A stretch of 64,000 bases of DNA, from positions 4,528 through 68,527 of the forward strand of contig CAZBUK010000003.1 in NCBI GenBank assembly GCA_964495085.1, in the 5' to 3' direction. This document shows positions 1 through 64,000 of this stretch, piece after piece (within the stretch, counting starts at the first letter, position 1; the number at the start of each line of letters is the position of its first letter). The DNA comes from an uncultured Ignavibacteriales bacterium (GTDB taxonomy: Bacteria > Bacteroidota > Ignavibacteria > T3Sed10-11). The notes under the pieces are model-generated. The model saw only the letters and a list, made by a program, of their open reading frames with translations. It was not told the DNA's origin and did no database searches. The position numbers and the translations under genes were made by a program.

Positions 1-787
1 CTCAATCGCCTGTTCGACATCCCATTTCTGGTTGGCATCCATCATGAGTGCGCGATCGGGACCGATCTCTTCACGGATGATCGCTGCCCGGCGCAGGTCA
101 TCGTCAAGATTGGATCCAACCTTCATCTTGATACTGGTAAATCCATCCGAAACCGCCTGGCGACACAACCTGCGTATTTTCTCGTCGGAATATCCCAACC
201 AGCCTGCGGATGTCGTATAGGCCGGGTAACCATATTCTAAAAGAAATTTGATCCTTTGCTGTTTGATCGATGGTATGCTGTGTGGAGTAAGTATGTCGAT
301 CGCTTCTTCCGGTGTGATTGCATCGGTGATGTAGGTAAAATCGATGCACCGCACGATCTCTTCGGGACTCATTGCCGCGAGCAGTCGCCAGAGTGGTTGT
401 TGTCGCATTCTCGAGTAGAGATCCCACACTGCATTCACGACGGCGCCGGTCGCAAGGTGAATGACTCCTTTTTCAGGTCCAAGCCACCGAAGCTGGCTGT
501 CGCCGGTAATACTGCGCCAGAAAGCTGCGGGATCTGCAATGATGTCGTCCATTCTCCGGCCGACGAGTTTTTCCGCCAGTATGCGGATCGCCTCGCAACA
601 GAGCTCGTTTCCTCTGCCGATGGTAAATGTCAGCCCATGGCCCTCGAGCGAAGAGTCGGCTGCAGCGGTCTTTAAGATTACATATGCCGCCGAATAATCG
701 GGATCGGTGTTCATCGCATCGGATCCGTCGAGAGTGCGACTTGTGGGAAAGCGTATATCCCGGACCTCAAAATGAGTTATTTTCATC
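1..787 (-). CDS. fucD: L-fuconate dehydratase (enolase superfamily, mandelate racemase/muconate lactonizing family), N-terminal ~262 codons. The gene runs off the window start, so it is partial and is not in the supplied ORF track.
   Basis: My translation of the reverse complement from the ATG at 785-787 gives MKITHFEVRDIRFPTSRTLDGSDAMNTDPDYSAAYVILKT...GRGNELCCEAI...KMKVGSNLDDDLRRAAIIREEIG. This closely matches the FucD N-terminus and the MR/MLE metal-binding region. The reading frame is uninterrupted to position 1. Confidence 0.8.
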
Positions 788-1173
788 GATATGGAAAGAT
801 TAAACGGGAGATTCGGATAAGAATTAAGGAGCTTTTCGTTTGACCTTTGGGTTGTTCTACCGGTTGTCGATTCACGAACAAAAGAGAATACGTAATTTAA
901 ACAACTATTTCCAGATTGCGACGAAGAATATTCTAAAATGATGTATAGTGTTTTTTTTAAATATATTTTATACATTTAGTTTGCTCGGTTGGTTCTTGCG
1001 CTTCCCATTTGCAGTATAAAATATAATTCATATGAGGGTTGCGGTTCATCCAGCCGCAAGGCGGATACAGATTGATCAGGCCAGCCATGGACACGATCAT
1101 CATCCCGTTATGCTTCAACGACATTTCCCATGCTATGCCACGGAACAACTTCTGCACACACCACGGAGAAACA

Positions 1174-3594
1174 ATGAATTTATTCGCATTATTCGGCCGA
1201 CTGATTTTGATATCGATCATCGTTCTGGCATGCTGTATACCTCTCCGCAGTCAAATGCCGTATCTTCTCAACGAGACAGTTGATTTCAGCGGCGACTTCA
1301 GAGATTTTGCCAATACATATTTCCTCGCGGACGAGCTGGTCTCATTCGATCCCGTAGCCGGAAGCGGATCGGTCCGATACCAGCGGGCGAAGTATACAAC
1401 GGCCATGGCATTTAACAATCTTCGCGCGGTTTTATCGTCGTCAGGGGGCGATGAATTTCCAGGCGATATATACCCGGTCAATCCCGAACTGCCGTTTTCA
1501 CTGGAGTTTATCACGCCGAGGACGATCCGCATACATATGAAGTCGTCGAGAAATGCAATACCGGCGGACGATGCAACCTCATTGATGCTCGACGGGGTGC
1601 CGCCGTCGGACGATTCATGGGAATATTCATCGACAGCGGGGGGGCATCGCTATAAAAATATGCACGGATCTGTTATCGTTAACAATCACCCCTTTTATAT
1701 AGAATTCAGAGATGCGGATGAAAGAGTGCTCACCAGGACACGCCATCTCAGCGACAATCAGACGACTTTCTTCCCCGCAGTTCCATTATCGTTCGTACGC
1801 CGCGCTTCGGATTATTCCAGAAGTTTCGCGGCTGTCTTCTCTCTGATACCCGGAGAACGCATATATGGATTGGGCGAATCATTCACGTCATTGAACAAAA
1901 CAGGTCAACGGATAACACTCTGGGTCGACGACGCCCATGGAGCGGAAAACGAAACCATGCATAAGCCCGTTCCCTTTCTCATGAGCAACCGCGGATACGG
2001 CATGTTCATGCATACGTCGGCTCCCGTTACCTGCGACATCGGAGCGACGTTTCACGAAACGAATGCCCTGTTGATCGGAGACGACGATCTCGACCTGTTT
2101 ATTTTCATCGGAACACCGAAGGAAATATTAGATGCGTATACCGATCTCACCGGAAAATCGCCTGTTCCGCCGCTGTGGTCTTTCGGCCTGTGGATGAGCA
2201 GGATAACCTATTTTTCGGAGCGCGAAGTGAGGGAAGTCGCAGCCCGGCTACGAAAATTAAAAATTCCTTCGGATGTGATTCATATCGATACCGGGTGGTT
2301 CGAGGTAGACTGGCAGAACGACTTTCAGTTTGCCGCATCGCGTTTCGATGATCCACGCGCAATGATGAGAGATCTGAAAGATATAGGTTTTCAGATTTCG
2401 CTCTGGCAGCTTCCATACTTTTCACCGGGCAACAGTTTGTTCGAAGAGATTGTCGCCGAGGGATATGCGGTGACCGATGCAAAAGGAAACATTCACAACG
2501 AAGATGCGATCATAGATTTTTCAAATCCGCGGGCGATCGCATGGTACCGTGGACATATGCAAAACCTTCTTGAGCTCGGTGTTGCCGCCATTAAAGTAGA
2601 TTTCGGCGAAGCTGCTCCGTTGAGAGGATTGTACGCGTCGGGGAGGAGCGGGTTCTATGAGCACAATCTCTATCCGCTGCGATACAATAAGGTGGTTGCC
2701 GATATTACCCGCGAAGTGAAAGGCGAAAACATAATCTGGGCACGGAGTGCATGGGCCGGCAGTCAACGCTACCCCGTACATTGGGGGGGCGATGCCGCAA
2801 ATACAAGTACAGCGATGTTATCGACGCTACGCGGCGGATTATCGCTCGGGCTCAGCGGGTTCTCGTTCTGGAGTCATGATATCGGCGGTTTTCCGTCCGA
2901 GACTCCCGAGGAGCTCTACCGGAGATGGCTTCCCTTCGGCATACTCTCCTCGCACAGCCGCACGCATGGCAATCCTCCGAAAGAGCCCTGGTACTTCGGT
3001 GAAGATTTTACGACTGCTTTCCGTGAAAGTGTGGAGCTCAAGTACAGACTAATGCCGTATGTCTATGCGCAAGCGACTCACTGTAGCAGGAACGGGCTGC
3101 CGTTCGTACGAGCTCTGTTCATCGAATATCCGGACGATCCCGGGTCGTGGCTGATCGAAGATCAGTACCTGTTCGGATCGGATATACTCATAGCGCCGCT
3201 GTTCGAATCGAATACGACCGAGCGCGATGTCTATCTCCCGCCGGGTATATGGATCGATTATCAGACGGGGAGAAGCTATCCTGGCGGGTGGCATCGGATC
3301 GAACAGGGGAGCATACCGGTGATCATGCTCGTACGGGACGGAACGGCCCTTCCGCATGCAAAATTGGCACAATCAACGAAATATATAGACTGGTCGGCAT
3401 TGGAACTTGTCGTATTCTCGGAGGAGAGCGAGCGGGCCGAGGGAATGATCTGCCTTCCCGGCGAAGACATCCCGCGGACGGTCGTTCTTGAAATGAAAAA
3501 CGGCGTTTTCGATCAGACGAACAATCCCTTCGATGGCCGGGTAGAGTTCCGTATTACGTTGCCGGGAAATGATAGATCACACATCAGGCAATAA
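1174..3594 (+). CDS. Glycoside hydrolase family 31 (alpha-xylosidase/alpha-glucosidase type), secreted
   Basis: GH31 signatures are present: HIDTGWFEVDWQNDF, a catalytic Asp block AAIKVDFGEAAP, and HWGGDAANTSTAMLS...FSFWSHDIGGF. The track ORF is 1039..3594. I start it at the internal ATG at 1174, which is preceded by GGAGAA and opens a signal-peptide-like MNLFALFGRLILISIIVLACC. Confidence 0.85.
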   Translation: MNLFALFGRLILISIIVLACCIPLRSQMPYLLNETVDFSGDFRDFANTYFLADELVSFDPVAGSGSVRYQRAKYTTAMAFNNLRAVLSSSGGDEFPGDIYPVNPELPFSLEFITPRTIRIHMKSSRNAIPADDATSLMLDGVPPSDDSWEYSSTAGGHRYKNMHGSVIVNNHPFYIEFRDADERVLTRTRHLSDNQTTFFPAVPLSFVRRASDYSRSFAAVFSLIPGERIYGLGESFTSLNKTGQRITLWVDDAHGAENETMHKPVPFLMSNRGYGMFMHTSAPVTCDIGATFHETNALLIGDDDLDLFIFIGTPKEILDAYTDLTGKSPVPPLWSFGLWMSRITYFSEREVREVAARLRKLKIPSDVIHIDTGWFEVDWQNDFQFAASRFDDPRAMMRDLKDIGFQISLWQLPYFSPGNSLFEEIVAEGYAVTDAKGNIHNEDAIIDFSNPRAIAWYRGHMQNLLELGVAAIKVDFGEAAPLRGLYASGRSGFYEHNLYPLRYNKVVADITREVKGENIIWARSAWAGSQRYPVHWGGDAANTSTAMLSTLRGGLSLGLSGFSFWSHDIGGFPSETPEELYRRWLPFGILSSHSRTHGNPPKEPWYFGEDFTTAFRESVELKYRLMPYVYAQATHCSRNGLPFVRALFIEYPDDPGSWLIEDQYLFGSDILIAPLFESNTTERDVYLPPGIWIDYQTGRSYPGGWHRIEQGSIPVIMLVRDGTALPHAKLAQSTKYIDWSALELVVFSEESERAEGMICLPGEDIPRTVVLEMKNGVFDQTNNPFDGRVEFRITLPGNDRSHIRQ

Positions 3595-3723
3595 CGCCGG
3601 CGGACTTGGCATAACCGGACGGATGTTTCGGTTCTGAGTCCGGAAAGATTGATGTTACGTCCATGCCGTTTTGTAAACCTGGTACACAACTCGACTCTAT
3701 TAAGAAGAAAGCACGCTCTACAT

Positions 3724-4779
3724 ATGAAGTTAAAGACAAGAAACAGATCGGGTATTCCGAAGCGCATCACGGCGGAAGACGTCGCCCGTGAACTGGGCGT
3801 CTCGACCATGACCATTTCGAGAGTACTCAATAAGAAACCGAATGTCGACGATAGAACCCGCGAGAGAGTCCTGCAAACCGCGATGAGACTCGGATATATT
3901 CCGAATCATATCGCTCGAAGTCTCGTAACGAGAAGGACATACACGATCGGGGTTATCATCCCCGAAATCACCCACTCCTTTTTTCCCGACGTCATACGCG
4001 GAATCGAACAGGTGGTCTACAAAACCGGATATCATCTTCTTTTTATTCACTCGGCTGAGCAGGTAGAAAGGGAGCAAGAAGCATTTCGAACTCTGGAGGC
4101 GAATCAGGTCGACGGCATTCTCGTCTCAATGGCTCAATCGGTCACGGACTATACCTATTACCGAAAGGTCATCGCAGGCGGGAGACCGGTAATGTTCTTC
4201 GACAGATGTGCGAAACGATTGGGTGCGAGTTGCATCAGTATCGACGACGTTGAAAGCGCCAGACAGATGACCGTACATCTGATCAATCATGGATACCGGC
4301 AAATCGCACACCTCATGGGTTCTCTGAAGGTATCCATCGGCCGCGACAGGCTGCGCGGATTTAAAAAAGCGCTTTCGGAATTCGATATACCATTGCGGGA
4401 TGAATGGCTCGTCGAATCGGGGTATCACGAGGTCGGGGGATACAGAGCGATGATGTCCCTGCTCGATACATCCGGCCGGAATATTCCGCGCGCCGTGGTT
4501 GCGGTAAACGATCCCGCGGCATTCGGCGCCATGCACGCTATTCTGGAAAAAGGCTACCGGATACCCGAGGATATTGCCATCGTTGGTTTCTCGAATGACG
4601 TCCGCTCACCGTTTACGTCGACGCCGCTCACGACCGTCAACCAGCTCCCCTACGAGGTCGGAAGGAAAGCTGCCGAGAAATTGCTCAAACACATCGAGAA
4701 TCCAGGCGAAGAGGTGGAGCATATTATCATCAAGACGAAGCAGATTATCCGGCGATCGTGCGGCTGTACCGGAGCGTAA
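3724..4779 (+). CDS. LacI-family transcriptional regulator (copy 1). Its sequence is distinct from the two other LacI genes in the window.
   Basis: N-terminal HTH ITAEDVARELGVSTMTISRVLNKKPNVDDRTRERVLQTAMRLGYIPNHIARSL, followed by a periplasmic-binding-protein-like sugar-binding core. The track ORF is 3649..4779. I start it at the in-frame ATG at 3724 (MKLKTRNRSG...). It lies immediately upstream of xylA copy 1. Confidence 0.85.
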   Translation: MKLKTRNRSGIPKRITAEDVARELGVSTMTISRVLNKKPNVDDRTRERVLQTAMRLGYIPNHIARSLVTRRTYTIGVIIPEITHSFFPDVIRGIEQVVYKTGYHLLFIHSAEQVEREQEAFRTLEANQVDGILVSMAQSVTDYTYYRKVIAGGRPVMFFDRCAKRLGASCISIDDVESARQMTVHLINHGYRQIAHLMGSLKVSIGRDRLRGFKKALSEFDIPLRDEWLVESGYHEVGGYRAMMSLLDTSGRNIPRAVVAVNDPAAFGAMHAILEKGYRIPEDIAIVGFSNDVRSPFTSTPLTTVNQLPYEVGRKAAEKLLKHIENPGEEVEHIIIKTKQIIRRSCGCTGA

Positions 4780-4922
4780 CCGCGCACGTGAAGCATTCAA
4801 TACATTCCGCCGGTGGAGACGGATACAGACGATCCATATGGTACGATGTATCGGATGAAGAGATCACCCAATATCGAATCGGCTTATATTCATTTACCAG
4901 TAACGACTTCTGAGGAGAAACC

Positions 4923-6278
4923 ATGAGTGAAATGTCAATCAATACCGACGTTGTCGTCGGCAGAAAAGAATATTTTCTGAGCATCGGCAGGATACCGTTC
5001 GAAGGTCCCGGGACGGACAATCCCCTGGCGTTCAGGTATTACGACGAGAATAAGTCGATCGCAGGGAAATCCATGAAAGAACACCTCCGGTTCGCGGTTG
5101 CGTACTGGCATTCGCTCTGCGGCGGGGGGAAGGATCCATTCGCTCTGGATGTCGGAACACGTCCGCTCCCCTGGACATCGGGAGATGACCCGGTCGAGAG
5201 GGCGAGAGACAAGGCGGATGCGGCATTCGAACTCATTTCGAAACTCGGTGTACCCTTTTATTGCTTTCACGATACCGATGTCGTGGAAGAGGCTGATTCA
5301 TTGTTTGAAACCGAAAAGCGGCTTCACAACCTTGTGGAATATCTTCGGGAAAAACAGCAGGAATCGGGCGTGCAGCTTCTCTGGGGTACCGCAAATCTCT
5401 TCTCGCACCCGCGCTATATGAACGGCGCTGCGACGAACCCCGATTTTAACGTCGTAAGTTACGCGGGAGCGCAGGTGAGAATGGCAATTGATGCGACCAT
5501 TGCGCTCGGCGGACTGAACTATACTTTTTGGGGAGGAAGGGAAGGATACCTTTCGCTGCTCAATACAAACATGAAGAGGGAAATCGAGCACTTGGCGCGG
5601 TTTCTCAGTATGGCGAGAGATTATGCGAGGAAACAAGGCTTCGCGGGGACTTTTTTCGTCGAACCCAAACCGGCCGAACCCACTAAACACCAATATGATT
5701 TCGACGCGGCAACGGTTATCGGCTTCCTGCGTCAGTACGGTCTCGAGAAAGACTTTAAACTCAATATCGAGGTCAACCATGCAACGCTCGCGAATCACTC
5801 GTTCCAGCATGAGCTGCAAGTTGCCGCCGATGCCGGTATGCTCGGCAGCATCGATGCGAACAGGGGAGATTACCAGAACGGATGGGATACCGATCAGTTC
5901 CCCGTAAACGTTTACGAGATAGTCGAAGCGATGCTTGTAATTCTCGAGGCGGGTGGATTCCAGGGAGGCGGCATCAACTTCGATGCGAAAGTGCGGAGAA
6001 ATTCGACCGATCCCGACGATATCTTCCATGCACACATCGGCGCGATGGACGTCTTCGCACGAAGTCTCGAAGCGGCCGAAAAGATTCTCTCACAATCCGA
6101 ATATGGAAATCTCCGGAAAAATCGTTACGCTTCATTCGATACCGGTTACGGAAAAGAGTACGAGCAGGGGAATATGAGCATCGAGGATCTCTATCGGATC
6201 GCAGTAGGGAACGGAGAACCGGACAGGATAAGCGGGAAACAGGAGATGTACGAGAATCTCATCAACCGGTTTATTTAA
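4923..6278 (+). CDS. xylA: Xylose isomerase (class II), copy 1
   Basis: Full-length match to the XylA family: [69 protein letters not shown] and [21 protein letters not shown] strong SD (GAGGAGAAACC) precedes the ATG. Confidence 0.95.
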
Positions 6279-6318
6279 TTCGCTGATAAAATCCTCGATG
6301 ACTAATCGGTTTCACGAA

Positions 6319-7818
6319 TCAGATATTTCTTGAGAACCCGCTCCGTCGTAATTCCTTTTTAAACTCCGATAGTTTTGTCGATTTATCGATCAATAGAAAC
6401 TCGATATCGAACATTTCGGCAAAATCTTCAAGGTGCTCGACATTGAGCGCCTGGCTGAAACATGTATGGTGAGCGCCGCCGGCGAGTATCCAGGTCGACG
6501 CCGAGGTTTCAAGATCCGGATGAGGAATCCATACTGCCCTTGCTACAGGGAGGTGCGGGAGCGGCTCTTGAGGTTCGATTGTTGTAACGGTATTGACGAT
6601 CATCCGGAACCGATTCCCCATATCGATAACTGTAGCGTTGACCGCCTCTCCCTGCGGCGCAGTGAAAATCAGTCTCGGGGGATCGGCTTTTCCTCCGATC
6701 GATAACGGGTATATGTCCAGGCGAGGTTTCGACGCTGCGAGCGACTCGCAGATCTCCAGCATATGTGCACCGAGCGCTTTCATACCCCCGTTTTCAGGAT
6801 TCAGATGATACGTATAATCCTCCATGAAGGATGTACCTCCGCTGAGTCCGGTCGCCATATGTTTCATCGCCCGTACAAGCGCTGCCGTTTTCCAATCCCC
6901 TTCGGCGCCGAAACCGTAGCCCTCCGCCATCAATCGTTGAACGGCTAATCCCGGCAATTGCGTAAGACCGTGCAGATCTTCGAAGGTCGTCGTGAAGCCT
7001 TTGAACCCTCCCTCGGCGAGGAAGGCGCGTAACCCGAGTTCGATACGCGCCGCCTCTATCAAAGATTGTTTTTTCCCGCCCCCTTCCCGGAGTGCATCGG
7101 CTATGCTGTAACGTTCTTCGTATTCTTGGAGAAGCCGTGTCACTTGTGGTTCGTCGATGGATTCGATCCGGCGTACAAGATCGCCGACGCCGTACCCGTT
7201 GACGGAATAGCCGAATCTGATCTGAGCCTCGACCTTATCCCCCTCAGTCACCGCAACTTCACGCATGTTATCCCCGAACCGGGCGATCTTTGCCCCCTGT
7301 AGATCGAGACGGGCTGAAGCGGCGCGCATCCACACGGAAATCTTTCTTCTGACTTCGGGATCGCGCCAATGTCCGACGACGACTTTACGGGTTTTTCCCA
7401 TGCGCGTACAGATAAATCCGAATTCCCGATCGCCATGAGCCGATTGATTAAGGTTCATAAAATCCATGTCGATCGAGTGCCATGGTAAGTCGCGGTTGTA
7501 CTGCGTATGCAGGTGCAGAAACGGTTTCGAAAGCGTCTGCAATCCGGAGATCCACATCTTCGCGGGGGAGAAGGTATGCATCCAGAGGATCAATCCTGCA
7601 CAGGTCTCCGAATTATTGGCTTCGCGACAAACGGAATCAATCGATTCGGGCGAAGTAAGCACCGGTTTGCCGATCAACCGCAAGGGAAGCTCGCCCTGTC
7701 CGGTTAAACCGCCGACGATTTCGTTCGCATCCTCGCCGACCGTCCGCAGCAACGAATCTCCGTACAGGTGCTGGCTTCCCGTGAGGAACCAAACTTCATA
7801 TTTTTTCAGATCTTCCAT
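6319..7818 (-). CDS. araA: L-arabinose isomerase
   Basis: The N-terminus [21 protein letters not shown] matches the AraA start (...YEVWFVIGSQHLYG...). The ~500-aa length and the internal FMEDYTYH/...H... metal-site blocks are typical of AraA. Confidence 0.92.
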
Positions 7819-7887
7819 GATCGAATCCTGTATACTCTATACATGCACCGCTGCGGTCAAATTCACCGATCGCAGGGTGGCCTGCTA

Positions 7888-9642
7888 TCAGCCGGAGAAG
7901 TAGAAGTAAATCGCGATTATTATAAGAATGAGGACCACCGACGCAATCAGATCGCCGCGGCTCCAGCTATGCCGGGAATCTCTCCGGTGTTCTTCCGTGA
8001 CCGTGCCGTATGTGAGTCCGCTTAATTTCTCATACGAAGGCGGCTGCGTAAAATAGCTGACCGCAACCATGACGCCACAACAGACGAGAAAGATGAGCAG
8101 GCTGTAATACTGGAAGAAGATGTTATTCATGACCCAGAAGAAAGATCCCTCGGCATAGGCAAATCCTTCCGTCAGCTGGACCGGTGTATCGATCGCGAGA
8201 CGGATGATGCCCATTAAAAAGCCGACGATCAAGGCGGCCATACATCCCTGAGCGTTCAAACGTTTCCAGAAAACGCCGAGGAAAAAGACGACGAATATGG
8301 GAGGTGCAAGATATGCCTGGACTCCCTGCAGATAGTCGTACAACCCACGTCCCCCCTGTATGACCGGAATCCAGAACAATCCTATGACCACCATGACGCC
8401 CGTTGCAACCCTCCCGATCCATACGAGTCGCTTCTGTGTGACGTTCGGCCTGAGGCGCGCATAAAAATCCATCGTAAACAGAGCCGAGGACGCGTTAAAC
8501 ACGCCCGCCAATGAGCTCATCAAAGCAGCGAGCAGTCCGGCTACCACGATGCCGCGGACGCCGACCGGAAGGACATGTGCGACGAGCAGCGGAAAGGCAG
8601 CTTGAGCCCTATCGCGGATCAATTCGCCGTCGGGTCCGATCAACTCTTTGGTGATTGCGGGAATGGTGCCTTGTTCGGCGAGTGCAAAACAGATGATGCC
8701 GGGAAGGATGAAGATAAAAACCGGCAGCAGTTTGAAAAATCCGGCTGCGATCGAGCCCCGCCGGGCCTGTGTTTCGTTTTGAGCGCTTAGCGCTCGCTGT
8801 ACGATGTATTGGTCGGTAGTCCAGTACCATAGACCGATAATCGGTGCGCAGAAGAGCATGCCCAGCCACGGATAGTTCGAGTTGAAGTACCACGCCATTC
8901 TGCCGCTCTCATGTACCGGAGCCCAGGTGCTTTCATAGCCCTCCGGAACGAGCGGCTTCCAGAGATTGAACATTTCAGAATCGACCACCTCGCGCAGGAC
9001 ATCCCATCCCCCCAGTACTTTCAGACCGAAATAAGTAACGAGTATAGAACCGATGATGAGCACGAGCGTCTGGAGTGCTTCCGTATATGCGACGGCCCGC
9101 ATACCTCCGAGTATCGTATAGATACCTGTGAAGACGATCACGAGGACCGAACCGATCCAGAAGCTGTCCAAACCAAATACGTTGATATCCGGAAGCAGCA
9201 CGCTGAAGACGATGCCGCCTGCGAATATACCGACTGCAATTTTGGTTAATACGTATGCGACCAGCGATATCAGCGAAAGCAGCGTACGGGCGCTGGGGGA
9301 AAAACGCCGTTCAAGAAACTCGGGCATGGTAATGACTTTCGATCGCATATAGAACGGTACCATAACCCACCCCAGAACCAGCAGACACCATGCATGGAGT
9401 TCATAGTGAGCCATAGCGACGCCGTCGGTTGCCCCGGAACCCGCAAGGCCGACCAGGTGTTCGGAGCCGATGTTGGAGGAGAAGATGGATGCACCGACGA
9501 TGAACCATGCCAGATGGCGTCCGGCAAGAAAATAATCGGTGGACGTATCCTGGCGCTGTTTGATGACCCACCAGGCGAGCGCGAGTATAATACTGAAATA
9601 GCCTGCTATCACGACCCAATCAAGTGCGGCTAAAGTAGACAT
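7888..9642 (-). CDS. Sodium:solute symporter family (SSF/SGLT-like) transporter. It is probably the pentose (arabinose) importer co-transcribed with araA.
   Basis: The protein has 13-14 hydrophobic segments and an SSF N-terminal signature YFLAGRHLAWFIVGASIFSSNIGSEHLVGLAGSGA. The track ORF is 7888..9735. I start it at the internal ATG at 9642 (MSTLAALDWVVIAG...), typical of SSF N-termini. A 69-bp gap separates it from araA on the same strand. Confidence 0.85.
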   Translation of the reverse strand: MSTLAALDWVVIAGYFSIILALAWWVIKQRQDTSTDYFLAGRHLAWFIVGASIFSSNIGSEHLVGLAGSGATDGVAMAHYELHAWCLLVLGWVMVPFYMRSKVITMPEFLERRFSPSARTLLSLISLVAYVLTKIAVGIFAGGIVFSVLLPDINVFGLDSFWIGSVLVIVFTGIYTILGGMRAVAYTEALQTLVLIIGSILVTYFGLKVLGGWDVLREVVDSEMFNLWKPLVPEGYESTWAPVHESGRMAWYFNSNYPWLGMLFCAPIIGLWYWTTDQYIVQRALSAQNETQARRGSIAAGFFKLLPVFIFILPGIICFALAEQGTIPAITKELIGPDGELIRDRAQAAFPLLVAHVLPVGVRGIVVAGLLAALMSSLAGVFNASSALFTMDFYARLRPNVTQKRLVWIGRVATGVMVVIGLFWIPVIQGGRGLYDYLQGVQAYLAPPIFVVFFLGVFWKRLNAQGCMAALIVGFLMGIIRLAIDTPVQLTEGFAYAEGSFFWVMNNIFFQYYSLLIFLVCCGVMVAVSYFTQPPSYEKLSGLTYGTVTEEHRRDSRHSWSRGDLIASVVLILIIIAIYFYFSG

Positions 9643-10631
9643 ATCGTACTCCACATATCGATGTGAGTGGTTAGGAAGTAATGAGAAGAGGTACGGATGC
9701 GAAATGAACGTCCGACGGCGGCTGTTCGCGGACAACGGTTCTGAGACATGTTATCCGTATGCATCATTTCACAAAGTTCACTGATGCGCATGAAACCGAA
9801 ATCTCCCGAGCGAACGATTACCGGCGTGTCTTCCACCGCACGGATCGGATGTTGCAATCGAATTCTTCAGGTGACCGGTCGTACAAGTGTTAACGATACC
9901 ACAAGTCTCGTCAATAATCGGTAATTTTAATAAACAATGCAATAGAGGAAATCATAATATTCATTAACCGTATAGACCTGCTCACATCTTGACGCGGCTG
10001 TCAACTGCTCGGCAAACAATTACACGATGCCAGGGTAGATACATACAGCTCGCTCCGGTCGTCTCGGAAGTGGCCATCCGGCCTGCATGGAACCGCAACC
10101 AAGGTAAGGTACCGATCAATTTTTCCCATCAGCATTTTAGACTATTCCGTTTGCAGTAAAATATAAACCGCGTCATCGATGATCCTCGGAGTGACAGGGA
10201 CAGATCGAATACTCGGTTCACGGGTTGTATCCGCCTGATAAGGGGATTTTAAACCGATGAGCTGTTTACCACAGGAGGATTGAGCAAAGAGGGACTGATT
10301 GGAGGTAACGGATTCAGAGATCCGATTTAACGTTAAAATGGAAGAGAAACCGCTGGTTTTTTATATTATTAAAAATAAGAATAATTACTAACCCGGGGAA
10401 AGCAGTCAGGGAAAATGCCCCCCAAAACACTCTTTTTAAAAGGTTTTTTCCGAAAGAAGTGGTATGGAAATTGCCACTCTATATCGAGTCGGTTATTGTC
10501 GAATGAATCAACAGGTGGACGCTATATGCGCTGGATCAATACCGCTCTTCATACCGTTTCTGAACGTTTTTCCACATCCTTATGCCTTGCCGACTACCCG
10601 TTCGGCCGAAATCTGTCACCAGAGACAATCC

Positions 10632-12569
10632 ATGAAAAAGAAATCATCGCATCGACCATACACGATTCCGGAAATACACTCCCTCTACGAACAGATTTTC
10701 CGGAATGCCCATGACCCCACGCTTCTCACCGATCCCGCCGGCAGGATCGTCGACGTAAACGATCGTTTGTTGCCTGTATTCGGATACCCCCGAAACGAAT
10801 TGCTCGACCTGAGTATCAGAGATCTGACATCACCGGAAGGTGCGAAAGATCTCTCCGATCATCTCGACAGATCGCTGCAGGCAGACAATGTTATTTCCGA
10901 AGTGGTTTTTAAAAGGCGGGATGGCGGTCATTTCCAGGCGGAGGTGAGTTCCCGGTGGATTACGGTTAAAGCTGTACGTTTTTTCCAGAGCATCATTCGG
11001 GAGTTAACCGGCCGGAGATCGGCAGAACACGCACTGCGGGAATCCGAAGAACGTCTCTCACTCCAGTCCGCCGCTCTCGAAGCCGCCGCAAATACGATCA
11101 TTATTACCGATGCGACCGGTAAGATCGAATGGGTGAACCGCGCATTCACTGGACTTACGGGGTACAGTCCCGATGAGGCCATCGGTAAGAATCCCGGCAT
11201 GCTGAAATCGGGATTGCACGATGAGGGGTTCTATGCCGGTCTCTGGAAAACCATTCTGGACGGGAAGGTCTGGCATGGAGAAATTCATAACAAGCGGAAA
11301 GACGGAAGTATTTATGTCGAGGAAATGACAATTACGCCGGTTACCGACGATCATGGTATCATCAAGAATTTTATTGCGATCAAGCAGGATATCACCGAGC
11401 AGAAGGCTCTTCAGGATCAACTGCTCAAAATACAGAAACTGGAGAGCATCGGGACGCTTGCAAGCGGTATCGCCCACGATTTTAACAATATACTCGGAAT
11501 CATCATCGGGTATTCCTCCATCCTCGAACGGTCAAAAAACGATCCGCAAAGATTCAGTCAGCATCTCGACGCGATCGTGAAAGCGGTTAATCGGGGGGCC
11601 AATCTGGTTCATCAGATATTAACGTTCGCGCGGAAGACCGAGACGCAGACCAAACCGGTGGATGTGAATCTCCTGGTGGCCGAGATGAGCCGTATGATGC
11701 AGGAGACCTTCCCGAAAACCATAGAGCTGCATCTTGATCTCGACCCCTCGCTGCCGATGCTGATGATCGATCAGAATCAGCTCCATCAGGCGCTTCTCAA
11801 CCTCTGCGTCAATTCGCGCGATGCACTCATGGAACAACCGGAAAGACGCGGAACCATCACAATATTGACGGGCGTAATTGGAGGCGCAGAACTCAAACTG
11901 CGGTATCATGAAACCATGGATACGGATTACGCAGTGATCTCCGTGAAGGATAGCGGAACCGGCATCGACGAGTCGATTAAAGAACGGCTCTTCGATCCGT
12001 TCTTCACAACCAAGGAGCCGGGGAAAGGGACGGGCCTCGGACTTGCGGTCGTTTACGGCATCGTTAATACATTTAACGGTATCATAGACGTTGAAAATCC
12101 GCCCGGGGGCGGATCCATCTTCACGCTCTATTTCCCGATATCGGTACAAGTTCAGGAAACCGACACCGATAAACCCGCCCCGGTCGGGCTTATTCCCGGG
12201 GGCGATGAAACGATCCTCATCGTTGAAGACGAACCGCTCATGTCGAATATACTGCAGACGCTGCTTGAGGAGAAAGGTTACGGGACTATTACCGCGGCTG
12301 ACGGCGATGAGGGGCTGAAAATATTTGCGGCGAATCGCGGCCGGATAGATCTCGTCATTACGGATATGGGACTTCCGAAGATGAGCGGATTCGAGATGTA
12401 TAAAAAAATCAGAACCCTCGAACCTTCGGCGAAAGTCATACTTGCAAGCGGTTTTCTCGAGCCCCAAATGTATTCCCTCATGAAAAAGGAGGGGATCATG
12501 CACATTATCGGGAAGCCGTATAATCCCGAGAACATCCTCCGTTTGGTCCACGATGTTCTTCACAGATAA
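10632..12569 (+). CDS. Cytoplasmic hybrid sensor histidine kinase with two PAS domains, HisKA, HATPase_c and a C-terminal receiver domain
   Basis: PAS-like repeats ([24 protein letters not shown]; [20 protein letters not shown]...), an H-box [19 protein letters not shown], an N-box [12 protein letters not shown] and G-boxes VKDSGTGID / [11 protein letters not shown]. The receiver domain is [10 protein letters not shown]...[16 protein letters not shown]...GKPY. There is no transmembrane segment. The track ORF is 10464..12569; I start it at the in-frame ATG at 10632. Confidence 0.88.
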
Positions 12570-12740
12570 GCGTGACCTCGATCCGGATCCGATCGATTTC
12601 ACTTGTCGGCGGCGCCGCTTCAACCGACCGTGCTGCCGGCGGTATGCTCGCTCCGGATCGGGTGATGTCGCAGGACCGATCCCATCCGGCACTCACCTGA
12701 AAAAACCGCATTGCACAGAATGGAAAAATCCCGCCTGCCC

Positions 12741-12769
12741 TTGACAAATATTAAAATTGTTTTTATCAT
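12741..12769 (+). promoter_or_regulatory. Sigma70-like promoter TTGACA-17nt-TATCAT upstream of the giant-ORF pair
   Basis: ccTTGACAaatattaaaattgttttTATCATtcc sits in the 690-bp intergenic region between the histidine kinase stop (12569) and the 13256 start. It would give a ~480-nt 5' leader. Confidence 0.45.
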
Positions 12770-13255
12770 TCCCAACGTTCGTAAATGATGGCGTCTCATT
12801 TATCTAATCGTAGAAAATCACGATAACGTATCTTCGAGACCCCATAGATAAACCTTGAATTCCTCCGTATCCGTACAGCATACTCCTATGAAGACTCGAC
12901 GGGCAGGCTACTTCCACTCCCTCAACATGGATGCTTAACCGGTCCGAATTTTACTAAATGTTAATCCCGGAATGCACTAACGAACGATGATTTAGAGAGA
13001 AAGGGAAAATCGGGAAACCGTAGAAACACGTCTTCCCGATATACTCTTCTTTACCTCCGAAGACCTCTCTTCGTCATTCGCATACGACGATAGCGAGTCG
13101 GTGCTCTTAATTCCTCCATACTAAAATATTTTTCGATTAGAAACCGTTTCGATCGGTATCGAAAGATTTCCGGATCGTTCGTCCATGTGTTTCCTTTGAG
13201 CATACTCCCTTCTGAAAAACAGAAGATCGTCACCAACATCTAATGCGGATACCAT

Positions 13256-16200
13256 ATGAAAGCCAATCTGCGGAGCGACCTGCTCCAACGACTTGCGGGA
13301 CATCTCGTCGCCTCGTCTCCCCGTGAAGAGAACGAAATCCGGAACCTGTACCGTTCGTTGACACGGACTGCACTGACCGAAGATCTCGGTGTAACGGAGG
13401 GAAGCCGGTTTGCGATCGAGCACTCCGATCTCTTTGCCGGCGATCTGATTCCGCCGCAGCGACGGAATATGCTGGATTCCATCGCCGGCCGGACTCCCCC
13501 CGGGGGAACCGAACCGGAGCTTCGTTTAAATCTGAGAGAAGTGCCGGTGCGCAGTACGCAACTCCATGCATCGCTCCCGCTTTGGGCCGGCGGCGCCGCG
13601 GTCGATCATACAGTCGGTCCGTTGACGAACAGGGACGGACGGCTCATCTGGTTCGATTTCATAAAGATCGAAAAACTCGTCGCACTCTATATACAGGGTA
13701 ATCCTTTTCCCGCACTGCTGTTTAAAATCAAGACCGGTATACAACAGTACATCGCACCGAATCTTCCGCTCGCCGCGGAAATCCAGCCCGCATACAAACT
13801 CGAGCCCGGAAGTATCTGGATACATTCGAAATTGCTCGCATCGAACGCTCCCAACGGATATTATACAGGTGTCACTATCAGGAGCGGAACCGTCTCACTC
13901 AGTGTACCGCCGCAGGTTGTGGGGGGAAAACTGACAATCAACCCCGGTAACAAGGTAGCGGTGAAGCTGCAGCTTCAGCAGCAGAATGCCCCCGCAGCGG
14001 ATCCGAAAAGTCCCTACGGCAAAGACGCACGCGAAGCACAACTCGCACTCCCTCAAACGCTCGATTTCAACTTTACCGGGAATATATCGTCGACAATTCA
14101 TTCTGGACCGGCACGCTGGAGAGTCTACGGGCACAGGGCGTCCTTTGAGCGGATCGCTCAACAACCTGGAACATACGACGGGTTGCTGCACCGGGTATTG
14201 ATTCCGTACCGTGTATCCACGCAGAATTTCAGCGTTGCGGAGAATCTTTCGCAAAACCATACGCTGGCAGGTGAGACGGCGATCTCAGGAAGCTACTGGG
14301 CCCTCCCGTCCGCTCCGATCGATATAGCGAATCCGTCCCCCGCAGAAGGTATCGGCGGAATGCTCATCATCGGCGGTACGGGACTGACCGTGCGATGGAG
14401 CGGGCTGAATGAAGGCAGTTTAAACCTTACACAACCGTATATACTTGCGGCTCCGGGCCGGCTCGCGGTTTCCGATCTCCAGGCCGGAAACGTTCTCGCT
14501 CACCAGAAATTCGGTATGTGGAAGGATTCACTGAATCCGTTTACCGCCGATGCGAATGTTCATTACCTCAAGTCAGCTCCTTTTTATTATAATTCGCTCG
14601 CCGAAGGCATCGAACTTATTATGACGCATGTGAATGCGGACGTGCGGACGGATCGCCCCGTGACCGTTACGAACGATCCTCCGGAAATTCGCTCCAAAGA
14701 TTCGCTCCTTATCATAGCCGTCACGGATAATTTCCGGCTCCTGTACCTGTTCGACGATAATATACTGCTCGATTCCGCCGGTCCGGCAAACCAGCCGCCG
14801 TCGTTCCCGGAACCGATCTCATTCGCACTCCACAACGCGCTCTTCAAGACGACTCCGGTAAACGCTTGTCTGCTCTTCGGATTTCTTTCGGAAGATTTCT
14901 CGAAAATCGAACGCGGGTCGCTCTATCTGACCTTCGGAGTCTTCGCCTATCTGCCGACACTTCCCGATCCCTACGCCGCGAACGTTAACAATTTAAAGTA
15001 CCAGTTCAGGCAAACGGGGGATTCGCGCACCGGGGGATCGGTATTCGGGACCCATTCAATCTGGATGTGGCTGGTTTGCAGAGTTCAGTGGATTCCCGGA
15101 TCTGAAGAAGAGGATTCGGTTGACGTATCTTTTCATTTCGCGCCGCTTCAGAACCAGCTCCAGATTCTTCCTTCAGAGGACGTGCAACCTGTCGACTTCT
15201 CCTCCCTCATCTCGAGTGTCGACGACGAGCCGCAAGGCTACCTTGAGAAGGAGGGATCCTCACTACCGCCGCCACTTCCCGATTATGAAGGTATCTGGAA
15301 CGAAGTCACCGGAAGGCTGCGGGACGACCATTTCGCTCTGCTCGATGTAAGTACGAACGCCGACCTGCTCGGAATCAGTTTCGGCCTGTTTCATCATACG
15401 CGCATGGCGATGGTAACAACGCATGCCCCCGTCGGTTCAGCGGGGTTCCCGCTTCGCGTAGAGGGTATGGATGTCGTTAGCCGGGGTATGAATGTCAAGG
15501 CGTTTATGGTGCCGCAGATATCCTGGGAGCCGGCCGTGAATCTCACTCCTCCCGACTTGCCGAACAGCGGCGACCCGCCGATAGGTTTCAACTATTATCC
15601 GAACGACGGCGGTCCCGCCCGCATGCTCAACAACAGTCCGGACCAGGTTGCGCTCGCGCCGATTCCGCTTACCGACTTTCTCGTGGAGAAATCCGCGGAT
15701 CAGAATAACTTCGCTGCACTCTCATTATTCACGCTTCCCTTCGGAATGCGCGCTCTGGCCCTTCTCCAGAAGGAATATGTCTATAAAGGTCAATCGAGAC
15801 CGGGAACGAATCTTTCGTTCAACTGGAAAAATTTCCCGTCGAATCTGAAAGGTGCGCGGCAACTGGAGTTGGACGGCGGAGAGGCGCTTCGCGAAGGCGA
15901 GAGCGACATGTTCATGGGAAGCACCGTACAGATCAACAACATTCTCAATACGACGGGCGCCATGACCGGCGCAAGTACACTCGGGGCAAGCGTGACGAAG
16001 ATCTATAATAATGAATGGCTCATGTCTCCGTTCCAGCTCATCCGTCATCGGGGCGTGCCGCTCGAACGCATCGATCTGAGCGGATACGGTGCGAGCACTT
16101 TCAGCAATTGGCTGAATCCGCACGCTGCGATTGCCGAGACGAGCCAGGCAAAGTTCGACGTATTCGTCGGCAGGTGTGCTCATGAAATAATCCAGGTGAA

Positions 16201-18511
16201 GAGCATCATGTATCCGTGGGCGATTAAAGTCGTCAGGACGATCACCCTGTTCCGGGTCGGCAGCGGATACGTGTACCGATACGACAGCGGGTGGCGGGCT
16301 GAGAGTGACGGCAGATACGATTTCACCTATTACGTATATCAGATGGAGAACGGGAAGCTCGTACCCAAACCGCGTGACGCAAAATACGAAATACATCCCG
16401 GCGCCGTGAAGGGATTATTCAATGTAAAGAATATCCGCGAGACGGAGGAAATCGTTCCGTACACCGGAACGATGACGGTACCTCCCGGCGAGACGCTGAT
16501 CAATGAGGTCGGCGAAGAGATCCCCAATCCCGGCGGAGCTTCGCTCGCGTTCGAGCTGCAGCCGGTCTTTTTCGATGCGGATATTGAAATTGAGAACCCC
16601 GTCAGCGGCTTCGAGACGAAGGCAGTCGACGGCCAGCAGAAGAAACTCGTTTCCTCACGGCGGATTCTTGGATTCGTCCAGATCGCACCGCGCGGCCTAC
16701 CTCTGTCCGTAAATACATTCCGCGATATGATCAATCGTCAGGCCGGAGTCATAGGAGGTCCGATCGATTGCGTCGTGGATATCGGCGGTAGCGGCCAGCA
16801 GATGCGCCTGAACAGATTCGACATCAGTAATTCATTCGGTGAAAATGGTACCGATCCGATCTTTGCAGTCGCCGGCCGGGGCAGCGTACTCCTTCCGAAA
16901 GACGGTTCATGGAGCATGGTGCGCCATCAGGTCGGTACGGGCGAGGTGACTCCGGTTCCTCCCGAGCTGAGCCTACCCCTCATCCGTATCGGGAGGCTCA
17001 TCAAAGATTCGAACGGGAATCTTGTTCCCCATGTGAGTCCGGCCAACGCCTTGCTTCGCATCGCAAATCCCGCCGAGCTGCTTCGCTCGTCCATCGGCGA
17101 TACGGTCAACTTCGGATTCCTCCAGACGACGGATACTCAGAAAGCTCTGTTTCTCACGCCGGCGTTCAGGCAGGGGCTCGACAAGCTGCTCAGTAAAACG
17201 CCGCCGCTCTTTGTAGACGCGTTCCGTATCGTAAGCTCGAAAGCAATCTTTCCAAATATCGGCGACGCTGCGGGAAATTTCGGCGATGCGATCTCCCTAA
17301 TGAAAAACGGAAATGAGTTCGTGAAGAATGCCGTCACCGACGGAGGCACGCAGGTACTCGAGGTGATGAAGATAAACGACGTCGTGAATGCAGCAAAACA
17401 GGAAGGGTTCAAACTCCTGAAGCAAATCGAGACGTTCGATCTCCCGAACACGGAATGGGTGCTCATCGAACTCGGGGGCGCGTTTAAAATTTACCTCGAA
17501 TATAAAGCAGACAATATAAAAACCCAGGGGGGCGGCTCGAAAAACGCACCGGGCTCGCTCAACTTCGACGTGGATTCCTTCGCGACGAATCTGACCGATC
17601 AATGGAAAAGTAAAATGAGCAATGTCGCGGTGGTGATCGATCTCGGTCCCATCAAGCGGCTGATGACAATCAAGGGAAACTGGGATGCAGGAAAGGGAGC
17701 CGAGGCGCAGTACGGCGGCAACGCGGCCGATCCGGATTTCCCCTCGCCCCAGCTCGAATTTGCCCCCGAGCTTGAGCCCATTATAGAGATTCTGCAGATA
17801 CTTCAGGATCTGCAGGGAGAGAACTATAAGGATGCGTTCGCACGAGGTCTCAAGCTCGCGATGAGCAACAAAGCGGGGAGTTGGGAATATAAACTCGAAG
17901 CATCGAAGGAAATTCCCGTCGTGCGTTTCCCGATGCCGGCGGCGATCTACAACGACCCCAACACTCCGCTCAAGCTGGAAGCGGGTTTGAAGATCGGAGC
18001 GTACTTCAATGCCGCGCTCAAGGTCACGACGGATCCGAACCAGCTGCTGCCGACGGCGGGTGCGTTCGTCGGTTTCTACGGCAGATTATCGGTGATGTGC
18101 GTTTCCCTCTCAGCCGCAACGATATATGCGGTCGGCCAGGTCAATCTCGATATCGCCGCGGATACGAAGGTCGGACCTTCTCTGAAAATGAAGTTCGGCT
18201 TCGGAGCCCAGATCGTCGTGGGATTGCCGGTCGTCGGAAACGTGAGTGTGCTCTATATGGTCGGTGTCGAGATCTATACCGATTCCACCAAAGTGGTGGT
18301 TTCCGCGTTTCTCCTCTTCAGGGGGCATGCGGAATTACTCGCGGGTCTCGTGTCGGTCACCATAACCATCGAAGCGAAGGGAACGATATCACGAGCGAAC
18401 GATCGGACGGATATGTCGGCGCAGGTGACGTTCGGACTGGACATCAGCATTTTCCTGGTCATCAATATCAGCTTCAGTACCTCCTGGCAGGAAAGCAGGC
18501 AGATCTCATAA
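13256..18511 (+). CDS. Giant hypothetical protein (1751 aa). No recognisable domain, no signal peptide. The C-terminal ~250 aa is Gly/hydrophobic-rich with an alternating polar/apolar pattern.
   Basis: A 5.2-kb open frame without stops in ~58-60% GC DNA cannot be chance. There are no Walker A, DEAD, RHS/YD, Ig or cadherin-like motifs. The C-terminus is ...GAQIVVGLPVVGNVSVLYMVGVEIYTDSTKVVVSAFLLFRGHAELLAGLVSVTITIEAKG...ISIFLVINISFSTSW. There is no SD upstream, unlike its neighbours. Confidence 0.85.
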   Translation: MKANLRSDLLQRLAGHLVASSPREENEIRNLYRSLTRTALTEDLGVTEGSRFAIEHSDLFAGDLIPPQRRNMLDSIAGRTPPGGTEPELRLNLREVPVRSTQLHASLPLWAGGAAVDHTVGPLTNRDGRLIWFDFIKIEKLVALYIQGNPFPALLFKIKTGIQQYIAPNLPLAAEIQPAYKLEPGSIWIHSKLLASNAPNGYYTGVTIRSGTVSLSVPPQVVGGKLTINPGNKVAVKLQLQQQNAPAADPKSPYGKDAREAQLALPQTLDFNFTGNISSTIHSGPARWRVYGHRASFERIAQQPGTYDGLLHRVLIPYRVSTQNFSVAENLSQNHTLAGETAISGSYWALPSAPIDIANPSPAEGIGGMLIIGGTGLTVRWSGLNEGSLNLTQPYILAAPGRLAVSDLQAGNVLAHQKFGMWKDSLNPFTADANVHYLKSAPFYYNSLAEGIELIMTHVNADVRTDRPVTVTNDPPEIRSKDSLLIIAVTDNFRLLYLFDDNILLDSAGPANQPPSFPEPISFALHNALFKTTPVNACLLFGFLSEDFSKIERGSLYLTFGVFAYLPTLPDPYAANVNNLKYQFRQTGDSRTGGSVFGTHSIWMWLVCRVQWIPGSEEEDSVDVSFHFAPLQNQLQILPSEDVQPVDFSSLISSVDDEPQGYLEKEGSSLPPPLPDYEGIWNEVTGRLRDDHFALLDVSTNADLLGISFGLFHHTRMAMVTTHAPVGSAGFPLRVEGMDVVSRGMNVKAFMVPQISWEPAVNLTPPDLPNSGDPPIGFNYYPNDGGPARMLNNSPDQVALAPIPLTDFLVEKSADQNNFAALSLFTLPFGMRALALLQKEYVYKGQSRPGTNLSFNWKNFPSNLKGARQLELDGGEALREGESDMFMGSTVQINNILNTTGAMTGASTLGASVTKIYNNEWLMSPFQLIRHRGVPLERIDLSGYGASTFSNWLNPHAAIAETSQAKFDVFVGRCAHEIIQVKSIMYPWAIKVVRTITLFRVGSGYVYRYDSGWRAESDGRYDFTYYVYQMENGKLVPKPRDAKYEIHPGAVKGLFNVKNIRETEEIVPYTGTMTVPPGETLINEVGEEIPNPGGASLAFELQPVFFDADIEIENPVSGFETKAVDGQQKKLVSSRRILGFVQIAPRGLPLSVNTFRDMINRQAGVIGGPIDCVVDIGGSGQQMRLNRFDISNSFGENGTDPIFAVAGRGSVLLPKDGSWSMVRHQVGTGEVTPVPPELSLPLIRIGRLIKDSNGNLVPHVSPANALLRIANPAELLRSSIGDTVNFGFLQTTDTQKALFLTPAFRQGLDKLLSKTPPLFVDAFRIVSSKAIFPNIGDAAGNFGDAISLMKNGNEFVKNAVTDGGTQVLEVMKINDVVNAAKQEGFKLLKQIETFDLPNTEWVLIELGGAFKIYLEYKADNIKTQGGGSKNAPGSLNFDVDSFATNLTDQWKSKMSNVAVVIDLGPIKRLMTIKGNWDAGKGAEAQYGGNAADPDFPSPQLEFAPELEPIIEILQILQDLQGENYKDAFARGLKLAMSNKAGSWEYKLEASKEIPVVRFPMPAAIYNDPNTPLKLEAGLKIGAYFNAALKVTTDPNQLLPTAGAFVGFYGRLSVMCVSLSAATIYAVGQVNLDIAADTKVGPSLKMKFGFGAQIVVGLPVVGNVSVLYMVGVEIYTDSTKVVVSAFLLFRGHAELLAGLVSVTITIEAKGTISRANDRTDMSAQVTFGLDISIFLVINISFSTSWQESRQIS

Positions 18512-18607
18512 TCTATCCGGCGAATGAACATGCGGCTATGGACGAACCAAGAATTCAGCGATGAACGATAATATATATACCTTATCATGAAGGCGAGCTG
18601 ATCAGTT

Positions 18608-21600
18608 ATGGAACAGAACAGAAGATTCTCGATCCTACCTTTTCCGCAGTTATTCGACGGAACGAGGCTGTCCCTTCATATCGTCGTGTTGCCGCGGAAC
18701 CAAAATCCGCTTCAGCCCGCGATCGAGCAGCATCCGATAATACCCGATGCCCCGGCGTTCGCCGACGCCCGGTTCACATTCAGGGCGAATATTGTCAGCG
18801 GCGTGGCCGGTTTCCCGAACAATCACTCGGCGCAAGCGTCGATTTCTCTGCCGGTAGATCAGCCGGCACAGACGCGGGCGTTGTTTACGGCACTGGCAGA
18901 TCAATTCAGCATTTCCAATCTCAACCAGATTAACGACAATCCGACTGTCAATAACCCGGCTTCTTCCGCGGACAAAGCGGAGGAAGCAAAAATATCCCCT
19001 TATCCGGTGAAGAAGTATTTGCCGCTCACCTACCGGAAAGCGTTCAACTTCACCACACCGCGCACGAAAGCGGCGGTTACCGACGACAGCTATCACTGCG
19101 CGGTTCGTAATGCGGGTAAGGTTCCCGGATTCAAACGCAGTCCCGACGAGATAAGCTGGGGGAAGGTTTTCGCCTATGTGCTTCGACAACCGCTCCTTGC
19201 CCGGTCGTTGAAGATGATTTTCTCTACTTCCCTCACGATCGATGCGTCGCACTTCCCGAACGGCGGCTGGCTGTTCGTCGATCTTGCCGCTGACAGCGAT
19301 TATCTGCAGCAACAGCAGACTGATCATGCATTCATTCGATCATACGCGGCGCGAATTCCGGCACTTACCCTGAACAACCGCCGGACGATGTTTGCGCCGC
19401 TGCTGTTCCCGGTGCTTTTCAAACCGAACGCCGCTGATCCCGATCCGTCGCCCGACGGGAATTTCGACCGGCTCTTGATCGAAGCCTCCGAGTTCAACGA
19501 CGGTTTCGCAAAGATCGTCCATGCCAGACAGCCCGTAAGCCGGCAATTACTCGATGAGCAGAATGAAAACGGCCATCCCGTGAAAGATATCGGTATTCAG
19601 TTCGGATGGGAAGACGAAACGATACTCGAGTGGTATCTGAGACAACTCGCGGCAGATGCTTCGGTTTCCAATCCTGACAAACGACTCGACGTTCCCCTCG
19701 GCGTTTTCGGCTATGCGATCGATGTGCGCGAGACTGCAAATCCCGCTCAACAATGGGAATCACTGAATCAGGTCTCGAGCCGGGCGCCTCTGTCAGTCGC
19801 AATCCCGCCGAACGACACGATCGTACTGGGCGGCTTCACGGGCGAACTCCCGTACCAGGTATATCCGATGCAGCTCGACGGCGAAGCCGGAGGCGACTAC
19901 TGGCTGCCGATGTACTTCGCGAATTGGAACGGGCACAGCATGGTGCTCCCCGATCCGGATGCATCCCGCGTCTACCGGACCGATGCCGCCGACCTGAAGG
20001 CCGATCCGGAAAACGGATCCACCGGAACAGGCGTGACGGGTCCTGCCCAGGACAGACTGAATCAGATTTACGAGGCGGCGCCCGTCAACACGAACCTGCG
20101 TTACGGGAGGCAGTATGACTTCAGAGTTCGCATGCGGGATCTGAGCGGAGGCGGTCCGGCGCCGGATGCGGTACCTGCGATCGAAAGCCCGTCGTCGATC
20201 GCGAGATGCAGGTTTAAAAGATACGTGGCGCCGAACCAGCCGAGGATTCAGAATCTTCCGGTGAATACCGATGCCGCAGCCGATGTCGACTCGCTTACCG
20301 TTCAAAGACCGCTGCTCGGGTATCCCGCAGTCATCTACACGGACAAATATTCCGATCCGGTTACCCGGCTGCGGACGGCGTCGGAGAACATGGAAGGCGT
20401 CGAGGCTTTCGGAATTCCCGACCCTGACGTCGATCGTATCGAGATATCGGTCGAAGTGGAGACGCTGAAGCTCGATAATCTGATGAGCTTATCCGGCAAG
20501 GATAACTACGTACATCTCTACACGACCCGGCGGCCGTTTCCTGCAATCGGTACTGATGACGACTACGATGCCGTGCTGCAGATACCAATCGAATACCGCG
20601 ATGTGAAAGTGCTGCATACGGGACAGGAGCAGAACCTGCAGGCGGATTTCAATCTTGATGACGATATTGATAACCTTGCCGGCATATTCCTGCCGACCGC
20701 AAGAAATGTCCGGGTCACTCTCCGCGCGGTATGCGAGGAAAAGGCGAGCGACGACGAGTACTACGGGTCGCTCGATCCGGCGAATCGCGACCGGGATTCG
20801 CGTTACGGACATACGGTCGAGATACTTCTCTACCGGCCATCTACCGATGAACGGGATCTGTTCGTGGATAGCGCTCCATCGGAGCGGCTCAGAGGTATTT
20901 ATCTGCAGCCCGACGCGCCGGTCGTGTTCGACGGAAAGATAACGACGTTGTTGTTCGGGAAGGAGGTCGTGAAGCCGCCGGATATGATACAACGTCTGGC
21001 TAAAGAATTGAATCTCGAAAACACGGGGCTGACGCTGGTTGCCCCGAAAGGAGAACGCGTTCAATTCGGATGCTCGAGCCGGATCAGGCATACACTTGCT
21101 CCCGATAATTCATCACTTACGTTCTCTTCGAAAGGAGATATCGCACATCACTGGTTGTGCTGTGTGCAGCTAACCATCGACCGGGACTGGACATGGCATG
21201 GTCTCGAGGACCGGGCGTTCGTCATCGTTCGAATTCAGCATTTTACGAACGACGCGGCTTCGGAAACGGAGGAAAAAACGGTAGGAGACATGGAGATTCG
21301 ACGGGCCGCATCGTTCGAGTCGCTGCACAGTCCGAAACGAAATTACACACGCCTCGTATTCATCGATGCAGTGGAGCCCAAGAATGAACGCATGCAGCCA
21401 CCGCCTCATCAGCAGGAGCCGAGATTTCCCGATACGATCGATGTGAGCTATCGGATTACGACCCACTTCAAACAGGATCACGCGGCGCAGCGCGACGGCG
21501 AAACCGCACAGGAGATCCGGTTGCCGATAACCACCACCCCGTCGCAGGTACCCAGAATCGCTTCTGCGGGCATAGCTCTTTCTCCCTATATCCGGAACGA

Positions 21601-22786
21601 TAGATACTCTGCAACAGAACCACGTCAGCGATTTCTCTGGATTGAATTCGAAGAACCGGTTCGCGATCCGAACGATACCTATTTTGCGCGAATGCTCGTC
21701 TATGCGCCCGATCAACTCATCAGCAATAACAGTCCCGAGCTGCTGCAAGCTCCTCAGGACCCTTCACTTCCGATCGATCCGGAGGAAATCCGGATCGTGA
21801 TGCCCGGGGCCACGAACGACCTGGCAGGATTGAATGCCATGCAGCCCATGACGAAGGCCACCGACAGCGACCGGCACTACATTCTCCCGATTCCTCCGGG
21901 TCTCCATGCCGATTCCGACGAAATGTTCGGGTTCTATACCTACGAGTTCAGGATCGGACACTACCGCGATCGGGATACCAACGAAATGGTATGGTGTACC
22001 GCCCAGGGGAGATTCGGCAGGCGGCTCCGCGCGACGGGAATTCAACACCCCGCGCCGACTCTCACATGTGCGGTTAACCGCGACGAAAAAAAGCTCTGGG
22101 TGACCGCACCATATGCGGTTGCGGTAGCCAACGGGAAGAATATGACGGCTGATCCACCACGCACCGGACTTTGGTGTCTGCTCTACGCGCAGGTCAGGCA
22201 GGCCGACGGCAAAGATTACCGGAATATTCTGCTTGACGATAAACAACTTGACTGGAGGGTGCAAGTGGAAACCGAATCTCGGATGAGTCGCCTGGAGAGA
22301 TACGATGACGATCAACTATTCACGCTGAAGAATCTTACCGTGAAGAATTTCAAGGATGAAGTGAGCTATGCGAAATTCGCGCAGGTATTCAAGCTGGTCG
22401 ATTTCGACAAACTGAACAAAGACGCCCGCAAGTACGGAACCGTCGTATGGAGCAACGATGAGGTGGGGCAGTGGTTAAAACTGTTCGGACTGCCGGGCGA
22501 TACGCCATTGAGCGTCCTCGTCGTTGAATTGCTTCCGCAGATTACGAATATATATGAGCACATCCCGGCACTCGGTACCCAGCAGGTAAACGCGAATCTT
22601 CGAAGGACTGAAGGTATCGGCGGGATTCCGACGACGAAGGAAGCGTCCGAACGAGCGGATGATCTTCGCAGACAACTCGATCTTCGCCAATCGCGGAGTC
22701 CGTTAAGCGATGAACTGGGACATCATCGAATTTTAAGAACGTCCCCGCTGACAGAAGTACCGTTCGTGTGCTGCACGACATGCTGA
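18608..22786 (+). CDS. Giant hypothetical protein (1392 aa). No recognisable domain. It is rich in Asp/Pro/Arg and ends in a Cys cluster, ...VPFVCCTTC.
   Basis: A 4.2-kb open frame lies 96 bp downstream of the 1751-aa ORF on the same strand, so it is likely co-transcribed. It has no signal peptide and no NTP-binding or nuclease motifs. It is convergent with the LacI gene at 22846..23880. Confidence 0.85.
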   Translation: MEQNRRFSILPFPQLFDGTRLSLHIVVLPRNQNPLQPAIEQHPIIPDAPAFADARFTFRANIVSGVAGFPNNHSAQASISLPVDQPAQTRALFTALADQFSISNLNQINDNPTVNNPASSADKAEEAKISPYPVKKYLPLTYRKAFNFTTPRTKAAVTDDSYHCAVRNAGKVPGFKRSPDEISWGKVFAYVLRQPLLARSLKMIFSTSLTIDASHFPNGGWLFVDLAADSDYLQQQQTDHAFIRSYAARIPALTLNNRRTMFAPLLFPVLFKPNAADPDPSPDGNFDRLLIEASEFNDGFAKIVHARQPVSRQLLDEQNENGHPVKDIGIQFGWEDETILEWYLRQLAADASVSNPDKRLDVPLGVFGYAIDVRETANPAQQWESLNQVSSRAPLSVAIPPNDTIVLGGFTGELPYQVYPMQLDGEAGGDYWLPMYFANWNGHSMVLPDPDASRVYRTDAADLKADPENGSTGTGVTGPAQDRLNQIYEAAPVNTNLRYGRQYDFRVRMRDLSGGGPAPDAVPAIESPSSIARCRFKRYVAPNQPRIQNLPVNTDAAADVDSLTVQRPLLGYPAVIYTDKYSDPVTRLRTASENMEGVEAFGIPDPDVDRIEISVEVETLKLDNLMSLSGKDNYVHLYTTRRPFPAIGTDDDYDAVLQIPIEYRDVKVLHTGQEQNLQADFNLDDDIDNLAGIFLPTARNVRVTLRAVCEEKASDDEYYGSLDPANRDRDSRYGHTVEILLYRPSTDERDLFVDSAPSERLRGIYLQPDAPVVFDGKITTLLFGKEVVKPPDMIQRLAKELNLENTGLTLVAPKGERVQFGCSSRIRHTLAPDNSSLTFSSKGDIAHHWLCCVQLTIDRDWTWHGLEDRAFVIVRIQHFTNDAASETEEKTVGDMEIRRAASFESLHSPKRNYTRLVFIDAVEPKNERMQPPPHQQEPRFPDTIDVSYRITTHFKQDHAAQRDGETAQEIRLPITTTPSQVPRIASAGIALSPYIRNDRYSATEPRQRFLWIEFEEPVRDPNDTYFARMLVYAPDQLISNNSPELLQAPQDPSLPIDPEEIRIVMPGATNDLAGLNAMQPMTKATDSDRHYILPIPPGLHADSDEMFGFYTYEFRIGHYRDRDTNEMVWCTAQGRFGRRLRATGIQHPAPTLTCAVNRDEKKLWVTAPYAVAVANGKNMTADPPRTGLWCLLYAQVRQADGKDYRNILLDDKQLDWRVQVETESRMSRLERYDDDQLFTLKNLTVKNFKDEVSYAKFAQVFKLVDFDKLNKDARKYGTVVWSNDEVGQWLKLFGLPGDTPLSVLVVELLPQITNIYEHIPALGTQQVNANLRRTEGIGGIPTTKEASERADDLRRQLDLRQSRSPLSDELGHHRILRTSPLTEVPFVCCTTC

Positions 22787-22845
22787 TGATCGGGCGGTAG
22801 GGAATAAAGAGCGGTATTGAGGTATTCGTTTCCGGTTTCTGCGGA

Positions 22846-23880
22846 CTATGTTCGCCGGGCTGCCGATGATTCCCGTATCACCAGTTCGGCATGCAGGACA
22901 ACATTCTCCACCGGCAGAGGCACCGGCGCCTGAATGTTTCTGATGAGTATCTCGGCAGCTTTCCTACCAAGCTCGCGCATCGGAGTGCGGATCGTTGTCA
23001 GCTTCAATGGTATACTCTTGGCAAAGGGAATATCATCGTTGCCGATAACGGAAATTTCATCCGGCACCGCGATCCTCAATTCTGTAAGCGCGGAGAGTAC
23101 GCCGAGTGCAACCAGATCGTTGTAGCAGACGATGGCAGTCGGATAATCCTCCCTGTGCCTGTTGCGGAAATACTCGAGACAGATCCGGTATCCGTCGATG
23201 AGATGTGCTCCGGTTGACACGATCATATCGTCCTTGAAAGCGAACGGACTCTCGCTGAAGGCCCTGCAAAAACCGTCGATGCGTTCGAACGTATGGGAGG
23301 CATGATCGGGACCTGCGAAGTGGACAATCCGTGAATGGCCGTTTTCAATCAGGTAGCGGATCGCATCCTTCATAGCCCGGTAATTGTCTATGCTCACGAC
23401 GTTCGCCTGAATTCCCTTAACGCTCTCGAGCAGAACGAAGGGGAAGTTGATCGTTTTTAGTGCGAACAGATGTTCTATTTCCGAGGTCCCTTCCAGTACC
23501 GGCGCGATAATAGCTCCCTTAATATCCCTTCCCGTAAAACAGTCGGTGATCTTCTCCTCGTGGTCATGATTCCCTTCGGAACTTGCCATATAGACCAGAT
23601 AGCCTTTACTCAAAGCATAATCCATGATCCCGAGAGCCATTGTGGTATAGAACGGATTATCGAGCTCGCGAATGAGGAGGCCTATGCTTTCGAGTTCGGG
23701 ACCATCCTTTCTGAGATTGCGGGCGCTCCCTCTCGGCCGGTAATTCAGGCTCTTTATGGTACGAAGTATGAGATCCCTGGTATCCGCATGCACACTATTT
23801 TTGCGATTTAGAACCGCTGACACCGTGCCCTTCGAAACGCCGGCCTTTCGGGCGACGTCGTTGATCGTTGTTTTCTTCAT
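22846..23880 (-). CDS. LacI-family transcriptional regulator (copy 2). It is a paralog of the LacI gene at 46197..47261.
   Basis: MKKTTINDVARKAGVSKGTVSAVLNRKNSVHADTRDLILRTIKSLNYRPRGSARNLRK is a LacI HTH, followed by a PBP-like core. It shares ~70% aa identity along its full length with the 46197 protein, and the recognition helix is nearly identical. Confidence 0.9.
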   Translation of the reverse strand: MKKTTINDVARKAGVSKGTVSAVLNRKNSVHADTRDLILRTIKSLNYRPRGSARNLRKDGPELESIGLLIRELDNPFYTTMALGIMDYALSKGYLVYMASSEGNHDHEEKITDCFTGRDIKGAIIAPVLEGTSEIEHLFALKTINFPFVLLESVKGIQANVVSIDNYRAMKDAIRYLIENGHSRIVHFAGPDHASHTFERIDGFCRAFSESPFAFKDDMIVSTGAHLIDGYRICLEYFRNRHREDYPTAIVCYNDLVALGVLSALTELRIAVPDEISVIGNDDIPFAKSIPLKLTTIRTPMRELGRKAAEILIRNIQAPVPLPVENVVLHAELVIRESSAARRT

Positions 23881-23998
23881 GCATATAGTCCCGAGGTATG
23901 AAACGTTTCCGTAGTGACTCTATATTTTGAGGATTTGAAGTTCAAATAAATCGATGAATTCCCGGTTTCTCCGGTATACAAAAGCCGGTCGTTTACGA

Positions 23999-25021
23999 TT
24001 ATTCGAGCGCCCCGATGAATGCGCGAATATTCTCCGTAGACACCCCCGGCGGCATACCGCCGCCGCAGGAGGGAATGAATCGCGACCGGTCTTGAACGCT
24101 TCGGATGAGCTCGGCGGTCGCGCGTGCCACATCCTCAGGCGTCCCCGCACTCAGGACATCCCGGGGGGGTATGTTTCCGAGAATCGTTAACCTGCCATTC
24201 GTTGCTTCCTTTAATTCGTTGACGGTCAACTGGGTACCCGGATTGAAGAGGTTGATACCCAATTCGGCGTAATATTTGACCGAAACTTTGCAGTCGGCAT
24301 CGTTATGGAAGAACTTAATGCTGACATCGGTATCGAACAGTTCCTTCATATACGGATGACAGAATTCCAAATACTGTTTCTCACCGATAAAACCGACAAT
24401 ATCGTCGAGAACGAGCATACCGTCGATGGTCGGAATTGCGGATCTCTGGAGCTTATGCCAGGAAATTAAAAAATCGGTTATAATCCGGAGCAGATGATGA
24501 GTCTTTTGCGGTTCGATCATCATTGAGGTGAGGAATTCAGTGGTGCCCATCAGAAAGGATGCGATATTCAGCGGGCCGCGCGAAACTGAGAGCCGGATTT
24601 TATATCCTTCACGTTCGATTTCAGATCTCGCCCTCAGCAATCGGTTAAGCATGAACGGCAGCAGGCCGTCGGTTTCCGGATTGGGGATCGCTATGGAATC
24701 GATCTCCGCCGGATCACTAATTATTTTCTCTGCGAACGGGAATTCGTTCCTCCAGAAAATAACTTTTGCACCGAACGCGGAGGGTTCCGTGCACATTCCG
24801 TATTCGCTCCAGAATCCGGGCAGGAATATGACTTCCGGAAAAGTTTTCAGGGCTTTCAGATGTGCCCTGAGCCAGATTTCATCGTTCGTATAGTAATCAA
24901 GGATAGTCGCACCATACCAGTTCGGCAGCCAGGGACTGTCGATAATGAAACCTGCCCGCAGCGGACTGGTCTGTTCTCCATTGACGATATGTATGAGTTC
25001 ATGCCATTGTTCGTCGGTCAT
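23999..25021 (-). CDS. Uroporphyrinogen decarboxylase (URO-D)-like family protein (methyltransferase MtaA/CmuA-like fold), function unknown
   Basis: URO-D-family-like blocks are present: SPWLPNWYG...YTNDEIWLRAHLKALKTFPEVIFLPGF, ...LVLDDIVGFIGEKQY...FFHNDADCK...ILGNIPP. The track ORF extends to 25102 (MEFVFEIKNIKLTPVVILTSNSTGTIS...). I start it at the ATG at 25021 (MTDEQWHEL). It is upstream of and co-oriented with LacI copy 2. Confidence 0.55.
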   Translation of the reverse strand: MTDEQWHELIHIVNGEQTSPLRAGFIIDSPWLPNWYGATILDYYTNDEIWLRAHLKALKTFPEVIFLPGFWSEYGMCTEPSAFGAKVIFWRNEFPFAEKIISDPAEIDSIAIPNPETDGLLPFMLNRLLRARSEIEREGYKIRLSVSRGPLNIASFLMGTTEFLTSMMIEPQKTHHLLRIITDFLISWHKLQRSAIPTIDGMLVLDDIVGFIGEKQYLEFCHPYMKELFDTDVSIKFFHNDADCKVSVKYYAELGINLFNPGTQLTVNELKEATNGRLTILGNIPPRDVLSAGTPEDVARATAELIRSVQDRSRFIPSCGGGMPPGVSTENIRAFIGALE

Positions 25022-25307
25022 GCTAATTGTCCCGGTACTATTCGATGTGAGAATAACAACGGGTGTAAGTTTAATATTTTTTATTTCAAATACAAATTCC
25101 AAACAAGCGGTATGTACGGGCTTCGACCGAAATTATGCGAAGACGAATAAAAAGAACGGATTCGGGGGCAAATTATTTCCCGATAAAAATTATTTGCATG
25201 ATGTTCGAAATTTCTATACCTTAAGTGTTATTTTGACACTTTCCATAATGCCGGATTACATGTTGCGCACATAATCCAATCCTTCAATCAAATCGATCGG
25301 ATCTAAT

Positions 25308-26510
25308 TTGAATACCTCTGCGACCCATCGCCCGCACAATCCCTTCGCCCCTGGTATACATATTGTATATTTTATCATGATAATAAGTATATTCGGTATC
25401 GGCCTTCAGGGATGCTCCCGGAAAGGAAACGACTCGGAGACTACGACGACCCAAAAAATGGATTCACTGACTCAGCAAATACAGACGACTCACTTCGGAA
25501 AGATGGAGGACGGAAGAGATGTAAATATGTATACCCTCGCGAACTCCGGAGGAATGGAGTTAGACATTATCAACTACGGCGGAATCATCACTTCGATTCG
25601 CGTTCCCGATCGTGAGGGCACCAGGAAGAATGTAGTTCTCGGGTTCGACAATCTGAAGCAATATCTTGATCCGCATCCGTTCTTCGGTGCGCTCATCGGC
25701 CGGTACGCAAACAGAATCGCCGCCGGTACGTTCACCCTCGACCGTAAAACATATCAACTCCCCCTGAACGACGGGCCGAATCATCTCCATGGCGGAGGCA
25801 GCGGATACTATACAAAATTCTGGGATGCCGAGATCATCAACGGTACGACGCTGCAGCTTTCGTATTTGAGCATTGATGGTGAGGAAGGATATCCCGGAAA
25901 CCTTGAGGTGGACGTAACGATTTCGATCTCCGAATCGAACGAACTGATCATCGATTATCACGCGACTACCGATCAACCGACGCCGGTAAATCTGACAAAC
26001 CATAGTTACTTCAATCTTACAGGCGATTATGCCGAGGATATCCTCGGACACCTGTTGACGATCCATGGAGCATCGTATACCCCGATCGACCGAACGCTCA
26101 TACCGACCGGGGAGATCGTAGACGTTCAGGGAACTCCGTTCGATTTTACCTCTCCGCGCAGCATCGGAGAGCGCATCGGCCAGGTTCCCGGCGGATACGA
26201 TCATAACTATATTTTGAATCCTTCACAGGACGATCTTCCGCTCGTTGCCGAATTGTACGATCCGGAAAGCGGAAGGAAAATGCAGATATATACCTCGAAA
26301 CCCGGTTTACAATTCTATTCCGGTAATTTCCTCGACGGAAGTCTGAAGGGATTCAACGGAGCGGCATATCGTCAGTATGCCGGTCTCTGTCTCGAAACTC
26401 AATTTTTTCCGGACTCTCCGAATCAACCGCATTTCCCGTCTACGATTTTGTCTCCGGGAGACGTATACCGTTCCACGACGATATATAAGTTCTTAACGGA
26501 CGACGAATAG
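25308..26510 (+). CDS. galM: Aldose 1-epimerase (galactose/arabinose mutarotase), probable lipoprotein
   Basis: Aldose-epimerase blocks YTLANSGGMELDIINYGGIITSI...NVVLGFDNLKQYL...FFGALIGRYANRIA...TYQLPLNDGPNHLHGG. It has a lipobox-like IFGIGLQGCS. The start is uncertain: TTG at 25308 (track) or the in-frame ATG at 25377 (MIISIFGIGLQGC...). Confidence 0.82.
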   Translation: MNTSATHRPHNPFAPGIHIVYFIMIISIFGIGLQGCSRKGNDSETTTTQKMDSLTQQIQTTHFGKMEDGRDVNMYTLANSGGMELDIINYGGIITSIRVPDREGTRKNVVLGFDNLKQYLDPHPFFGALIGRYANRIAAGTFTLDRKTYQLPLNDGPNHLHGGGSGYYTKFWDAEIINGTTLQLSYLSIDGEEGYPGNLEVDVTISISESNELIIDYHATTDQPTPVNLTNHSYFNLTGDYAEDILGHLLTIHGASYTPIDRTLIPTGEIVDVQGTPFDFTSPRSIGERIGQVPGGYDHNYILNPSQDDLPLVAELYDPESGRKMQIYTSKPGLQFYSGNFLDGSLKGFNGAAYRQYAGLCLETQFFPDSPNQPHFPSTILSPGDVYRSTTIYKFLTDDE

Positions 26511-26600
26511 CAAGTAATACGACGGCGGTGTATGCCGGTTCCTTCCTTACTTCAGCGATACACCGTCTTTGCCTTTACGCTTAATCGGAGAAACGCATTC

Positions 26601-28172
26601 ATGAATCAACCCATCATCCAATTTATTCAGAATTGTCTTCTCGTATCGGGGTTACTTCTCGTCATCTGCATGACGGCATTTGCCCAGACGAATACCGTTA
26701 TCGTTAATGTCGATAAAGAACTCAGCACCATAAGCCGACACATCTACGGCCAATTCGCCGAACATCTCGGCAGAGGCATCTACGAAGGGGTCTGGGTGGG
26801 CGAAGACTCGGATATACCGAATAACGAAGGTTTCCGTACGGACGTTCTCGAAGCTCTCAGGGAGCTGGAAGTTCCGAACGTGAGGTGGCCGGGAGGCTGC
26901 TTTGCGGACGAGTATAATTGGAAGGATGGAATCGGTCCGCGCGGGAGCCGGCCGAAACGCGTCAACACGCATTGGGGAATGGTGATCGAAGACAACAACT
27001 TCGGCACGTATGAGTTCCTCAGGTTCGTGGAGCTTATCGGTTCGGAACCCGTGATCGCCATGAACGTCGGCAGCGGGTCTCCGCGGGAGATTGCTGAATG
27101 GATCGAGTACCTTAACTTCGACGGCGAGAGTACGCTCGCCGATCTGAGGCGCGAGCACGGCCGCGAAGAACCATGGGGCGTCCGGTATGTCGGCATCGGC
27201 AACGAGAGCTGGGGATGCGGCGGAAATATGACCGTGGAGTATTACGCGGATCTCTATAAACAGTTCGCTACCTATGCAAAGAATTTCGGCGGACATAACT
27301 TGTTCAGAATCGCAAGCGGATTCTATAACGACCAGTATCACTGGACGGATAAGCTTATGGAAGAGGCCGCGCATCTTCTGGAGGGTATATCGCTTCACTA
27401 TTATACCATAGCCGGCGAGGGATGGCATGATAAAGGACCCTCGACCGATTTCGGCGAAGAGCTCTATTTCAGCGGGGTCCAGCGGTCGATGAGATTGGAC
27501 GAATATGTCAGAGGTCATGCGCTTCGGATGGATAAGTATGATCCCGAAAAAAGAGTCGTCCTCGCCGTTGATGAATGGGGAATCTGGACGAATCCGCTCC
27601 CCGGTACGAATCCCGGATTCCTCGAGCAGCAGAACTCTCTGCGCGATGCGCTGATCGCGGCCATTTCGCTCGACATATTAAACCGGCACAGCGACCGGGT
27701 AAGAATGGCGAACATCGCCCAGATGGTCAACGTGCTGCAGGCCATGATCAGAACCGAAGGCGCCCGGATGATCAGAACTCCAACCTATCACGTTTACGAT
27801 CTGTATAAGGTCCACCATGACGCTGTACTTCTCCAGACCGATCTCCAATCGGTAAGCGGGTACGAATTCAACGGTGAGACCATACCTTCGGTCAGCATGA
27901 CGGCGTCGAAAAATGAAGAGGGCAGCGTCAATATAACTTTGACTAATCTCAATCCGCACCGGCCCCAGGACGTCTCGATTCATTTCAGAGGAAGGGATCT
28001 TCGGAACGCGCATTCCGGACGGGTGCTGACCGCCGACGGAGTGAGCGCGGTAAATACCTACGACCGCCCGGACAATGTAGCGATCAAGCATTTTACGGAA
28101 TTCAATCTCCGCAACAACGTACTCACCGTAACACTTCCGCCGATGGCCGTAGTTGCCGTTACGGCGGAATAA
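26601..28172 (+). CDS. abfA: Alpha-L-arabinofuranosidase, glycoside hydrolase family 51 (copy 1), secreted
   Basis: GH51 blocks HIYGQFAEHLGRGIYEGVW, VPNVRWPGGCFADEYNWKDGIGP, GIGNESWGCGGNM and the catalytic-region NEW/E motifs. The track ORF is 26532..28172. I start it at the internal ATG (+69), which begins a signal peptide MNQPIIQFIQNCLLVSGLLLVICMTAFAQT. Confidence 0.9.
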   Translation: MNQPIIQFIQNCLLVSGLLLVICMTAFAQTNTVIVNVDKELSTISRHIYGQFAEHLGRGIYEGVWVGEDSDIPNNEGFRTDVLEALRELEVPNVRWPGGCFADEYNWKDGIGPRGSRPKRVNTHWGMVIEDNNFGTYEFLRFVELIGSEPVIAMNVGSGSPREIAEWIEYLNFDGESTLADLRREHGREEPWGVRYVGIGNESWGCGGNMTVEYYADLYKQFATYAKNFGGHNLFRIASGFYNDQYHWTDKLMEEAAHLLEGISLHYYTIAGEGWHDKGPSTDFGEELYFSGVQRSMRLDEYVRGHALRMDKYDPEKRVVLAVDEWGIWTNPLPGTNPGFLEQQNSLRDALIAAISLDILNRHSDRVRMANIAQMVNVLQAMIRTEGARMIRTPTYHVYDLYKVHHDAVLLQTDLQSVSGYEFNGETIPSVSMTASKNEEGSVNITLTNLNPHRPQDVSIHFRGRDLRNAHSGRVLTADGVSAVNTYDRPDNVAIKHFTEFNLRNNVLTVTLPPMAVVAVTAE

Positions 28173-28225
28173 AGGAGATCGATCGGAGAACCATTCAATC
28201 AAATCAAAAGGAGATTTGAGAAGAA

Positions 28226-28945
28226 TTGACTACGGAAAGTTATTATAAAGACCATGACCGAATGCTGGTCGCGCTCGATTGCATTATTTTCGGTTTCGAC
28301 GGCGAAACGCTGAAGCTGCTTCTCATCAAGCGCGGGATGGAACCCGAGCGGGGGCGCTGGTCGCTGATGGGCGGATTTATGGACCGGAACGAGAGTCTCG
28401 ACGAAGCTGCCTCAAGAATCCTTTACACGCTCACCGGATTGCGGAACATCTACCTGGAGCAGTTATATGCGTTCGGAGAAGTCGGCCGCGATCCGGTAGA
28501 ACGTACGGTATCGGTTTCCTATTTCGCGCTCATCGATATACACCGGCACGATGCCGAGCTTGTCAAGCAGTACAGCGCGCGGTGGTTTCCCATCGATGAG
28601 CTGCCGGACCTTATCTTCGATCATCAGGAGATGGTGGAGAAGGCGAAAAAACATCTGCGATATAGAGCATGCTATCAGCCGGTCGGTTTCGAGCTGCTCC
28701 CTGAGAAATTCACCCTACGCGAGCTCCAGCAGCTTTACGAAAGCATATACGATACCTCATTCGACAAACGCAACTTCAGGCGAAGATTATTATCGATGGA
28801 TATACTGGTTAATACGTTGGAGAAGCAGAAGAAATATTCCCGTAAGGGGGCTTTTTTCTATAAATTCGACAGAGAAAAATACCGGGAGAAATCGATCCAG
28901 GGAGACAACCTGATATTCAATCCCATTAAGCACGATCATAGTTGA
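28226..28945 (+). CDS. NUDIX-hydrolase-domain transcriptional regulator (NrtR/AraR-like; NUDIX fold plus C-terminal winged helix)
   Basis: It has a NUDIX-like core (LLLIKRGMEPERGRWSLMGGFMDRNESLDEAASRILYTLTGL) with a degenerate NUDIX box. The basic C-terminal domain is LRELQQLYESIYDTSFDKRNFRRRLLSMDILV, typical of NrtR-family wHTH. It sits between abfA and araB, as the NUDIX-type AraR does in Bacteroides. The start is TTG at 28226, preceded by AGGAGA; an in-frame ATG lies at 28262. Confidence 0.7.
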   Translation: MTTESYYKDHDRMLVALDCIIFGFDGETLKLLLIKRGMEPERGRWSLMGGFMDRNESLDEAASRILYTLTGLRNIYLEQLYAFGEVGRDPVERTVSVSYFALIDIHRHDAELVKQYSARWFPIDELPDLIFDHQEMVEKAKKHLRYRACYQPVGFELLPEKFTLRELQQLYESIYDTSFDKRNFRRRLLSMDILVNTLEKQKKYSRKGAFFYKFDREKYREKSIQGDNLIFNPIKHDHS

Positions 28946-29051
28946 ATCGTTCTGAGATATATATGCTGCTCAGCGGAGTTCATGGGGAGGCGACCGTTTT
29001 ACCGGACGCTTTCCCGTCATCGATATGTACCAAACAGTATGGCAGGTCGAT

Positions 29052-30776
29052 ATGAATCCGGCGAAACGAAATATCATCGGCGTGGACTATGGAACCGATT
29101 CGGTCAGGTCGGTTCTGGTGAATGCCGGCGGCGAACAGCTGGGTGAATCCGTCTTCAATTATCCGCGATGGGCGGGGGGCAGGTATTGCGCTCCCGCACG
29201 GAATATGTTCCGCCATCACCCCCTTGATTATCTCGAAGGACTCGAGGCGACCATACGATCGATTCTATCGTCGGTACCGTCGACGGAGGTCGCGAAGGTA
29301 GGCGCCATCTCAGTCGATTCGACGGGCTCTACTCCGGCAGCGGTCGACAGAGCAGGTACGCCGTTAGCGCTCCATGCCGAGTTCGCGGAGAATCCGAATG
29401 CTATGTTCATACTCTGGAAAGACCATACGGCGATCCGGGAAGCCGAGGAGATCAACAACACGGCGAGAAGCTGGGGTGGAATCGATTTTACGAAATTTGT
29501 CGGCGGCGTCTATTCATCGGAATGGTTCTGGGCTAAGATCCTGCACACGCTCAGGACCGATGAGAAGATTCGATCGGCGGCCCATTCCTGGGTCGAACTC
29601 TGCGATTGGATCCCGTACGTGCTCACGGGCGCTGAAGATGTTTCCCGGATGAAGAGAAGTCGCTGCGCCGCGGGACATAAAGCGATGTGGCATAAAGATT
29701 TCGAAGGTCTGCCGTCGGAAGAGTTTTTAGAGCGAATCGATCCGCTGCTCGCCGGCCTGCGTGACAGGTTGTTTAAGGATACCTATACTGCCGATATTCC
29801 GGCGGGAAATCTCTCGGGATTATGGGCGGAGAAGCTCGGACTTCCGCGAGACGTTGTCGTCGGTGTAGGAGCGTTCGACGCACACATGGGCGCTGTCGGA
29901 GCGGGCATCGAACCTTATCATCTATGCAGGGTCATGGGTACCTCCACATGCGATATGCTGGTCGCACCTATGGAGGAAGTGGGAGATATACTTGTTCGAG
30001 GCATCTGTGGCCAGGTCGAAGGATCGGTTTTCCCCGATATGCTGGGGATGGAAGCCGGTCAGTCGTCTTTCGGGGATGTCTACGCATGGTTCAGAGACGT
30101 CCTCATGTGGCCTGTCGAAAAGTTGCTATCGAATTCCGATTTTCTCGAGACGGGGCAAAAGGAACGGCTTCTGCGGGAGGCACATCGCGGCATTATTCCA
30201 ATGCTCTCCGGAGCGGCTGCAAAACTGGAGCCCGGTTCGTTCGACATCGTCGCGCTCGACTGGCTGAACGGACGGAGAACCCCCGACGCCAATCAGGTGC
30301 TGAAAGGAGCGATCGAGGGCTTGAACCTGGCGAGCGATGCGCCGCTTCTCTTCAAGTCGCTGGTAGAGGCAACGTGTTTCGGAGCAAAAATGATAGTCGA
30401 CCGGTTCGTGGATGAAGGAGTTCCGATCAAGGGGATTATCGGAACCGGTGGGGTGGCCCGGAAGGCACCCTACGTGATGCAGACGCTTGCGGATGTCCTC
30501 GATATGCCGATCAGGATCACCCGGTCCGAGCAGACATGCGCCATAGGAGCTGCGATGTTCGGAGCGACAGCCGCGGGGATACACAAAGACGTGTACGAAG
30601 CACAGCGTTCGATGTTCGAAGGTTTCGACCGGACCTACCGACCCGATGCCGGTCGGGCACGGATTTACGCTACACTCTACGGTCGCTATAAATCGCTCGG
30701 CTCCGCAATCGAAGCCAGACTCATGAATTTCCACAAGTCTAAGGATCGTCCGGATGAGCAGATATCAGGAGATTAA
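29052..30776 (+). CDS. araB: L-ribulokinase (FGGY carbohydrate kinase family)
   Basis: FGGY N-terminal motif NIIGVDYGTDSVRSVLV and a ~575-aa length typical of ribulokinase. C-terminal FGGY blocks GGV/GTGG are present. It is immediately followed by araD. The track ORF is 29025..30776; I start it at the ATG at 29052 (MNPAKRNIIGVDYG). Confidence 0.85.
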   Translation: MNPAKRNIIGVDYGTDSVRSVLVNAGGEQLGESVFNYPRWAGGRYCAPARNMFRHHPLDYLEGLEATIRSILSSVPSTEVAKVGAISVDSTGSTPAAVDRAGTPLALHAEFAENPNAMFILWKDHTAIREAEEINNTARSWGGIDFTKFVGGVYSSEWFWAKILHTLRTDEKIRSAAHSWVELCDWIPYVLTGAEDVSRMKRSRCAAGHKAMWHKDFEGLPSEEFLERIDPLLAGLRDRLFKDTYTADIPAGNLSGLWAEKLGLPRDVVVGVGAFDAHMGAVGAGIEPYHLCRVMGTSTCDMLVAPMEEVGDILVRGICGQVEGSVFPDMLGMEAGQSSFGDVYAWFRDVLMWPVEKLLSNSDFLETGQKERLLREAHRGIIPMLSGAAAKLEPGSFDIVALDWLNGRRTPDANQVLKGAIEGLNLASDAPLLFKSLVEATCFGAKMIVDRFVDEGVPIKGIIGTGGVARKAPYVMQTLADVLDMPIRITRSEQTCAIGAAMFGATAAGIHKDVYEAQRSMFEGFDRTYRPDAGRARIYATLYGRYKSLGSAIEARLMNFHKSKDRPDEQISGD

Positions 30777-31458
30777 AAAGGCCGCCTATGCATGCAACAT
30801 GCAGCTGCCGGCGATGGGATTGGTCATGTTTACATTCGGAAACGTCAGCGCGGCAGACCGGAGCGAAGGAGTGTTTGCAATTAAACCGAGCGGAGTGCCG
30901 TACAACGACCTCCGTATCGACGATATGATCGTCGTCGACTTTGGAGGAGATGTCGTCGAGGGAAATCTCAGACCCTCCTCCGATACGAATACCCATGCAG
31001 AACTATACAAAGCCTGGGAGGGGATAGGAGGTATCGCGCATACCCATTCCACCTATGCGACTGCATGGGCGCAGAGCCTGAAAGCTATTCCGATCTACGG
31101 AACCACGCATGCAGATCACCTTCCCGTGGATGTGCCGTGTGCGCCGGTGATGAGCGATACAGAGATCGAAAAGGACTATGAAACACACACCGGACGTCAT
31201 ATTATCCGATTCTTCGAGGACCGGGGACTGTCGTATAAGGAAGTTGAAATGACGCTCATCGGTAACCACGGTCCGTTCACATGGGCTCAGACAGCGGAAA
31301 AGGCGGTCTATAATAGCACAGTACTTGAAGAGATCGCTAAGATGGCTTACCTGACCATGGGCATTAACCCCGAGGCGCCGAAACTCAAAGAGAGCCTGAT
31401 ACAGAAGCACTATTTCAGAAAACATGGTTCCGGCGCGTACTACGGTCAGAAGAAATAA
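30754..31458 (+). CDS. araD: L-ribulose-5-phosphate 4-epimerase (class II aldolase/adducin family)
   Basis: It aligns with E. coli AraD along its whole length: FGNVSAADRSEGVFAIKPSGVPY...KPSSDTNTHAELY...GGIAHTHSTYATAWAQ...GTTHADH...HYFRKHGSGAYYGQ. There is a 23-nt overlap with the araB 3' end. Confidence 0.92.
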   Translation: MSRYQEIKKAAYACNMQLPAMGLVMFTFGNVSAADRSEGVFAIKPSGVPYNDLRIDDMIVVDFGGDVVEGNLRPSSDTNTHAELYKAWEGIGGIAHTHSTYATAWAQSLKAIPIYGTTHADHLPVDVPCAPVMSDTEIEKDYETHTGRHIIRFFEDRGLSYKEVEMTLIGNHGPFTWAQTAEKAVYNSTVLEEIAKMAYLTMGINPEAPKLKESLIQKHYFRKHGSGAYYGQKK

Positions 31459-31577
31459 ACGCAACCTATGGACGATTCACCGTTCCGGAATGAATCCCGG
31501 TGTCGGGAATACCTGCCCTTACCGCTGAGCTCCTTTCCGCCGATCCGGCTCTTAACTTCAGACATATTATTCAGCGA

Positions 31578-32879
31578 CTAATTTTCTTCTGCATGCACTT
31601 GTTCAATGTATGAGCTGTAGACCGCATCACGGAATTTTTTATGCAATCCCACACGATCGAACGGCATCAATTGAACGAAGAGTACGGCGGCGAGATCGTT
31701 CACCGGATCGATCCAGAAGAGCGTGCTTGCCGCACCATCCCAGAAAAACTCACCGGGCACTCCGAAATTCTCCTCGTTCGTTGCCGGCGGCCTGATCCTT
31801 ACAGCGAAATCGATGCCGAATCCGACCTGGCCTTTCGACGGCAGCCACGACCGTTCGGTCACGCTGTCCGAGAGATGGTTTGTTGCCATCAGGTGTACTG
31901 TCTCGGGGCGAAGAATGCGCACCCCGTCGAGCTCCCCTTCGTTAACCAGCATGCGGGCAAACTTCATATAGTCGTCTAATGTGGAAGTGAGACCGAATCC
32001 CCCCGGAGTAAGCGTGTGTTCCCGCATGTTCATCTCCCGTGTATATTCATCGGGAATTCTGGAGAGCGTTCCGTCGTCCGCCCGATGATAGACCGCTGCA
32101 AATCGCTCGATGTTACCATCAGTGACGACATATCCGGTTTGTCCCATGGCGAGGGGGTCGAAAATATTTTCCTGAAGGTACCGGTTGAACGGTACACCCG
32201 AGATTCGTTCGATCAAGAATGCCTGGACATCGACAGACGGTCCGTACGACCACCGCTCGCCCGGGTGAAACCATAACGGCACGCTCCCCAGACGTTTCGC
32301 CATCTCAGTCAGCGAATTATCCATGTTCATCGGATCCGCAGACAACAGATATTTTCCTACTCCGGGGATATCGGCAGATGGCGCGAACCCGGCCGTATGG
32401 CGGGTAAGGTCTCTGATCGTCGGTTCTCGTTTCGGTGTTTCGAGGACCGGTTCGCCGGCGGGAGTTTCGCCTGCATATACCTGCAGCCGGGAGAATTCGG
32501 GCGCGTACTTCGAGACGGAATCGTCCAGATCAAAAGCGCCATTTTCATGGAGCATCATGAGTGCGACGCCGGTGATCGGTTTCGTCATGGAATAAATTTG
32601 CACGATCGTAGAACGATCCATGGGGATGTTCGCTTCGCGGTCGGATGTGCCGAAGGCGTTGAAGTAGACCTCTTCGCCTTTTTCGAATATGAGAGCGGAA
32701 ACCCCTGCGAGTATTCCCGAATCTACGAATGAGCTGAGCGTGGAATCTATGCGTTCTACGGTTGATGCGCTGACAATCCGTTTACCCTGCATTGCAGCGG
32801 AATGGTCGCGTGATTCATGATCCGAGCAGGCGCTTAGGGAAAAAACCGCACCGAAAATGAATACGGTCATACGATTCAT
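31578..32879 (-). CDS. Serine hydrolase of the beta-lactamase/transpeptidase-like fold (class C beta-lactamase / esterase family), probable lipoprotein
   Basis: S-x-x-K motif IYSMTKPITGVALMM and an N-terminal lipobox VFSLSACSD. The track ORF extends to 32930 (GTG start). I start it at the ATG at 32879 (MNRMTVFIFGAVFSLSAC). Confidence 0.7.
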   Translation of the reverse strand: MNRMTVFIFGAVFSLSACSDHESRDHSAAMQGKRIVSASTVERIDSTLSSFVDSGILAGVSALIFEKGEEVYFNAFGTSDREANIPMDRSTIVQIYSMTKPITGVALMMLHENGAFDLDDSVSKYAPEFSRLQVYAGETPAGEPVLETPKREPTIRDLTRHTAGFAPSADIPGVGKYLLSADPMNMDNSLTEMAKRLGSVPLWFHPGERWSYGPSVDVQAFLIERISGVPFNRYLQENIFDPLAMGQTGYVVTDGNIERFAAVYHRADDGTLSRIPDEYTREMNMREHTLTPGGFGLTSTLDDYMKFARMLVNEGELDGVRILRPETVHLMATNHLSDSVTERSWLPSKGQVGFGIDFAVRIRPPATNEENFGVPGEFFWDGAASTLFWIDPVNDLAAVLFVQLMPFDRVGLHKKFRDAVYSSYIEQVHAEEN

Positions 32880-33734
32880 ATGTATTCTCTTTTCTGTTCT
32901 TGGATGACGTAATCTCCCCGCGATGCTCACATGGTTCGATAGCCTGTAGGAATCCGGAAAGGTTATGGGCCGCCGTAACGAGCGGTAAGACGCGAATATC
33001 CGGGGAAGGAGTCATATCTAGTTAGTGAATCCGTTGTGACGATGCGGATAATGTAACAACACTTTTTTCATAGTGCAAGATCTTTCGGAACATTTTATAT
33101 TTACATGGACGGTTTATCAATTCATCTTTTATCTCAGACACAAGGGATTTGTAGAAATAAAATGGCCCTGTCGGAAATAACAAAACTGAAGGGTTTTTAT
33201 GGAGGACCTGGAACGGAGCGCTTCGATGTGACACCGGCAGTTAAGGAGGATATAAGTCTGCGCCTTCTTCGCTACCCGGCATCTGTACCGGGAATAATAT
33301 GCGAGTCATCTGACAGTCACCTCTACCACCTTCAACAGGTATGTGCGTGATTGTGGCTCACACCGAAAGCGTGAAATATCGTCAGCATTATTTTTCCCCA
33401 TCAATCTGACAAACGTCGATGCATCGAATGTAAGATCACGGATTAACACGAAAGTTTACTCGTTGTTGAATTCGTACAGACTGCTGATCTCGGAAGTTAT
33501 CCGATGGATTCTAAGATATTTCTAATGTTTCATCAACCAACAGTCCATCAACGAGCAGGTATAGTTGATGACGTTTAAGGAATGATTAGAGATCAGGAAT
33601 TCATGCATACATATTAAGTGTTCGACATACACCAATGACAGCGGAGAGGGATGAAATTTTCAGTCTCGAGAAAATAATCTATTGAAACCGACGTATATTT
33701 CGTGATCTCGAAAAATTTTAGTTTAGAATTTTGT

Positions 33735-33797
33735 TGCTTCAAGCTTGACTTTCTAAAAATTATCATTTACCTTGAATCAGTTCAATTTTGGTTAAAT
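33735..33797 (+). promoter_or_regulatory. Promoter/operator-like element upstream of TonB-dependent receptor #1. It is a TTGACT hexamer followed by two direct copies of AATCAGTTCAAT spaced 21 bp apart.
   Basis: agcTTGACTttctaaaaattatcatttaccttgAATCAGTTCAATtttggttaAATCAGTTCAATcagcc lies in a 1.1-kb AT-rich non-coding region. The same hexamer and repeat recur at 50663-50724 upstream of TonB-dependent receptor #2. Confidence 0.5.
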
Positions 33798-34074
33798 CAG
33801 TTCAATCAGCCATACTCCATACACTACCTGATAGACATTTAGTCGATTTTTTGTTCTTCTTCATACCACCTTGTTGCACATCATCGATGAGGTTGAGTAT
33901 ATATAACCGGAATCTGTACGATAAATAACCGGACTATTCTCGAATGAAAGAACAGAGCCAAAATCGTTGTATCAATAACACCTCCGATATAACTTCCTCA
34001 AAATGTTCTCGAGCATCTCTTTGCGTCCCGTTCAGAGGTTCATTTAATTTATAGATACTCAGGAGAGGTATTTC

Positions 34075-37000
34075 ATGATTAATTCAAGATTCTACCTGTT
34101 TCCTTTTATCATATTGCTTTTGGGTCTCGGCATCACTTCAGCACAGGATCTCCCAACAGAACAGAGATTCGGACATCTGGATGGGGTCATAACGGACCTA
34201 TCAACAGGAGCGCCGCTCATAGGTGCTAACGTTATTCTCGAGGGCACAAGTTTAGGATCCGCCACCGATCAAAATGGTAAGTATAGTATTCTCAGAGTTC
34301 CCTCAGGATCGCATACACTTGCTGTTAGCTATATCGGTTATCAAAACGTGAAATTGGAGATCGATGTACCGGGCGGAGAAACGACCACCTACGATGTGTC
34401 GTTGGCATTTCATTATGTTGAAGGTGAAGTCGTTACAATAACCGCGCAAGCGAGCGGGCAAATGCAGGCAATAAACGAGCAACTAAGCGCCCGAACAATA
34501 AAAAACATTGTAGCCGCTGAACGTATTCGTGAGTTACCCGATGAGAATGCCGCTACGGCTCTCAGCAGGTTACCGGGGGTTTCTCTACAGGAAGGAGACA
34601 AAGTAGTCGTACGCGGGATTCAGGCAAAATTGAATACTGTTCTTATAAATGGCATACAACTTCCAGCGACTACAACAACAGACCGATCGACTAATCTCGG
34701 ATTTATCTCATCTAACATGCTTGCGGGGGTCGAGGTAACTAAAGCAGTTACTCCCGATATGGACGCAAATGCTATCGGCGGGGTCGTCAATCTTCGACTC
34801 AGGGAAGCTCCGGTTGACTGGCATTTCGATATATCGACGCAAGGTTCGTACAATACTCAGAATCGAACATATCCCGGGCAAAACTATCAGGTATGGATAA
34901 GCGGTAGCAACAGGTTTTTAGACAATAAGCTCGGAGTATTCTTACAGGGGAACAGTTACCGGCAGGATGCTGGCCCGGATATCGGCAATGTCGTATATGA
35001 GAGGATGGGGCCGGGACAGGATCGCCAATACGGCGAGGCGACTTGGGGTATGCAGCAGTTCGAATACATGAATGAGATCAACGTGACGGAACAATACGGG
35101 GGAAGTCTTATTCTCGATTTTGTCTTGCCCCGCGGCAAACTCATGCTGCAGAATACGTATGCATACACGAACCCCAACAACACGCAGCATATGGACCGGC
35201 TGGGAATCGGCGCCGGCTCCCTGCTAAACCGGCTCGAGCGCAACATTTTTTCTAAGCATGTCCTGGTTAACGCATTGCAGGGAGATAACAGGTTTGGTTC
35301 AATCAACGTTGATTATGGCGTATCGCATGCGCAATCCCGTCAGGACACAGATTTATGGTACTGGGTCGAGTGGAATCCGGTCGCGGCATTCGACGGATTC
35401 GGCGAAAGTGTACGGCGCTTCTTTACCCCGGAGGACGTGTACAAAATACAATACTACGATGACTTCAGGGCGGGACAGACAGTCAGGGACGGCAGTACGC
35501 GCAGCGAATTTTTTAAGGAGCGGCAGGTTGTTGCCCACATGAACGTGACCGTGCCCGTCACGATATCCAGCTTTATATCAGGGGATATCAAGACGGGAGG
35601 CAAAGTGAATTTCCTCGGCCGTGAAAACGATACACAGCGCTCTTTTGCGCGTCTTTCGGAGGGCGATAACAATCGGACCGCACGGGATTTTCTTGTGGAT
35701 GTGGTCGGCGTCGCCAATTGGAACAGTCCATTGCGGTTCCTGGACTTTCGCGACAACAACTTCGATAAGGGGCAGTATTTTCTTGGCGGAGACTATAACA
35801 TGCGGGATGTCCTCAGGACGGACTGGATGGATCAATACATGCGTCTGGCTCCGCCCGGTTGGCCCCGCGGAGAGCAGAGCCCCTTCAACCACATTGCCGA
35901 TTCCCGAAGGTTCGACTACGAAACAGAGGAACGACTTTCTGCAGGATACCTGATGGCGGATATGAGTATCGGCTCGCGGCTCACCGTTTTGGCCGGCGTT
36001 CGGTACGAGCATTTCCAAATGGACTATGAAGCCACGTACATGCTCGAGACGCACTTCGACGGGAATGGACGGGAGATCCTCGTCGAAGAACAAATACAAG
36101 CGATGGGAGAACCGCTCACCATTGCAAAGCGAAGTGTCGATCACTGGTTCCCGAATGTGCAAGTTCGGTACTGGATTACCAACTGGTTTGACGTGCGGCT
36201 TGCGTATACAAAAACGCTCTCGAGGCCCAACTATAATCAACTCATGCCCAATATTTTCGTCACGCAGGCCAGCGGAGAGGCGGGCAATCCGAATCTGCGG
36301 CCGACCGTGTCGGATAATTATGATATCTTCTTTTCATTTTCGAACAATACAGTAGGATTGTTTACCGTCGGCGGTTTTTATAAGCGCTTGGAGGACGTGG
36401 TTCTTCAGCAACGGATCCAACGAGACCTTCTTGATTTGTATGCCCCCGGGGAGATCTCATGGCCCGACCCTGCAACCACTCTTCCTAATGTTCGCTCCAC
36501 ACAATTAATTACAACCTTTGTGAATAATCCGCATCCGGCGATAGTACGGGGAATCGAATTCGACTGGCAGACGAATTTCTGGTATCTGCCGCAACCGTTG
36601 AATTCAATGGTCCTGAATATCAATTATACGCGTATCTTCTCTGAAATGGACTACAGGCAGATCATCAATATACAACGCACGGATCCCCTGACTGGTCTTC
36701 CCGTAGTCACAGTTATTGATACGATACTTACTGCCCGGCTCCTTCAGCAGGGGAATGACGTCGTCAATATCGCGGTGGGCGCCGATTATCGCGGTTTTTC
36801 CGCGAGGATATCCTTCCGGCTGCAGGGGGATGTGATCACCACTGTCGGCAACCGTCCCGAAGAAGATGCATTCACCGAAGATGTGTATTCATGGGATTTC
36901 ACGCTCAGGCAACGTCTACCGATCCAGGGTATGAGCGTATTTTTTAGCGGCATGAATATCACCCACGCGCCTACTAATGATTTCCGGCATTTCCGGCGGG

Positions 37001-37086
37001 ACAATGCCGACCCGACGATTGATAATCGAAGCCGTACCACGTTTAGTTCTCGTAGATTTGAGCTGGGATTGCGGTATAGTTTTTAA
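34075..37086 (+). CDS. TonB-dependent outer-membrane receptor/transporter (copy 1). It has a CarboxypepD_reg-like N-terminal domain, a plug and a 22-strand barrel.
   Basis: Signal peptide MINSRFYLFPFIILLLGLGITSAQ. The Cna-B/CarboxypepD_reg-like segment is GVITDLSTGAPLIGANVILEGTSLGSATDQNGKYSIL. Plug motifs are DENAATALSRLPGVSLQ and GIQAKLNTVLINGIQLP. It has a C-terminal barrel ending in an aromatic residue. An SD AGGAGAGG precedes the ATG. Confidence 0.85.
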   Translation: MINSRFYLFPFIILLLGLGITSAQDLPTEQRFGHLDGVITDLSTGAPLIGANVILEGTSLGSATDQNGKYSILRVPSGSHTLAVSYIGYQNVKLEIDVPGGETTTYDVSLAFHYVEGEVVTITAQASGQMQAINEQLSARTIKNIVAAERIRELPDENAATALSRLPGVSLQEGDKVVVRGIQAKLNTVLINGIQLPATTTTDRSTNLGFISSNMLAGVEVTKAVTPDMDANAIGGVVNLRLREAPVDWHFDISTQGSYNTQNRTYPGQNYQVWISGSNRFLDNKLGVFLQGNSYRQDAGPDIGNVVYERMGPGQDRQYGEATWGMQQFEYMNEINVTEQYGGSLILDFVLPRGKLMLQNTYAYTNPNNTQHMDRLGIGAGSLLNRLERNIFSKHVLVNALQGDNRFGSINVDYGVSHAQSRQDTDLWYWVEWNPVAAFDGFGESVRRFFTPEDVYKIQYYDDFRAGQTVRDGSTRSEFFKERQVVAHMNVTVPVTISSFISGDIKTGGKVNFLGRENDTQRSFARLSEGDNNRTARDFLVDVVGVANWNSPLRFLDFRDNNFDKGQYFLGGDYNMRDVLRTDWMDQYMRLAPPGWPRGEQSPFNHIADSRRFDYETEERLSAGYLMADMSIGSRLTVLAGVRYEHFQMDYEATYMLETHFDGNGREILVEEQIQAMGEPLTIAKRSVDHWFPNVQVRYWITNWFDVRLAYTKTLSRPNYNQLMPNIFVTQASGEAGNPNLRPTVSDNYDIFFSFSNNTVGLFTVGGFYKRLEDVVLQQRIQRDLLDLYAPGEISWPDPATTLPNVRSTQLITTFVNNPHPAIVRGIEFDWQTNFWYLPQPLNSMVLNINYTRIFSEMDYRQIINIQRTDPLTGLPVVTVIDTILTARLLQQGNDVVNIAVGADYRGFSARISFRLQGDVITTVGNRPEEDAFTEDVYSWDFTLRQRLPIQGMSVFFSGMNITHAPTNDFRHFRRDNADPTIDNRSRTTFSSRRFELGLRYSF

Positions 37087-37224
37087 CGTTGTGTTAAAAA
37101 ATATCAGACCGTGTTATTCACAGCATCTAAACAGATATGAAAGGAGGGATAATAATAAAAACCAAAATCTTCATGTTCCTTCTGCAATTAATCAATCATA
37201 TTTTACATTAAGGAGGCGGCAGAT

Positions 37225-39093
37225 ATGAGAAAGGTTATGTTACTAATGATTCCATTATTGCTGGGTTTTGGATTTCTAAGTAGTGCAGAAGCTCAGGAAT
37301 TTATGGATTATATATCCGAGATCCGGGGAGATACTGCAGTTGTAAAAAACCTCGCACAGATGGGCGCACTGAATAGCCTCGTCGACGCGATTGAATCCGA
37401 TCCAAATCCTGATGGACGCGTTTACCTTCTTATCCGGGGAACGAACGCTGCGCCATCGCTGTACCTCCAGGACAGAGGGTATACGATTGAAGCAGAAAGA
37501 GCGATTACGATCGTCGGTGAAGATGCGGGTCCGATCGTCGGCGGTACGGAAGGAGACGGTCGGCCGCCGCTCATTGCAGGCGCTGGCGCTCAGCCGGGTT
37601 ACTTCTTTACCCACTCAACGGATTTTACGCTCAGGAACCTCGCTGTCGCTACGGGATCCAATACAGGCGAAGAAGGGTGGTGGACGTTGGGTCCGACCGG
37701 GACTGCGGCCCCTTCAGTCGCTACGTACGAAAACGTTCTCATGGAGCATAACAACTGGGTCTTTATTCAGGGCAACGATGCGCCGGGTATGACGTTGATC
37801 ATTCGGGACAGTTACTTCATTAATATGACCGGTGTCGGCTGTCGACGGAACGGCGGTGTTTACGATAGCGTGAGTTATCCGCTCGAGGAATTAATCGTTG
37901 AGAACTCAACTCACGTACAGGCGTCGGGAATCATGTATAAATTCAGGAATTTCCCGGCAAAGCGAGTCGTATTCAATCACAACACGTTCGTCAATAGTAC
38001 GGGGCAGATCATCACGTCGTTTGGTTATGAATATAACATGATCGTAGCCAATAATCTGTTCGTGAACAGCAATGTTCAGGCATTTTATCCCGGGCTGGAT
38101 GATACCGAAATCGGACTACAGCATCAACCGCACGGAATAATAAATCTGGATCACTTCGAGGGTACGAACTGGGCCGGTGAGCCGCACGGCGTCAATCCGG
38201 ATCTATTGCCCAACGGGTTGGCTACGGTGAGGAAGGTCCTTGTCGATCGGAACGGTGTATACTGGGATCCGCGTCTTACACAGATCGTCGACTATCTGAA
38301 TGACAATAATATTCCCTGCGACGATGCGAATTGTGGTGGTATCGAGGGGGAATGGATGTCCCAGATGATCACAATGAATGAGAGAACGCAATCCATGTTC
38401 GACGACAATGAGACCTATCCCTTCCTCACGGAAGGTGCCTGGATCATGGAAGGCGATCCGAATTTTGTGAGCATGGAAGACAACATCGACGACCTGATCG
38501 CATGGGGTATTGTTACCGCTCCTGCCGGTAACGACGTTCTTCTCCCCAAGTTCCGTAGTCCCGGCAACATGGCGGTAACCGGCGAACCGGAAAATTACAA
38601 CAATTTTGACTGGCCGTTATATCCGAATCTTGCCTATACCAATGAAGCGTATTTGACTGCCGGTTTAGGCGGATACCCGCTCGGCGATTTGAACTGGTTC
38701 CCGGAGCAAAAAGCAGCCTGGGAAACCGAGAAGGAAGCTCTCTATGTAGAACTGCAATCGGCCTTGAACGAAGGACGAACGACATCTGTAAGAGAAATCG
38801 GCGGAAACATTCCTTCTTCAATTCACCTCGCACAGAATTATCCTAATCCGTTTAATCCGACGACAGAAATTCAGTTCTCGTTGCCGAGTCAGGCGCATGT
38901 TTCACTCGAGATATATGACATGACCGGTCGTCTGGTTACAACACTGATCAACGGAAATATGTCATCAGGTAATTACACTGTTACCTGGGATGCAACAAAC
39001 CAATTTGGTCAGATGGTTAGCAGCGGAATATATCTCTATCGATTGCAGGCCGGAGATATTGTGGAAACCAAACGGATGACCTTCATTAAGTAA
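37225..39093 (+). CDS. Secreted right-handed parallel beta-helix protein with a T9SS (Por) C-terminal sorting domain. It is the partner of TonB-dependent receptor #1.
   Basis: Signal peptide MRKVMLLMIPLLLGFGFLSSAEAQ. Repeated N-x-F-V-N-S beta-helix-like coils (NHNTFVNSTGQII...ANNLFVNSNVQ). The C-terminal ~85 aa, NYPNPFNPTTEIQFSLPSQAHVSLEIYDMTGRLVTTL...GIYLYRLQAGDIVETKRMTFIK, matches the T9SS CTD consensus. It lies 138 bp downstream of the receptor with no intervening hairpin. Confidence 0.72.
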   Translation: MRKVMLLMIPLLLGFGFLSSAEAQEFMDYISEIRGDTAVVKNLAQMGALNSLVDAIESDPNPDGRVYLLIRGTNAAPSLYLQDRGYTIEAERAITIVGEDAGPIVGGTEGDGRPPLIAGAGAQPGYFFTHSTDFTLRNLAVATGSNTGEEGWWTLGPTGTAAPSVATYENVLMEHNNWVFIQGNDAPGMTLIIRDSYFINMTGVGCRRNGGVYDSVSYPLEELIVENSTHVQASGIMYKFRNFPAKRVVFNHNTFVNSTGQIITSFGYEYNMIVANNLFVNSNVQAFYPGLDDTEIGLQHQPHGIINLDHFEGTNWAGEPHGVNPDLLPNGLATVRKVLVDRNGVYWDPRLTQIVDYLNDNNIPCDDANCGGIEGEWMSQMITMNERTQSMFDDNETYPFLTEGAWIMEGDPNFVSMEDNIDDLIAWGIVTAPAGNDVLLPKFRSPGNMAVTGEPENYNNFDWPLYPNLAYTNEAYLTAGLGGYPLGDLNWFPEQKAAWETEKEALYVELQSALNEGRTTSVREIGGNIPSSIHLAQNYPNPFNPTTEIQFSLPSQAHVSLEIYDMTGRLVTTLINGNMSSGNYTVTWDATNQFGQMVSSGIYLYRLQAGDIVETKRMTFIK

Positions 39094-39155
39094 CGTTTGA
39101 TTCGGCCGGTAAAGAGCTGGCAGAGGTTTACAAACATCGCGATGGATGTACCCTA

Positions 39156-39192
39156 AAAGCCCCGGTCGTCGGTTTGACCGGGGCTTTTTATT
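39156..39192 (+). terminator. Rho-independent terminator after the T9SS beta-helix gene
   Basis: AAAGCCCCGGTC-gtcggttt-GACCGGGGCTTT is a perfect 12-bp stem. It is followed by TTTATT. Confidence 0.7.
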
Positions 39193-39228
39193 CAGCATGT
39201 ATCAAGTCCCAATAAAGAAATTTACTCT

Positions 39229-40980
39229 ATGCGCATCAATACGAAATTTTTCAGATTCTGCATTCTCGCATGCATACTTAGTCTTCATGGATGTACCGAC
39301 CGGGAAGATATCGACCTGAATATTATTGCCGAGGTAGGGGATAATTACCGCATAACCTTTCCCGAACTGCGCACATATACCGTCGAAAATTACCTGAATC
39401 ATATTTTCCAGGATCAGATAGAAGCACATGAGACGGCACTGGATCAAATGATCGTTAATCAATTGAAGCTGATGGATTTCTTTGCAAAAAACCTGCATGA
39501 GAATGATGAAATCATGCAAAGCATACGACGCATAATTAACGAAGAGATGACTATACACTATTTTGAAAAAAAGTATTTGGCGAATTACATCAATGAACAG
39601 TCAATCGCCGACGCATATGAACAGATGAAGAAGGAGGTTATTTATAAACAGATTGTTATTCCCAAATCAGAAGTAAACGATACCGCAGTTCATGCGAACT
39701 TGCGGGAATTGGTTGCAAAGATTCAATCCGACATCGAAGGTGGAGAGGATTTCAGCAAGCTGGCGTCGCGTTATTCTCAAGACACTGAATCAGTCCGTAG
39801 AGGCGGTTATATGCCTCAGCTTATCTGGAAGAATCTCGGGAATCCGATCCAACAGATCATATTCCGATCAAACGCAGGCGATGTTCAAAGCATCGAAACC
39901 AGGAACGCTTTTTACATTGTGAAAGTCGAGAGGATTAACGAAATAAGCGTTCAACCTTTTGAAAACGTCAAAGATGAAATCATGGAAACGATGAGGCAGC
40001 GATATTTTCAACCTAGTCTTGACGAATTCGAAGATGAAAAGAGACAATCTCTAGAGGAACAGACTCTTGAATGGAATTATAACGGATTGACTCAGATTGT
40101 CGAATGGTCGAACACACCGAACTTCTATGAACTACATTACTCCGATACTCTGCAACGGGCGATCGACGATGGACGAAACTTCATGATCGTTACCTACAGG
40201 AACGGGAAAGTCGATCTTAAAGGATTTCAACTTTTGCTCGACGATATTTCAACAATCAGACGAGGAGGTAATCTGAAAATAAACGATATAAAAGATTTCA
40301 TCGTCGAGGCATTACGTACGGAAATCATTGTGAGGCGGGCATACGAGCTTGAGCTGGATAAAGACATCCTGCATGCGTATACGACAAATCCCGTGTTGAG
40401 AAATAGAATTGTAAGATTGTATAACGGGCATGTTATAGATGAAAGCATTCCCGAACCGACCGATGCATCGCTCCGTCGTTTTTACGATGAGCAGAAAGAT
40501 TCATTGTTCCATCAACTAGCTGTTGTCAACACGTATGTATTGCTCTATTCGGACGCCGAAGAGGCACGTAACCAATGGCAGCGGATTACGGAAGGCGCTG
40601 CATTCGAGGACTTGGCAGACCGGTGGTTAGTCAAATCTTTCGTTCGGAGCCGTGACGGAAATATCGATTCTCATATGAGCACGGAATATCCATTTTTAGG
40701 CGAAACTGCATTCGGAATGGAAGTCGGTGAAGTACAGGGTCCGGTCGAATATACCGATCCGGAGAATGGAACACAGTATGCTATACTAAAATGTGCCGCC
40801 CGACGGCCTGAGAAAAAGTTAACATACGATGAAGCGAATACTACAATTGAACAAGAATTTAAAAAATATAACCGTGAAAAGATCGAGACTTCGATCCGCA
40901 AACAACTGTGGAACAAACACTCGGTTAAGGTCTACCCGGACGCTTTATTACATCATTTAAAAGAGAAGGAAATAATCTGA
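39229..40980 (+). CDS. Parvulin-type peptidyl-prolyl cis-trans isomerase (SurA/PpiD-like periplasmic chaperone), lipoprotein
   Basis: Lipobox ILACILSLHGCTD. The PpiC/parvulin domain is ...IVIPKSEVNDTAVHANLRELVAKIQSDIEGGEDFSKLASRYSQDTESVRRGGYMPQLIW...FYIVKVERI. Confidence 0.65.
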   Translation: MRINTKFFRFCILACILSLHGCTDREDIDLNIIAEVGDNYRITFPELRTYTVENYLNHIFQDQIEAHETALDQMIVNQLKLMDFFAKNLHENDEIMQSIRRIINEEMTIHYFEKKYLANYINEQSIADAYEQMKKEVIYKQIVIPKSEVNDTAVHANLRELVAKIQSDIEGGEDFSKLASRYSQDTESVRRGGYMPQLIWKNLGNPIQQIIFRSNAGDVQSIETRNAFYIVKVERINEISVQPFENVKDEIMETMRQRYFQPSLDEFEDEKRQSLEEQTLEWNYNGLTQIVEWSNTPNFYELHYSDTLQRAIDDGRNFMIVTYRNGKVDLKGFQLLLDDISTIRRGGNLKINDIKDFIVEALRTEIIVRRAYELELDKDILHAYTTNPVLRNRIVRLYNGHVIDESIPEPTDASLRRFYDEQKDSLFHQLAVVNTYVLLYSDAEEARNQWQRITEGAAFEDLADRWLVKSFVRSRDGNIDSHMSTEYPFLGETAFGMEVGEVQGPVEYTDPENGTQYAILKCAARRPEKKLTYDEANTTIEQEFKKYNREKIETSIRKQLWNKHSVKVYPDALLHHLKEKEII

Positions 40981-41041
40981 TACACAACGCACGAGATCTT
41001 TAATTTTTCCTTTTTTCAAATCAGACGTTTACATTAAATCA

Positions 41042-43402
41042 ATGCTCAATATTCGCGTAATTACTCTCAATCTACTGATTATTTCCGCCTGCATCCTTTG
41101 TTTTGAGATTGTTGCGACGCGAATTACTTCGGTTATATTCGTCAACAATTATGCATTTATCATTCTATCTCTTTCTATTCTCGGGCTAAGTTCAGGCGGG
41201 ATCTATTCGTATTATAAGATCAAAACGAAAAGTGAAAAACAGCTCTCGAGAACACTAAGGACAACATTGGTTTTGCTTGCTTCCGTACTGATACTATATA
41301 CTTTGGCCGTTACGCAACTTCGTATTATCGAAAATTCCGTCTTTTATTTTTTCCTCCTGTTTATCCCGTTTTTTTTCGCAGGGATATTTTATTCCCAGAT
41401 TTTTAAAAATTATGCCGCCTTCAGCTTCAAAGTATATGCCGCTGATCTGAGTGGAGCAGCCATCGGAGCAATCGCCGCAATAGGAGCCATTATTTTTCTC
41501 GGGCCGATATCAACGGTCTTAACTCTGTGTTTTCTGGTTTTCGGGTGTGCGCTGAGTTTTAGGGACGGCCGTAGTAATAAACGAGTCCAGGTAATCGGGT
41601 ATCCTATCCTTTTGACTGCAATTATTATTATGTTTATTTTCGGCAAAACAATCTCACCTGGTTCGATTCCGATCGGTAATTTTCCGGAGAAAGATTTTTA
41701 TCATGTCTACCCACATTTGAATGTACATTCAGAGATAATAGAAAGCCGCTGGAGTATTTTCGGTCGATCCGATCTCGTTCGGCACAGCCACCAGGATATG
41801 GTTAAACATCTATTTATCGACGGCTCGGCGGGCTCCCAAATGTTTCGATTCAACGGGGATATCAATAATCCCGGTCCGATACTCAGTAACCTTTTATATC
41901 GTTTTACTAACTTTATACCTTTTTTATTTTTATCGGAGCACGAAAAAAATAGTATGCTCATCATAGGTCCGGGAGGCGGTAAAGAAGTATTAACCGGATT
42001 ATTAGCGGGAGTAGATGAAATCACCGCCGCTGAGATAAATCCTGATTTTGTCAACATTGTAAAAGACTACAAAGAATATAACGGCGGCATCTATACGGAT
42101 TTTCCTAATGTACATATTATCGTACAAGAAGGCAGACAGTATGTCAAGCAGGAAAACAGACAGTACGATTTGATCGTCATGGCGCTCCCCTCCACTCAAC
42201 AGGTACAAAACATTGAAAACTATGCGTTAAGTGAAAATTACCTCCTCACCGTCGAAGCGCTAATGGATTACTTCAAAACTCTCACTCCGGAAGGGAGAAT
42301 AATCTTAACAGTCTACAATCAGTGGGAGCTTAAACGATTAATAGTTACGGTTATTTCCGCGCTTGATATATTGGGTATAGATAAAACTTCGGCAATTAAT
42401 CACTTCAAAGTTATTGAAGACGAATACTCCCCGACACTTGTTATTAAAAAAAATCCGTACTCAGAATACGATGTATTTCATCGTCTGGATTTTATGAAGG
42501 ACATGCCCGACGATTTTCCCGAAATATCGTTTTTACCGTATCAATGGAATAATCTCTCGGGTTCAACGGTGAACCGTTTATTATCAGACATATACTCGGA
42601 TCGGATTCCTCTTCGAACGATCATCAGGCAGCAGCCGGTTGATATTTCCCCCTGTTATGACGATAGCCCGTATTTTTATAAGATCCAACGTGGTATACCG
42701 GATAATTTCATTCTTTTATTCGGCATTGTCGGTATATGTAATCTCGGAATAATCGGCATTCCATATCTGCGTATCAGGAAGAACAATCGAAGGAGGAAAA
42801 AAGACACCGGACCGAAGTACCGGTTACCGTTGCTATTATTCTCCTGTCTTGGGATGGGATTTATGATACTCGAGGTATCACTTTTTCAGAAACTCGTTCT
42901 GTACTTAGGTACGCCGACAATTTCTCTTTCTATTCTCCTCAGTTCGTTACTGGTCGGAATGGGTTCGGGAAGCCTCTTCGGGTATAAAATATTCGGTGCC
43001 GATCATATTATACGTTTATTCCGCGTCAGCCTGTCGATCGTCCTTATGGGCGTGATTGTGATCATGCTGTATCCGTACCTCCTCGATACATTGTTGGGGT
43101 CGGGTTTGCTATCCCGGGCAGTTATCACTTTTTTTCTCCTGCTCCCGTTCGGTTTCCTGTTGGGTATTCCGTTTCCCACAGGTATCCGGTTGTTACGGGA
43201 TGTGAACATGGAAATATACATCCCGTGGATGTATGCTATTAACGGGACTATGTCGGTATTGGGATCGATTCTTGCGGTAACTCTCTCTATGTACTTTGGG
43301 TTCACTCCCGCCTTTTTTACAGGATTATCGTTTTATCTGATAATCGCAATCTTTTCATTCAATGATATGAAAAAGAAAACCCTGACAGCGAGTAGTTCAT
43401 AA
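41042..43402 (+). CDS. Polytopic membrane protein with an embedded spermidine-synthase-like (SAM-dependent aminopropyltransferase fold) domain
   Basis: There are about 7 N-terminal and about 5 C-terminal hydrophobic helices. The central soluble region LIIGPGGGKEVLTGLLAGVDEITAAEINPDFVNIVKDYKEYNGG...VHIIVQEGRQYV...YDLIVMALPS matches the spermidine-synthase family core, including the GGG(D/K) and D-L-I-V-x-D-like blocks. Confidence 0.55.
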   Translation: MLNIRVITLNLLIISACILCFEIVATRITSVIFVNNYAFIILSLSILGLSSGGIYSYYKIKTKSEKQLSRTLRTTLVLLASVLILYTLAVTQLRIIENSVFYFFLLFIPFFFAGIFYSQIFKNYAAFSFKVYAADLSGAAIGAIAAIGAIIFLGPISTVLTLCFLVFGCALSFRDGRSNKRVQVIGYPILLTAIIIMFIFGKTISPGSIPIGNFPEKDFYHVYPHLNVHSEIIESRWSIFGRSDLVRHSHQDMVKHLFIDGSAGSQMFRFNGDINNPGPILSNLLYRFTNFIPFLFLSEHEKNSMLIIGPGGGKEVLTGLLAGVDEITAAEINPDFVNIVKDYKEYNGGIYTDFPNVHIIVQEGRQYVKQENRQYDLIVMALPSTQQVQNIENYALSENYLLTVEALMDYFKTLTPEGRIILTVYNQWELKRLIVTVISALDILGIDKTSAINHFKVIEDEYSPTLVIKKNPYSEYDVFHRLDFMKDMPDDFPEISFLPYQWNNLSGSTVNRLLSDIYSDRIPLRTIIRQQPVDISPCYDDSPYFYKIQRGIPDNFILLFGIVGICNLGIIGIPYLRIRKNNRRRKKDTGPKYRLPLLLFSCLGMGFMILEVSLFQKLVLYLGTPTISLSILLSSLLVGMGSGSLFGYKIFGADHIIRLFRVSLSIVLMGVIVIMLYPYLLDTLLGSGLLSRAVITFFLLLPFGFLLGIPFPTGIRLLRDVNMEIYIPWMYAINGTMSVLGSILAVTLSMYFGFTPAFFTGLSFYLIIAIFSFNDMKKKTLTASSS

Positions 43403-43417
43403 TACAAAGGTGCTCGT

Positions 43418-45985
43418 ATGGATTCTATTGTAATTAAACTGACAGGCATAATATTCCTGGGAACGTGTTTTTATGCATTCGGATTATTACCCGTTGCTGC
43501 GCAGAACCTCAAGCTGAATGACCTTGATTACTTCGAAGCACGGGGAATAAATATCCTCGTATTCAGCAATCCACCGGGAGGCATGTTCAACGATGCGAAG
43601 ACAAGCGGGGTGGAAGTAATTCATCACGGTGTCAGAACCGTGACCAACGGCGACGTCCGGTTACGCCCTACACCCGGACAATGGGATGAGTTCGGTCACT
43701 TCATTGAGCGCGCTGTACATAGGGACGGGAACAGCATAGAGGCAAAGCTCGAATATCCCGATTACAATTTTACCTATACCGTAAAAGTTACGGCAAGGAA
43801 CGGAGGAGTGCTTCTGAACGTGATTCTCGATTCTCCTCTCCCGCAGGCTCTGGAGGGTCGCGCCGGATTTAATCTCGAGTTTCTTCCGGCGGCATACTTT
43901 GAAAGCATGTATTATATGGACGGTTCGGGGAACCTCTTCCCGCGTCACCCCGCCGGCTTGATGAACGCCCTTGAAACCGTCAAAACGGAACCTGAACCAC
44001 TTGCGCGCGGGAAAACGTTTATCGCTGCTCCCGGTGATCCCGCCAGGCAAATTACCGTCAGTTCCAAGATGAACGACCTGTCCCTGTTCGACGGAAGGAA
44101 CCAGGCACAGAACGGATGGTATGTTCTGCGCAGTATGATCCCCGGGGGCGTATCGGGCGCCGTTGTCGAATGGTTCCTTACTGCGGAGACAATTCCCGGT
44201 TGGATTCGTCCTCCGATGATCGCGTTTTCACAGGTCGGATACCATCCCAACCAACAAAAGAGGATCGTTATCGAGCATGATAAAAACGATAATCGGCGTC
44301 CCGAAGCCAGGTTGGTTCATATTACCCCGGAAGGAAAGACCGTCGAGAAGTATAAAAGTAACGTAAAGGAATGGGGGCGCTATCTGCGATACGATTATGC
44401 AATCTTCGATTTTTCCGAGGTGAAAGATACCGGAATCTATCTCGTCGAGTACGGTGGAGAAAAAACAAAGCCGTTCCGGATCGACCGGAATGTGTATGAT
44501 AATGCGTGGCACCTTACCCTCGATGTGTTTTTTCCCGTACAGATGGATCATATGCTCGTCAGGGAAGCGTACCGTGTCTGGCATGGGGCATCTCATCTCG
44601 ACGATGCGCTCCAGGCGCCGGTAGACTATGTACACTTCGACCTCTATGCTCAAGGTCCGACTACCGATACTCAGTTTGAACCGGGCGAACATATACCGGG
44701 ATTGAATATCGGCGGCTGGTACGATGCAGGAGACTACGATATACGCACCCAATCACAGTATGCAACCGTGCTGAACCTTGTCCGTGCGTGGGAAAATTTC
44801 AGTATAGAGAGAGACAACACGACGGTAAGTCAGCATGAGCGGTATGTCGAAATCCATGCTCCCGACGGTCAACCCGATATACTCCAGCAGATCGAACACG
44901 GAACGCTCGCGTTGATCGCTCAACACCGGGCCGTCGGCCACGCGATTCCGGGTATCGTCGCCGCGCATCTGTATCAGTATACCCATCTCGGAGACGGATC
45001 GACGAAAACCGATAATCGAATTTATAATCCGGATCTGGATACAGTTAATGTAAAATTTCAATCCGGAAGGATGTTTCGACCGGTGACCACGGCTCCCCGT
45101 CCCGGTACCCGGTCATTGAAAACGGACGGATTGACGAGCGGTCTGTTCGACGATCGCTGGGCATTTACCAGCAGATCAACGTCGTTAAATTACGGTTCTG
45201 CAGCGGCGTTGGCAGCGGCATCCCGCGCATTAAAGGGATTCAACGACGAGTTGGCGGAAGAATGCCTTACAACGGCCATTCGGGTATGGGATGAGGAGCA
45301 GAATGGGGAGCCGTTTCTGTTTCGCTCGGGAAATACAACCGGAGGTATTTTGGAGATCGAAAAGCTGAATGCCGCCGTCGAACTGTTGATAACGCTTGAG
45401 GACCGGGTATATGCCGATACAATTCGGGAATTGGTTTCAGCGGTTGAGCAGAGGTTCGGTTTCGCAGCTATCCCGATTGTACGTGCGCTTCCTTACATGG
45501 ATGACGAATTCAGAGAAAAAGTAGAGGAAATGGCCCGGGATTACAGCAATCAACTGGAACGTTTCCGTGAGCTAAATCCTTTCGGTGTACCTATTACGAC
45601 CGGAGGGTGGGCAGGCGGGGGAGCGGTGGTCCAATCCGCACTTACGAATTACCACCTGTATAAAGCCTTTCCGGAATTGATCGATCCGGAATATGTATAT
45701 AGAGGTTTGAGCTACATATACGGCACTCATCCGGGCTCAAATATTTCTTTCGTATCGGGCGTCGGCGCCGAATCGCAGCTTGTCGCTTATGGTATGAATC
45801 GTGCGGACTTTTCCTTCATCCCCGGCGGCATAGTACCAGGTGTCCTCGTATTACCTCCCGATTTCCCGGAAAACAAAGAAAACTGGCCCTTCTTCTGGGG
45901 TCAGAATGAATATGTGATCACGCTCGGTTCCAGTTATTTATTACTGGTTCATGCGGTTATCGATTTACTTCACAATGATAGATAA
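43418..45985 (+). CDS. Glycoside hydrolase family 9-like protein with an N-terminal Ig-like/CelD_N-type region, secreted
   Basis: GH9 signature GGWYDAGDYDIRTQSQYATV. A second GH9-like block is SAAALAAASRALKGF, and C-terminal blocks are SYIYGTHPGSNISFVSGVGAE and NEYVITLGSSYLLLV. It has an N-terminal signal/anchor MDSIVIKLTGIIFLGTCFYAFGLLPVAAQ. Confidence 0.6.
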   Translation: MDSIVIKLTGIIFLGTCFYAFGLLPVAAQNLKLNDLDYFEARGINILVFSNPPGGMFNDAKTSGVEVIHHGVRTVTNGDVRLRPTPGQWDEFGHFIERAVHRDGNSIEAKLEYPDYNFTYTVKVTARNGGVLLNVILDSPLPQALEGRAGFNLEFLPAAYFESMYYMDGSGNLFPRHPAGLMNALETVKTEPEPLARGKTFIAAPGDPARQITVSSKMNDLSLFDGRNQAQNGWYVLRSMIPGGVSGAVVEWFLTAETIPGWIRPPMIAFSQVGYHPNQQKRIVIEHDKNDNRRPEARLVHITPEGKTVEKYKSNVKEWGRYLRYDYAIFDFSEVKDTGIYLVEYGGEKTKPFRIDRNVYDNAWHLTLDVFFPVQMDHMLVREAYRVWHGASHLDDALQAPVDYVHFDLYAQGPTTDTQFEPGEHIPGLNIGGWYDAGDYDIRTQSQYATVLNLVRAWENFSIERDNTTVSQHERYVEIHAPDGQPDILQQIEHGTLALIAQHRAVGHAIPGIVAAHLYQYTHLGDGSTKTDNRIYNPDLDTVNVKFQSGRMFRPVTTAPRPGTRSLKTDGLTSGLFDDRWAFTSRSTSLNYGSAAALAAASRALKGFNDELAEECLTTAIRVWDEEQNGEPFLFRSGNTTGGILEIEKLNAAVELLITLEDRVYADTIRELVSAVEQRFGFAAIPIVRALPYMDDEFREKVEEMARDYSNQLERFRELNPFGVPITTGGWAGGGAVVQSALTNYHLYKAFPELIDPEYVYRGLSYIYGTHPGSNISFVSGVGAESQLVAYGMNRADFSFIPGGIVPGVLVLPPDFPENKENWPFFWGQNEYVITLGSSYLLLVHAVIDLLHNDR

Positions 45986-46054
45986 TGTAAAAGATGTTTC
46001 CTATTAACGATAGTATTTTGACCCGAATGATTGTACAGGTGAAGTAATATTATC

Positions 46055-46114
46055 TTGACTTTTCTTATATTATATTGTAGATTGAAATGATTAAAATTGT
46101 ATTGAATCATTTCA
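46055..46114 (+). promoter_or_regulatory. TTGACT hexamer plus an 11-bp inverted repeat TTGAAATGATT-N10-AATCATTTCAA upstream of LacI copy 3
   Basis: tatcTTGACTtttcttatattatattgtagaTTGAAATGATTaaaattgtatTGAATCATTTCAAaaa. The half-site AATCAtTTCAA resembles the AATCAgTTCAAT repeats upstream of both TonB-dependent receptors. Confidence 0.45.
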
Positions 46115-46196
46115 AAAACAGCTCCCGTTCGTTGGATATATTCAAACTGATTTACGAAATCTTGATTTATTCTCCCCCTTCTTCAGGAGGTTTGAC

Positions 46197-47261
46197 ATGA
46201 AAAAGGTGACCATTGATGATATAGCCCGCGAAGCAGGCGTATCAAAGGGCACTGTGTCTGCCGTTATTAATCAGAAAAACACCGTAAATTCCGAAACCCG
46301 TGAAATTGTTCTCGATACGATGAAGCAGTTGAATTACAGACCGAAGGGAAGCGCCCGAAATCTACGGAGGGTTAAAAAAGGATATGCAAGTATCGGACTG
46401 CTCGTCCGGGAACTTGACAATCCCTTTTATACAACGCTCGCATTGGGAGTTATGGAGTACGCCATCAGCAAAGGCTATCTGGTATTCATCGCCAGTTCCG
46501 AAGGCGATCATAACTCCGAGGATAAGATCACTGACAGTTTTGCGGTAAGAGATATCAAAGGTGCAATCATTGCACCGGTTCTCGAAGGTACGGCGGAAAT
46601 TGAACATCTCTTCGAATTGAAAATGATCAATTTCCCATTCGTCCTCCTCGAAAGCGTCAAAGGCATACAAGCGAATGTAGTGAGCATTAATAATATAAAG
46701 GCGATGAAGGAAGCGATCAAATATCTCATGGATAACGGACATTCCAGGATCGTTCATTTCGCCGGTCCAAAGCATGCCTTTCACACTTATGAGCGAATCG
46801 ACGGATTCAGAAGAGCTTACAGCGAGAGCCGTTTCGCCTACAGCAACGATATGATCGTTCCGACCGGCGCCCTCCTCGAAGACGGGCATCGAACATGTCA
46901 CGATTACTTCAGGAATCGAAGCAGGGAAGATTATCCGACTGCCATTGTCTGTTATAACGATCTCGTTGCCCTCGGCGTCATGACGGCGTTGGCGGAACTC
47001 GATATCCAGGTTCCCGACGAGATCTCCGTCATCGGCACGGACGATATACCGTTCTCGAAGAATATACCGGTTAAACTAACTACCATACAGGCGCCCATTC
47101 GAGAGCTCGGACGACGCGCCGCGGAGATACTGATCAGAAATATTGAATCCTCCGAGTCTCTACCGATCGAGAACATCGTACTGAACACAAATTTAGTGAT
47201 ACGTGAATCAACCAGAGCGTTAAATCCGGCCCGTATGGGGATGATGGTCGAAGGCGCTTGA
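46197..47261 (+). CDS. LacI-family transcriptional regulator (copy 3). It is a paralog of the LacI gene at 22846..23880.
   Basis: MKKVTIDDIAREAGVSKGTVSAVINQKNTVNSETREIVLDTMKQLNYRPKGSARNLRR. The sugar-binding core is nearly collinear with copy 2. A strong SD CAGGAGG precedes the ATG. It lies upstream of xylB-xylA. Confidence 0.9.
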   Translation: MKKVTIDDIAREAGVSKGTVSAVINQKNTVNSETREIVLDTMKQLNYRPKGSARNLRRVKKGYASIGLLVRELDNPFYTTLALGVMEYAISKGYLVFIASSEGDHNSEDKITDSFAVRDIKGAIIAPVLEGTAEIEHLFELKMINFPFVLLESVKGIQANVVSINNIKAMKEAIKYLMDNGHSRIVHFAGPKHAFHTYERIDGFRRAYSESRFAYSNDMIVPTGALLEDGHRTCHDYFRNRSREDYPTAIVCYNDLVALGVMTALAELDIQVPDEISVIGTDDIPFSKNIPVKLTTIQAPIRELGRRAAEILIRNIESSESLPIENIVLNTNLVIRESTRALNPARMGMMVEGA

Positions 47262-47556
47262 ACTGCGGCCCAATCGACTCACTGAAGTTCTTCTAAAATA
47301 TATCCAGGGCGGGAGTCAATTTCCTGCTACCACTTCGCCGGTACCACGGAAAGAACCGCTCAACGCAAAGCACGCTCTACCTTTACCGGCATCCTACGTC
47401 GACGTCTTGTAACTCCCGGCTCTTCGTGGGCTCGCTCCATCAGCGAATATAGCTTGCATGACCCGGATACATTCCTTATCGGATCCCGCAAGTACTCAAC
47501 AAAATATCAATCGGAGAACCTTTCATCCTATTCCCGCAGGCATCGTTCCCCGAAGA

Positions 47557-49083
47557 ATGACCAGACAAATGCTCTCACTCGGCCTTGACATAGGAAGTTC
47601 ATCCATAAAAGCTGCACTGATAGATATCGATTCCGGCGCTCTTGTCGCCCAGGATTCATATCCGAAAGAAGAAATGCTCATTTCGGCTCCGCGTCCCGGA
47701 TGGGCAGAACAGGATCCCCAGGTCTGGTGGGAATGTGTCGGGATCCTCGTGCACCGTCTCAGGCAATTGCCGGGTGTTGCCGCAGAAAAGATCGCCTGCA
47801 TCGGTATCTCCTACCAGATGCACGGTTTGGTGCTGGTCGACGATCTGCAACGAGTGCTCAGACCTTCGATTATATGGTGCGACAGCAGGGCGGTTCAAAA
47901 CGGAATCAGAGCGCTCGATGTGCTCGGAGAGGAATTCTGCCAATCCCATCTCCTCAATTTCCCCGGAAATTTCACCGCGGCAAAATTCGGATGGGTAAAA
48001 GAGAACGAGCCGGAGATAGCAAGCCGGGTATCGAAGATGATGCTTCCCGGCGATTACATTGCGATGCGTCTGACCGGTGAGGTTACAACGACAATATCGG
48101 GATTATCAGAAGGAATCTTATGGGATTTTACGAAAGATAAAGTGTCCCCTTCGGTCTTGGAGCACTTCGGACTCACTGAGAACATTCTTCCGAAGATCGT
48201 TCCAACCTTCTCAGTTCAGGGAACATTGACGAAGAGCGCAGCCGCGGAACTCGGCCTCGATCCGGCGACGGTCGTCTCCTACAGGGCAGGTGACCAGCCG
48301 AATAATGCACTCTCGCTTAATGTGCTGGAACCGGGAGAAGTTGCGGCAACGGGAGGAACATCCGGTGTGGTTTACGGCGTCACCGATAACCGGCTCCCCG
48401 ATCCGAGATCCCGGGTCAACATTTTCGCGCACGTGAACCATACCGAAAAGCAGCAACGACTGGGTATTCTCCTCTGCATAAACGGAACGGGTATCCTGAA
48501 CGCGTGGCTCAAACGGAATATCGCAGGCGGTGCGGGGTACGATGCGATGAACATTGAGGCAGGTGCGGTTCCTGTCGGATCGGAGGGCTTGACCGTCCTT
48601 CCGTTCGGGAACGGAGCCGAGAGAGTGCTTGAAAATGCAAATATCGGAGCTCACGTGCTCGGACTTGATCTGAACAGGCATTCGAGGGCTCATCTCCTGA
48701 GAGCCTCTCAGGAAGGAATCGCATTCTCGTTCAGGTACGGTATTGATATCATGCAGGAACTCGGACTCCAGGTGTCGGTTATCAGAGCCGGGAGGGAGAA
48801 CCTTTTCCTGAGTCCGTTGTTCCGTGAAATTCTTTCAACAGTTACCGGCTCCGAGATAGAATTGTTCGAAACGAATGGAGCTCAGGGTGCGGCCCGGGGT
48901 GCCGCGGTCGGCGCCGGTTATATCAGATCCCTGGAAGATCTCTCCGGCACCTATTCCGTATCGGAAAGGATCACCCCGGTTTCTTCGATGGCGGAACCCG
49001 CACATCAGGCTTACGAGTTGTGGCTGGAGCGCCTTTCGGGGATTATGGTGGATTCTTCAAAACTATCAAGTGTGCATGTTTAA
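47557..49083 (+). CDS. xylB: Xylulokinase (FGGY family)
   Basis: FGGY N-terminal motif [23 protein letters not shown]. Motifs [15 protein letters not shown] and C-terminal [11 protein letters not shown] are typical of D-xylulokinases. Its stop lies 11 nt before xylA copy 2. The track ORF is 47458..49083; I start it at the ATG at 47557. Confidence 0.8.
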
Positions 49084-49094
49084 CGAGGGCTGCA

Positions 49095-50423
49095 ATGAAA
49101 CAGACAGTTAAAGAGACAGAATATTTTCCCGGGATCGAACGCATAACGTTCGAGGGGAGCGAGTCGGATAATCCGTTCGCATTTAAATGGTACGACGAAA
49201 ATGCCGTCGTGGCAGGCCGGACAATGAAAGAATATTTCCGGTTTGCGGTTGCCTACTGGCATTCGTTTCGCGGAACCGGTCAGGATCCGTTCGGCATGGG
49301 AACCCGATGTATGCCCTGGAATAAATCCGGGGATCCTCTGAGCCGCGCGAAATCGACGATGGATGCGGCATTCGAGTTTATTACCAAGCTCGGAGCGCCG
49401 TTCTACTGCTTCCACGATTTCGATATCATAGACGAAGGGAGCAGTATCGAGGAATCGGATCATCGGATCAAAACGCTCATCGATTATGCGAAGGAGAAGC
49501 AGCAGGAAACGGGAGTCCGGCTCCTGTGGGGAACCGCCAATCTATTTTCGCACCCGCGCTATATGAACGGAGCCGCGACGAATCCCGATTTCAACGTTCT
49601 CTCGTATGCGGCCGTTCAGGTCAAACGCGCGATAGATTTCACCTACGAGCTCGGCGGAGAAAATTATGTGTTCTGGGGGGGGCGTGAAGGATACACCTCG
49701 CTTCTGAACACGAATATGAAGCGGGAAAAGGATCACCTTGCCGGATTCCTCTCGCTGGCGCGCGATTACGCCCGGAAGATCGGTTTCGACGGCACCCTGC
49801 TGATCGAACCGAAACCGATGGAACCGTCAAAGCATCAGTATGATTACGATGTCGAGACGGTTATCGGCTTCCTGCGCGCGTACGGACTCGATACAGATTT
49901 CAAGCTCAACATCGAGGTCAACCACGCGACGCTTGCCGGACATACCTTCCAGCACGAGATCCAGTGCGCCGTAGATGCCGGCATGCTGGGAAGCATCGAT
50001 GCCAACCGCGGCGACTATCAGAACGGATGGGATACGGATCAGTTTAGCGTCAATCTGTTTGAGCTTGTCCAGGCAATGCTCATCGTCCTCGAAGCAGGCG
50101 GTTTCGGAAAGGGCGGTGTGAACTTCGACGCTAAGGTGCGCCGGACATCGACCGACCCGGAGGATCTGTTCATCGGCCACATAACGGGTATGGATTCGTT
50201 CGCACGTGCACTCCTTGTAGCCGATAGAATACTGAGAGAATCGCCGTATAAAACCCTCCGTCGCGATCGATACAGCAGTTACGACAGCGGTGAGGGGAAG
50301 CGGTTCGAGAATGGGGAACTCAGTCTTGAAGACCTGAGTCGGATGGGTAACCTCAACGGAGAGCCGAAACAGATCAGCGGAAAACAGGAATTACTCGAAC
50401 GTATTATCACTATGTTTATGTGA
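49095..50423 (+). CDS. xylA: Xylose isomerase (class II), copy 2
   Basis: It carries the same XylA signature blocks as copy 1 ([68 protein letters not shown]). Identity to copy 1 is about 75% aa. The track ORF is 49020..50423. I start it at the ATG at 49095, which is preceded by GAGGG. Confidence 0.93.
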
Positions 50424-50662
50424 TGAATTGAAACTTTGAGGGAATGCGGGATTTCTGGAGCCTCGATAGATCGGTCTATTGAATCCCGTCGAGAGAAGTC
50501 TCGTTTGTGACCTGTGTCCTGATTTTATCGGTGGAAATCGAATATATCTGCCGGAGAGGAACGACATTCATCGGGATTGGTGAGCATTTTATCCTATACG
50601 ATCGCCTTACGATCATTGTGGATATGATATGGATTCTCAGGAATAAAATAAAAAAAGGGAGC

Positions 50663-50724
50663 TTGACTTTTTAATAATCTCAATATATATTGAACTAGTT
50701 CAATTCATTTTTAATCAGTTCAAT
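50663..50724 (+). promoter_or_regulatory. Sigma70-like promoter TTGACT-17-TATATT with two downstream operator-like repeats (AACTAGTTCAAT and AATCAGTTCAAT, 20 bp apart) upstream of TonB-dependent receptor #2
   Basis: gagcTTGACTttttaataatctcaataTATATTgAACTAGTTCAATtcatttttAATCAGTTCAATatattc. TTGAACTAGTTCAA is itself a perfect 14-bp palindrome. The receptor start lies about 490 nt downstream, giving a long leader. Confidence 0.55.
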
Positions 50725-51213
50725 ATATTCTAGTCAAGTCTCTCTCAGATTTCTAACAGAGAAGCTGCCAATCGTCTGAACCGGCGTAAATCCCAATCGC
50801 TCAGGACTAAATATCGAGATGAGAAAGCATGATCCCTGACTCATTATCGGCAGCGCTCCTTAAATTAATATTCCCGGCGACGCCTAGTTCGGTACGCTGT
50901 CTTCATTGCCGCAACCGGATCGCCGGATATCCCGGCCGGCTGCACAAGTAATAAAACCAGAGGAGATAATCTGTGTTACGGATACATAACATCTCTGTAC
51001 GGTTATCTTCCTTTCAGACAGAACATTTCTTTTCACTGAGAAATTTTTCCTCAATCGAAATAAACCATAATCGTTAGCTCGAATTTATGAACTATCGGAA
51101 GCGCGACCTCTGGCGCATTTGATCCGCTCCACAGGTTCCTCTGTTACTAAAAATGTAAAATAAATAATCGATATCGAAGTACAAAGCGTTACAATAATTT
51201 GCAGGAGGGAAAG

Positions 51214-54200
51214 ATGTTACCTCAGATCAATACCCGCGGGAATCGGTATAGTGTATTTCTCAGTCTCTTGCTTATTTTCGTATTTCAAGCCGGCATATTC
51301 GCCCAATCCGGTACCATTCGTGGGCAGGTGATCGATAACGAGACGAGAGCCCCTTTAGCCGGCGCTAATATCATCATACAGGGTACGAGTCTGGGTGCGG
51401 CAACGGATCTCAATGGGCACTATGTAGTTCGCAACGTTCCGGCTGGGTCGGTTACGATTGTTATCTCCTATATCGGATATGACAGAATCACGATGGAGAT
51501 TACCGTTACCGCCAATAGAATCATAGAGCAGGACTTTGCTCTTCGCTCGACCTTAATCGAAGGAGAAACGATCGTCATTACGGCTCAGGGTGAAGGGCAA
51601 GTATCGGCCATTCAACAACAGATCGCCTCGAATAAGATAGTGAATATCGTATCCGAGGCAAGGATCCAGGAACTTCCGGATTTCAACGCCGCTCAGGCAA
51701 TAGCCCGCTTGCCCGGAATCTCGACATTGAAAAGCTCGGGCGAGGACAACAAGGTCGTCATCAGAGGATTGGCTCCTCAATTCAACGCAATCGAAGTCGG
51801 AGGAGTTAAGCTCGGCGCTACCGGTAGTACGCAAATCGGAGCAACCTCTCAGGGAGGTACCGCCGGTAACGTCAGCAGCGACAGGAGCGTCGATCTCTCG
51901 CTGATTACGCCCTATATGATAAAATCCATATCCCTCTATAAAGCAATCACCCCCGATATGAATGCAAATGTCATCGGCGGGTTGGTGAATATAGAATTGA
52001 GGGAAGCTCCGTCCGGATTTCGCGGCGACGTTCTCTGGCAATCCGGCTACACGCAAAAGAGCGGCCAATATGGGAACTATAGAACCGTCGTATCTGCAAG
52101 CAACAGATTCTTTAACGACCGTCTCGGCGCATACGTCCTGCTGAATGCAGAGTCCTATGATCGTAACGCGGATAATATGAGCGCCGGTTATCGTATCGTT
52201 CAGCATTTCCGCGGAGAGGGCAGATTTTCCGACGTAGCAGTTGATAATGTACAGCTGAGTCGGTTCATTGAAAACAGGCAGCGCTACGGGGCTAACCTGA
52301 TCCTCGACTACCCGCTTCCCAACGGCAGTATTAAGTTGATCAATATGTTTGCACGTCTGCGTTCTGATTTCAACGATCACAGGATGGTAATGAACTACAC
52401 TTCAAATAACATTACCTTCAATTACAGAGAAGGGGTCAATCACATCGACATGGTATTGAATTCGTTGAAATTCGAATATGATCTCGGGAGGGTGCTCGTA
52501 GATGTGACGGCGGCAAATAATTCTTCCAGAAATGACCTACCCGAAACTCCCCGCCTCAATTATTTACTGGCTGGAGGGATAGTTAAAACCGGAGAGACAC
52601 CGCGAAACACCGTTCCCGAAGAATTGACACAATTTATCGCCTTCGAAGAACGTGGGGGAGCAGATCAGACGGTTCTGACACAAATAGACCTCTTCAGTTC
52701 CAAATACAGAGAAACCAATCGTTCGGTGAACGCAAATTTCACTCTGCCCTTTGCCCTGAGTACATCTTTCTCCGGATATTTCAAAGCTGGCGGTGTTTTT
52801 AGGTACGAAAACCGTACGATGGACCAGGAAACCCCTTATGTCGGTATGGGACTCACGAGCGATATTCAGCGGCGGATGATGGATGCCCTGATGGCTGAGT
52901 TCAATGTGCAATTACCATCTGGACAAGGGCTCTTTCCCGCCTCGACGTTTTCTTCCCGTAATTCGGACCTCCTTAAACCCTTTTTAAATGATAAGTTCGG
53001 ACGCTTTTTGTGGGCCGGTGACCCCACCATACCGGTAGGATTCGCACGGTACCTGTCGGCGCATCGGGAGGAATTTGCTGGTGTGGGCTCCGGACCGGAG
53101 GGTGCGGGTGGATGGTATGACGGGCCATTCCAACAGCTCGCCAACGATTTTGAATATACAGAAAGGTATTATGCCGGTTACTTGATGACCGAAATAAATT
53201 TCCTCAATTTTATGATAGTGGGCGGCGTTAGATATGAGTTAAATAAATCCGAATTTTTTGCATACAATATGGTTGATGCCCGTAATCCGCCTACTCAGGT
53301 ATGGACGGAGACTACCGTATATCCGGAGAACGAATTCTGGTTGCCGATGGTACAGGTCCGGTATAAGCCGTTTGGCTGGGGAGATGTCCGGTATGCGTAC
53401 ACTCAAACACTCGCCCGCCCGGACTTTCACATGCTCTCGCCGCGTGTTTCCTTTTCATACGATCACCGCAACCTCTGGACCGGCAATCCGGATCTTAAAC
53501 CGGCGGAGGCATTAAATCACGATCTTATAGTGACCTTGTACAGCAACCGGTTAGGATTATTCTCTGTCGGAGGATTCCACAAAACGGTATCGAACTTCTC
53601 CTATTATACGCAGTATGCGGTGTATGAGGCGAGCCGGATGCGGCCCGGACTCGAAAGCGTTGAATCGATCACCGAAAGAACCGGCAACACACCGCAGGTA
53701 GGCGCTATTTTAAATACTTACGTCAATTCGGCTTACGACGCAACGGTGAAAGGAATCGAGGTAGATTTTCAAACCCGACTCTGGTATTTGCCCGGCCTGT
53801 TGAAAGGGATTGTGCTCGGGGCGAATTTTACCACTATTCAATCCAAAGCCACATATCCGTGGAGAGACACCTTTACCATACTGAATCCCAACCCTCCGCC
53901 CAGAAACATTCCCGACGTAGTCGACAGCACTCGTACGGGCCGGTTGATCAACCAGCCGGATAATATCGTAAATACATATATCGGTTACGACTACATGGGA
54001 TTTTCCACCCGTTTCTCATATACCTTCATCGAAAACGCCATGAGCGGCATCGGAAGGTTCGACGAACAGGACGGATTTACGAGGGATTACCACAGGCTTG
54101 ATATCTCCGCTCGGCAGAAATTACCCTTTATGGGAATGGAAGTATACTTAGACCTTAATAACCTTAATGCGGCAACCAATGTTTCGGCACAGAAAACGAT

Positions 54201-54267
54201 CGGAGGATTTACGAATCAGCAGTTATACGGTCTCACTGCGAACCTCGGATTCCGTTTGAGGTTATAA
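51214..54267 (+). CDS. TonB-dependent outer-membrane receptor/transporter (copy 2, paralog of the receptor at 34075..37086)
   Basis: Signal peptide plus a CarboxypepD_reg-like segment GTIRGQVIDNETRAPLAGANIIIQGTSLGAATDLNGHYVV. Plug motifs are DFNAAQAIARLPGIS and GLAPQFNAIEVGG. Its domain order is collinear with copy 1. The track ORF starts with TTG at 51199. I start it at the ATG at 51214, which is preceded by GCAGGAGGG. Confidence 0.85.
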   Translation: MLPQINTRGNRYSVFLSLLLIFVFQAGIFAQSGTIRGQVIDNETRAPLAGANIIIQGTSLGAATDLNGHYVVRNVPAGSVTIVISYIGYDRITMEITVTANRIIEQDFALRSTLIEGETIVITAQGEGQVSAIQQQIASNKIVNIVSEARIQELPDFNAAQAIARLPGISTLKSSGEDNKVVIRGLAPQFNAIEVGGVKLGATGSTQIGATSQGGTAGNVSSDRSVDLSLITPYMIKSISLYKAITPDMNANVIGGLVNIELREAPSGFRGDVLWQSGYTQKSGQYGNYRTVVSASNRFFNDRLGAYVLLNAESYDRNADNMSAGYRIVQHFRGEGRFSDVAVDNVQLSRFIENRQRYGANLILDYPLPNGSIKLINMFARLRSDFNDHRMVMNYTSNNITFNYREGVNHIDMVLNSLKFEYDLGRVLVDVTAANNSSRNDLPETPRLNYLLAGGIVKTGETPRNTVPEELTQFIAFEERGGADQTVLTQIDLFSSKYRETNRSVNANFTLPFALSTSFSGYFKAGGVFRYENRTMDQETPYVGMGLTSDIQRRMMDALMAEFNVQLPSGQGLFPASTFSSRNSDLLKPFLNDKFGRFLWAGDPTIPVGFARYLSAHREEFAGVGSGPEGAGGWYDGPFQQLANDFEYTERYYAGYLMTEINFLNFMIVGGVRYELNKSEFFAYNMVDARNPPTQVWTETTVYPENEFWLPMVQVRYKPFGWGDVRYAYTQTLARPDFHMLSPRVSFSYDHRNLWTGNPDLKPAEALNHDLIVTLYSNRLGLFSVGGFHKTVSNFSYYTQYAVYEASRMRPGLESVESITERTGNTPQVGAILNTYVNSAYDATVKGIEVDFQTRLWYLPGLLKGIVLGANFTTIQSKATYPWRDTFTILNPNPPPRNIPDVVDSTRTGRLINQPDNIVNTYIGYDYMGFSTRFSYTFIENAMSGIGRFDEQDGFTRDYHRLDISARQKLPFMGMEVYLDLNNLNAATNVSAQKTIGGFTNQQLYGLTANLGFRLRL

Positions 54268-54317
54268 AGAAAATATCTACTGTCATCCAACAATAAACAT
54301 CCAAGGAGGTATGTACG

Positions 54318-56078
54318 ATGAAACGAATTTCTACAATCATGTGCGTCATGATGATAGCGACAATCTCGTTATTCGCACAAAAAACCGTTGTACCTGTCCC
54401 GAGCGATCTCGGTACCGAAGGGAATCTAAACGCTGCGATTCAGGCTGCAATAGATGCCGGTGAACTGTCCAATACCATCTTCGAATTAGAGCCGTACGGC
54501 TATTATATTCTTTCCAGTTCGATCGTTGTTCCGGCGGGTGAACATCTGGAAATCGTCGGCCCGGTACCGGGGACTACGCAAGAAACCTCTCCTCCACAGA
54601 TATTGTGGACAGCCACGGGCGGAGTTGCGACCGATATGTTAATCGAATCCTACGGGGAAATTACACTCAAGAATATATGGATCTTGTACGCAAACGCGGC
54701 AGGCGATCAGGTCGGGACGACTATTCAGATACAACCGAATCCGAACGGTCCCGAAACGGCCACCTTCGAGAACGTGATCTTCGATTGGTCTCCCACCCCC
54801 TCGAACGCCGGCGGAGCCGTCTCCAATACCTCCGAAGGTCTGATCGCTATATTCAGAAATTGCTATTTCAAGAATGCCGTCGATTTTCACCTCCGGTATT
54901 ACGGCAGGGCGCTCTCGTTCCCATACCAGGCCAGGGGATGGCATAACGAATATGTGCTATTTGAGAATACTACCTTTGCAAATATCGGGTATGTTTATAT
55001 GCAGGAGGAAAACAATTGGGGTTCCAATGTCCATTTCAATCACTGTACGTTCCTGAACACAGTCATGTTTACATTGCAAACCGGATGGTGGTACAAAATG
55101 TCCATTACAAACTCCATTTTTGTTAATCCGTTCATGTTTGGTTATATCCCCGCACAGCTCGGTGCAGACGGCGAAATGAACGGGAGTTTAATCCGGATCG
55201 ACAGCGCTGCAACATTCTTGTTTAACGTACCTTTCTCTGAACAGGATCGCCGCATACTGTTTGCACACAACAGCCATTATTACGAAGACTGGTTAGTGGA
55301 TTGGATAGCGAATAACCCGTACGCAAATGCCTTACGTGATGACTTTCGTGCGGATGAGATACCCGTTCTGCATCCCCCATTAAGCCCCGGGACTCTTGAA
55401 TTCTTAGATGGATTAGACGACGAGGGCGATAAGCTCTTTCCATATATGAACAAGGTGAATTTTTATGAGAACGTCAATCCGGGTTTTATCGAACCTCCCA
55501 CGAATCTCGATGACCTCAAAGACTTTTTAAGGAGAAAGTGGGATGACAACACTCAGAATATGTGGGCATATTTTCCCGAGGACGGCGTGAACCAAATGTG
55601 GCCCATGAGAGAAGACTTATCCTACACAAACGAAACGTTGCAATCTGCAAGTATAGGCGGATTCCCGCTGGGAGACCTGTATCGGTGGTGGCCCGAACAA
55701 TATGCACAGTGGGAAGCTCAAAAGGAAGATGAGTGGGATCGCATTCTGAACTGGCTCGAGACGGGCAGTGATGAACCGGTGAGCGTCCGTGAAATTACGG
55801 GCGGTCAGATTCCGCAGGAATATGTCCTCCGCCAGAATTATCCGAATCCGTTCAACCCGGCCACGGAGATCGGGTATTCCATCCCTGTAAGCGGCAACGT
55901 CTCTTTGAAAGTATTTAATTACCTTGGACAGGAAATAAGATCGCTGTACGATGGTTATCAGGAAGCCGGTAATTATATCGCTACGTTCGATGCGACAGGC
56001 CTGGCAAGCGGTATGTATATATACCAGCTGCAGTCCGAGAGTAAGTCTCTGACGAAAAAATTGATACTTTTGAAGTAA
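54318..56078 (+). CDS. Secreted right-handed beta-helix protein with a T9SS C-terminal domain (paralog of the protein at 37225..39093). It is the partner of TonB-dependent receptor #2.
   Basis: Signal peptide MKRISTIMCVMMIATISLFAQ. Beta-helix-like coils (HFNHCTFLNTVMFTL...SITNSIFVNP). A block is shared with the 37225 protein (GGFPLGDLYRWWPEQYAQWEAQKE versus GGYPLGDLNWFPEQKAAWETEKE). The CTD is NYPNPFNPATEIGYSIPVSGNVSLKVFNYLGQEIRSL...GMYIYQLQSESKSLTKKLILLK. It lies 50 bp after the receptor and is preceded by an SD AAGGAGG. Confidence 0.75.
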   Translation: MKRISTIMCVMMIATISLFAQKTVVPVPSDLGTEGNLNAAIQAAIDAGELSNTIFELEPYGYYILSSSIVVPAGEHLEIVGPVPGTTQETSPPQILWTATGGVATDMLIESYGEITLKNIWILYANAAGDQVGTTIQIQPNPNGPETATFENVIFDWSPTPSNAGGAVSNTSEGLIAIFRNCYFKNAVDFHLRYYGRALSFPYQARGWHNEYVLFENTTFANIGYVYMQEENNWGSNVHFNHCTFLNTVMFTLQTGWWYKMSITNSIFVNPFMFGYIPAQLGADGEMNGSLIRIDSAATFLFNVPFSEQDRRILFAHNSHYYEDWLVDWIANNPYANALRDDFRADEIPVLHPPLSPGTLEFLDGLDDEGDKLFPYMNKVNFYENVNPGFIEPPTNLDDLKDFLRRKWDDNTQNMWAYFPEDGVNQMWPMREDLSYTNETLQSASIGGFPLGDLYRWWPEQYAQWEAQKEDEWDRILNWLETGSDEPVSVREITGGQIPQEYVLRQNYPNPFNPATEIGYSIPVSGNVSLKVFNYLGQEIRSLYDGYQEAGNYIATFDATGLASGMYIYQLQSESKSLTKKLILLK

Positions 56079-56092
56079 CTACATCTCTGCAT

Positions 56093-56122
56093 GCGGGCGT
56101 ATACGATTTAAGTATACGCCCG
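56093..56122 (+). terminator. Hairpin terminator after the second T9SS beta-helix gene
   Basis: GCGGGCGTATAC-gatttaa-GTATACGCCCG is an 11-12-bp GC-rich stem. It is followed by tatgtttgtg. Confidence 0.5.
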
Positions 56123-56296
56123 TATGTTTGTGACGTCACAGCACCGCTCGAAACAGATATTCCAAACCAAATATTCACTATACGCATACATAAATATAAA
56201 GGAGGTGAAAGATTATTCCTGACTGGTTATCGGTATTTCTGTTCGACGTAGATGAATTTCATCCACTTTCTAACACATTCATATCGGAGGTAATGT

Positions 56297-59284
56297 ATGG
56301 AAAGAATTATACATTCGATTCCTATTTTCAAGAACCTGCTATTTACATTCCTGGCGCTTTCATTCGTAATAGGTATTGGTGTTTCAGTGCAGGCCCAGGA
56401 ACCTGAGCTGCCGATTCTTATAGATGAATGGGGCTTTATCCCCGGCAGAGTCAATGGATGGCAGATATCGGTCGGAGAACCGGGTAATGTGGATCTCACT
56501 ACCGACACCGGATTTACGGGTGAATGGGCAGGGGTACGCGGGGAATTTGGTCCGGTTACCGTAGAGGAGGGTCAAGCTCTTATACTCTCAGGGAAACTGG
56601 ATTTTGTCGGTCAGGGACCGAGCGCCTGGAGCGCTCTCCGCTACGGAGTATTCCGCCAGGATAGCGCAGGGGTGGTACAGTACGCCGGTACAGACTCATC
56701 TCTCTGGTCGGGCAGTGAAGGTTTTTCATATGGCTATATGTTAACAAACCACAGCGGGACGCAGGATCGCGTCTCCTGGTCGAACGGGAACGGAAACATC
56801 GGTGTCCATCATGGAGGGGTATGGCTCAGCTCGTTTAATAACGATCCTCGATCGCTTGGTGTAATAGATCAGCGACTCTTCCGCGCCGAAGCTCCGGAGG
56901 GAATGTATGATTTCGCTGTTTCAATTCATACGCAGGATGACGGCAACAATCAGGTCCGGTTCTACCTGATTCATGAAGACGGAGAATACTGGTTCGGCGG
57001 CCTTGTGGTAGATACAACGGGAGTGCCGACGAGTGAGTATAATAGTTTCTGTTTCGCGTTTAACAACAGGAACGAAAACCTGACTGAAGTGAAGTTAATT
57101 GATGTGTCGGTCAATCTCGACGACCCCATTACGCTCCCCGAACCGCCGCTCGAGATGCCGCCGCATGACATCGGCAGAATATTCAATGAAAACCGTCTAT
57201 TTGAATTATCTTCTCCCGGTCCGGCAAGCGGCCCGTTCTGGTATTTTGCAACCGGGAATACGGTCGGTTACGATGTCGTGTATGATGACGCGCAGACCGG
57301 TGACCGTTCGGTAAGGATCGAATTCGACGATGCTCACGAGGGCAATAGCTGGGATATCGAAGCGGTAAACGAACCGATTTATCCTGGGGAAAATGACATT
57401 ATTCGTGCCAGCGTATGGCTCAAAGCCGACACCGATGAGCGTGTGGCAAATCTGTACATCGGTTTGCCGGATGATTGTGATTTTGAGCGCGTATCGTCAC
57501 ATCAAGTAACGCTGACTGAAGACTGGGCTATGTATCAGATACCCGACTATGTGGTCCAGACGAACGATGCGGGCTGTACGGTGAGGTTTGGAATAGAACT
57601 AAACTATGAAGAGAACATCGGAGGCGTAATCTCCCTCGACAATGCGATAGTGAGGAAAGTAGGGGAACACGATCCGACTAAAGTAGCCACCTGGGGTTTT
57701 ATCCCCGGCAGAGTCAATGGATGGCAGATATCGGTCGGAGAACCGGGCAATGTGGATCTCACTACCGACACCGGATTTACGGGTGAATGGGCAGGAGTAC
57801 GCGGGGAATTTGGTCCGGTTACCGTAGAGGAGGGTCAAGCTCTTATACTCTCAGGGAAACTGGATTTTGTCGGTCAGGGACCGAGCGCCTGGAGCGCTCT
57901 CCGCTACGGAGTATTCCGCCAGGATAGCGCAGGGGTGGTACAGTACGCCGGTACAGACTCATCTCTCTGGTCGGGCAGTGAAGGTTTTTCATATGGCTAT
58001 ATGTTAACAAACCACAGCGGGACGCAGGATCGCGTCTCCTGGTCGAACGGGAACGGAAACATCGGTGTCCATCATGGAGGGGTATGGCTCAGCTCGTTTA
58101 ATAACGATCCTCGATCGCTTGGTGTAATAGATCAGCGACTCTTCCGCGCCGAAGCTCCGGAGGGAATGTATGATTTCGCTGTTTCAATTCATACGCAGGA
58201 TGACGGCAACAATCAGGTCCGGTTCTACCTGATTCATGAAGACGGAGAATACTGGTTCGGCGGCCTTGTGGTAGATACAACGGGAGTGCCGACGAGTGAG
58301 TATAATAGTTTCTGTTTCGCGTTTAACAACAGGAACGAAAACCTGACTGAAGTGAAGTTAATTGATATATCAGTCAATCTCGACGATCCGATTACGCTCC
58401 CGAACCCGCCGCTCGAGACCCCGACGCACGATATCGGGAGAATTTTCAATGAAAACCGCAACTTTGAGCTCTCCAGCCCCGGGGTAACGACCGGCGAGCC
58501 GTTCTGGTCGTTCAACATAACACAAGGCGGAGCCAATGCAGAGTTCGCGATCGAACATGGTGATGCTCAGAACGGCGACCGCGCTCTCAGGATCGACTTC
58601 GGTACCTGGAACGGCGCAAGCGACGTATGGCATGTAGAGGCAGTGAACGAACCGTTCTATCCGGAAGTCGGCGACACAATCCGTGCTACGGTATGGCTTA
58701 AAGCGGATACCGACACACGTGTCGCTCGTTTATACCTTGGCTTGCCGGGAGGCAGCTTCCAACGAGTCCCAGATTGGGGTATGGAAGAAACTGTTACTCT
58801 GACAACAGAGTGGGCTATGTACTCCTTCCCCGATTACATGGTTATTCAACGCGATGTCAACCATGCTCCCGATGGTGCAATGCGATTTGGTATCGAATTG
58901 AATCTGGAGGCGAATGACGGCGGTATGATCTGGATTGACAACGCAATCGTGAGAGTCGTGGGCAAAATGCCTGTCTCGGTAGAAGTCGACCCGACTATAC
59001 CGCTCACCTTCGCACTCGAGCAGAACTATCCCAATCCGTTCAACCCGACGACGCAGATCCGGTTTTCACTCCCCGATCATGCGGACGTCATACTCGAGGT
59101 GTTCGATATCCTCGGCAGACGGGTAGCGACCCTCATCAACAACGAGAACTACGCACCCGGACGCTATACGGTAACATGGGACGCGACGAACAAATCGGGC
59201 TTCTCGATCAGCAGCGGTATGTATATCTATCGCATCCAGGCGGGAAGTCATGTAGACATAAAACGGATGATGTTCCTTAAGTAA
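56297..59284 (+). CDS. Secreted modular protein (995 aa). It has a signal peptide, two tandem ~421-aa units (each a conserved ~230-aa module plus a CBM4/9-like carbohydrate-binding module) and a T9SS C-terminal domain.
   Basis: Signal MERIIHSIPIFKNLLFTFLALSFVIGIGVSVQAQ. Unit boundaries are at WGFIPGRVNGWQISVGEPGNVDL (aa 45 and aa 466). The CBM-like ends are ...SLDNAIVRKVG and ...WIDNAIVRVVG. The CTD is NYPNPFNPTTQIRFSLPDHADVILEVFDILGRRVATL...GMYIYRIQAGSHVDIKRMMFLK. An SD GGAGGTAA precedes the ATG. Confidence 0.75.
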   Translation: MERIIHSIPIFKNLLFTFLALSFVIGIGVSVQAQEPELPILIDEWGFIPGRVNGWQISVGEPGNVDLTTDTGFTGEWAGVRGEFGPVTVEEGQALILSGKLDFVGQGPSAWSALRYGVFRQDSAGVVQYAGTDSSLWSGSEGFSYGYMLTNHSGTQDRVSWSNGNGNIGVHHGGVWLSSFNNDPRSLGVIDQRLFRAEAPEGMYDFAVSIHTQDDGNNQVRFYLIHEDGEYWFGGLVVDTTGVPTSEYNSFCFAFNNRNENLTEVKLIDVSVNLDDPITLPEPPLEMPPHDIGRIFNENRLFELSSPGPASGPFWYFATGNTVGYDVVYDDAQTGDRSVRIEFDDAHEGNSWDIEAVNEPIYPGENDIIRASVWLKADTDERVANLYIGLPDDCDFERVSSHQVTLTEDWAMYQIPDYVVQTNDAGCTVRFGIELNYEENIGGVISLDNAIVRKVGEHDPTKVATWGFIPGRVNGWQISVGEPGNVDLTTDTGFTGEWAGVRGEFGPVTVEEGQALILSGKLDFVGQGPSAWSALRYGVFRQDSAGVVQYAGTDSSLWSGSEGFSYGYMLTNHSGTQDRVSWSNGNGNIGVHHGGVWLSSFNNDPRSLGVIDQRLFRAEAPEGMYDFAVSIHTQDDGNNQVRFYLIHEDGEYWFGGLVVDTTGVPTSEYNSFCFAFNNRNENLTEVKLIDISVNLDDPITLPNPPLETPTHDIGRIFNENRNFELSSPGVTTGEPFWSFNITQGGANAEFAIEHGDAQNGDRALRIDFGTWNGASDVWHVEAVNEPFYPEVGDTIRATVWLKADTDTRVARLYLGLPGGSFQRVPDWGMEETVTLTTEWAMYSFPDYMVIQRDVNHAPDGAMRFGIELNLEANDGGMIWIDNAIVRVVGKMPVSVEVDPTIPLTFALEQNYPNPFNPTTQIRFSLPDHADVILEVFDILGRRVATLINNENYAPGRYTVTWDATNKSGFSISSGMYIYRIQAGSHVDIKRMMFLK
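56429..58954 (+). repeat. Intragenic tandem duplication with a 1263-bp period, two copies. The first ~670 bp of each copy are about 99% identical at the nucleotide level, and the remainder is strongly diverged.
   Basis: Copy 1 starts at tggggctttatccccggcagagtcaatggatgg (56429) and copy 2 at tggggttttatccccggcagagtcaatggatgg (57692). I saw only about 4 substitutions over ~670 bp. The antisense track ORFs 56835..57017 and 58098..58280 are identical (60 aa each), and the track ORFs 56384..56575 and 57599..57838 share a 58-aa N-terminus. Past ~57100 / ~58363 the copies fall to roughly 50% aa identity. Confidence 0.9.
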
Positions 59285-59298
59285 TCTATCCGTAACCG

Positions 59299-59352
59299 GA
59301 AGATGGAATCTGTTGTACTCATCCGAAACAGATTCCATCTTCTGACTTTTTT
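59299..59352 (+). terminator. Rho-independent terminator (first of two in tandem) after the 995-aa gene
   Basis: GAAGATGGAATCTGTT-gtactcatccga-AACAGATTCCATCTTC is a 16-bp stem. It is followed by tgaCTTTTTT. Confidence 0.75.
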
Positions 59353-59360
59353 CATCTGAA

Positions 59361-59389
59361 GAGGAGGAACCGTTCCTCCTCTTTTTTTT
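59361..59389 (+). terminator. Second tandem terminator hairpin
   Basis: GAGGAGGAAccgTTCCTCCTC followed by TTTTTTTT. Confidence 0.6.
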
Positions 59390-59409
59390 CGTATCAAGAA
59401 GGCTTCACC

Positions 59410-61092
59410 ATGATAAAATATCTTACTCTATCGATTCTGTTCTCCTCATATCTCTATGCTCAGTCGGATGCAATTCAGACCGACGTTCCGGCACTGAAGG
59501 ACGTATATGCAAAGGATTTTACGATCGGCTGTCTTCTTTCCTATCCCCATATCGGTTTTCAGGACGACCCGCCGGTGCCCGGGCAAGGCGCCGTTGTAGC
59601 CCCGAACGGCGGTTACCTCATACAGTTTCACATGAACAGCATGTCTCCGGGCAATAATATGAAGGCCCAGAATACGGTCAATATAAACGCCAGCGCCGCG
59701 GCATATAATGCGGCAACAACGGATGAGGAGAGGGATTCCATCAACGTGCATCCCGTCGTTCGTTTCAACGGCAACATGATCGCGCAGCTTAACTGGGCGC
59801 AGCGCCAGGGATTCGTGTTTCGCGGTCATACGCTTGTGTGGCATAATCAAACTCCCGGTACCGCCTTCTTCCGAACGGGTTATTCAAGCACAGGTGAACG
59901 GCTAAGCCCCGAGCTTATGACCGAACGAATGAGAAATTTTATCGGAGAGGTCATCCGTCTGCTGCACGAAGACTGGCCCGGGATGGTGACGGCAATGGAC
60001 GTCGTCAACGAAGCGGTGGCGGATAACGGGACTTTTCGTACCTCGAACAACGAATGGTACGATACTTTCGGCGATAATAGCTACGTGCTGAAGGCATTTG
60101 AATTTTCACGGGAAGCTACCGAGCTCTACGGCGAAACTCAGATGATGCTCTATTATAACGACTATAACACCCATAGTTCAGCCAAAGCCGATGGGATCGT
60201 ACAACTCCTGACGCCGGTATGGGAAGCCGGATACCTCGACGGTATCGGCATGCAGCACCACGACCAGAGAACGAGTCCTTCCGCATCCCAATTCATCAGC
60301 TCATACGACAAATTTTATCCGATCTGCAGCGAAATGGCGATAACCGAATTGGACGTCAATCCCCAATCCGCCATTACCGATTTCATACTGCAACAGCAGG
60401 CGAGTCAGTATGCCATGCTGTTCAAGCTGTTTGTCGAGCGCAGCGCCGGATCCGGTCGCGGCAAGATTGTCAACGTATCGAAAGACGGTCTGAACGATCA
60501 GTATGCATTCGTGGCAAACGCGTCGCTCTGGGATGCCGACAATCAGGTCAAGCCCGCATTCTGGGCGGCGGTGAATGTCGGTATTCATTACCATGCGTTG
60601 GATTCGCTTATCACACATGCGGAAACGCTCGTCGAGACCGACTATACGCCCGAGACATGGTTGATGTTCACGGATTCGCTCGAAGCGGCTGAAGATGCTA
60701 TGGCGCAAAATTATTCCTATATGGATTCCGCCGCAGATGCGCTTCAAAACGCGCGTGAAGCGTTGGAACTTGCCTATCAGGGTCTGATCTTAACGAACTA
60801 TGCCGGAGAGGCTGATCGCGGAGTCCCGGAATCGTATCATCTTGAACAGAACTTCCCCAATCCGTTTAACCCGGCGACCCGGATCGGCTACTCGATTCCG
60901 CAAGCCGGCAACGTTTCGCTCAAAGTATACAATCTGCTCGGACAGGAGGTCGCGACGGTGTTCGAAGGATTTCAATCCGCGGGAAATTACTCGTTTACAT
61001 TCGACGGCGCCGGACTCGCCGGCGGGGTGTACCTGTACCGGCTGCAGGTTAATAATTTCGTAGAGACAAAAAGGTTGGTTCTGGTCAAATAA
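59410..61092 (+). CDS. Endo-1,4-beta-xylanase, glycoside hydrolase family 10, with a T9SS C-terminal domain
   Basis: GH10 hallmarks are GHTLVWHNQTP, an acid/base block WPGMVTAMDVVNEAV and a nucleophile block MAITELDVN. Signal peptide MIKYLTLSILFSSYLYAQS. The CTD is NFPNPFNPATRIGYSIPQAGNVSLKVYNLLGQEVATVFEGFQSAGNYSFTFDGAGLAGGVYLYRLQVNNFVETKRLVLVK. Confidence 0.9.
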   Translation: MIKYLTLSILFSSYLYAQSDAIQTDVPALKDVYAKDFTIGCLLSYPHIGFQDDPPVPGQGAVVAPNGGYLIQFHMNSMSPGNNMKAQNTVNINASAAAYNAATTDEERDSINVHPVVRFNGNMIAQLNWAQRQGFVFRGHTLVWHNQTPGTAFFRTGYSSTGERLSPELMTERMRNFIGEVIRLLHEDWPGMVTAMDVVNEAVADNGTFRTSNNEWYDTFGDNSYVLKAFEFSREATELYGETQMMLYYNDYNTHSSAKADGIVQLLTPVWEAGYLDGIGMQHHDQRTSPSASQFISSYDKFYPICSEMAITELDVNPQSAITDFILQQQASQYAMLFKLFVERSAGSGRGKIVNVSKDGLNDQYAFVANASLWDADNQVKPAFWAAVNVGIHYHALDSLITHAETLVETDYTPETWLMFTDSLEAAEDAMAQNYSYMDSAADALQNAREALELAYQGLILTNYAGEADRGVPESYHLEQNFPNPFNPATRIGYSIPQAGNVSLKVYNLLGQEVATVFEGFQSAGNYSFTFDGAGLAGGVYLYRLQVNNFVETKRLVLVK

Positions 61093-61512
61093 GTTCGTGA
61101 GGAATCGAATACAATAAATTCAACGGGACGAACTCAATATTCATAGTATCATTGCTGCCGGAAAATGAGTATTGTGGTAATGGAGCATATAATGGGCAAC
61201 TCCGCCTAAGCGGGGTAGAAGCTGTCGAAGCCTGACATGGAAAATAGATTTCCACCGTTCGATTTTAAAATGATATTATGGTCGGCTTATTGCTGAAACA
61301 TTGCTACTAAGGTCGTCGGTTTTATATAATTTTTGTATCCCGGATCACCTCCACCTCAAATCGACGAGACATTGAACGGCCTTATGTAATCCGTCAACCT
61401 TGGTAGTACAGCCGTACCTCCCAGCCATCAGCATCCTTCAAAAAAGGATACATCATGTTCTTCAGAAGACACAGAAAATACCATATATGGAGACTCACCG
61501 CTCTATCTATAG

Positions 61513-61737
61513 CATTATTACATACAGCAACGTTCCACCCGCAACTTATCGCTCAAAGTGTACAATGTTTTGGGACAGAATGTAACGACGTTATTCGAGG
61601 GGTTCCGGGAAGCGGGAAGGTACGTATCTGAATTTGACGGTTCCGGTCTGGCAAGCGGTATATACCTGTATAGATTACAAACAGACGGATTTATTGAAAC
61701 AAAGAGGCTCGTATTGACAAAGTCAGAAATCAAGGAA
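61513..61737 (+). pseudogene. Orphan T9SS C-terminal-domain remnant. It is the last ~60 aa of a CTD with no cargo domain and has a lost stop codon.
   Basis: The in-frame translation from 61513 is HYYIQQRSTRNLSLKVYNVLGQNVTTLFEGFREAGRYVSEFDGSGLASGIYLYRLQTDGFIETKRLVLTK-SEIKEE... The SLKVYN..KRLVLTK portion is about 70% identical to the GH10 CTD tail. An in-frame stop lies 1 codon upstream, at 61510. The 420 bp upstream have no coding potential. Where every other CTD in the window ends with K-stop, this frame reads through. Confidence 0.5.
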
Positions 61738-61875
61738 GAGTTTATCGGGGGAGAAAACACATTGAACACAGATGATACAGATTGGACTGATCTACGCTGT
61801 TTTTTTAAAATAAAATCTGTGAAAATCAATGCGGTTTCTGTGTCTTCAGTGTTCTCATTAAAAAGGAGGTAATTC

Positions 61876-63420
61876 ATGCATATCAGGGGCGTTCTCATGC
61901 TAATATTGACTCTCTTTGCCGCACAGACTTCGCCGGCACAATCATCCCACGTCATGACCCTTAACGTCGACCAGGCGGAGATAACAATCAACAGACATAT
62001 CTACGGCCATTTCGCCGAGCATCTGGGAAGGGGAATTTACGATGGCCTCTGGCGGAAGGATACATCGGGCGAATTCCGTATTCGGCAGGATATAGTCGAA
62101 GCGCTTCGGGCGATTCAAATTCCCAACCTCCGCTGGCCGGGCGGGTGTTTTGCAGACTATTATTTTTGGAAGGACGGTGTGGGTCCCCGCGACGAACGTC
62201 CCTCCATCGTGAATGTACTCTGGGGCGGCGTTACCGAAGACAACAGCGTCGGTACTCATGAATTCATGGAATTGATCGAACTTCTTGATACGGAACCGAT
62301 CGTCGTCGGTAATGTCGGCAGTGGCACGGTCCAGGAGATGGCGCAGTGGTGGGAGTACGTAAACCACCCGGGTCCGAGTCCCATGGCAAACTGGCGCAAG
62401 GAGAACGGACGTGAAAAACCATGGAACGTCCGATTCTGGGGCGTGGGCAACGAGAGCTGGGGATGCGGCGGTCACATGCGCCCCGAATTCTATGCCGACG
62501 CCTACCGGCAATTCCAGACCTACCTGCACGGATACCCGGGTATTCGTCCCTTTCGCATTGCGGCGGGTGCTGCCGGCGGCAATTACGAGTGGACGGAGGT
62601 ATTGATGCGTGAAGCAGGAAATTTTATGGAGGGACTCGATCTGCACCATTATACGATCCTGGGTGACTGGGTTACTAAAAAAGGACATGCGACCGAGTAC
62701 GGCGAGGCAGAATGGTTCGAGTTGATGAAACGCGGCTGGCAAACGGAAGAGCTGGTCGAGGGTCACTCTGCGATCATGGATAAGTACGATCCGGAAAAGC
62801 GCGTCTGGCTCATCGTCGGTGAATGGGGAACATGGCACGAGCCGCTCGAGGGATCGCAGCCGGGATTTCTGCATCAGCAGCAGACGATACGCGATGCCTT
62901 GGTAGCGTCGCAGTCGCTGAATATATTCAACCAGAATGCCGACCGCGTAAAAATGGCGAACATTGCACAGACGGTCAACGTGCTTCAGGCGATGATCCTG
63001 ACCGGGGAAGAGCAGATGATTCTGACCCCCACATATCACGTGTTCGAATTTTATACGGTTCACCATGACGCCCTGCTTGTCCCAATGGAACTTGATGCGG
63101 GCACGTATGAATTCAACGGCGCATCAATCCGTCCCCTCACCGCGACCGCATCGCGGCCTTCAACAGATGCCGATGTGATACATATTACGATCTCAAACCT
63201 GGATCCCACCGCGGGTCGCAGAGTAGAGACGGCACTCAACGGATTTAACGCATCGGGCGTGACGGGACGCATACTGACCGCCGGCGATATGACCGCACAT
63301 AACACATTCGTGAATCCGAATGCCGTCGCTCCTGCGCCGTTCAACGGAGCCCGCATTACCGGCGGCAGGCTTATCATCGACCTCCCGCCGATGTCGCTTG
63401 TTGTGCTTGAGGTGCGGTAA
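61876..63420 (+). CDS. Alpha-L-arabinofuranosidase, glycoside hydrolase family 51 (copy 2), secreted
   Basis: Signal MHIRGVLMLILTLFAAQTSPAQS. GH51 blocks HIYGHFAEHLGRGIYDGLW, IPNLRWPGGCFADYYFWKDGVGP and FWGVGNESWGCGGHM. It is collinear with the copy at 26601..28172. An SD AAAAGGAGG precedes the ATG. Confidence 0.9.
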   Translation: MHIRGVLMLILTLFAAQTSPAQSSHVMTLNVDQAEITINRHIYGHFAEHLGRGIYDGLWRKDTSGEFRIRQDIVEALRAIQIPNLRWPGGCFADYYFWKDGVGPRDERPSIVNVLWGGVTEDNSVGTHEFMELIELLDTEPIVVGNVGSGTVQEMAQWWEYVNHPGPSPMANWRKENGREKPWNVRFWGVGNESWGCGGHMRPEFYADAYRQFQTYLHGYPGIRPFRIAAGAAGGNYEWTEVLMREAGNFMEGLDLHHYTILGDWVTKKGHATEYGEAEWFELMKRGWQTEELVEGHSAIMDKYDPEKRVWLIVGEWGTWHEPLEGSQPGFLHQQQTIRDALVASQSLNIFNQNADRVKMANIAQTVNVLQAMILTGEEQMILTPTYHVFEFYTVHHDALLVPMELDAGTYEFNGASIRPLTATASRPSTDADVIHITISNLDPTAGRRVETALNGFNASGVTGRILTAGDMTAHNTFVNPNAVAPAPFNGARITGGRLIIDLPPMSLVVLEVR

Positions 63421-63731
63421 ACCGCACGGCAAGCAAGGTTCCTGTGCGAGTGATTTAACATAAAGTCGAAATATGCTTATTGAACACTGATGACACTGAA
63501 ATGCACAAGATTTTCACTGATATCTCTCCGGGACTTGAATAATAATTGCAGACGGCGGAGTTGATATCACAAAGGAAACCGTATGGATCGAAGCGCCGTA
63601 TTTGGTGAATAATGAAAAAATATCTGTGTTTCGTGTTCCAGGTTTTAGGTTCCTGGTATCAGCGTGTAATACAGAGTACGGAACTGGTAAATATAAACAG
63701 TAGCCATGTTACTAATAAATGGAGGTGTGAG

Positions 63732-64000
63732 ATGAACCTTATAGGAACAAATCGGATAGTTCCCTTTTTATGTGCAGCTATTTTAGTATTCGTTGCTGGG
63801 ACCTTTACCGTGCAGGCTCAGGGATTAGGACAACCACTCAATACCAACGGAAGTTTTGAAAATACCGAACCCGGGATCGTAACCGACCTGGAGAACGGTA
63901 TAGAAGGTTGGCTACTGCAACTACTCGGAGTTGCTGAGGCGGAATTTGAGATTGTGGTTGACACCACTGCACCTCACGGCAACCATGCATTAAAGGTGAC
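63732..64000 (+). CDS. Secreted protein, N-terminal part only; it runs off the window end. It has a CBM4/9-like start.
   Basis: GGAGGTGTGAG-ATG gives MNLIGTNRIVPFLCAAILVFVAGTFTVQAQGLGQPLNTNGSFENTEPGIVTDLENGIEGWLLQLLGVAEAEFEIVVDTTAPHGNHALKV. The NGSFE...GW pattern is typical of the first strand of CBM4/9/22 modules. It is not in the track because it is truncated. Confidence 0.55.
   Translation, partial: MNLIGTNRIVPFLCAAILVFVAGTFTVQAQGLGQPLNTNGSFENTEPGIVTDLENGIEGWLLQLLGVAEAEFEIVVDTTAPHGNHALKV

What the first reader, a model, noticed from the sequence alone, without database searches (positions are those of the whole stretch)
13256..22786. Two-gene cassette of giant ORFan proteins (1751 aa + 1392 aa) with no recognisable domains, embedded in a sugar-catabolic region
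What the sequence shows: two uninterrupted co-directional frames of 5.2 kb and 4.2 kb, 96 bp apart, amounting to about 9.5 kb of coding DNA.

What I looked for and did not find in either protein:
- signal peptide, lipobox or T9SS CTD;
- Walker A/B, DEAD/DEAH, histidine-kinase or nuclease motifs;
- RHS/YD, VCBS, Ig, cadherin or beta-helix repeat periodicity.

Context that marks the cassette as foreign:
- Nearly every neighbour is a recognisable sugar-metabolism gene. This block sits between a cytoplasmic hybrid histidine kinase on the same strand upstream and a convergent LacI gene downstream.
- It is visibly GC-richer, about 58-60% by eye, than the flanking T9SS loci.
- Neither giant ORF has the AGGAGG-type ribosome-binding site that most neighbouring genes carry.

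Protein features worth following:
- Protein 1 ends in a ~250-aa Gly/Val/Leu-rich stretch with alternating polar/apolar periodicity (...VGLPVVGNVSVLYMVGVEIYTDSTKVVVSAFLLF...VTITIEAKG...ISIFLVINISFSTSW). That is what a membrane-inserting or amphipathic beta-region would look like.
- Protein 2 is Asp/Pro/Arg-rich and ends in the Cys cluster VPFVCCTTC.

These properties (size, pairing, atypical composition, no secretion signal) recall toxin or defence cargo islands, yet none of the diagnostic motifs of Tc toxins, RHS, Druantia, Zorya or BREX giant proteins are present. This is the best candidate for an undescribed system in the window.
Basis: partly seen in the sequence, partly recalled or inferred. 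Interest (0 to 1): 0.85.

Follow-up and report, generated by a model that had tools for sequence, protein, structure and literature searches.

The report
Widespread uncharacterised giant two-protein module
Two very large neighbouring genes that match no known protein family are not unique to this genome: the same gene pair, always together, is scattered across at least a dozen bacterial phyla, and its function is unknown, the best guess being a self-contained membrane-attacking defence or toxin module.

Summary
The two ORFs (13256-18511, 1751 aa, "A"; 18608-22786, 1392 aa, "B") are real. Neither matches Pfam, NCBIfam, PADLOC or PDB sequences, and the one weak PHROGs hit is noise.

They are not ORFans. 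At least 262 species genomes in 12 or more phyla encode A. B lies directly downstream in 76 of 77 loci (median gap 31 nt), and A and B identities co-vary (r=0.97). Flanking genes are unrelated between loci, and no third gene is conserved. This is an autonomous, horizontally spread two-gene module that no library or searched paper describes.

AlphaFold models:
- A has no signal peptide, and Bacillus homologues keep this domain.
- B shows only generic FN3-like sandwiches.
- B ends in a universally conserved tail, RILRTSPL..VP..C.

The phyletic pattern is what shows horizontal transfer.

Best guess (about 0.3): an export-independent complex acting on the cytoplasmic membrane, probably in defence. 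Function is unproven.

The parts
12578..12596 (+). Terminator-like hairpin just after the upstream hybrid histidine kinase gene. It suggests the pair is not co-transcribed with the kinase.
   Evidence: Consensus scan only. The kinase is not conserved next to the pair in other loci.
12741..12769 (+). Sigma-70-like promoter candidate (TTGACA-17-TATCAT, 11/12) in the 686-bp spacer upstream of A.
   Evidence: Consensus scan, not evidence of function. The upstream DNA is not conserved with other loci.
13256..15160 (+). Protein A, N-terminal region (aa 1-635). Fold unknown because it was not modelled.
   Evidence: Conserved full-length in all homologues. No family or PDB match. No signal peptide.
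15161..15280 (+). Protein A, variable acidic/Pro-rich linker (aa ~636-675).
   Evidence: Lowest conservation in alignment A1.
15281..17848 (+). Protein A, central all-beta region (aa 676-1531). This is the most confidently modelled part.
   Evidence: AF2 model m4f8841ec3f36: pLDDT mostly 80-96 and nearly all strands. Foldseek finds only giant beta-meander proteins at TM<=0.14.
17849..18508 (+). Protein A, C-terminal amphipathic beta-meander (aa 1532-1751): about 10-11 antiparallel strands, nine of them 14-19 residues long. It is the most conserved part of A and contains invariant C1615.
18512..18607 (+). 96-bp A-B spacer, consistent with an operon.
   Evidence: Across 67 complete pairs the median A-B gap is 31 nt (IQR 17-69).
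18608..22786 (+). Protein B (1392 aa): a mixed alpha/beta multidomain protein with FN3/Ig-like beta-sandwich domain(s). No enzyme fold was detected.
21071..21163 (+). Protein B, conserved Cys/His cluster (C822, H828, H848, C851/C852). Possible metal site.
   Evidence: Invariant or near-invariant columns in alignments A2 and A4. Geometry was not checked, so this is inference only.
22565..22693 (+). Protein B, variable linker (aa ~1320-1362). It is absent in the shorter Bacillus-type subfamily.
   Evidence: Alignment A6. Conservation profile.
22694..22783 (+). Protein B, universally conserved C-terminal tail: PLSDELGHHRILRTSPLTEVPFVCCTTC.
   Evidence: P1365, G1371, R1374, R1377, S1379, L1381 and C1388 are invariant across 19 loci from ~10 phyla, including the 30%-identity subfamilies.

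Best explanation
A and B are the two obligate subunits of a self-contained, horizontally mobile module that works without any dedicated export or accessory gene. Because the same pair functions in monoderm and diderm phyla with no conserved partner and no signal peptides, its site of action should be the producer's own cytoplasm or cytoplasmic membrane.

Proposed mechanism:
1. A and B form a large cytoplasmic complex. B's conserved C-terminal tail may dock on A.
2. On a trigger, most plausibly phage infection, the highly conserved amphipathic beta-hairpin stack at A's C-terminus inserts into the cytoplasmic membrane as a beta-barrel-like pore, probably as an oligomer.
3. Membrane integrity collapses, as in abortive-infection defence.

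Shown: the obligate pairing, the horizontal spread, the absence of export signals, the beta-barrel-like amphipathic domain and its exclusivity to this family.

Inferred: complex formation, membrane insertion, the trigger and the defence role.
For: - Pairing is obligate: B is directly downstream in 76/77 loci, and A/B identities co-vary with r=0.965.
- All-vs-all clustering of 1016 flanking ORFs finds no conserved third gene. Upstream neighbours are heterogeneous.
- The pair occurs in at least 262 species genomes across Bacteroidota, Acidobacteriota, Nitrospirota, Chloroflexota, Cyanobacteria, Verrucomicrobiota, Planctomycetota, Actinomycetota, Chlorobiota, Bacillota and Pseudomonadota. Identity does not follow taxonomy.
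- Neither protein has a signal peptide or TM helix.
- A's C-terminal strands are strictly amphipathic and form the most conserved part of the protein.
- The domain is retained in Bacillus and is exclusive to this family.
- Its pLDDT is only 50-80 despite maximal conservation, as expected for a conformation that depends on an oligomer or a membrane.
- Some loci lie in conflict or mobile contexts: AbiE plus PLD-SNF2; a Type I R-M system plus GIY-YIG directly upstream; the prophage lysis-cassette accessory position in two Bacillus strains; between RelBE and HipAB on a Tistrella plasmid; among transposases on a Microvirga plasmid and, with partition genes, on a Chlorohelix plasmid.
Against: - No PADLOC model hits either protein.
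- There is no NTPase, nuclease or other sensor or enzyme domain, which is unusual for a defence system.
- A PADLOC census of 135 upstream neighbours shows no family in more than 2 members. Most loci, including this window, are in ordinary metabolic neighbourhoods.
- No relative was found in IMG/VR viral contigs or in GenBank phages.
- Neither protein has a hypervariable region, whereas many immune sensors diversify.
- A Bacteroidota subclade carries a dedicated PAS+LuxR regulator upstream, which suggests conditional physiological expression.
- The barrel-like fold rests on a moderate-confidence part of a monomer AF2 model built from only 71 sequences. TM-scores to real barrels are low.
- A aa 1-675 and B aa 1201-1392 were not modelled.
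Confidence: 0.3

Rival explanations
1. A physiological, non-conflict role. A and B would form a large beta-rich complex that binds or organises lipid or another hydrophobic surface from the cytoplasmic side. A's amphipathic beta-sheet would act as a lipid-contacting belt or groove, by analogy with LptD/AsmA-type beta-grooves or the ApoB beta-belt. Expression would be under environmental control.
For: - Purifying selection is very strong along both proteins: mean column identity is 58-65% across phyla, with no hypervariable segment.
- Most loci lie among housekeeping or metabolic genes.
- A dedicated PAS+LuxR regulator lies directly upstream in 8 Bacteroidota loci, and PAS-type signalling proteins lie upstream in this window and in Microvirga.
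- Foldseek's best hits include LptD and the ApoB-100 beta-belt, both lipid-binding beta-sheets.
- Catalase genes lie next to the pair in Chlorohelix and Tistrella.
Against: - The distribution is extremely patchy: about 0.14% of species genomes, and 141 representative clusters among 1.84 billion proteins. Cross-phylum transfer is evident. Both are typical of accessory or conflict genes rather than core physiology.
- There is no N-terminal membrane anchor and no AsmA, TamB or Lpt family signal.
- Foldseek TM-scores are <=0.14.
Confidence: 0.22
2. A lysis-released binary toxin aimed at eukaryotic grazers or hosts, or at other bacteria. A would be a beta-pore-forming translocator whose C-terminal hairpins insert into the target membrane. 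B would be the cargo or partner, and its C-terminal Cys would possibly be lipidated in the target cell.
For: - The layout is two components on plasmids or prophage accessory regions of Bacillus thuringiensis and B. toyonensis, next to a holin/endolysin cassette.
- A signal peptide is also absent from Bt crystal toxins, which are released by lysis (my own knowledge).
- A carries an amphipathic beta-hairpin domain.
- A Cys lies near B's C-terminus.
- The pair spreads horizontally among environmental bacteria.
Against: - Outside Bacillus no lysis or secretion gene travels with the pair, so release would have no general route.
- There is no variable receptor-binding or toxin domain, and the C-terminus is the most conserved part.
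- No immunity gene is conserved.
- The C-terminal Cys is 0-5 residues from the end, so it is not a canonical CaaX box.
- Carriers include autotrophs such as Nitrospira, Brocadia and Chlorobiaceae.
Confidence: 0.15
3. The pair is itself part of a mobile genetic element, for example structural or transfer proteins of an unrecognised element, or a selfish addiction module.
For: The pair moves between phyla as a discrete unit. It sometimes sits among transposases, toxin-antitoxin genes or plasmid partition genes.
Against: - No terminal inverted or direct repeats flank the block, and flanking DNA is not conserved between loci.
- No integrase, transposase or relaxase is consistently adjacent.
- No nucleic-acid-binding or enzymatic domain was detected.
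- It is absent from viral collections.
Confidence: 0.04

Closest known systems
Transmembrane beta-barrel proteins of outer membranes (CymA, TonB-dependent receptors, LptD, Omp85/TpsB, ushers, autotransporter beta-domains)
   Different: - No sequence homology.
- No Sec signal peptide.
- No C-terminal aromatic beta-signal: A ends ...SWQESRQIS.
- The domain sits at the end of a 1751-aa protein that looks cytoplasmic.
- It is conserved in Bacillus, which has no outer membrane.
- Foldseek TM-scores are <=0.14.
Membrane-disrupting effectors of abortive-infection defence systems (for example the beta-barrel effector Cap15 of CBASS, and bacterial gasdermins; recalled from my own knowledge)
   Same: These are cytoplasmically made proteins without signal peptides that insert into the producer's own inner membrane. 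The genes are horizontally mobile and patchily distributed, and some loci lie in defence islands.
   Different: - No PADLOC hit.
- No associated cyclase, protease or NTPase sensor.
- The proteins are ten-fold larger.
- No defence enrichment was seen in the neighbour census.
- No experimental evidence exists.
Binary or beta-pore-forming toxins and Tc/RHS toxin complexes
   Same: A two-gene operon of very large proteins, amphipathic beta-hairpins that could form a pore, and horizontal spread that includes Bacillus thuringiensis plasmids or prophages.
   Different: - No RHS/YD, TcA, TcB or pore-forming-toxin family or fold match.
- No internal repeats.
- No secretion signal.
- No variable toxin tip and no immunity gene.
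Giant lipid-binding beta-sheet proteins (LptD/AsmA-TamB-type grooves, ApoB-100 beta-belt)
   Same: A very long up-and-down beta-sheet with a continuous hydrophobic face. LptD and ApoB-100 appear among the Foldseek hits.
   Different: E-values are marginal and TM-scores are ~0.08-0.1. There is no N-terminal anchor, no family HMM hit, and the phyletic pattern is accessory rather than core.
FN3/Ig-like domain proteins (for protein B)
   Different: This is a generic fold that covers less than 10% of B. Pfam detects no FN3, Ig or Big domain. The rest of B has no fold match.

Membership tests
Outer-membrane beta-barrel proteins (BAM substrates) | N-terminal Sec signal peptide for export | tested here: not met
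   A starts MKANLRSDLLQRLAGHLVASSPREENE. No hydrophobic h-region and no KD19>1.6 window lies near the N-terminus. The family consensus is likewise non-signal.
Outer-membrane beta-barrel proteins (BAM substrates) | C-terminal beta-signal ending in an aromatic residue | tested here: not met
   A ends ...ISFSTSWQESRQIS. Bacillus ends ...YPYQATLKL and Chlorohelix ends ...WQEKKQV.
Outer-membrane beta-barrel proteins (BAM substrates) | Restricted to organisms with an outer membrane | tested here: not met
   Homologous pairs occur in Bacillus toyonensis and B. thuringiensis (Bacillota) and in Chloroflexota. The C-terminal strands are retained in Bacillus.
Outer-membrane beta-barrel proteins (BAM substrates) | Closed antiparallel transmembrane beta-barrel fold | tested here: inconclusive
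Tc toxin complexes / RHS-YD proteins | RHS/YD repeats or TcA/TcB/TcC domains detectable by HMM, and a beta-cocoon or TcA fold | tested here: not met
Known anti-phage defence systems (PADLOC-DB v2) | Match to a defence-protein HMM | tested here: not met
   0 families at E<=1 for both proteins.
Known anti-phage defence systems (PADLOC-DB v2) | Enrichment of known defence genes in the neighbourhood (defence-island score) | tested here: inconclusive
   About 5 of 11 annotated contexts contain R-M, Abi, TA or prophage-accessory genes. A PADLOC census of 135 upstream ORFs found no family in more than 2 members. No matched background was computed.
Polymorphic toxin systems (Rhs/CDI/LXG type) | Hypervariable C-terminal toxin domain plus an adjacent cognate immunity gene | tested here: not met
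   The C-termini of A and B are their most conserved parts. No conserved small downstream gene was found.
Beta-pore-forming / binary toxins | Recognisable pore-forming-toxin fold (aerolysin, haemolysin, PA, MACPF/CDC) and a secretion route | tested here: not met
AsmA/TamB/Lpt-type lipid-transport proteins | Family HMM match and an N-terminal membrane anchor | tested here: not met
   No Pfam or NCBIfam hit and no N-terminal TM segment. There is only weak architectural similarity to LptD (E 5e-5, TM 0.08).
Tat-exported proteins (considered for B because of N-terminal 'NRRFSIL') | Conserved twin-arginine motif followed by a hydrophobic h-region | tested here: not met
   The RR is not conserved: Bacillus has MATIPFKLTL, Chlorohelix has a single R, and Microvirga has TRL. 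Residues 7-29 are confidently modelled beta-strands of a folded domain.
CaaX / Rab-type prenylation substrates (considered for B's tail) | Cys exactly four residues from the C-terminus (CaaX), or a terminal CC/CXC | tested here: not met
   The invariant Cys is followed by 0-5 residues in different members...FVC...LCC...ELCL...ICLD...CCPNCD...CCPPEV.
Discrete mobile genetic element | Terminal repeats, target-site duplication, or an associated integrase or transposase | tested here: not met
   Only short chance repeats were found. Flanking DNA is not conserved between loci. No recurrent recombinase is adjacent.

The most novel reading that the evidence does not exclude
The pair defines a previously undescribed class of self-contained two-protein system. 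A giant protein made in the cytoplasm would carry a transmembrane-beta-barrel-like domain that inserts into a membrane without Sec, BAM or any accessory factor, in monoderm and diderm bacteria alike. It would be controlled by an equally large partner through a universally conserved Cys-terminated tail. That would be a new mechanism of pore formation used for immunity or killing.
Probability: 0.3. Interest if true: 0.85.

Novelty: categorically new. Interest (0 to 1): 0.62.

Why it matters
If the function can be established, about 9.5 kb of strongly conserved coding DNA would gain a role. This DNA has spread across at least a dozen bacterial phyla and is currently annotated everywhere as 'hypothetical protein'.

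The architecture challenges the usual rule that long amphipathic beta-barrel-type domains belong to Sec- and BAM-dependent outer-membrane proteins. Here a beta-barrel-like domain sits at the end of a signal-less giant protein, is kept in Bacillus, and always comes with a second giant protein bearing an invariant C-terminal peptide. A Sec-independent beta-pore used from inside the cell would be a new effector principle for bacterial immunity or toxicity.

The family is also directly testable. Several cultured strains carry it: Cyclobacterium xiamenense, Algoriphagus aestuarii, Maribellus maritimus, Flavisolibacter longurius, Nordella sp. HKS 07, Microvirga terrae, Tistrella mobilis, and Bacillus toyonensis and B. 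thuringiensis.

If it turns out to be a structural or lipid-handling complex instead, it is still a large uncharted protein family with two new multidomain architectures.

Tried and rejected
- Composition as evidence of foreign origin: GC, GC3 and codon distance are only ~1.4 SD from the window mean or within range. The real compositional outlier in the window is 39-43 kb.
- RBS absence as a marker: not distinctive.
- A and B as diverged paralogues: hhalign probability 0.2%.
- Internal repeats: none at probability >=50.
- PHROG hit phrog_10984 on B: it matches only 1 of 19 family members, so it is noise. phrog_25750 matches 4/19 weakly and has unknown function.
- PDB sequence relatives by profile search: none.
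- Recognisable domains in divergent homologues (Bacillus, Chlorohelix, Microvirga): none.
- A's C-terminal domain as a shuffled module in other architectures: it is exclusive to this family.
- Phage origin: no match in GenBank phages or IMG/VR.
- A conserved third gene or immunity gene: none. The only recurrent neighbour is a clade-specific PAS+LuxR regulator.
- RNA elements in or around the block: no Rfam hit at E<=1.
- Terminal repeats or conserved flanks: none.
- Tat signal on B and a CaaX box on B: rejected.
- Literature: no paper mentions six representative accessions, and keyword searches found nothing relevant.
- Source record of the window: not retrievable.

Full report
**1. The observation**

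- Pfam-A, NCBIfam and PADLOC give no hit at E<=1 for either protein.
- PHROGs gives one weak hit on B. It is noise, because only 1 of 19 family members matches it.
- There is no Walker A, DEAD, HExxH or GDSL motif, no hydrophobic N-terminus and no TM-helix-like window apart from hydrophobic beta segments at A's C-terminus.
- Windowed profile self-comparison shows no internal repeats.
- B is indeed Asp/Pro/Arg-rich and ends VPFVCCTTC.
- The neighbours are sugar-catabolic genes (GH31, AraA, a sodium:solute symporter, aldose epimerase, arabinofuranosidase, LacI regulators). A PAS-HisKA-HATPase-REC hybrid kinase lies upstream on the same strand and a convergent LacI lies downstream.

- The proteins are not ORFans (section 2).
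- GC is 0.552 (A) and 0.557 (B), not 58-60%. The other 29 window genes average 0.506 +- 0.035 (GC3 0.576 +- 0.05 against 0.65 and 0.64). That is about 1.4 SD, matched by ordinary genes at 29025-30776 (0.564) and 61876-63420 (0.558). Codon-usage distance (0.25 and 0.31) is inside the window's range of 0.17-0.66. The strongest compositional outlier in the window is the low-GC stretch at 39-43 kb.
- Only about 11 of 29 window genes have a Shine-Dalgarno core, and most immediate neighbours lack one, so its absence before A and B marks nothing.

**2. A widespread, obligately paired family**

A has more than 160 and B at least 979 full-length homologues, at 50-75% identity over 100% of the length. 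All are unnamed and none has a Pfam domain.

A scan of one genome per species found relatives of A in at least 262 species. The taxa represented are:
- Bacteroidota: Saprospiraceae, Lewinellaceae, Chitinophagaceae, Algoriphagus, Cyclobacterium, Maribellus, Flavobacteriaceae
- Acidobacteriota, Nitrospirota, Chloroflexota, Cyanobacteria
- Verrucomicrobiota and Planctomycetota (Brocadia)
- Actinomycetota (a Mycobacterium sp.)
- Chlorobiota and Ignavibacteriota
- Alpha-, beta-, gamma- and deltaproteobacteria

More divergent subfamilies (27-30% identity to A) keep the same two-gene layout:
- Bacillus toyonensis: 1617+1232 aa
- Chlorohelix: 1695+1202 aa
- Microvirga terrae: 1604+1216 aa
- Tistrella mobilis also carries the pair

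The Bacillus-type branch is itself cross-phylum: B. thuringiensis 90%, Microcystis 69%, Flavobacteriia about 50%.

Across the fetched loci the pairing statistics are:
- B lies directly downstream of A on the same strand in 76 of 77 loci that have room. The exception is L013.
- The median A-B gap is 31 nt.
- A and B identities to the window copies co-vary with r = 0.965 over 67 complete pairs.

The flanks are unrelated from locus to locus. All-vs-all clustering of 1016 flanking ORFs finds no family in more than 12 of 86 loci. The top cluster is generic two-component proteins, and the other recurrent clusters reflect synteny within Algoriphagus. A Pfam census of 135 upstream ORFs is a mix of metabolic genes.

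The only recurrent, position-specific neighbour is a ~230-aa PAS+LuxR-HTH regulator. It sits ~120-200 bp upstream on the same strand in 8 loci from three Bacteroidota orders.

The window's closest relatives (73-75%) are in Acidobacteria and Ignavibacteria MAGs, whereas other Bacteroidota copies are only 43-50% identical. Horizontal transfer is therefore well supported, but by phylogenetic incongruence and variable context rather than by composition.

Nothing marks the block as a discrete mobile element:
- no terminal repeats and no conserved flanking DNA;
- no Rfam element;
- no relatives in phage or viral collections.

A terminator-like hairpin (12578-12596) and a sigma-70-like promoter candidate (12741-12769) suggest the pair is transcribed independently of the upstream kinase. 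These are consensus matches only.

**3. Anatomy**

Both proteins are strongly conserved along their length. Mean column identity is 58% for A and 65% for B, in alignments that span many phyla. The only variable segments are short linkers: A ~636-675 and B ~100-130 and ~1320-1362. A and B are not homologous to each other. Profile searches find no relative among PDB sequences.

*Protein A.* An AlphaFold2 model of A 676-1751, built on a 71-sequence alignment, has mean pLDDT 80.6 and pTM 0.72 and is almost entirely beta. Residues ~930-1530 are the most confident part, at pLDDT 80-96.

The last ~220 residues (A 1532-1751) form about ten to eleven antiparallel strands, nine of them 14-19 residues long.
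- Every strand has one strongly hydrophobic face (mean Kyte-Doolittle +2.2 to +3.0) and one polar face (-1 to -2.4).
- This is the most conserved part of A, with column identity 0.81-0.96.
- It is nevertheless only moderately confident in the monomer model (pLDDT 50-80).
- Foldseek agrees only at the level of architecture. Its hits are LptD, Deinococcus SlpA, ushers, SprA and the ApoB beta-belt, with only 5 hits at E<=1e-3 and TM-scores <=0.14. No specific solved relative exists.
- An exhaustive phmmer search with A 1480-1751 against 1.84 billion representative proteins finds just 141 hits. Every full-length hit (about 1530-1870 aa) carries the domain at its extreme C-terminus, and the rest look like assembly fragments. 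The domain is exclusive to this family.
- It is collinearly retained in the Bacillus homologue, whose last strand reads INISIFLVIDINVS against LDISIFLVINISFS here.

The deepest conserved feature of B is its C-terminal tail, PL(S/G)xxLGxxRILRTSPLxxVPxxC(C). P1365, G1371, R1374, R1377, S1379, L1381 and C1388 are invariant in 19 loci from about ten phyla, including the 30%-identity subfamilies. The Bacillus-type subfamily lacks the variable linker that precedes the tail.

The invariant Cys is followed by 0-5 residues, so it is not a CaaX box.

B also has a conserved C822/H828/H848/C851 cluster that could bind a metal. That is inference only.

**4. How it most likely works**

Shown:
- A and B are co-inherited and co-diverging.
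- No other gene travels with them.
- Neither has an export signal.
- The same pair exists in monoderms (Bacillus, Chloroflexota) and in diderms.

Inference: whatever the pair does must work with components common to all these cells, namely the cytoplasm and the cytoplasmic membrane.

A's C-terminal domain has the sequence pattern and predicted shape of lipid-embedded beta-barrel wall. It is the family's most conserved element, yet the monomer model is uncertain there, which fits a conformation completed by oligomerisation, a partner or a membrane.

My best-supported model (confidence ~0.3) is an A-B cytoplasmic complex whose effector step is insertion of A's beta-hairpin stack into the cytoplasmic membrane. 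B would act as regulator or sensor, and its invariant tail would be a docking or latch peptide. The biological role would most likely be abortive-infection-type defence.

Evidence for a conflict role is anecdotal:
- The pair sits beside AbiE plus a PLD-SNF2 helicase.
- It sits directly after a complete Type I R-M system.
- In two Bacillus strains it occupies the accessory slot after a prophage holin/endolysin cassette.
- On the Tistrella plasmid it sits between RelBE and HipAB.
- On two other plasmids it sits among transposases, or among transposases and partition genes.

Evidence against:
- No PADLOC hit.
- No NTPase, nuclease or other sensor domain.
- No clear defence enrichment among 135 upstream neighbours.
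- Many purely metabolic contexts, including this window.
- No hypervariable region.
- A dedicated PAS+LuxR regulator in one subclade.

**5. Rivals**

- (a) A physiological lipid- or membrane-associated beta-sheet complex (~0.22). Uniform purifying selection, housekeeping contexts, PAS-type regulators and the LptD/ApoB-like Foldseek hits favour it. The extremely patchy, HGT-driven distribution and the lack of any anchor or family signal disfavour it.
- (b) A lysis-released binary toxin (~0.15). The Bacillus plasmid and prophage context and the amphipathic hairpins favour it. Against it: no general release route, no toxin fold, no variable tip, no immunity gene, and autotrophic carriers.
- (c) Part of a mobile element (~0.04). 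No mobility signatures were found.

The remaining probability is 'something else'.

**6. Comparison with what is known**

The closest resemblances are architectural only: outer-membrane beta-barrels for A's C-terminus and FN3 sandwiches for part of B. Every membership test that could be run failed or was inconclusive.
- For outer-membrane barrels, the signal peptide, the beta-signal and the restriction to diderms are all not met.
- Tc/RHS, PADLOC defence systems, polymorphic toxins, known pore-forming folds, AsmA/Lpt, Tat, CaaX and mobile-element signatures are all not met.

Literature searches found no description of the family or of six representative accessions.

**7. Limits**

- Model coordinates could not be inspected, so barrel closure and the putative metal site are unverified.
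- The defence-neighbourhood assessment lacks a matched background.
- The window's source organism could not be identified.

**8. Verdict**

This is not an orphan but a conserved, cross-phylum, obligately paired module with no relatives among characterised proteins. Function is unknown, and a membrane-active conflict role is the leading but unproven hypothesis.

Interest is 0.62. The family lies outside every known kind tested here.

Noticed in passing
L028:246-938, L029:9153-9851, L036:9041-9799, L045:8261-9046, L046:9174-9851, L047:1110-1802, L053:4891-5571, L078:9162-9854: A ~230-aa PAS-like + LuxR/GerE-HTH regulator sits 120-200 bp upstream of A on the same strand in 8 loci from three Bacteroidota orders. 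It appears to travel with the pair as a three-gene version of the module. In L081 a homologue lies just downstream on the opposite strand. The PAS domain lacks the LOV signature.
   Followed up: partly
window 39000-43500 (genes 39229-40980 and 41042-43402); also 33000-35000: These low-GC stretches (0.40-0.43 against a window mean of 0.505) are the strongest compositional outliers in the window, more so than the A/B block. The 786-aa ORF at 41042-43402 has no Pfam hit. Its neighbour is a PPIase-domain protein.
   Followed up: no
L013:9980-15283 (Lewinellaceae MAG, 3.5-Mb contig): This is the only locus where a full-length A homologue (67% identity) has no B within 10 kb downstream. No N-masking is present. 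B may be elsewhere in the genome or lost.
   Followed up: partly
L004:16141-19630 (same contig as L025); L088:8138-12850 (Tistrella pTM1): These look like decaying copies. In L004, B is split into 225-aa and 952-aa ORFs. In Tistrella, the annotated A-like gene is only ~1230 aa and is followed by a ~1-kb unannotated gap before B.
   Followed up: no
L006:9312-11486 (Chlorohelix katG) and L088:18281-20401 (Tistrella catalase): Catalase or peroxidase genes lie next to the divergent pairs on two unrelated plasmids. This was not seen in the 80 genome loci and may be coincidence.
   Followed up: no
window 21071-21163 (B aa 822-852): There is an invariant or near-invariant Cys/His cluster: C822-x5-H828 ... 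H848-x2-C851(C852). It could be a structural metal site. The geometry in the model was not checked.
   Followed up: no
window 37225-39093 and 34075-37086: A Por_Secre_tail (T9SS C-terminal sorting domain) protein and a CarboxypepD_reg-TonB-dependent receptor confirm a T9SS-bearing FCB-group host. About a third of the genes nevertheless have strong AGGAGG sites, which is unusual for classical Bacteroidia.
   Followed up: no
L005:1-2320 and L089:1482-3102 (Bacillus toyonensis / B. thuringiensis): In both Bacillus strains the pair lies just downstream of a prophage lysis cassette (holin, XhlA, GH25 endolysin) and upstream of DUF2441, HNH and MazG genes. This is the accessory ('moron') position of a prophage or phage-plasmid.
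   Followed up: partly

Follow-up and report, generated by a model that had tools for sequence, protein, structure and literature searches.

Two TonB-dependent receptors, each followed by a T9SS-sorted beta-helix protein, in an uncultured Ignavibacteriales bacterium

Organization of the two receptor loci

The 64,000-nucleotide stretch of DNA analysed here (the window) encodes two TonB-dependent receptors; 3′ of each receptor gene, on the same strand, lies one for a secreted beta-helix protein, referred to below as its partner. This arrangement had been proposed in an initial annotation, and the ORFs and domain matches bear it out. The features of the first locus are:

33743..33806, + strand, promoter-like/operator-like element 5′ of receptor 1: AGCTTGACTTT, then TTGAATCAGTTCAAT, then AATCAGTTCAAT
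34075..37086, + strand, TonB-dependent receptor 1, 1003 aa: signal peptide, CarbopepD_reg N-terminal domain, Plug and 22-strand-type barrel (PF13715, PF07715, PF00593, PF14905)
37087..37224, + strand, gap of 138 bp between receptor 1 and partner 1, with AAGGAGG ahead of the ATG
37225..39093, + strand, partner 1, 622 aa: signal peptide (aa 1–23), right-handed beta-helix (aa ~60–300), mixed region, conserved block (aa 455–516; DWP..NLSY.N..GGYPLGDLNWFPEQ plus a long helix) and T9SS type-A sorting domain (aa 533–622)
39155..39192, + strand, hairpin terminator 3′ of partner 1: 14-bp stem, −25.4 kcal/mol, z −5.74; hairpin at 39155–39188, then U run, UUUUUAUU
39229..40980, + strand, PrsA/SurA-like lipoprotein with two parvulin PPIase domains, 583 aa, lipobox LSLHG-C (Pfam Rotamase families)
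41042..43402, + strand, polytopic membrane protein with a spermidine-synthase-like domain, 786 aa (weak SpeE matches)
43418..45985, + strand, GH9 glycoside hydrolase with CelD_N and a signal peptide, lacking a sorting domain (PF00759, PF02927)
46197..47261, + strand, LacI-family regulator (NCBIfam and Pfam LacI family)

Those of the second locus are:

50660..50724, + strand, promoter-like/operator-like element 5′ of receptor 2, with a perfect palindrome, ATTGAACTAGTTCAAT, at 50689–50704
51214..54267, + strand, TonB-dependent receptor 2, 1017 aa, paralogous to receptor 1 (Pfam and 31 % identity)
54318..56078, + strand, partner 2, 586 aa, paralogous to partner 1; its T9SS type-A sorting domain spans aa 508–586
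56089..56127, + strand, hairpin 3′ of partner 2: 16-bp stem, −28.4 kcal/mol, z −6.69, with a weaker U tail
56297..59284, + strand, T9SS-sorted protein with two large internal repeats, 995 aa (sorting domain, 714-nt internal repeat)
59410..61092, + strand, GH10 xylanase with a T9SS sorting domain (PF00331, E 5.8e-54; PF18962)

Both receptors consist of CarbopepD_reg, Plug and TonB barrel domains according to Pfam, and the presence of PF07715 together with PF00593/PF14905 identifies each as a TonB-dependent transporter. They are paralogous, as proposed, with 31 % identity over 981 aa (E 4e-131), and a tblastn search found no further receptor or partner copies in the window. The ATG of receptor 2 is preceded 5 nt upstream by AGGAGG; translation could alternatively start from an in-frame TTG at 51199. 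The best full-length match of both receptors is the TonB-Xanth-Caul family (TIGR01782), to which receptor 1 belongs with 329.9 bits against a cut-off of 310. Receptor 2 has this family as its top match too (271.6 bits, model positions 2–863), although since the score lies below the cut-off its membership is probable and not formal. The SusC/RagA model (TIGR04056, cut-off 368) gives 57.1 and 57.2 bits, confined to model positions 2–145, the N-terminal domain. TonB-Xanth-Caul receptors function without SusD in Xanthomonas and Caulobacter, and because the receptors are of this type a SusD is not expected here. The absence of a SusD-like gene beside either receptor is as had been reported (Pfam, NCBIfam searches), but the premise that one is missing is not supported.

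The partners are paralogues as well, with 29 % identity over 568 aa, which is the full length (E 1e-52). Each has a cleavable signal peptide and a type-A T9SS sorting domain, scoring 44.3 (partner 1) and 42.9 bits (partner 2) with TIGR04183, for which the cut-off is 23, and 32.4 and 37.4 bits with PF18962; both thus have the Sec signal peptide and sorting domain of type-A T9SS cargo, and both score under the cut-off of the type-B model CHU_C. The window contains no T9SS machinery genes. No Pfam or NCBIfam family was matched by the partner, and for partner 2 there are weak matches to Beta_helix and DUF5123 (E 0.006 for DUF5123). The block GG(F/Y)PLGDL..W(F/W)PEQ, picked out in the initial annotation as common to the two proteins, is real and is the best-conserved block family-wide, with G487, D488, L489 and W491 invariant. 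Three family members apparently lacking sorting domains (P0006, P0116 and P0080) were considered as lipoprotein variants and rejected, their gene calls being truncated or frameshifted.

The gap between receptor 2 and partner 2 is 50 bp long. Neither this gap nor the 138 bp gap folds better than shuffled sequence (z +0.40 and +0.55 respectively) or contains a terminator-like site on the + strand, and each pair is closed by the strong hairpin 3′ of its partner, all in agreement with the initial annotation. The elements 5′ of the two receptors align without gaps and probably represent promoter and operator. The 12-mer AATCAGTTCAAT, allowing up to one mismatch, is found four times in the window against 0.53 expected. 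Since promoter and operator appear to be the same, the two operons apparently belong to one regulon, for which the LacI-family protein encoded at 46197..47261 is a candidate regulator; a near-copy of the operator half-site lies near its gene, at 46081–46092. The motif is barely enriched 5′ of receptors in 42 other loci (0.37 vs 0.19 per kb) and is therefore specific to this genome.

Conservation of the receptor–partner pair

The receptor–partner pair is a conserved, co-inherited module. Among 52 assessable, de-duplicated metagenome loci, found by a survey of metagenome contigs using a family alignment from which the sorting domain had been removed, 46 (88 %) have a receptor on the same strand 34–168 bp upstream of the partner. 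The pairing is clade-specific, in that partners resembling partner 1 always accompany receptors resembling receptor 1 and partners resembling partner 2 accompany receptors resembling receptor 2, and the identities of partner and receptor to the window copies are correlated (r = 0.82). When receptors were instead chosen regardless of partner (from Gracilimonas mengyeensis, Calditrichaceae, KSB1 and Ignavibacteria), all four adjoined a partner homologue. The contention that the pairing is no accident is thus upheld. Adjacency is not obligatory, since in six of the 52 loci the partner is found among other T9SS-sorted genes with no adjoining receptor.

The nearest named relatives are from Rhodohalobacter, other Balneolales and Marinimicrobia, at ~46–55 % identity. 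Distant partners, with 23–30 % identity, occur in Melioribacter, Ignavibacteriota and on other contigs, and these too are preceded by a receptor. A scan of genome contigs that kept the sorting domain was dominated by matches to NYPNPFNP, mostly in unrelated T9SS proteins, and yielded four useful loci (L001, L002, L005 and L030). Literature searches on this pairing turned up nothing on the partner family beyond an unannotated entry in a Rhodothermus marinus table, discussed below. Its recurrence across several phyla makes the partner look like an undescribed accessory of sugar uptake and not a substitute for SusD.

The module at locus 1 exceeds two genes, the PPIase lipoprotein, the 786-aa membrane protein and the GH9 hydrolase being co-conserved with the pair. 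The PPIase lipoprotein matches PrsA and SurA structures in the PDB at aa 143–262 and 422–546. Of 22 assessable metagenome loci with a partner-1-like gene, 16 have the lipoprotein gene 3′ of it, and so do five partner-chosen loci, L171 and all four receptor-chosen loci. Homologues of the membrane protein (52–54 % identical) occupy the same position in L084/L085, L167, L168 and L169; a 776-aa gene with no Pfam match has this position in L171 and is a candidate homologue. The GH9 position is kept in L082, L084/L085, L168 and L171. We note that the strong terminator lies between partner 1 and these downstream genes, which we count against the main reading offered below. At locus 2, 14 of 22 assessable loci encode a body homologous to the 995-aa protein 3′ of the partner-2-like gene, and the protein aligns in part to L081 2049–2630, within a gene called as CBM_4_9 plus GH10. 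Across the window and the related loci the carbohydrate-related neighbours include GH10, GH43, GH115, GH30, GH9, esterases, XylA/XylB and LacI, and proteins with sorting domains are dense. The positions of the surrounding glycoside hydrolase genes are much less fixed than the adjacency of receptor and partner.

Possible roles of the partner protein

The partner-family profile aligns to the C-terminal domain of the PL6 lyase 7dmk_A (residues 445–690, E 1.7e-9), which is the closest solved structure to the partner and its sole sequence-level match in the PDB. The PL6 N-terminal catalytic domain, the beta-helix with the Ca-binding and Lys/Arg catalytic residues, scores 0.2 bits against the same profile, and the family thus shows no PL6 catalytic domain by this comparison. 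The PL6 C-terminal domain is a beta-helix without catalysis that binds glycan and docks onto its partner domain (PMC12992946).

The explanation that we favour, and to which we would give about an even chance, is that each locus encodes a glycan importer of non-SusC type and its own surface glycan-binding accessory, within one hemicellulose regulon. Speaking for it are the receptor type, the pairing, the carbohydrate-related domains and neighbours, the putative common promoter and operator, and the co-transcription predicted for R. marinus (PMC6987092). The analysis shows gene order, paralogy, domain content, fold, the PL6 C-terminal homology, conservation across phyla and clade-specific pairing; from these we infer surface tethering, glycan binding, the substrate, contact with the transporter and co-regulation. 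The partner would be exported by the Sec pathway and then carried over the outer membrane by the type IX secretion system, and would probably stay tethered to the surface once its C-terminal sorting domain had been removed. In Bacteroidota, though not in these lineages, type-A cargo is known to become covalently attached to the cell surface. The partner, whose body is a right-handed beta-helix followed by the strongly conserved block adjoining the membrane anchor, most likely binds hemicellulose-derived chains or oligosaccharides at the surface and hands them to its own transporter. Xylanases and CBM-rich proteins displayed through T9SS would cut and hold the polymer, and a presumably periplasmic GH9, then the cytoplasmic pentose enzymes XylA and XylB, would complete the breakdown, both operons being driven by the putative common promoter and operator as one regulon.

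The partner might instead be a new T9SS-displayed beta-helix hydrolase or lyase that makes oligosaccharides of transportable size beside the transporter, much as the surface endo-enzyme does in a polysaccharide-utilization locus (PUL) and unlike a binding protein, a possibility that we entertain only tentatively. A conserved cluster of charged residues in clade 1 (R207, R208, E226, H230, K239, R241 and H252) could be an active site, but these residues are not retained in clade 2 (YKFRN becomes MQEEN), and the residues invariant in both clades are mostly those of an Asn/Thr ladder and of the C-terminal block. The initial annotation had raised the possibility of plain secreted lyases conserved independently of the receptors; the partners match no Pfam glycoside hydrolase or polysaccharide lyase family and are co-conserved with the receptors. 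Their homology, moreover, is to the non-catalytic PL6 domain only, and GH10 endo-xylanases with sorting domains are already encoded in the loci. Some family members have a CBM4_9 or CBM35 inserted between the body and the sorting domain. These modules link the family to carbohydrate, but CBM appendages are commoner on enzymes than on binding proteins, and in this respect we regard these relatives as a point against a binding accessory. A further such point is that other T9SS proteins could already provide glycan capture, among them the GH10s with CBM4_9 in related loci and the 995-aa protein that aligns to one of these.

It is unlikely, in our estimation, that receptor and partner have no specific coupling, the partner being one of many T9SS proteins of the regulon and its adjacency a product of shared regulation and operon inheritance. 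The abundance of sorting-domain proteins in the window and related loci speaks for such an account, as do the six loci where the partner lies among sorting-domain genes away from any receptor. It does not sit easily with adjacency in 88 % of loci, always on the same strand and with short gaps, with the outcome of the receptor-first search, with the far less fixed positions of the surrounding glycoside hydrolase genes, or with a clade-specific pairing kept since a duplication older than several phylum-level lineages. Less probable still is a SusC-type transporter whose SusD lid has been swapped for a T9SS-anchored beta-helix protein. The receptors do have in common with SusC the CarbopepD_reg extension, and no SusD neighbours them, but the match to TIGR04056 ends within the first ~145 positions at 57 bits of the 368 required, the barrel is of TonB-Xanth-Caul type, and a beta-helix is wholly unlike SusD, whose fold is an all-helical TPR one. 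In addition an apparent pair of the same kind, with a putative partner homologue, lies beside a true SusC/SusD in R. marinus (PMC6987092). Of the module proposed in the initial annotation, the conserved pairing of receptor and partner is therefore supported, and its framing as a replacement of SusD is not.

Going beyond the favoured explanation of an importer and its binding accessory, we think it conceivable, if rather doubtful, that partner and transporter form a stable 1:1 complex in which the partner is an extracellular substrate-capturing lid, convergent with SusD but not a lipoprotein. Such complexes would then occur widely, in Balneolales, Rhodothermales, Marinimicrobia, Ignavibacteria, Calditrichota and KSB1; docking would take place through the invariant membrane-proximal segment DWP..NLSY.N..GG.PLGDLNWFP, and assembly would have its dedicated chaperone in the PrsA/SurA-like lipoprotein.

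Glycan uptake in Bacteroidota is understood through SusC/SusD, and much less so in other members of the FCB superphylum such as Marinimicrobia, Ignavibacteria, Calditrichota, KSB1 and Balneolales, abundant members of ocean, sediment and soil communities. The partner, a conserved and uncharacterised protein tied to one transporter family throughout these lineages, offers a concrete candidate for the capture step that is missing there and, if this is true, would be the first accessory of a transporter to be anchored through type IX secretion instead of lipid. It may also serve as an annotation marker for PUL-like loci overlooked by SusD-based searches. The idea is directly testable because there are culturable carriers, namely Gracilimonas mengyeensis, Rhodohalobacter sp. 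SW132 and probably Rhodothermus marinus.

Comparison with known systems

The partner beta-helix resembles the C-terminal domain of the two-domain PL6 alginate lyases (BcAlyPL6, 7dmk; AlyGC, 5gkd; BoPL6), but it stands alone as a secreted protein without the PL6 catalytic domain, adds a region of ~220 aa and a T9SS sorting domain, and is found in a xylan and not an alginate context.

With SusC/SusD the loci have in common a TonB-dependent glycan importer directly 5′ of a gene for a (here predicted) surface accessory, a glycan-degradation setting and the CarbopepD_reg N-terminal extension. They differ in that the barrel lies outside the SusC/RagA family, the partner is a beta-helix and not a TPR-like helical lipoprotein, and the predicted anchoring is through a T9SS sorting domain, where SusD has a lipid-modified cysteine. 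Under the strict definition of a PUL, SusC/SusD beside CAZymes, the loci do not qualify; GH9, GH10 and LacI are present, and no SusC/SusD was found in the window regions examined. The general logic of a surface binding-protein gene beside a transporter gene also recalls TbpA/TbpB, BtuB/BtuG, HmuR/HmuY and RagA/RagB, although to our knowledge the accessories of these systems are all lipoproteins and none is a T9SS-sorted beta-helix.

The xylan locus of R. marinus (Rmar_1067–1081) includes LacI, and GH43-CBM6 and Xyn10A with Por sorting domains, next to which the published table lists the TonB-dependent receptor Rmar_1070, Rmar_1071 and two more hypothetical proteins (PMC6987092). Rmar_1071 appears there as a ‘hypothetical protein with Por sorting domain’ with no function assigned, and co-transcription of the receptor, this protein and Xyn10A was predicted (PMC6987092). 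The gene order matches that of the Rhodohalobacter locus L081, with Rmar_1071 a putative homologue of the partner. The R. marinus locus differs in also holding a true SusC/SusD pair (PMC6987092), and since both systems are listed in the one locus they apparently coexist, the one not replacing the other.

The CUT loci of Xanthomonas and Caulobacter combine LacI-type regulators and glycoside hydrolases with TonB-Xanth-Caul receptors, among them SuxA, MalA, NagA and those for xylan. The loci described here resemble them in receptor family, as judged by the TIGR01782 score, in having no SusD, and in clustering with a LacI regulator, a xylanase and pentose catabolism genes. They are distinguished by the CarbopepD_reg N-terminal domain of their receptors, by enzymes displayed through T9SS and by a dedicated T9SS-sorted beta-helix partner 3′ of the receptor, a component that we do not know to have been described for any CUT locus.

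Paired receptor and partner genes in a hemicellulose island

The region from 34 to 61 kb of the window lies within a pentose and hemicellulose island encoding GH31, three LacI-type regulators, arabinose isomerase, a sodium:solute symporter, a GH51 arabinofuranosidase, an AraR-type regulator, ribulokinase, an aldolase-type epimerase, xylulokinase and xylose isomerase. For xylose isomerase (49020-50423), the longest ORF opens at a GTG and shares 64 nt with the end of the xylulokinase gene (47458-49083); as the family models align no earlier than residue ~33, translation probably begins downstream of that GTG. Elsewhere in the window, two adjacent giant ORFs on the + strand (13256-18511 and 18608-22786; 1751 and 1392 aa) have no Pfam match at E <= 1e-4.

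Genes of the two loci and of the array at locus 1
34075-37086, receptor 1: signal peptide, CarbopepD_reg, Plug, TonB-dependent barrel
37225-39093, same strand as receptor 1 and 138 bp after it: partner 1
39229-40980, 3' of partner 1: PrsA/SurA-like lipoprotein with two parvulin domains (PPIase), lipobox LSLHG-C
41042-43402: 786-aa polytopic membrane protein with a spermidine-synthase-like domain
43418-45985: GH9 with a signal peptide and without a sorting domain, periplasmic-type
51214-54267, receptor 2: signal peptide, CarbopepD_reg, Plug, TonB-dependent barrel
54318-56078, same strand as receptor 2 and 50 bp after it: partner 2

Each partner is ~600 aa long; it starts with a cleavable signal peptide and ends in a T9SS sorting domain of type A (TIGR04183, 44.3 bits in partner 1 and 42.9 bits in partner 2, cut-off 23). 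The receptors are 31% identical to each other and the partners 29% over their full length; tblastn found no third receptor copy in the window. RNA structure in the two receptor-partner gaps is no stronger than chance, and hairpins of -25.4 kcal/mol (z -5.7) and -28.4 kcal/mol (z -6.7) lie 3' of partners 1 and 2 respectively. The initial annotation had described two same-strand pairs of paralogous receptors and paralogous beta-helix T9SS proteins, with hairpin-free gaps and a strong hairpin closing each pair, and the ORFs, domains, gap lengths, alignments and folding energies confirm it in all checkable details.

Elements upstream of receptor 1 (33743-33806) and receptor 2 (50660-50724) align without gaps and share a TTGACT -35-like box; their layout is AGCTTGACTTT, a palindromic site of 15-16 nt and, eight bases on, a second AATCAGTTCAAT. 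The palindrome is perfect at 50689-50704 (ATTGAACTAGTTCAAT), a 12-mer of the element is present four times in the window (up to one mismatch; 0.53 expected by chance), and a near-copy at 46081-46092 (- strand) precedes the LacI gene that starts at 46197. The element is probably a common operator, and suggests that the two receptor operons form one regulon with long 5' leaders, of about 270 nt for receptor 1 and 490 nt for receptor 2. Comparison with other loci shows the motif to be specific to the genome of the window.

Conservation of the pair and its neighbours

Targeted look-ups of five partner homologues (one each from Rhodohalobacter sp. SW132, a Rhodothermaceae MAG and a 3.6-Mb ENA contig, and two from Marinimicrobia) all gave the order receptor, partner, PPIase-domain protein. 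A survey of metagenome contigs, using a query without the sorting domain, returned 80 loci, and those assessable were de-duplicated and had 1.5 kb or more of sequence before the partner gene. A same-strand receptor lies directly upstream of 20 partner-1-like and 26 partner-2-like genes (46 of 52 loci, 88%), with one and five, respectively, having no adjacent receptor; at these six exceptional loci the partner lies among other sorting-domain genes. Across the metagenome loci the gap is 34-168 bp, partner-1-like genes always accompany a receptor of type 1 and partner-2-like genes one of type 2, and the identities of receptor and partner to the window copies vary together (r = 0.82). Distant partners (23-30% identical; Melioribacter, Ignavibacteriota and other contigs) likewise have a receptor upstream. 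In the reverse test, four receptor homologues were selected on the receptor sequence only, from Gracilimonas mengyeensis, Calditrichaceae, KSB1 and Ignavibacteria, and each of them adjoins a partner homologue. The pair is thus an ancient unit whose two genes duplicated and diverged together, and six or more lineages of phylum or order rank retain it. The earlier proposal of a functional, conserved module is well supported by the survey and reverse test; mere co-location of receptor and partner is improbable. We note that in KSB1 two ORFs make up the partner homologue (L169, 10342-12101) and that another, in a long-read Bacteroidetes-labelled MAG (L005, ~6700-8384), contains in-frame stops; either may be a pseudogene or a sequencing error.

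The five-gene array of locus 1 is also found complete in Marinimicrobia (L084/L085), in Calditrichaceae (L168) and at a further locus (L171), and four of its genes in Gracilimonas and KSB1. A PPIase gene lies 3' of partner-1-like genes at 16 of 22 assessable metagenome loci and 3' of partner-2-like genes at none of 24. At 14 of 22 loci the gene after a partner-2-like gene instead encodes a relative of the 995-aa protein with a sorting domain (56297-59284). The 995-aa protein has no Pfam domain other than the sorting domain, and a portion aligns with a CBM4_9-bearing GH10 protein of a Rhodohalobacter locus (L081). Its gene contains a 714-nt direct repeat (56425-57138 and 57688-58401, 98.3% identical, 1263 nt spacing), which indicates that part of the gene was duplicated very recently, underwent gene conversion or was misassembled. 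The PPIase, membrane-protein and GH9 genes are co-conserved 3' of receptor-1/partner-1 pairs in several phyla despite the strong terminator after partner 1 here, and the 786-aa membrane protein, possibly responsible for an inner-membrane step, is 52-54% identical across phyla, above the conservation of the partner. Neighbouring genes over all loci (GH10, GH43, GH115, GH30, GH9, esterases, LacI) point to xylan or another hemicellulose as substrate.

Receptor type and partner fold

The family scores of the receptors decide the interpretation. The partner had been assigned the role of SusD on the premise that the receptors are SusC-type, but both match the SusC/RagA model over its first ~145 positions only (57 bits versus a cut-off of 368), the matching part being the N-terminal CarbopepD_reg extension. 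Their full-length match is to TIGR01782, the TonB-Xanth-Caul subfamily (receptor 1, 329.9 bits, over the cut-off of 310; receptor 2, 271.6 bits, its best match, under it). Receptors of this type are known as the glycan importers of SusD-free CUT loci in Xanthomonas and Caulobacter. SusD is thus not 'missing' at these loci, because it is not expected with such a receptor, and the 'SusD role' remains an analogy built on the wrong receptor family.

The partner body matched no Pfam or NCBIfam family. A confident AlphaFold2 model of partner 1 (pLDDT 86.3, pTM 0.79; 32 homologues as input) predicts that a right-handed beta-helix spans aa ~60-300 and that after it come a segment of mixed alpha/beta structure, a long helix (aa 493-516), a linker modelled with low confidence and the sorting-domain sandwich. 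Invariant residues of the family belong mostly to the Asn/Thr ladder of the beta-helix, and the best-conserved block, DWP..NLSY.N..GG.PLGDLNWFP, directly precedes the membrane-proximal helix. A profile of ten diverse members, sorting domain left out, gives a sequence-level match to BcAlyPL6 (E 1.7e-9) over residues 445-690 only, the C-terminal domain, and scores 0.2 bits against the catalytic N-terminal domain. This C-terminal domain is catalytically inactive, binds polyguluronate and docks on the catalytic domain via a 'DEST' loop (PMC12992946). In the profile alignment that loop lines up with the one in partner 1 that follows its conserved YKFRN motif (MQEEN in partner 2), so the loop may serve as a functional contact and carry a different charge in each of the two clades.

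A scan of 1.84 billion representatives gave 368 clusters at E <= 1e-3 and 121 at E <= 1e-10, with the T9SS sorting domain in all eight clusters sampled. Some sampled members and closer homologues carry extra domains (P0054, P0109, P0283, P0286, P0289, P0249 and P0260): CBM4_9 or CBM35 inserted between beta-helix body and sorting domain, cohesin and dockerin in one protein, and a subtilase fusion in another. The CBM4_9 variant P0054 (L171) retains the whole array of LacI, receptor, partner, PPIase, membrane protein and GH9.

Role of the partner and known systems

We favour, at roughly even chances, the view that the partner is tethered to the cell surface and would bind glycans, probably without catalysis, as an accessory that serves its own transporter in a CUT-like or PUL-like hemicellulose regulon. 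The main rival is that the partner is a new beta-helix glycanase; with the BcAlyPL6 match lying in the inactive domain, we consider this possible, if rather unlikely. A transporter with a surface accessory protein is known in kind, the new part being a protein family without earlier characterisation; carriers of the module that can be cultured exist for testing.

Neither the partner family nor its pairing with the receptor was found described in the searched literature. The one relevant entry is a gene table for the xylan locus of Rhodothermus marinus, which lists in order LacI, GH43-CBM6 and Xyn10A, the latter two with Por sorting domains, then the TonB-dependent receptor Rmar_1070 and the sorting-domain hypothetical protein Rmar_1071, for which co-transcription is predicted, then two further hypothetical proteins and a true SusC/SusD pair, Rmar_1077/1078 (PMC6987092, Table 1). 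The gene order is the same as in Rhodohalobacter. Should the candidate Rmar_1071 prove homologous to the partner, the module would stand beside SusC/SusD and not replace it.

Follow-up and report, generated by a model that had tools for sequence, protein, structure and literature searches.

The operators of LacI-family transcription factors have been surveyed across 1303 factors, with even palindromes reported for 1251 of them and a central CG for 1173 of the 1303; in 78, the centre is different or degenerate (PMC4052901). In the same survey, autoregulation was noted in 72%, tandem sites were found before approximately 20% of the regulated operons and had spacings that peaked at 13, 22 and 32 bp, and more than 75% of the sites fell within 30-140 nt of the start codon (PMC4052901). 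RafR of Enterobacteriales and ScrR of Burkholderiales possess double sites only, spaced at 21-22 bp, and this arrangement was read as obligatory cooperative binding of two dimers (PMC4052901). The LacI-family regulator Cra likewise occupies two cooperatively bound operators at E. coli fruB, TGAAACGTTTCA and TGAATCGTTTCA (PMC4050194; PMC10760178).

Pentose and hemicellulose genes have been placed under regulators of more than one family. The LacI-type XylR of Xanthomonas and Caulobacter crescentus is associated with a 14-bp palindromic xyl-box, TGGTAGCGCTAACA, found before xylose catabolic and xylan-degradation genes (PMC10380989). The TonB-dependent transporters for xylan uptake in Xanthomonas campestris are under a LacI-family regulator, and hybrid two-component systems have also been reported as regulators of such xylan systems (PMC12125979). 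The arabinose and xylose genes of Bacteroides are controlled by the NrtR-family regulators XylR and AraR, which use tandem sites; the NrtR/AraR sites are 21-bp semipalindromes, with the tandem copies usually 3 bp apart (PMC4666351).

We examined the window, by which we mean the whole stretch of 64,000 nucleotides analyzed here from an uncultured Ignavibacteriales bacterium. From Pfam and NCBIfam scans, the window was identified as a hemicellulose and pentose utilization region. We consider that it carries a genuine, conserved paired LacI-family operator within a fixed promoter cassette, which would define a small regulon for hemicellulose uptake and xylose utilization. The genes that bear on this reading are the following.

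3649: LacI#1, detected by Pfam/NCBIfam scan
10464-12569: hybrid histidine kinase without a DNA-binding domain
22846-23880, minus strand: LacI#2, 73% identical to LacI#3
28226-28945: NrtR/AraR-type (NUDIX) regulator, within the arabinose operon
34075-37086, plus strand: TonB-dependent receptor 1, first gene of target operon 1
46197-47261, plus strand: LacI#3, LacI-family regulator with Pfam LacI HTH and Peripla_BP domains
47458-49083, plus strand: xylB (xylulokinase) ORF, 3' of lacI, with XylB as its best NCBIfam match
49020-50423, plus strand: xylA (xylose isomerase) ORF, 695 bits to xylose isomerase
51214-54267, plus strand: TonB-dependent receptor 2, starting at ATG 51214 after AGGAGG, first gene of target operon 2

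Receptor 1 is followed in target operon 1 by genes for a T9SS-tailed protein, a PPIase, an unknown protein and a GH9 enzyme, reaching out to 45985. Target operon 2 continues from receptor 2 with two genes for T9SS-tailed proteins and has a strong terminator at 59358-59384; directly 3' of the operon come genes for a GH10 xylanase and a GH51 arabinofuranosidase. The two receptors share 31% protein identity. The arabinose operon comprises an epimerase, GH51, the regulator, a ribulokinase-like FGGY kinase and an AraD-type class II aldolase, and its upstream region possesses a conserved 19-bp palindrome of its own, AAGTGTTATTTTGACACTT, at 25223-25241. LacI#3 scored under all NCBIfam equivalog cut-offs, with sub-threshold matches to RbsR, PurR and CcpA only, and the solved structures that match it best are those of generic LacI, CcpA and RbsR proteins.

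A repeat search of the window returned three in-register copies of one cassette (family D4), each 64-65 nt in length and ungapped. All three copies share a common layout consisting of CTTGACTTT, a 17-nt spacer, TAnnTT and two 14-bp palindromes or pseudopalindromes of the form TTGAA-N4-TTCAA, here termed O1 and O2. In each copy, the final two bases of the -10 hexamer are also the first two of O1, and O2 starts exactly 20 bp after the start of O1. An exact CTTGACTTT was encountered in the window at the three cassettes only. The elements of each copy are given below.

33742-33806, plus strand: cassette 1, 5' of TonB-dependent receptor 1, with AGCTTGACTTT at 33742-33752
33745-33750 and 33768-33773, plus strand: promoter of cassette 1, TTGACT (-35) and TACCTT (-10) with a 17-nt spacer
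33772-33785: O1 of cassette 1, TTGAATCAGTTCAA, both 5-bp arms perfect, 21.6 bits
33792-33805: O2 of cassette 1, TTAAATCAGTTCAA, one mismatch, 18.5 bits
46052-46116, plus strand: cassette 3, 5' of lacI-xylB-xylA
46055-46060 and 46078-46083, plus strand: promoter of cassette 3, TTGACT and TAGATT (-10) with a 17-nt spacer
46082-46095: O1 of cassette 3 (lacI promoter), TTGAAATGATTAAA, 19.6 bits
46102-46115: O2 of cassette 3 (lacI promoter), TTGAATCATTTCAA, both arms perfect, 21.5 bits
50660-50724, plus strand: cassette 2, 5' of TonB-dependent receptor 2, with AGCTTGACTTT at 50660-50670
50663-50668 and 50686-50691, plus strand: promoter of cassette 2, TTGACT and TATATT (-10) with a 17-nt spacer
50690-50703: O1 of cassette 2, TTGAACTAGTTCAA, a perfect 14-bp palindrome, 24.2 bits, the top score of the window
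50710-50723: O2 of cassette 2, TTTAATCAGTTCAA, with the reverse complement TTGAACTGATTAAA

By sequence, the three cassettes are predicted sigma-70-type promoters, each with a composite candidate LacI-family operator, and in cassette 1, O1 covers the end of the -10 element as well as the predicted start site. The original prediction, which was made from the DNA letters and concerned the two receptor loci, had described TTGACT-17-TATATT, two 12-mers 20 bp apart and a perfect palindrome, TTGAACTAGTTCAA, at the second locus. All of these are present, the 12-mers being AACTAGTTCAAT at 50693-50704 and AATCAGTTCAAT at 50713-50724. At the first locus, TTGACT and the twofold 12-mer were also recovered (AATCAGTTCAAT at 33775-33786 and again at 33795-33806), while the spacing is 20 bp and not the proposed 21 bp, and the element ends at 33806 and not at 33797. 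The expectation that the motif would recur upstream of other genes was borne out by the third whole cassette at 46052-46116, which had been missed.

We assessed whether these elements occur more often than expected. The 12-mer AATCAGTTCAAT had 19 matches with up to two mismatches compared to 6.9 expected, and none of 100 shuffles got to 19. Similarly, TTGAANNNNTTCAA had 17 matches with at most one mismatch compared to 2.6 expected, with as many in 0 of 100 shuffles. A PWM scan of the 64 kb, using a matrix built with the same six window sites included, placed these six at 18.5-24.2 bits and the next best site at 11.4 bits. With this matrix, no intergenic site above 10.1 bits was found in the window 5' of GH31, LacI#1, xylA#1, the arabinose operon, GH10 or GH51. 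A candidate third operator at 46132-46145 (TTGGATATATTCAA) scored 5.6 bits, lacked conservation in orthologs and was not counted.

Related loci were collected through protein homologs of LacI#3, which made their choice independent of the motif. The nearest genome records were Ignavibacteriota MAGs and one record labelled Bacteroidota, and a LacI protein scan of the genome collection gave three close loci, with the L003 record beginning at the gene itself. The cassette was found 5' of every LacI#3 ortholog for which upstream DNA was present (L001, L002, L006, L009, L012, L013 and L014), as well as 5' of receptor-2 orthologs in L006, L009, L012 and L013, and its two sites are spaced at 20 bp in all of the protein-anchored cassettes. 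Conservation in orthologous upstream regions, on which the original prediction had staked the motif, is seen in these loci. Among them, ungapped pairwise identity is 0.71-0.76 in the cassette compared to 0.28-0.33 in the flanking 65 nt; for the three window copies, the corresponding values are 0.69 in the cassette and 0.26 on either side. When the receptor-2 upstream regions are aligned, almost no variation is seen in the columns of the cassette, and similarity falls off fast in the leader. The two receptor upstream regions are unalignable outside the cassette. The gene order lacI-xylB-xylA is kept in L006, L009, L012, L013, L022 and L029.

In the reverse test, metagenome contigs were scanned for exact matches to the pattern of the cassette architecture, and 14 loci were returned. 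Six of these lie directly 5' of a LacI#3 homolog with 69-80% identity (L017, L018, L019, L022, L025 and L029), and in L019, L022 and L029 the cassette and LacI#3 homolog are followed by xylB-xylA. In one further locus (L026), the cassette precedes a GH31-like gene, and a LacI homolog is nearby on the other strand; in another (L027), it precedes a related receptor. The other six pattern loci, without the extended CTTGACTTT context, look like chance matches. It was noted that L018 possesses a second cassette, CTTGAATCAGTTCAA then TTAAATCAGTTCAAT, which precedes a receptor-1 ortholog of 62% identity. The same promoter geometry was encountered in L035 before a GH3-MFS-receptor operon that itself comes after a lacI gene, and L034 has two sites 42 bp apart.

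The comparison across these loci also bears on the symmetry of the sites. The 12-mer AATCAGTTCAAT is the right-hand part of a 14-bp palindrome, and the window sites have 0-1 arm mismatches to TTGAA-N4-TTCAA. In the protein-anchored set, the O1 left arm is invariant, the O2 right arm is kept in 13 of 14, and the central 4 nt are variable. The operator family consensus is TTGAAnCGnTTCAA, an even-length palindrome with conserved inverted repeats, as in LacI/GalR-family operators. In the window, L006 and L009, the receptor-2 promoters have TTTAATCAGTTCAA as O2; in L006 and L009, the lacI promoters have its exact reverse complement, TTGAACTGATTAAA, as O1. The same asymmetric site in both orientations fits a dimer with two-fold symmetry and not head-to-tail binding. 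We conclude from the sequences that the elements are tandem 14-bp palindromes and not direct repeats. The direct repeats that had been proposed are real and beyond chance; they are halves of these tandem palindromes, and the site occurs in both orientations.

The central step of the window sites is CA, TG or TA and never CG. The CA/TA step in the window, compared to the usual CG of LacI-family operators, is a counterpoint to be recorded here. Relatives with a CG centre were found (L001, L012, L014, L026 and L034), where the site reads TTGAACCGTTTCAA or TTGAAACGTTTCAA, and more distant loci possess TTGAACCGTTTCAA, TTGAACCGATTCAA or TTGAAACGTTTCAA, all with a central CG.

We next consider which regulator would bind these sites. 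LacI#3, which would be autoregulated, appears the most likely repressor for the candidate operators. It is the best candidate because the cassette lies in its own promoter and because its orthologs stay with the cassette in related loci, a LacI gene being linked to the sites in seven protein-anchored and six pattern-anchored loci. A related locus without this arrangement is L032, in which a receptor-2 ortholog (80% identity) is preceded by a CTTGACA-17-TATGCT promoter without operators and adjoins xylB-xylA, with no lacI beside them. This joint absence of operators and lacI fits the assignment to LacI#3. The recognition helix VSKGTVSAV(I/L)N is common to LacI#2 and LacI#3, and that of LacI#1 differs (VSTMTISRVLN). 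LacI#2 is therefore a possible second binder of the same sites, so that it is gene position and the logic of autoregulation that single out LacI#3. A cassette with paired operators was looked for in the LacI#2 promoter and none was found; a lone GGAAACGTTTCA at 23899-23910 near LacI#2 was set aside, being without conservation in L031.

Taken together, it is likely that a LacI#3-type repressor acts at the three operons as two dimers on paired operators and is autoregulated, with xylose or a xylo-oligosaccharide as its probable effector. When no inducer is present, two repressor dimers would sit side by side on O1 and O2, probably cooperatively. O1 is predicted to extend from approximately -8 to +6, across the -10 element and +1, and O2 from approximately +13 to +26. 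The two sites would thus be separated by approximately two helical turns and face almost the same side of the DNA. The bound repressor would then block open-complex formation or promoter escape at lacI-xylB-xylA and at both TonB-receptor operons, and an inducer derived from hemicellulose would release it from the operators. Judged from gene content, this inducer would most plausibly be xylose or a xylo-oligosaccharide. The original prediction of a shared promoter, with an operator for a dimeric or tetrameric regulator over the predicted start and both receptors in one regulon, is supported by these sequence comparisons. As a caveat on the guess at the inducer, a GH9 enzyme and unknown proteins are likewise among the products of the target operons.

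Several alternatives were weighed against the LacI#3-type repressor. It is very unlikely that the elements are true direct repeats to which a tandem-binding regulator would attach head-to-tail; such a regulator could be, for instance, a response regulator that works with the kinase at 10464-12569. The asymmetric TCAG centre has the same orientation in O1 and O2 of the receptor promoters, and AATCAGTTCAA thereby recurs as a direct repeat in the window, L006, L009, L013 and L018. However, the same asymmetric site is inverted in the lacI promoters, so that no fixed head-to-tail orientation is kept, and both 5-bp arms are preserved as inverted repeats with one site being a perfect palindrome. The kinase is without a DNA-binding domain, and no DNA-binding response regulator was found in the window. 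Across the syntenic loci examined, the LacI gene stays with the cassette, and no kinase or response-regulator gene does. Still less likely is that the NUDIX/NrtR-family regulator at 28226-28945 would bind the sites in the manner of Bacteroides XylR/AraR. An NrtR/AraR-type regulator is indeed present in the window, and its Bacteroides relatives control pentose genes through tandem sites (PMC4666351), but the sites here are 14-mers 6 bp apart compared to 21-bp semipalindromes that are usually 3 bp apart. In addition, the arabinose operon has its own palindrome, AAGTGTTATTTTGACACTT, in place of an upstream TTGAA-N4-TTCAA site, and in L013, L022 and L029 the sole neighbouring regulator gene is lacI. 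Among the regulators that the original prediction had listed, LacI#3 is thus favored and LacI#2 is possible, and the NUDIX/NrtR regulator and the histidine kinase are unsupported.

A global activator of the CRP/FNR type would recognize sites with the same 5-N4-5 layout and similar half-sites, the FNR consensus being TTGAT-N4-ATCAA, and we regard this explanation as equally as improbable as binding by the NUDIX regulator. Positions 5 and 10 are invariantly A/T, and not T/A, in all protein-anchored cassettes. Activator sites are positioned at -41.5 or -61.5, whereas those of the cassette, over -10/+1 and at approximately +13 to +26, occupy repressor positions; no member of the family was found among the window ORFs of at least 150 aa, and the gene in tight linkage is lacI. 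The least probable of the readings considered is functionless identity by descent, in which a promoter fragment was copied along with the receptor paralogs or spread as a small mobile cassette. That the receptor genes are paralogous and the three cassettes 65-75% identical in register would agree with such an origin, but the receptors are only 31% identical, identity falls sharply to 26% at the cassette edges, and the third copy precedes an unrelated operon. The same flank and receptor values refute a larger recent duplication, which the original prediction had named as what would undo it. The cassette is also kept at orthologous positions where the LacI proteins are 69-86% identical and nearby non-coding DNA has been randomized, and neither terminal inverted repeats nor target-site duplications were observed. 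Identity by descent is already contradicted by this footprinting result.

The two receptor transcripts would have long leaders: that of receptor 1 measures approximately 295 nt, and that of receptor 2, counted to ATG 51214, approximately 515 nt. The lengths first proposed, about 310 and 490 nt, were roughly right. The receptor-promoter sites lie approximately 300 and 500 nt before the start codons, beyond the 30-140 nt that hold most LacI-family sites (PMC4052901), which is a further counterpoint. Leader length is conserved in relatives, including loci without operators, within a range of approximately 300-670 nt. A tctgtacg segment that had been described as common to both leaders is at chance level, with 3 shared 8-mers compared to 2.5 expected (P = 0.43), and none of the six orthologous leaders examined contains this 8-mer. 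No Rfam match at the gathering score was found in the leaders; with relaxed thresholds, the receptor-2 leader gave one chance-level match on the opposite strand and the receptor-1 leader gave none. A single-sequence leader fold did no better than shuffles (folding-energy z-score -0.6), and RNAalifold on seven leaders returned no consensus structure. A moderately conserved block, G[AT]GATGAGA...CACATAyC, was observed 80-160 nt 3' of O2 in most receptor leaders. A conserved upstream ORF at the GATGAGA block was rejected, because in the window its frame is closed by a stop after 6 codons and in L009 the ATG is missing. That this block forms a second control layer specific to Ignavibacteriota TonB-receptor operons, as a cis-acting RNA or protein-binding element alongside the obligately paired LacI operator, is a rather doubtful proposition.

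These results describe a testable hemicellulose-uptake regulon in Ignavibacteriota, with one candidate repressor, a 34-bp composite operator and three target operons. In our literature search, we found no transcription-factor regulon described for Ignavibacteriota. The predicted regulon suggests that TonB-receptor loci with T9SS-tailed partners can be wired to a cytoplasmic sugar repressor, and the motif is usable for annotating related metagenome-assembled genomes. What is known of how LacI-family repressors work would be unchanged, the system being an ordinary sugar-repressor switch in a little-studied phylum.

When the candidate regulon is set beside the described systems, it resembles each of them in part. 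Bacteroides AraR/XylR likewise control pentose and hemicellulose genes, including outer-membrane transporters, through tandem operators and within the same FCB group; they differ in protein family (Nudix and winged helix) and in their 21-bp sites, and the regulator of this kind in the window belongs to a separate arabinose operon. Paired sites about two helical turns apart are shared with RafR and ScrR, whose spacing is 21-22 bp compared to 20 bp here and which belong to other sugars and taxa. That the spacing is 20 bp, when obligate double sites are typically reported at 21-22 bp, is itself a counterpoint to note. Cra (FruR) at fruBKA has nearly the same core sequence and two operators per promoter region, but its regulon is that of fructose and central metabolism, and LacI#3 is not a Cra ortholog, matching Cra structures at E of approximately 5e-14 compared to approximately 1e-38 for CcpA. 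The Cra-like operator found here is most simply read as a half-site type shared within the LacI family.

The XylR regulon of Xanthomonas and Caulobacter also joins xylose catabolism with TonB-dependent uptake and xylan degradation, as do the cassettes that precede lacI-xylB-xylA and two receptor operons here, and xylose is the inducer there. The half-sites of the two systems differ, however, with the xyl-box TGGTAGCGCTAACA there compared to TTGAAnnnnTTCAA here, and the sites of the cassette are always paired at 20 bp in a fixed promoter geometry. In addition, the host is an Ignavibacteriota-like MAG, and its receptor operons encode T9SS-tailed proteins. Because its operator sequence differs from the xyl-box, we interpret the candidate LacI#3 regulon as a functional analog of the XylR regulon and not as a member of it.

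Features of the window outside the receptor promoters are as follows:

4923-6278 and 49020-50423: two xylose isomerase paralogs
22846-23880, minus strand: LacI#2, a LacI-family gene
25223-25241: 19-bp palindrome AAGTGTTATTTTGACACTT, in the DNA that separates the divergent URO-D/LacI#2 genes from the arabinose operon, which encodes an epimerase, GH51, an NrtR-type regulator, an FGGY kinase and a class II aldolase

LacI#2 was found to share 73% identity and an identical recognition helix with LacI#3, the proposed autoregulated repressor, and cross-talk between the two is possible. The paired operators are absent from the LacI#2 promoter; a lone GGAAACGTTTCA lies at 23899-23910, a short way 5' of the LacI#2 ATG, and it was noted that this copy is not kept in the related locus L031. 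L031 keeps the palindrome AAGTGTTATTTTGACACTT nearly unaltered, and on this ground the palindrome is a candidate operator of the NrtR/AraR-type regulator (28226-28945). The first xylose isomerase (4923-6278) adjoins LacI#1 and a gene for a GH31 enzyme. No TTGAA-type operator precedes this isomerase gene, which therefore probably belongs to a separate regulon.

An internal direct duplication of 719 nt (56421-57140 and 57684-58403; 98% identical, period 1263 nt) was located within the gene (56297-59284) of a 995-aa T9SS-tailed protein. The repeat thus reflects a recent duplication of an entire domain of this protein.

In the leaders of both TonB-dependent receptor paralog types, we found a block of moderate conservation that consists of G[AT]GATGAGA and, 8-14 nt further on, CACATAyC, and that lies 80-160 nt 3' of O2, the second operator of the pair. 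No conserved ORF, predicted structure or Rfam match was found for this block, which occurs at:

Window: 50816-50860 and 33884-33915
Related loci: L006 near 14305, L012 near 14336, L013 near 14348 and L018 near 3063

The receptor-2 orthologs of L032 (80% identical) and L033 (67% identical) possess a CTTGACA-17-TATGCT promoter and long leaders (5630-6001 and 5325-6001, respectively), and the TTGAA-N4-TTCAA operators are absent from both regions. The xylB-xylA genes of L032 run divergently from the receptor-2 ortholog, without an adjoining lacI. The more distant relatives L034 and L035 carry the same operator type as the window, but in differing layouts: in L034, TTGAAACGTTTCAA and TTGAAACATTTCAA (5524-5579) are spaced by 42 bp and precede a receptor, and in L035 the pair at 20-bp spacing (1764-1797) stands behind a lacI gene, preceding a GH3-MFS-receptor operon. 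In the receptor-2 promoter of the window, AGTCAAG (50732-50738), which is the -35 CTTGACT in reverse complement, was noted a short way 3' of O2. L014 and L015 likewise have inverted copies resembling AGTCAAG behind their operators; these copies may serve as -35 boxes of divergent promoters that use the operators jointly.

Follow-up and report, generated by a model that had tools for sequence, protein, structure and literature searches.

Concerted evolution of one of two alternating module types in a T9SS cargo protein of an uncultured Ignavibacteriales bacterium

Can the two halves of one tandem unit follow different evolutionary paths within a single gene? This question was raised by an open reading frame located at 56297..59284 of the window, the whole 64-kb stretch of DNA; it lies on the + strand, as do all of the modules, tracts and neighbouring genes described below. 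The 995-aa product, which is identical to protein P0001, is arranged as a signal peptide, two successive A-B units (A1, B1, A2 and B2) and a T9SS type A C-terminal sorting domain (CTD). The signal peptide, as read from the translation, is probably of the Sec type and would span aa 1-33 (56297..56395), ending in GVSVQA and followed by QE. Module A1 (aa 44-272; 56426..57112), an unannotated domain modelled as a ConA-like β-sandwich, is followed by B1 (aa 286-459; 57152..57673), and the second unit consists of A2 (aa 465-693; 57689..58375) and B2 (aa 707-892; 58415..58972). The B modules are CBM4 domains of two separate clades, named B1 and B2 accordingly.

The two A modules were almost indistinguishable. 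An ungapped comparison of 56429..57103 with 57692..58366, at an offset of 1263 nt, revealed three differences in 675 bp (at 56434, 56485 and 56533), all of which were third-position and synonymous; the initial annotation had counted about four, and was thus right about the near-identity although not about the number. The longest exact run between the copies extends over 570 bp (56534-57103), for which the probability of a chance occurrence, given the 59-70% identity in the rest of the unit, is below 1e-88. Overall, A1 and A2 share 99% of their nucleotides, with pS and dS values of 0.02, and their proteins are identical across 225 aa. A repeat search recovered the same pair, and blastn aligned it with 97.7% identity over 767 nt. 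An array search with TRF found none, the longest TRF period being 500 and the search thus uninformative for a spacing of 1263 nt. Past 57103 the identity falls off over about 90 bp, with 16 differences in the 93 nt of the transition zone (57104..57196; the end of A, the linker and the start of B1), so that the 3′ edge is gradual and not sharp. This zone probably represents what is left of an earlier tract of greater length, together with a conserved linker motif. The two units had also been described as exactly 1263 bp each, a value which applies to the spacing of the A copies and not to unit length: the register is valid in the A part only, and indels give unit 2 about 12 aa more than unit 1. 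The identical antisense ORFs reported at 56835..57017 and 58098..58280 are indeed present, but are a trivial result of the repeat.

The neighbouring B modules showed a different picture. B1 and B2 share 53-54% of their residues, with several indels, and 59% of their nucleotides, with a pS of 0.85, at which synonymous sites are saturated. The mosaic described in the initial annotation, a near-identical segment of ~670 bp joined to a strongly diverged CBM half, was therefore recovered, and the equal nucleotide identity of both modules that would have spoken against it was not seen (99% for A against 59% for B). The GC content was 0.52 in A, 0.50 in B1, 0.54 in B2 and 0.505 in the window. A foreign origin of A was considered and set aside, its GC content being unremarkable relative to that of the window.

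Comparison with orthologs placed this mosaic in an evolutionary frame. The comparison set comprised four A-B-A-B lineages only, the window protein (P0001) and three syntenic orthologs from independent assemblies (P0002, P0003 and P0004), with P0003 and P0004 each present on two contigs from different samples that differed by 1 nt. Across P0001-5 and P0013, the B modules formed two deep clades, and in the bootstrapped B tree all unit-1 copies were split from all unit-2 copies at 100%, which indicates that the A-B duplication is old, having taken place before at least four related lineages separated. Every intact A-B-A-B gene carries exactly one B1 and one B2. The A tree, in contrast, paired the unit-1 and unit-2 copies of the window, P0003 and P0004 within each gene at 100% bootstrap, also when third positions alone were used; for P0002, the same pairing obtained 0% bootstrap, and its A1 matches its A2 at only 63% identity. 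Nucleotide identity between the A copies within a gene amounted to 99% in the window, 90% in P0003 and 81% in P0004, against 61-81% between genes. In the C-terminal part of A, the pS between A1 and A2 rose from 0.00 in the window to 0.09 in P0003, 0.39 in P0004 and 0.70 in P0002, and over the module it reached 0.53-0.72 between orthologs as opposed to 0.02 between the window copies. As the A modules group by gene and the B modules by position, the recent gene conversion confined to A that the initial annotation had proposed, that is, concerted evolution, is supported as the best explanation of the mosaic; the A modules were also partly homogenised in P0003 and P0004, and not at all in P0002.

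The direction of the replacement was also visible. The A1 modules of P0002, P0003 and P0004 share a 14-aa insertion; no A2 has it, and neither does the A1 of the window. In addition, the window A1, the window A2 and the A2 of P0002 formed a clade with 100% bootstrap. The window A1, which lacks the insertion and groups with the A2 of P0002, was therefore overwritten by A2-type sequence.

We consider it likely that the A modules evolve by intragenic gene conversion, in which A2-type sequence is copied over A1, and that the B modules evolve as position-specific orthologs. The starting point would have been an ancient pair of tandem units, both with a lectin-like A ahead of a CBM4 B. In the window lineage, a recent non-reciprocal homologous recombination would then have copied A2-type sequence (57692..58366, the probable donor type) over A1 (56429..57103). 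The conversion would have involved the two A copies, direct repeats with a spacing of 1263 bp, either on the same chromosome or on sister chromosomes; an exchange mechanism of the RecA type appears plausible. Such an event would have erased the ancestral 14-aa insertion of A1, leaving the two copies virtually identical over no less than 570 bp and perhaps as many as about 675 bp. The tract would begin with the onset of A-A homology at a WGF motif and end at the conserved A-B linker, past which the divergence of B1 and B2 (about 59% nt identity) may be too great for branch migration. The P0003 and P0004 lineages would have undergone comparable events, older or partial, and that of P0002 none. 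The donor was possibly not A2 itself, as an outside paralog of the architecture X-A-B2-CTD could have converted both A copies.

Another recombination route to the same sequence, either cycles of unequal crossing-over (three units, followed by a deletion) or donation by such a paralog, is an unlikely alternative. X-A-B2-CTD genes occur in pectin-type loci of related genomes, where their A-B2-CTD part is 84-88% identical at the amino acid level to the A2-B2-CTD half of the present protein, and one of these paralogs was found in the same sample as P0002; blastn of the 64-kb window, however, located no A or B copy beyond the A-B-A-B gene. Contig L088 may represent a three-unit allele of the kind that unequal crossing-over would produce, but this process would also duplicate or delete B1, which does not agree with the constant set of one B1 and one B2 in the intact genes. 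The relationships among the B2 modules (82% nt identity between P0002 and P0003, and 68-72% for the window) conflict with those of B1 and of the flanking genes, hinting at further exchange. On the present sequences, cycles of unequal crossing-over and conversion are formally inseparable; the most economical route is a direct conversion between the A repeats at their spacing of 1263 bp.

Less probable still is an artefact of assembly or polishing, in which A copies that are less alike, or present in another copy number, were made identical by collapse, bubble popping or multi-mapped polishing. The 570-bp exact repeat exceeds short reads and typical k-mers, the collections searched contained no assembly of this strain other than the window contig, and L088, a contig from a relative, reads as chimeric or rich in errors over the same modules, with three units, many frameshifts and P0002-like segments. 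Against this, the open reading frame is uninterrupted and keeps its frame, and not a single N occurs in the window. The three phased synonymous differences at the 5′ end and the gradual 3′ decay also differ from a pasted segment, which would leave sharp edges. Furthermore, the A-B1-A-B2 order is common to the three orthologs from independent assemblies, and the partial homogenisation of P0003 and P0004 (96% and 88% nt identity, respectively), each recovered twice from different samples, is beyond what an assembler would create. An assembler would resolve copies that differ by more than a few percent, which means that the true identity has to be very high regardless. The absence of any difference over 570 bp could nevertheless be overstated, given that a de Bruijn assembler or polisher would render copies of ~98-99% identity identical.

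Exceptionally strong purifying selection on A in the absence of recombination, to which the identity of the 225 residues might point, has a negligible probability and is refuted by the synonymous sites, where the window copies differ by a dS of 0.02 and the same codons by about 1 between orthologs (0.98 to the nearest), and it also disagrees with a dN/dS between orthologs of about 0.1 for A and B alike, with the low identity of A1 and A2 in P0002, and with the A copies of A-A-A-A proteins, which are only 33-45% identical to each other. Selection does not explain the identity of A, and the unusual constraint that the initial annotation had placed on this module in either case was not supported.

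The B modules could be assigned to a known family on sequence profiles and a predicted structure. Both are CBM4 modules by these comparisons, closest to CBM4-2 of the Rhodothermus marinus xylanase Xyn10A (PDB 1k42/1k45; engineered variants 2y64 and 3jxs), which confirms the CBM4-like nature that had been ascribed to them. A B-module profile matched this protein among PDB sequences with an E value of 3e-18 over 164 residues, and the single-sequence matches reached 1e-6 for B1 and 6e-8 for B2. In Foldseek, the best matches of a B model with a pLDDT of only 77 were all CBM4-2 variants (E 1e-12, TM 0.75-0.86); further CBM4 modules and CBM22 modules came next. No match to Pfam CBM_4_9 was obtained at threshold for the B modules. 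W69 and F110 of CBM4-2 are presumably the aromatic residues of the binding cleft. W69 and E72 align with a W.[IV]E motif in both B1 and B2, and F110 aligns with a phenylalanine in B2 (GSFQ); in the HMMER alignment, an aromatic residue of B1 lies three positions off. The B modules resemble CBM4-2 in profile and fold and appear to keep the W..E motif of the presumed cleft, although the sequence identity is only 23-25%. The GH10 xylanase Pm25 likewise has two diverged tandem CBM4s in one polypeptide, which differ in specificity and act cooperatively (PMC7848910). Unlike CBM4-bearing GH10 xylanases, the A-B-A-B protein has no catalytic domain, and its CBM4s alternate with lectin-like modules.

Module A had been described as belonging to no recognised family, and this was also our finding: searches of Pfam and NCBIfam gave zero matches over the module, and an A profile matched no PDB sequence at E values up to 1. 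The AF2 model was confident and presented a jelly-roll β-sandwich of the ConA-like lectin/glucanase type. Members of this superfamily, including the thrombospondin C-terminal domain, galectins, L-type lectins, YesU, CBM66, GH16 and PL7, share at most 16% sequence identity with A. Across 28 A modules, no glutamate or aspartate occupies an invariant column and D198 alone a nearly invariant one, and the HEDGE string of the window A modules is not kept in distant family members. A GH16-type glucanase was considered for A and discarded, as the ExDxxE motif is not conserved among the invariant columns, and GH16-like or PL7-like enzyme activity was more generally rejected due to the absence of conserved catalytic motifs. 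The family is very small, with only 137 cluster representatives in a set of 1.84 billion proteins, and its modules occur almost exclusively in tandem arrays of T9SS cargo, beside known CBMs. Taken with the fold, this context suggests that A may bind carbohydrate.

The surrounding genes provided insight into the setting of the protein. Upstream lie a TonB-dependent receptor-like outer-membrane protein with CarboxypepD_reg, Plug and β-barrel regions (51199..54267), which is syntenic in orthologous loci, and a 586-aa T9SS cargo protein with no assigned function (54318..56078), which is syntenic in all of them. Downstream, a GH10 xylanase with a T9SS CTD (59410..61092) is followed by an α-L-arabinofuranosidase with an Alpha-L-AF_C domain (61876..63420). 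The order of receptor-like protein, 586-aa T9SS protein, A-B-A-B gene, GH10 and GH30 and/or GH51 is conserved, and the A-B-A-B gene thus sits in a conserved xylan-utilisation locus. No SusD/RagB match was found in the 586-aa protein, the product of the sole gene between the transporter and the A-B-A-B gene, and the same held for loci L001-L004. The locus was not classed as a SusC/SusD-type PUL, since a SusD-like gene is absent beside the transporter.

The assignment of the protein as T9SS cargo, made from the start, agreed with the match of its CTD (aa 911-992; 59027..59272) to TIGR04183, which at 33.1 bits is above the curated threshold of 23. For the same region, PF13860 scored above its threshold (28.8 against 27) and PF18962 slightly below (26.3 against 27). 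The same CTD was seen on at least four other ORFs within the window, which would imply the presence of a T9SS. When the full-length protein was searched against genome and metagenome contigs, it returned zero relatives or CTD-only matches. Distant homologs carried the names Melioribacter and Balneolaceae, which points no further than the FCB group, and matches to AraA reached at most 69% identity and were scattered across many phyla. The protein is probably exported or anchored through its CTD and located at the cell surface, where it may act as a T9SS-secreted, non-catalytic binder that captures glycans, probably xylan. It would in this respect be similar to the SusE/F-like SGBPs of Bacteroidota PULs, which are likewise multi-module, non-catalytic and probably cell-surface glycan binders, and its gene is placed in the same way, with an outer-membrane TonB-dependent transporter on one side and glycoside hydrolases on the other. 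SGBPs, however, are lipoproteins, and the modules of the A-B-A-B protein are unrelated in sequence to SusE/F.

Gene conversion between bacterial duplicates is established for tufA/tufB in Salmonella and for rRNA operons, as well as for the repeats of surface proteins, such as protein A and alpha-C/Rib in Gram-positive bacteria and the cohesins within scaffoldins. Intragenic homogenisation has been well described in spidroins (PMC3933166). The present case shares the features of classic concerted evolution, in that paralogous repeats are closer within a genome than orthologs are between genomes, synonymous sites are included and tracts stop where homology stops. It differs in that the repeats are interspersed (A-B-A-B), with one of the two module types homogenised, and in that the homogenisation is sporadic in sister lineages, being complete, partial, old or absent. 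It also differs in affecting what appears to be a T9SS glycan-binding protein of an uncultured lineage. Our literature search found no paper on concerted evolution of bacterial CBM-type modules or on module A.

The homogenisation of A is a clear but ordinary instance of concerted evolution, in a domain family without annotation, and it does not overturn current understanding. The confident fold, the lack of annotation and the tandem arrays beside known CBMs make it reasonable to regard module A as a candidate new CBM family. There is a small chance that the independent, A-only homogenisation in three of the four lineages was kept by selection and is more than a neutral outcome of residual homology, and that A is a new CBM family restricted to T9SS cargo. 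If this were true, the protein would depend on having two lectin-like modules that are identical, perhaps to bind a regularly spaced xylan decoration bivalently or to pair A with A, along with two different CBM4 specificities. The 570-bp perfect direct repeat further predicts instability of the unit number in the population, as well as difficulty for assemblers. For proteins of this kind, a module tree is no record of species or duplication history. The A-B-A-B gene offers a compact natural example of the evolution of modular glycan-binding proteins: copy-correction acts repeatedly on one type of module, and the adjacent modules of the unit diverge independently as orthologs.

The open reading frame at 56297..59284 (+ strand) encodes a 995-aa protein comprising a signal peptide judged by eye (aa 1-33), module A1 (aa 44-272) with a linker, module B1 (aa 286-459), module A2 (aa 465-693) with a linker, module B2 (aa 707-892) and a T9SS type A sorting domain (aa 911-992; TIGR04183, 33.1 bits, cutoff 23), which confirms its initial annotation as a T9SS cargo. 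Self-comparison at a 1263-nt offset showed only three mismatches between 56429-57103 and 57692-58366 (56434, 56485 and 56533), each a synonymous third-position change; the near-identity first reported was thus borne out, with three differences in place of about four. The same pair was recovered by a separate repeat search and by blastn, which detected no further A or B copies elsewhere in the 64-kb window. The longest exact run spans 570 bp (56534-57103), and its probability is <1e-88 at the 59-70% identity seen elsewhere in the unit. The copies differ at 16 positions in 57104-57196, and further downstream the ungapped register falls to chance level. A1 and A2 share 225 identical residues, and the B1 and B2 proteins are 53-54% identical with several indels, close to the original estimate of about 50%. 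Because of these indels unit 2 (A2 and B2) is ∼12 aa longer than unit 1 (A1 and B1), and the exact 1263-bp length once given to both units holds for the A-to-A register only. The pair of identical antisense ORFs pointed out earlier is present, as a trivial consequence of the repeat.

The A-B-A-B-CTD architecture was also found in three syntenic orthologs, P0002, P0003 and P0004, and flanking genes are 74-86% identical at the protein level among the four lineages. Distant homologs carry the labels Melioribacter and Balneolaceae. P0003 and P0004 each occur on two contigs that derive from separate samples and differ by 1 nucleotide, so the architecture is not an accident of one assembly. In the module tree, B1 and B2 formed two deep clades, each with one module per A-B-A-B protein, and the A modules grouped by protein. 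Codon-aligned units 1 and 2 of the window were 99% identical in A (pS 0.02) and 59% in B (0.85), in line with homogenisation confined to the first module. The homogenisation extended in part to P0003 (A C-terminal part 96%, 0.09; N-terminal part 81%, 0.37; B 59%, 0.71) and P0004 (88%, 0.39; 71%, 0.65; B 62%, 0.64), but not to P0002 (A 69%, 0.69; B 54%, 0.85). In bootstrapped NJ trees of A, the two copies within one gene paired at 100% in the window, in P0003 and in P0004, also in third-codon-position trees, and at 0% in P0002; in B, unit-1 copies as a whole separated from unit-2 copies at 100%. A1 of the three orthologs shares a 14-aa insertion ([E/R]TLYEGTDSA.VV..), which neither the window's A1 nor any A2 has. 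As both A copies of the window also cluster with A2 of P0002 (100%), A2-type sequence replaced A1 in the window's lineage.

The best-supported explanation is gene conversion, a non-reciprocal homologous recombination between the two direct A repeats, as first proposed and now extended by the ortholog trees and synonymous sites. Related lineages would have undergone conversion independently and at different times, leaving A to evolve in concert and B divergently. The converted tract starts where homology starts (WGF) and resolves within the A-B linker, which is conserved (DPITLP.PPLE.P.HDIGRI.NENR.FELS.PG). From the three 5' differences and the gradual 3' boundary, the most recent tract appears to have spanned at least 56534-57103, nested in a somewhat older and longer one. 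B1 and B2 are probably too divergent for exchange. Selection may also keep them different, by analogy with the tandem CBM4s of a GH10 xylanase, which were found to have different specificities and to act cooperatively (PMC7848910). Separately, the relationships of B2 (58415-58972, compared with loci L001, L003 and L004) conflict with what B1 and the flanking genes show: B2 is 82% identical at the nucleotide level between P0002 and P0003 and 68-72% between the window and both, and the closest pair in B1 is the window and P0002 (80%). This discordance suggests that the 3' half of the gene has seen additional recombination.

The window's sequence is one assembly, and collapse of a de Bruijn node, or polishing, would mask a few true differences, so the exact identity of A may be overstated in the contig. 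An artefact is disfavoured by the unbroken reading frame, by phased SNPs in the 5' part of the tract and its gradual 3' boundary, by the architecture shared with the orthologs and by the partly homogenised A modules of orthologs that were assembled independently; on this sequence evidence we argue that the A copies would be truly at least ∼98% alike and the architecture right. Cycles of unequal crossing-over or an external donor paralog are unlikely, and would be variants of the same process. A donor is suggested by X-A-B2-CTD paralogs at pectin-type loci with GH88, a Pel9A-like beta-helix and KduI (P0007, L090:4001-7579; P0010, L089:4001-7702), in which a ∼640-aa N-terminal region precedes an A-B2-CTD part with 84-88% protein identity to the A2-B2-CTD half of the xylan-locus genes. 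P0007 and P0002 come from the same sample, and modules appear to have been exchanged between loci. A possible three-unit allele would likewise favour crossing-over: at the contig end L088:2128-5887 (P0005), three A-B units precede the CTD, A copies 1 and 2 and B copy 1 are interrupted by several frameshifts, and the middle A and first B resemble A2 and B1 of P0002. Either unequal recombination gave rise to a three-unit allele now in decay, or co-occurring strains were merged into a chimeric, error-rich assembly. Selection alone is refuted by the synonymous-site data.

The unusual constraint initially suggested for module A was not supported. Between orthologs, A showed dS ∼1-1.6 and dN/dS 0.10-0.20, against 0.05-0.14 for B; in the A-A-A-A proteins P0016 and P0017, same-position modules are orthologous (77-88% identical) and different positions are 33-45% identical, except A2/A3 (∼72%). 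Module A is therefore under ordinary purifying selection, and a recent event rather than constraint accounts for the identity of its two copies in the window. Well-known bacterial precedents exist for conversion, both between duplicated sequences and between repeats within a gene. Intragenic homogenisation has been described (PMC4534519, PMC3933166), and the phenomenon is of a known kind; this example is a neat one, since the two module types alternate, only one of them is homogenised, and direction and recurrence can be read from orthologs.

Module A, for which no family had been recognised, is the one part without precedent in databases. Below the top ConA-like matches of its AF2 model came galectins, L-type lectins, CBM66, GH16 and PL7, all at sequence identities of at most 16%. 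Gly, Trp, Tyr, Arg, Ser and Gln make up most of its invariant or near-invariant columns, and it has no conserved acidic catalytic motif. An exhaustive profile search of 1.84 billion proteins yielded only 137 cluster-50 representatives, most with 2-5 tandem A copies. Nearly all sampled members carry a T9SS-type CTD, CBM4_9, CBM9 or Mann_GBD modules are frequent, and a GH catalytic domain was found in none of eight. Module A is best described as an unannotated lectin-like module, probably carbohydrate-binding.

A Pfam search of module B returned no CBM match. A profile of 18 B modules matched CBM4-2 of Rhodothermus marinus Xyn10A (1k42/1k45 and engineered variants; E 3e-18), and Foldseek with the AF2 model (pLDDT 77) ranked CBM4-2 structures top (E 1e-12, TM 0.75-0.86), followed by other CBM4 and CBM22 modules. 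B1 and B2 keep the W69/E72 motif of CBM4-2; at the position of F110, B2 carries an aromatic residue, and B1 has one three residues off in the alignment. W69 and F110 are binding-cleft aromatics of CBM4-2. From the profile and the predicted fold, module B is assigned to CBM4, and the initial CBM4/9-like guess was right.

The window is a dense pentose/hemicellulose utilisation region, with three LacI-family regulators and two xylose-isomerase-like TIM-barrel genes (3649-6278, 22846-23880, 46197-50423), an aldose epimerase, an SSF symporter, GH31 and an L-arabinose isomerase (6319-7818). Among 185,579 species-representative genomes, the best matches of this isomerase, from many phyla, were at most 69% identical, and no close representative of the lineage was found among these genomes. 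Two very large ORFs (1751 and 1392 aa) occupy 13256-22786. A second locus of similar logic (34075-45985), probably for cellulose or beta-glucan utilisation, holds a TonB-dependent receptor (34075), a 622-aa T9SS cargo (37225), a PPIase-domain protein (39229), a 786-aa protein without Pfam match (41042) and GH9 (43418). Around the A-B-A-B gene lie a LacI regulator (start 46197), an FGGY sugar kinase, probably a xylulokinase (47458), a xylose-isomerase-like protein (49020), a TonB-dependent receptor-like protein (51199), a 586-aa T9SS protein directly before it (54318) and, after it, a GH10 xylanase with a T9SS CTD (59410) and an alpha-L-arabinofuranosidase (61876); no SusD-like gene was found at the locus. 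The 586-aa cargo (54318-56078) has no significant Pfam domain besides its CTD (weak DUF5123) and lies upstream of the A-B-A-B gene in strict synteny in all four lineages, at 74-79% protein identity. The receptor-to-hydrolases order is kept in three orthologous metagenomic loci (L001; L002/L003; L004/L005), with GH30 and/or GH51 downstream. Given this neighbourhood and its conserved order, the most plausible role of the A-B-A-B protein is multivalent capture of xylan, in secreted or surface-attached form, as part of a xylan-utilisation locus.
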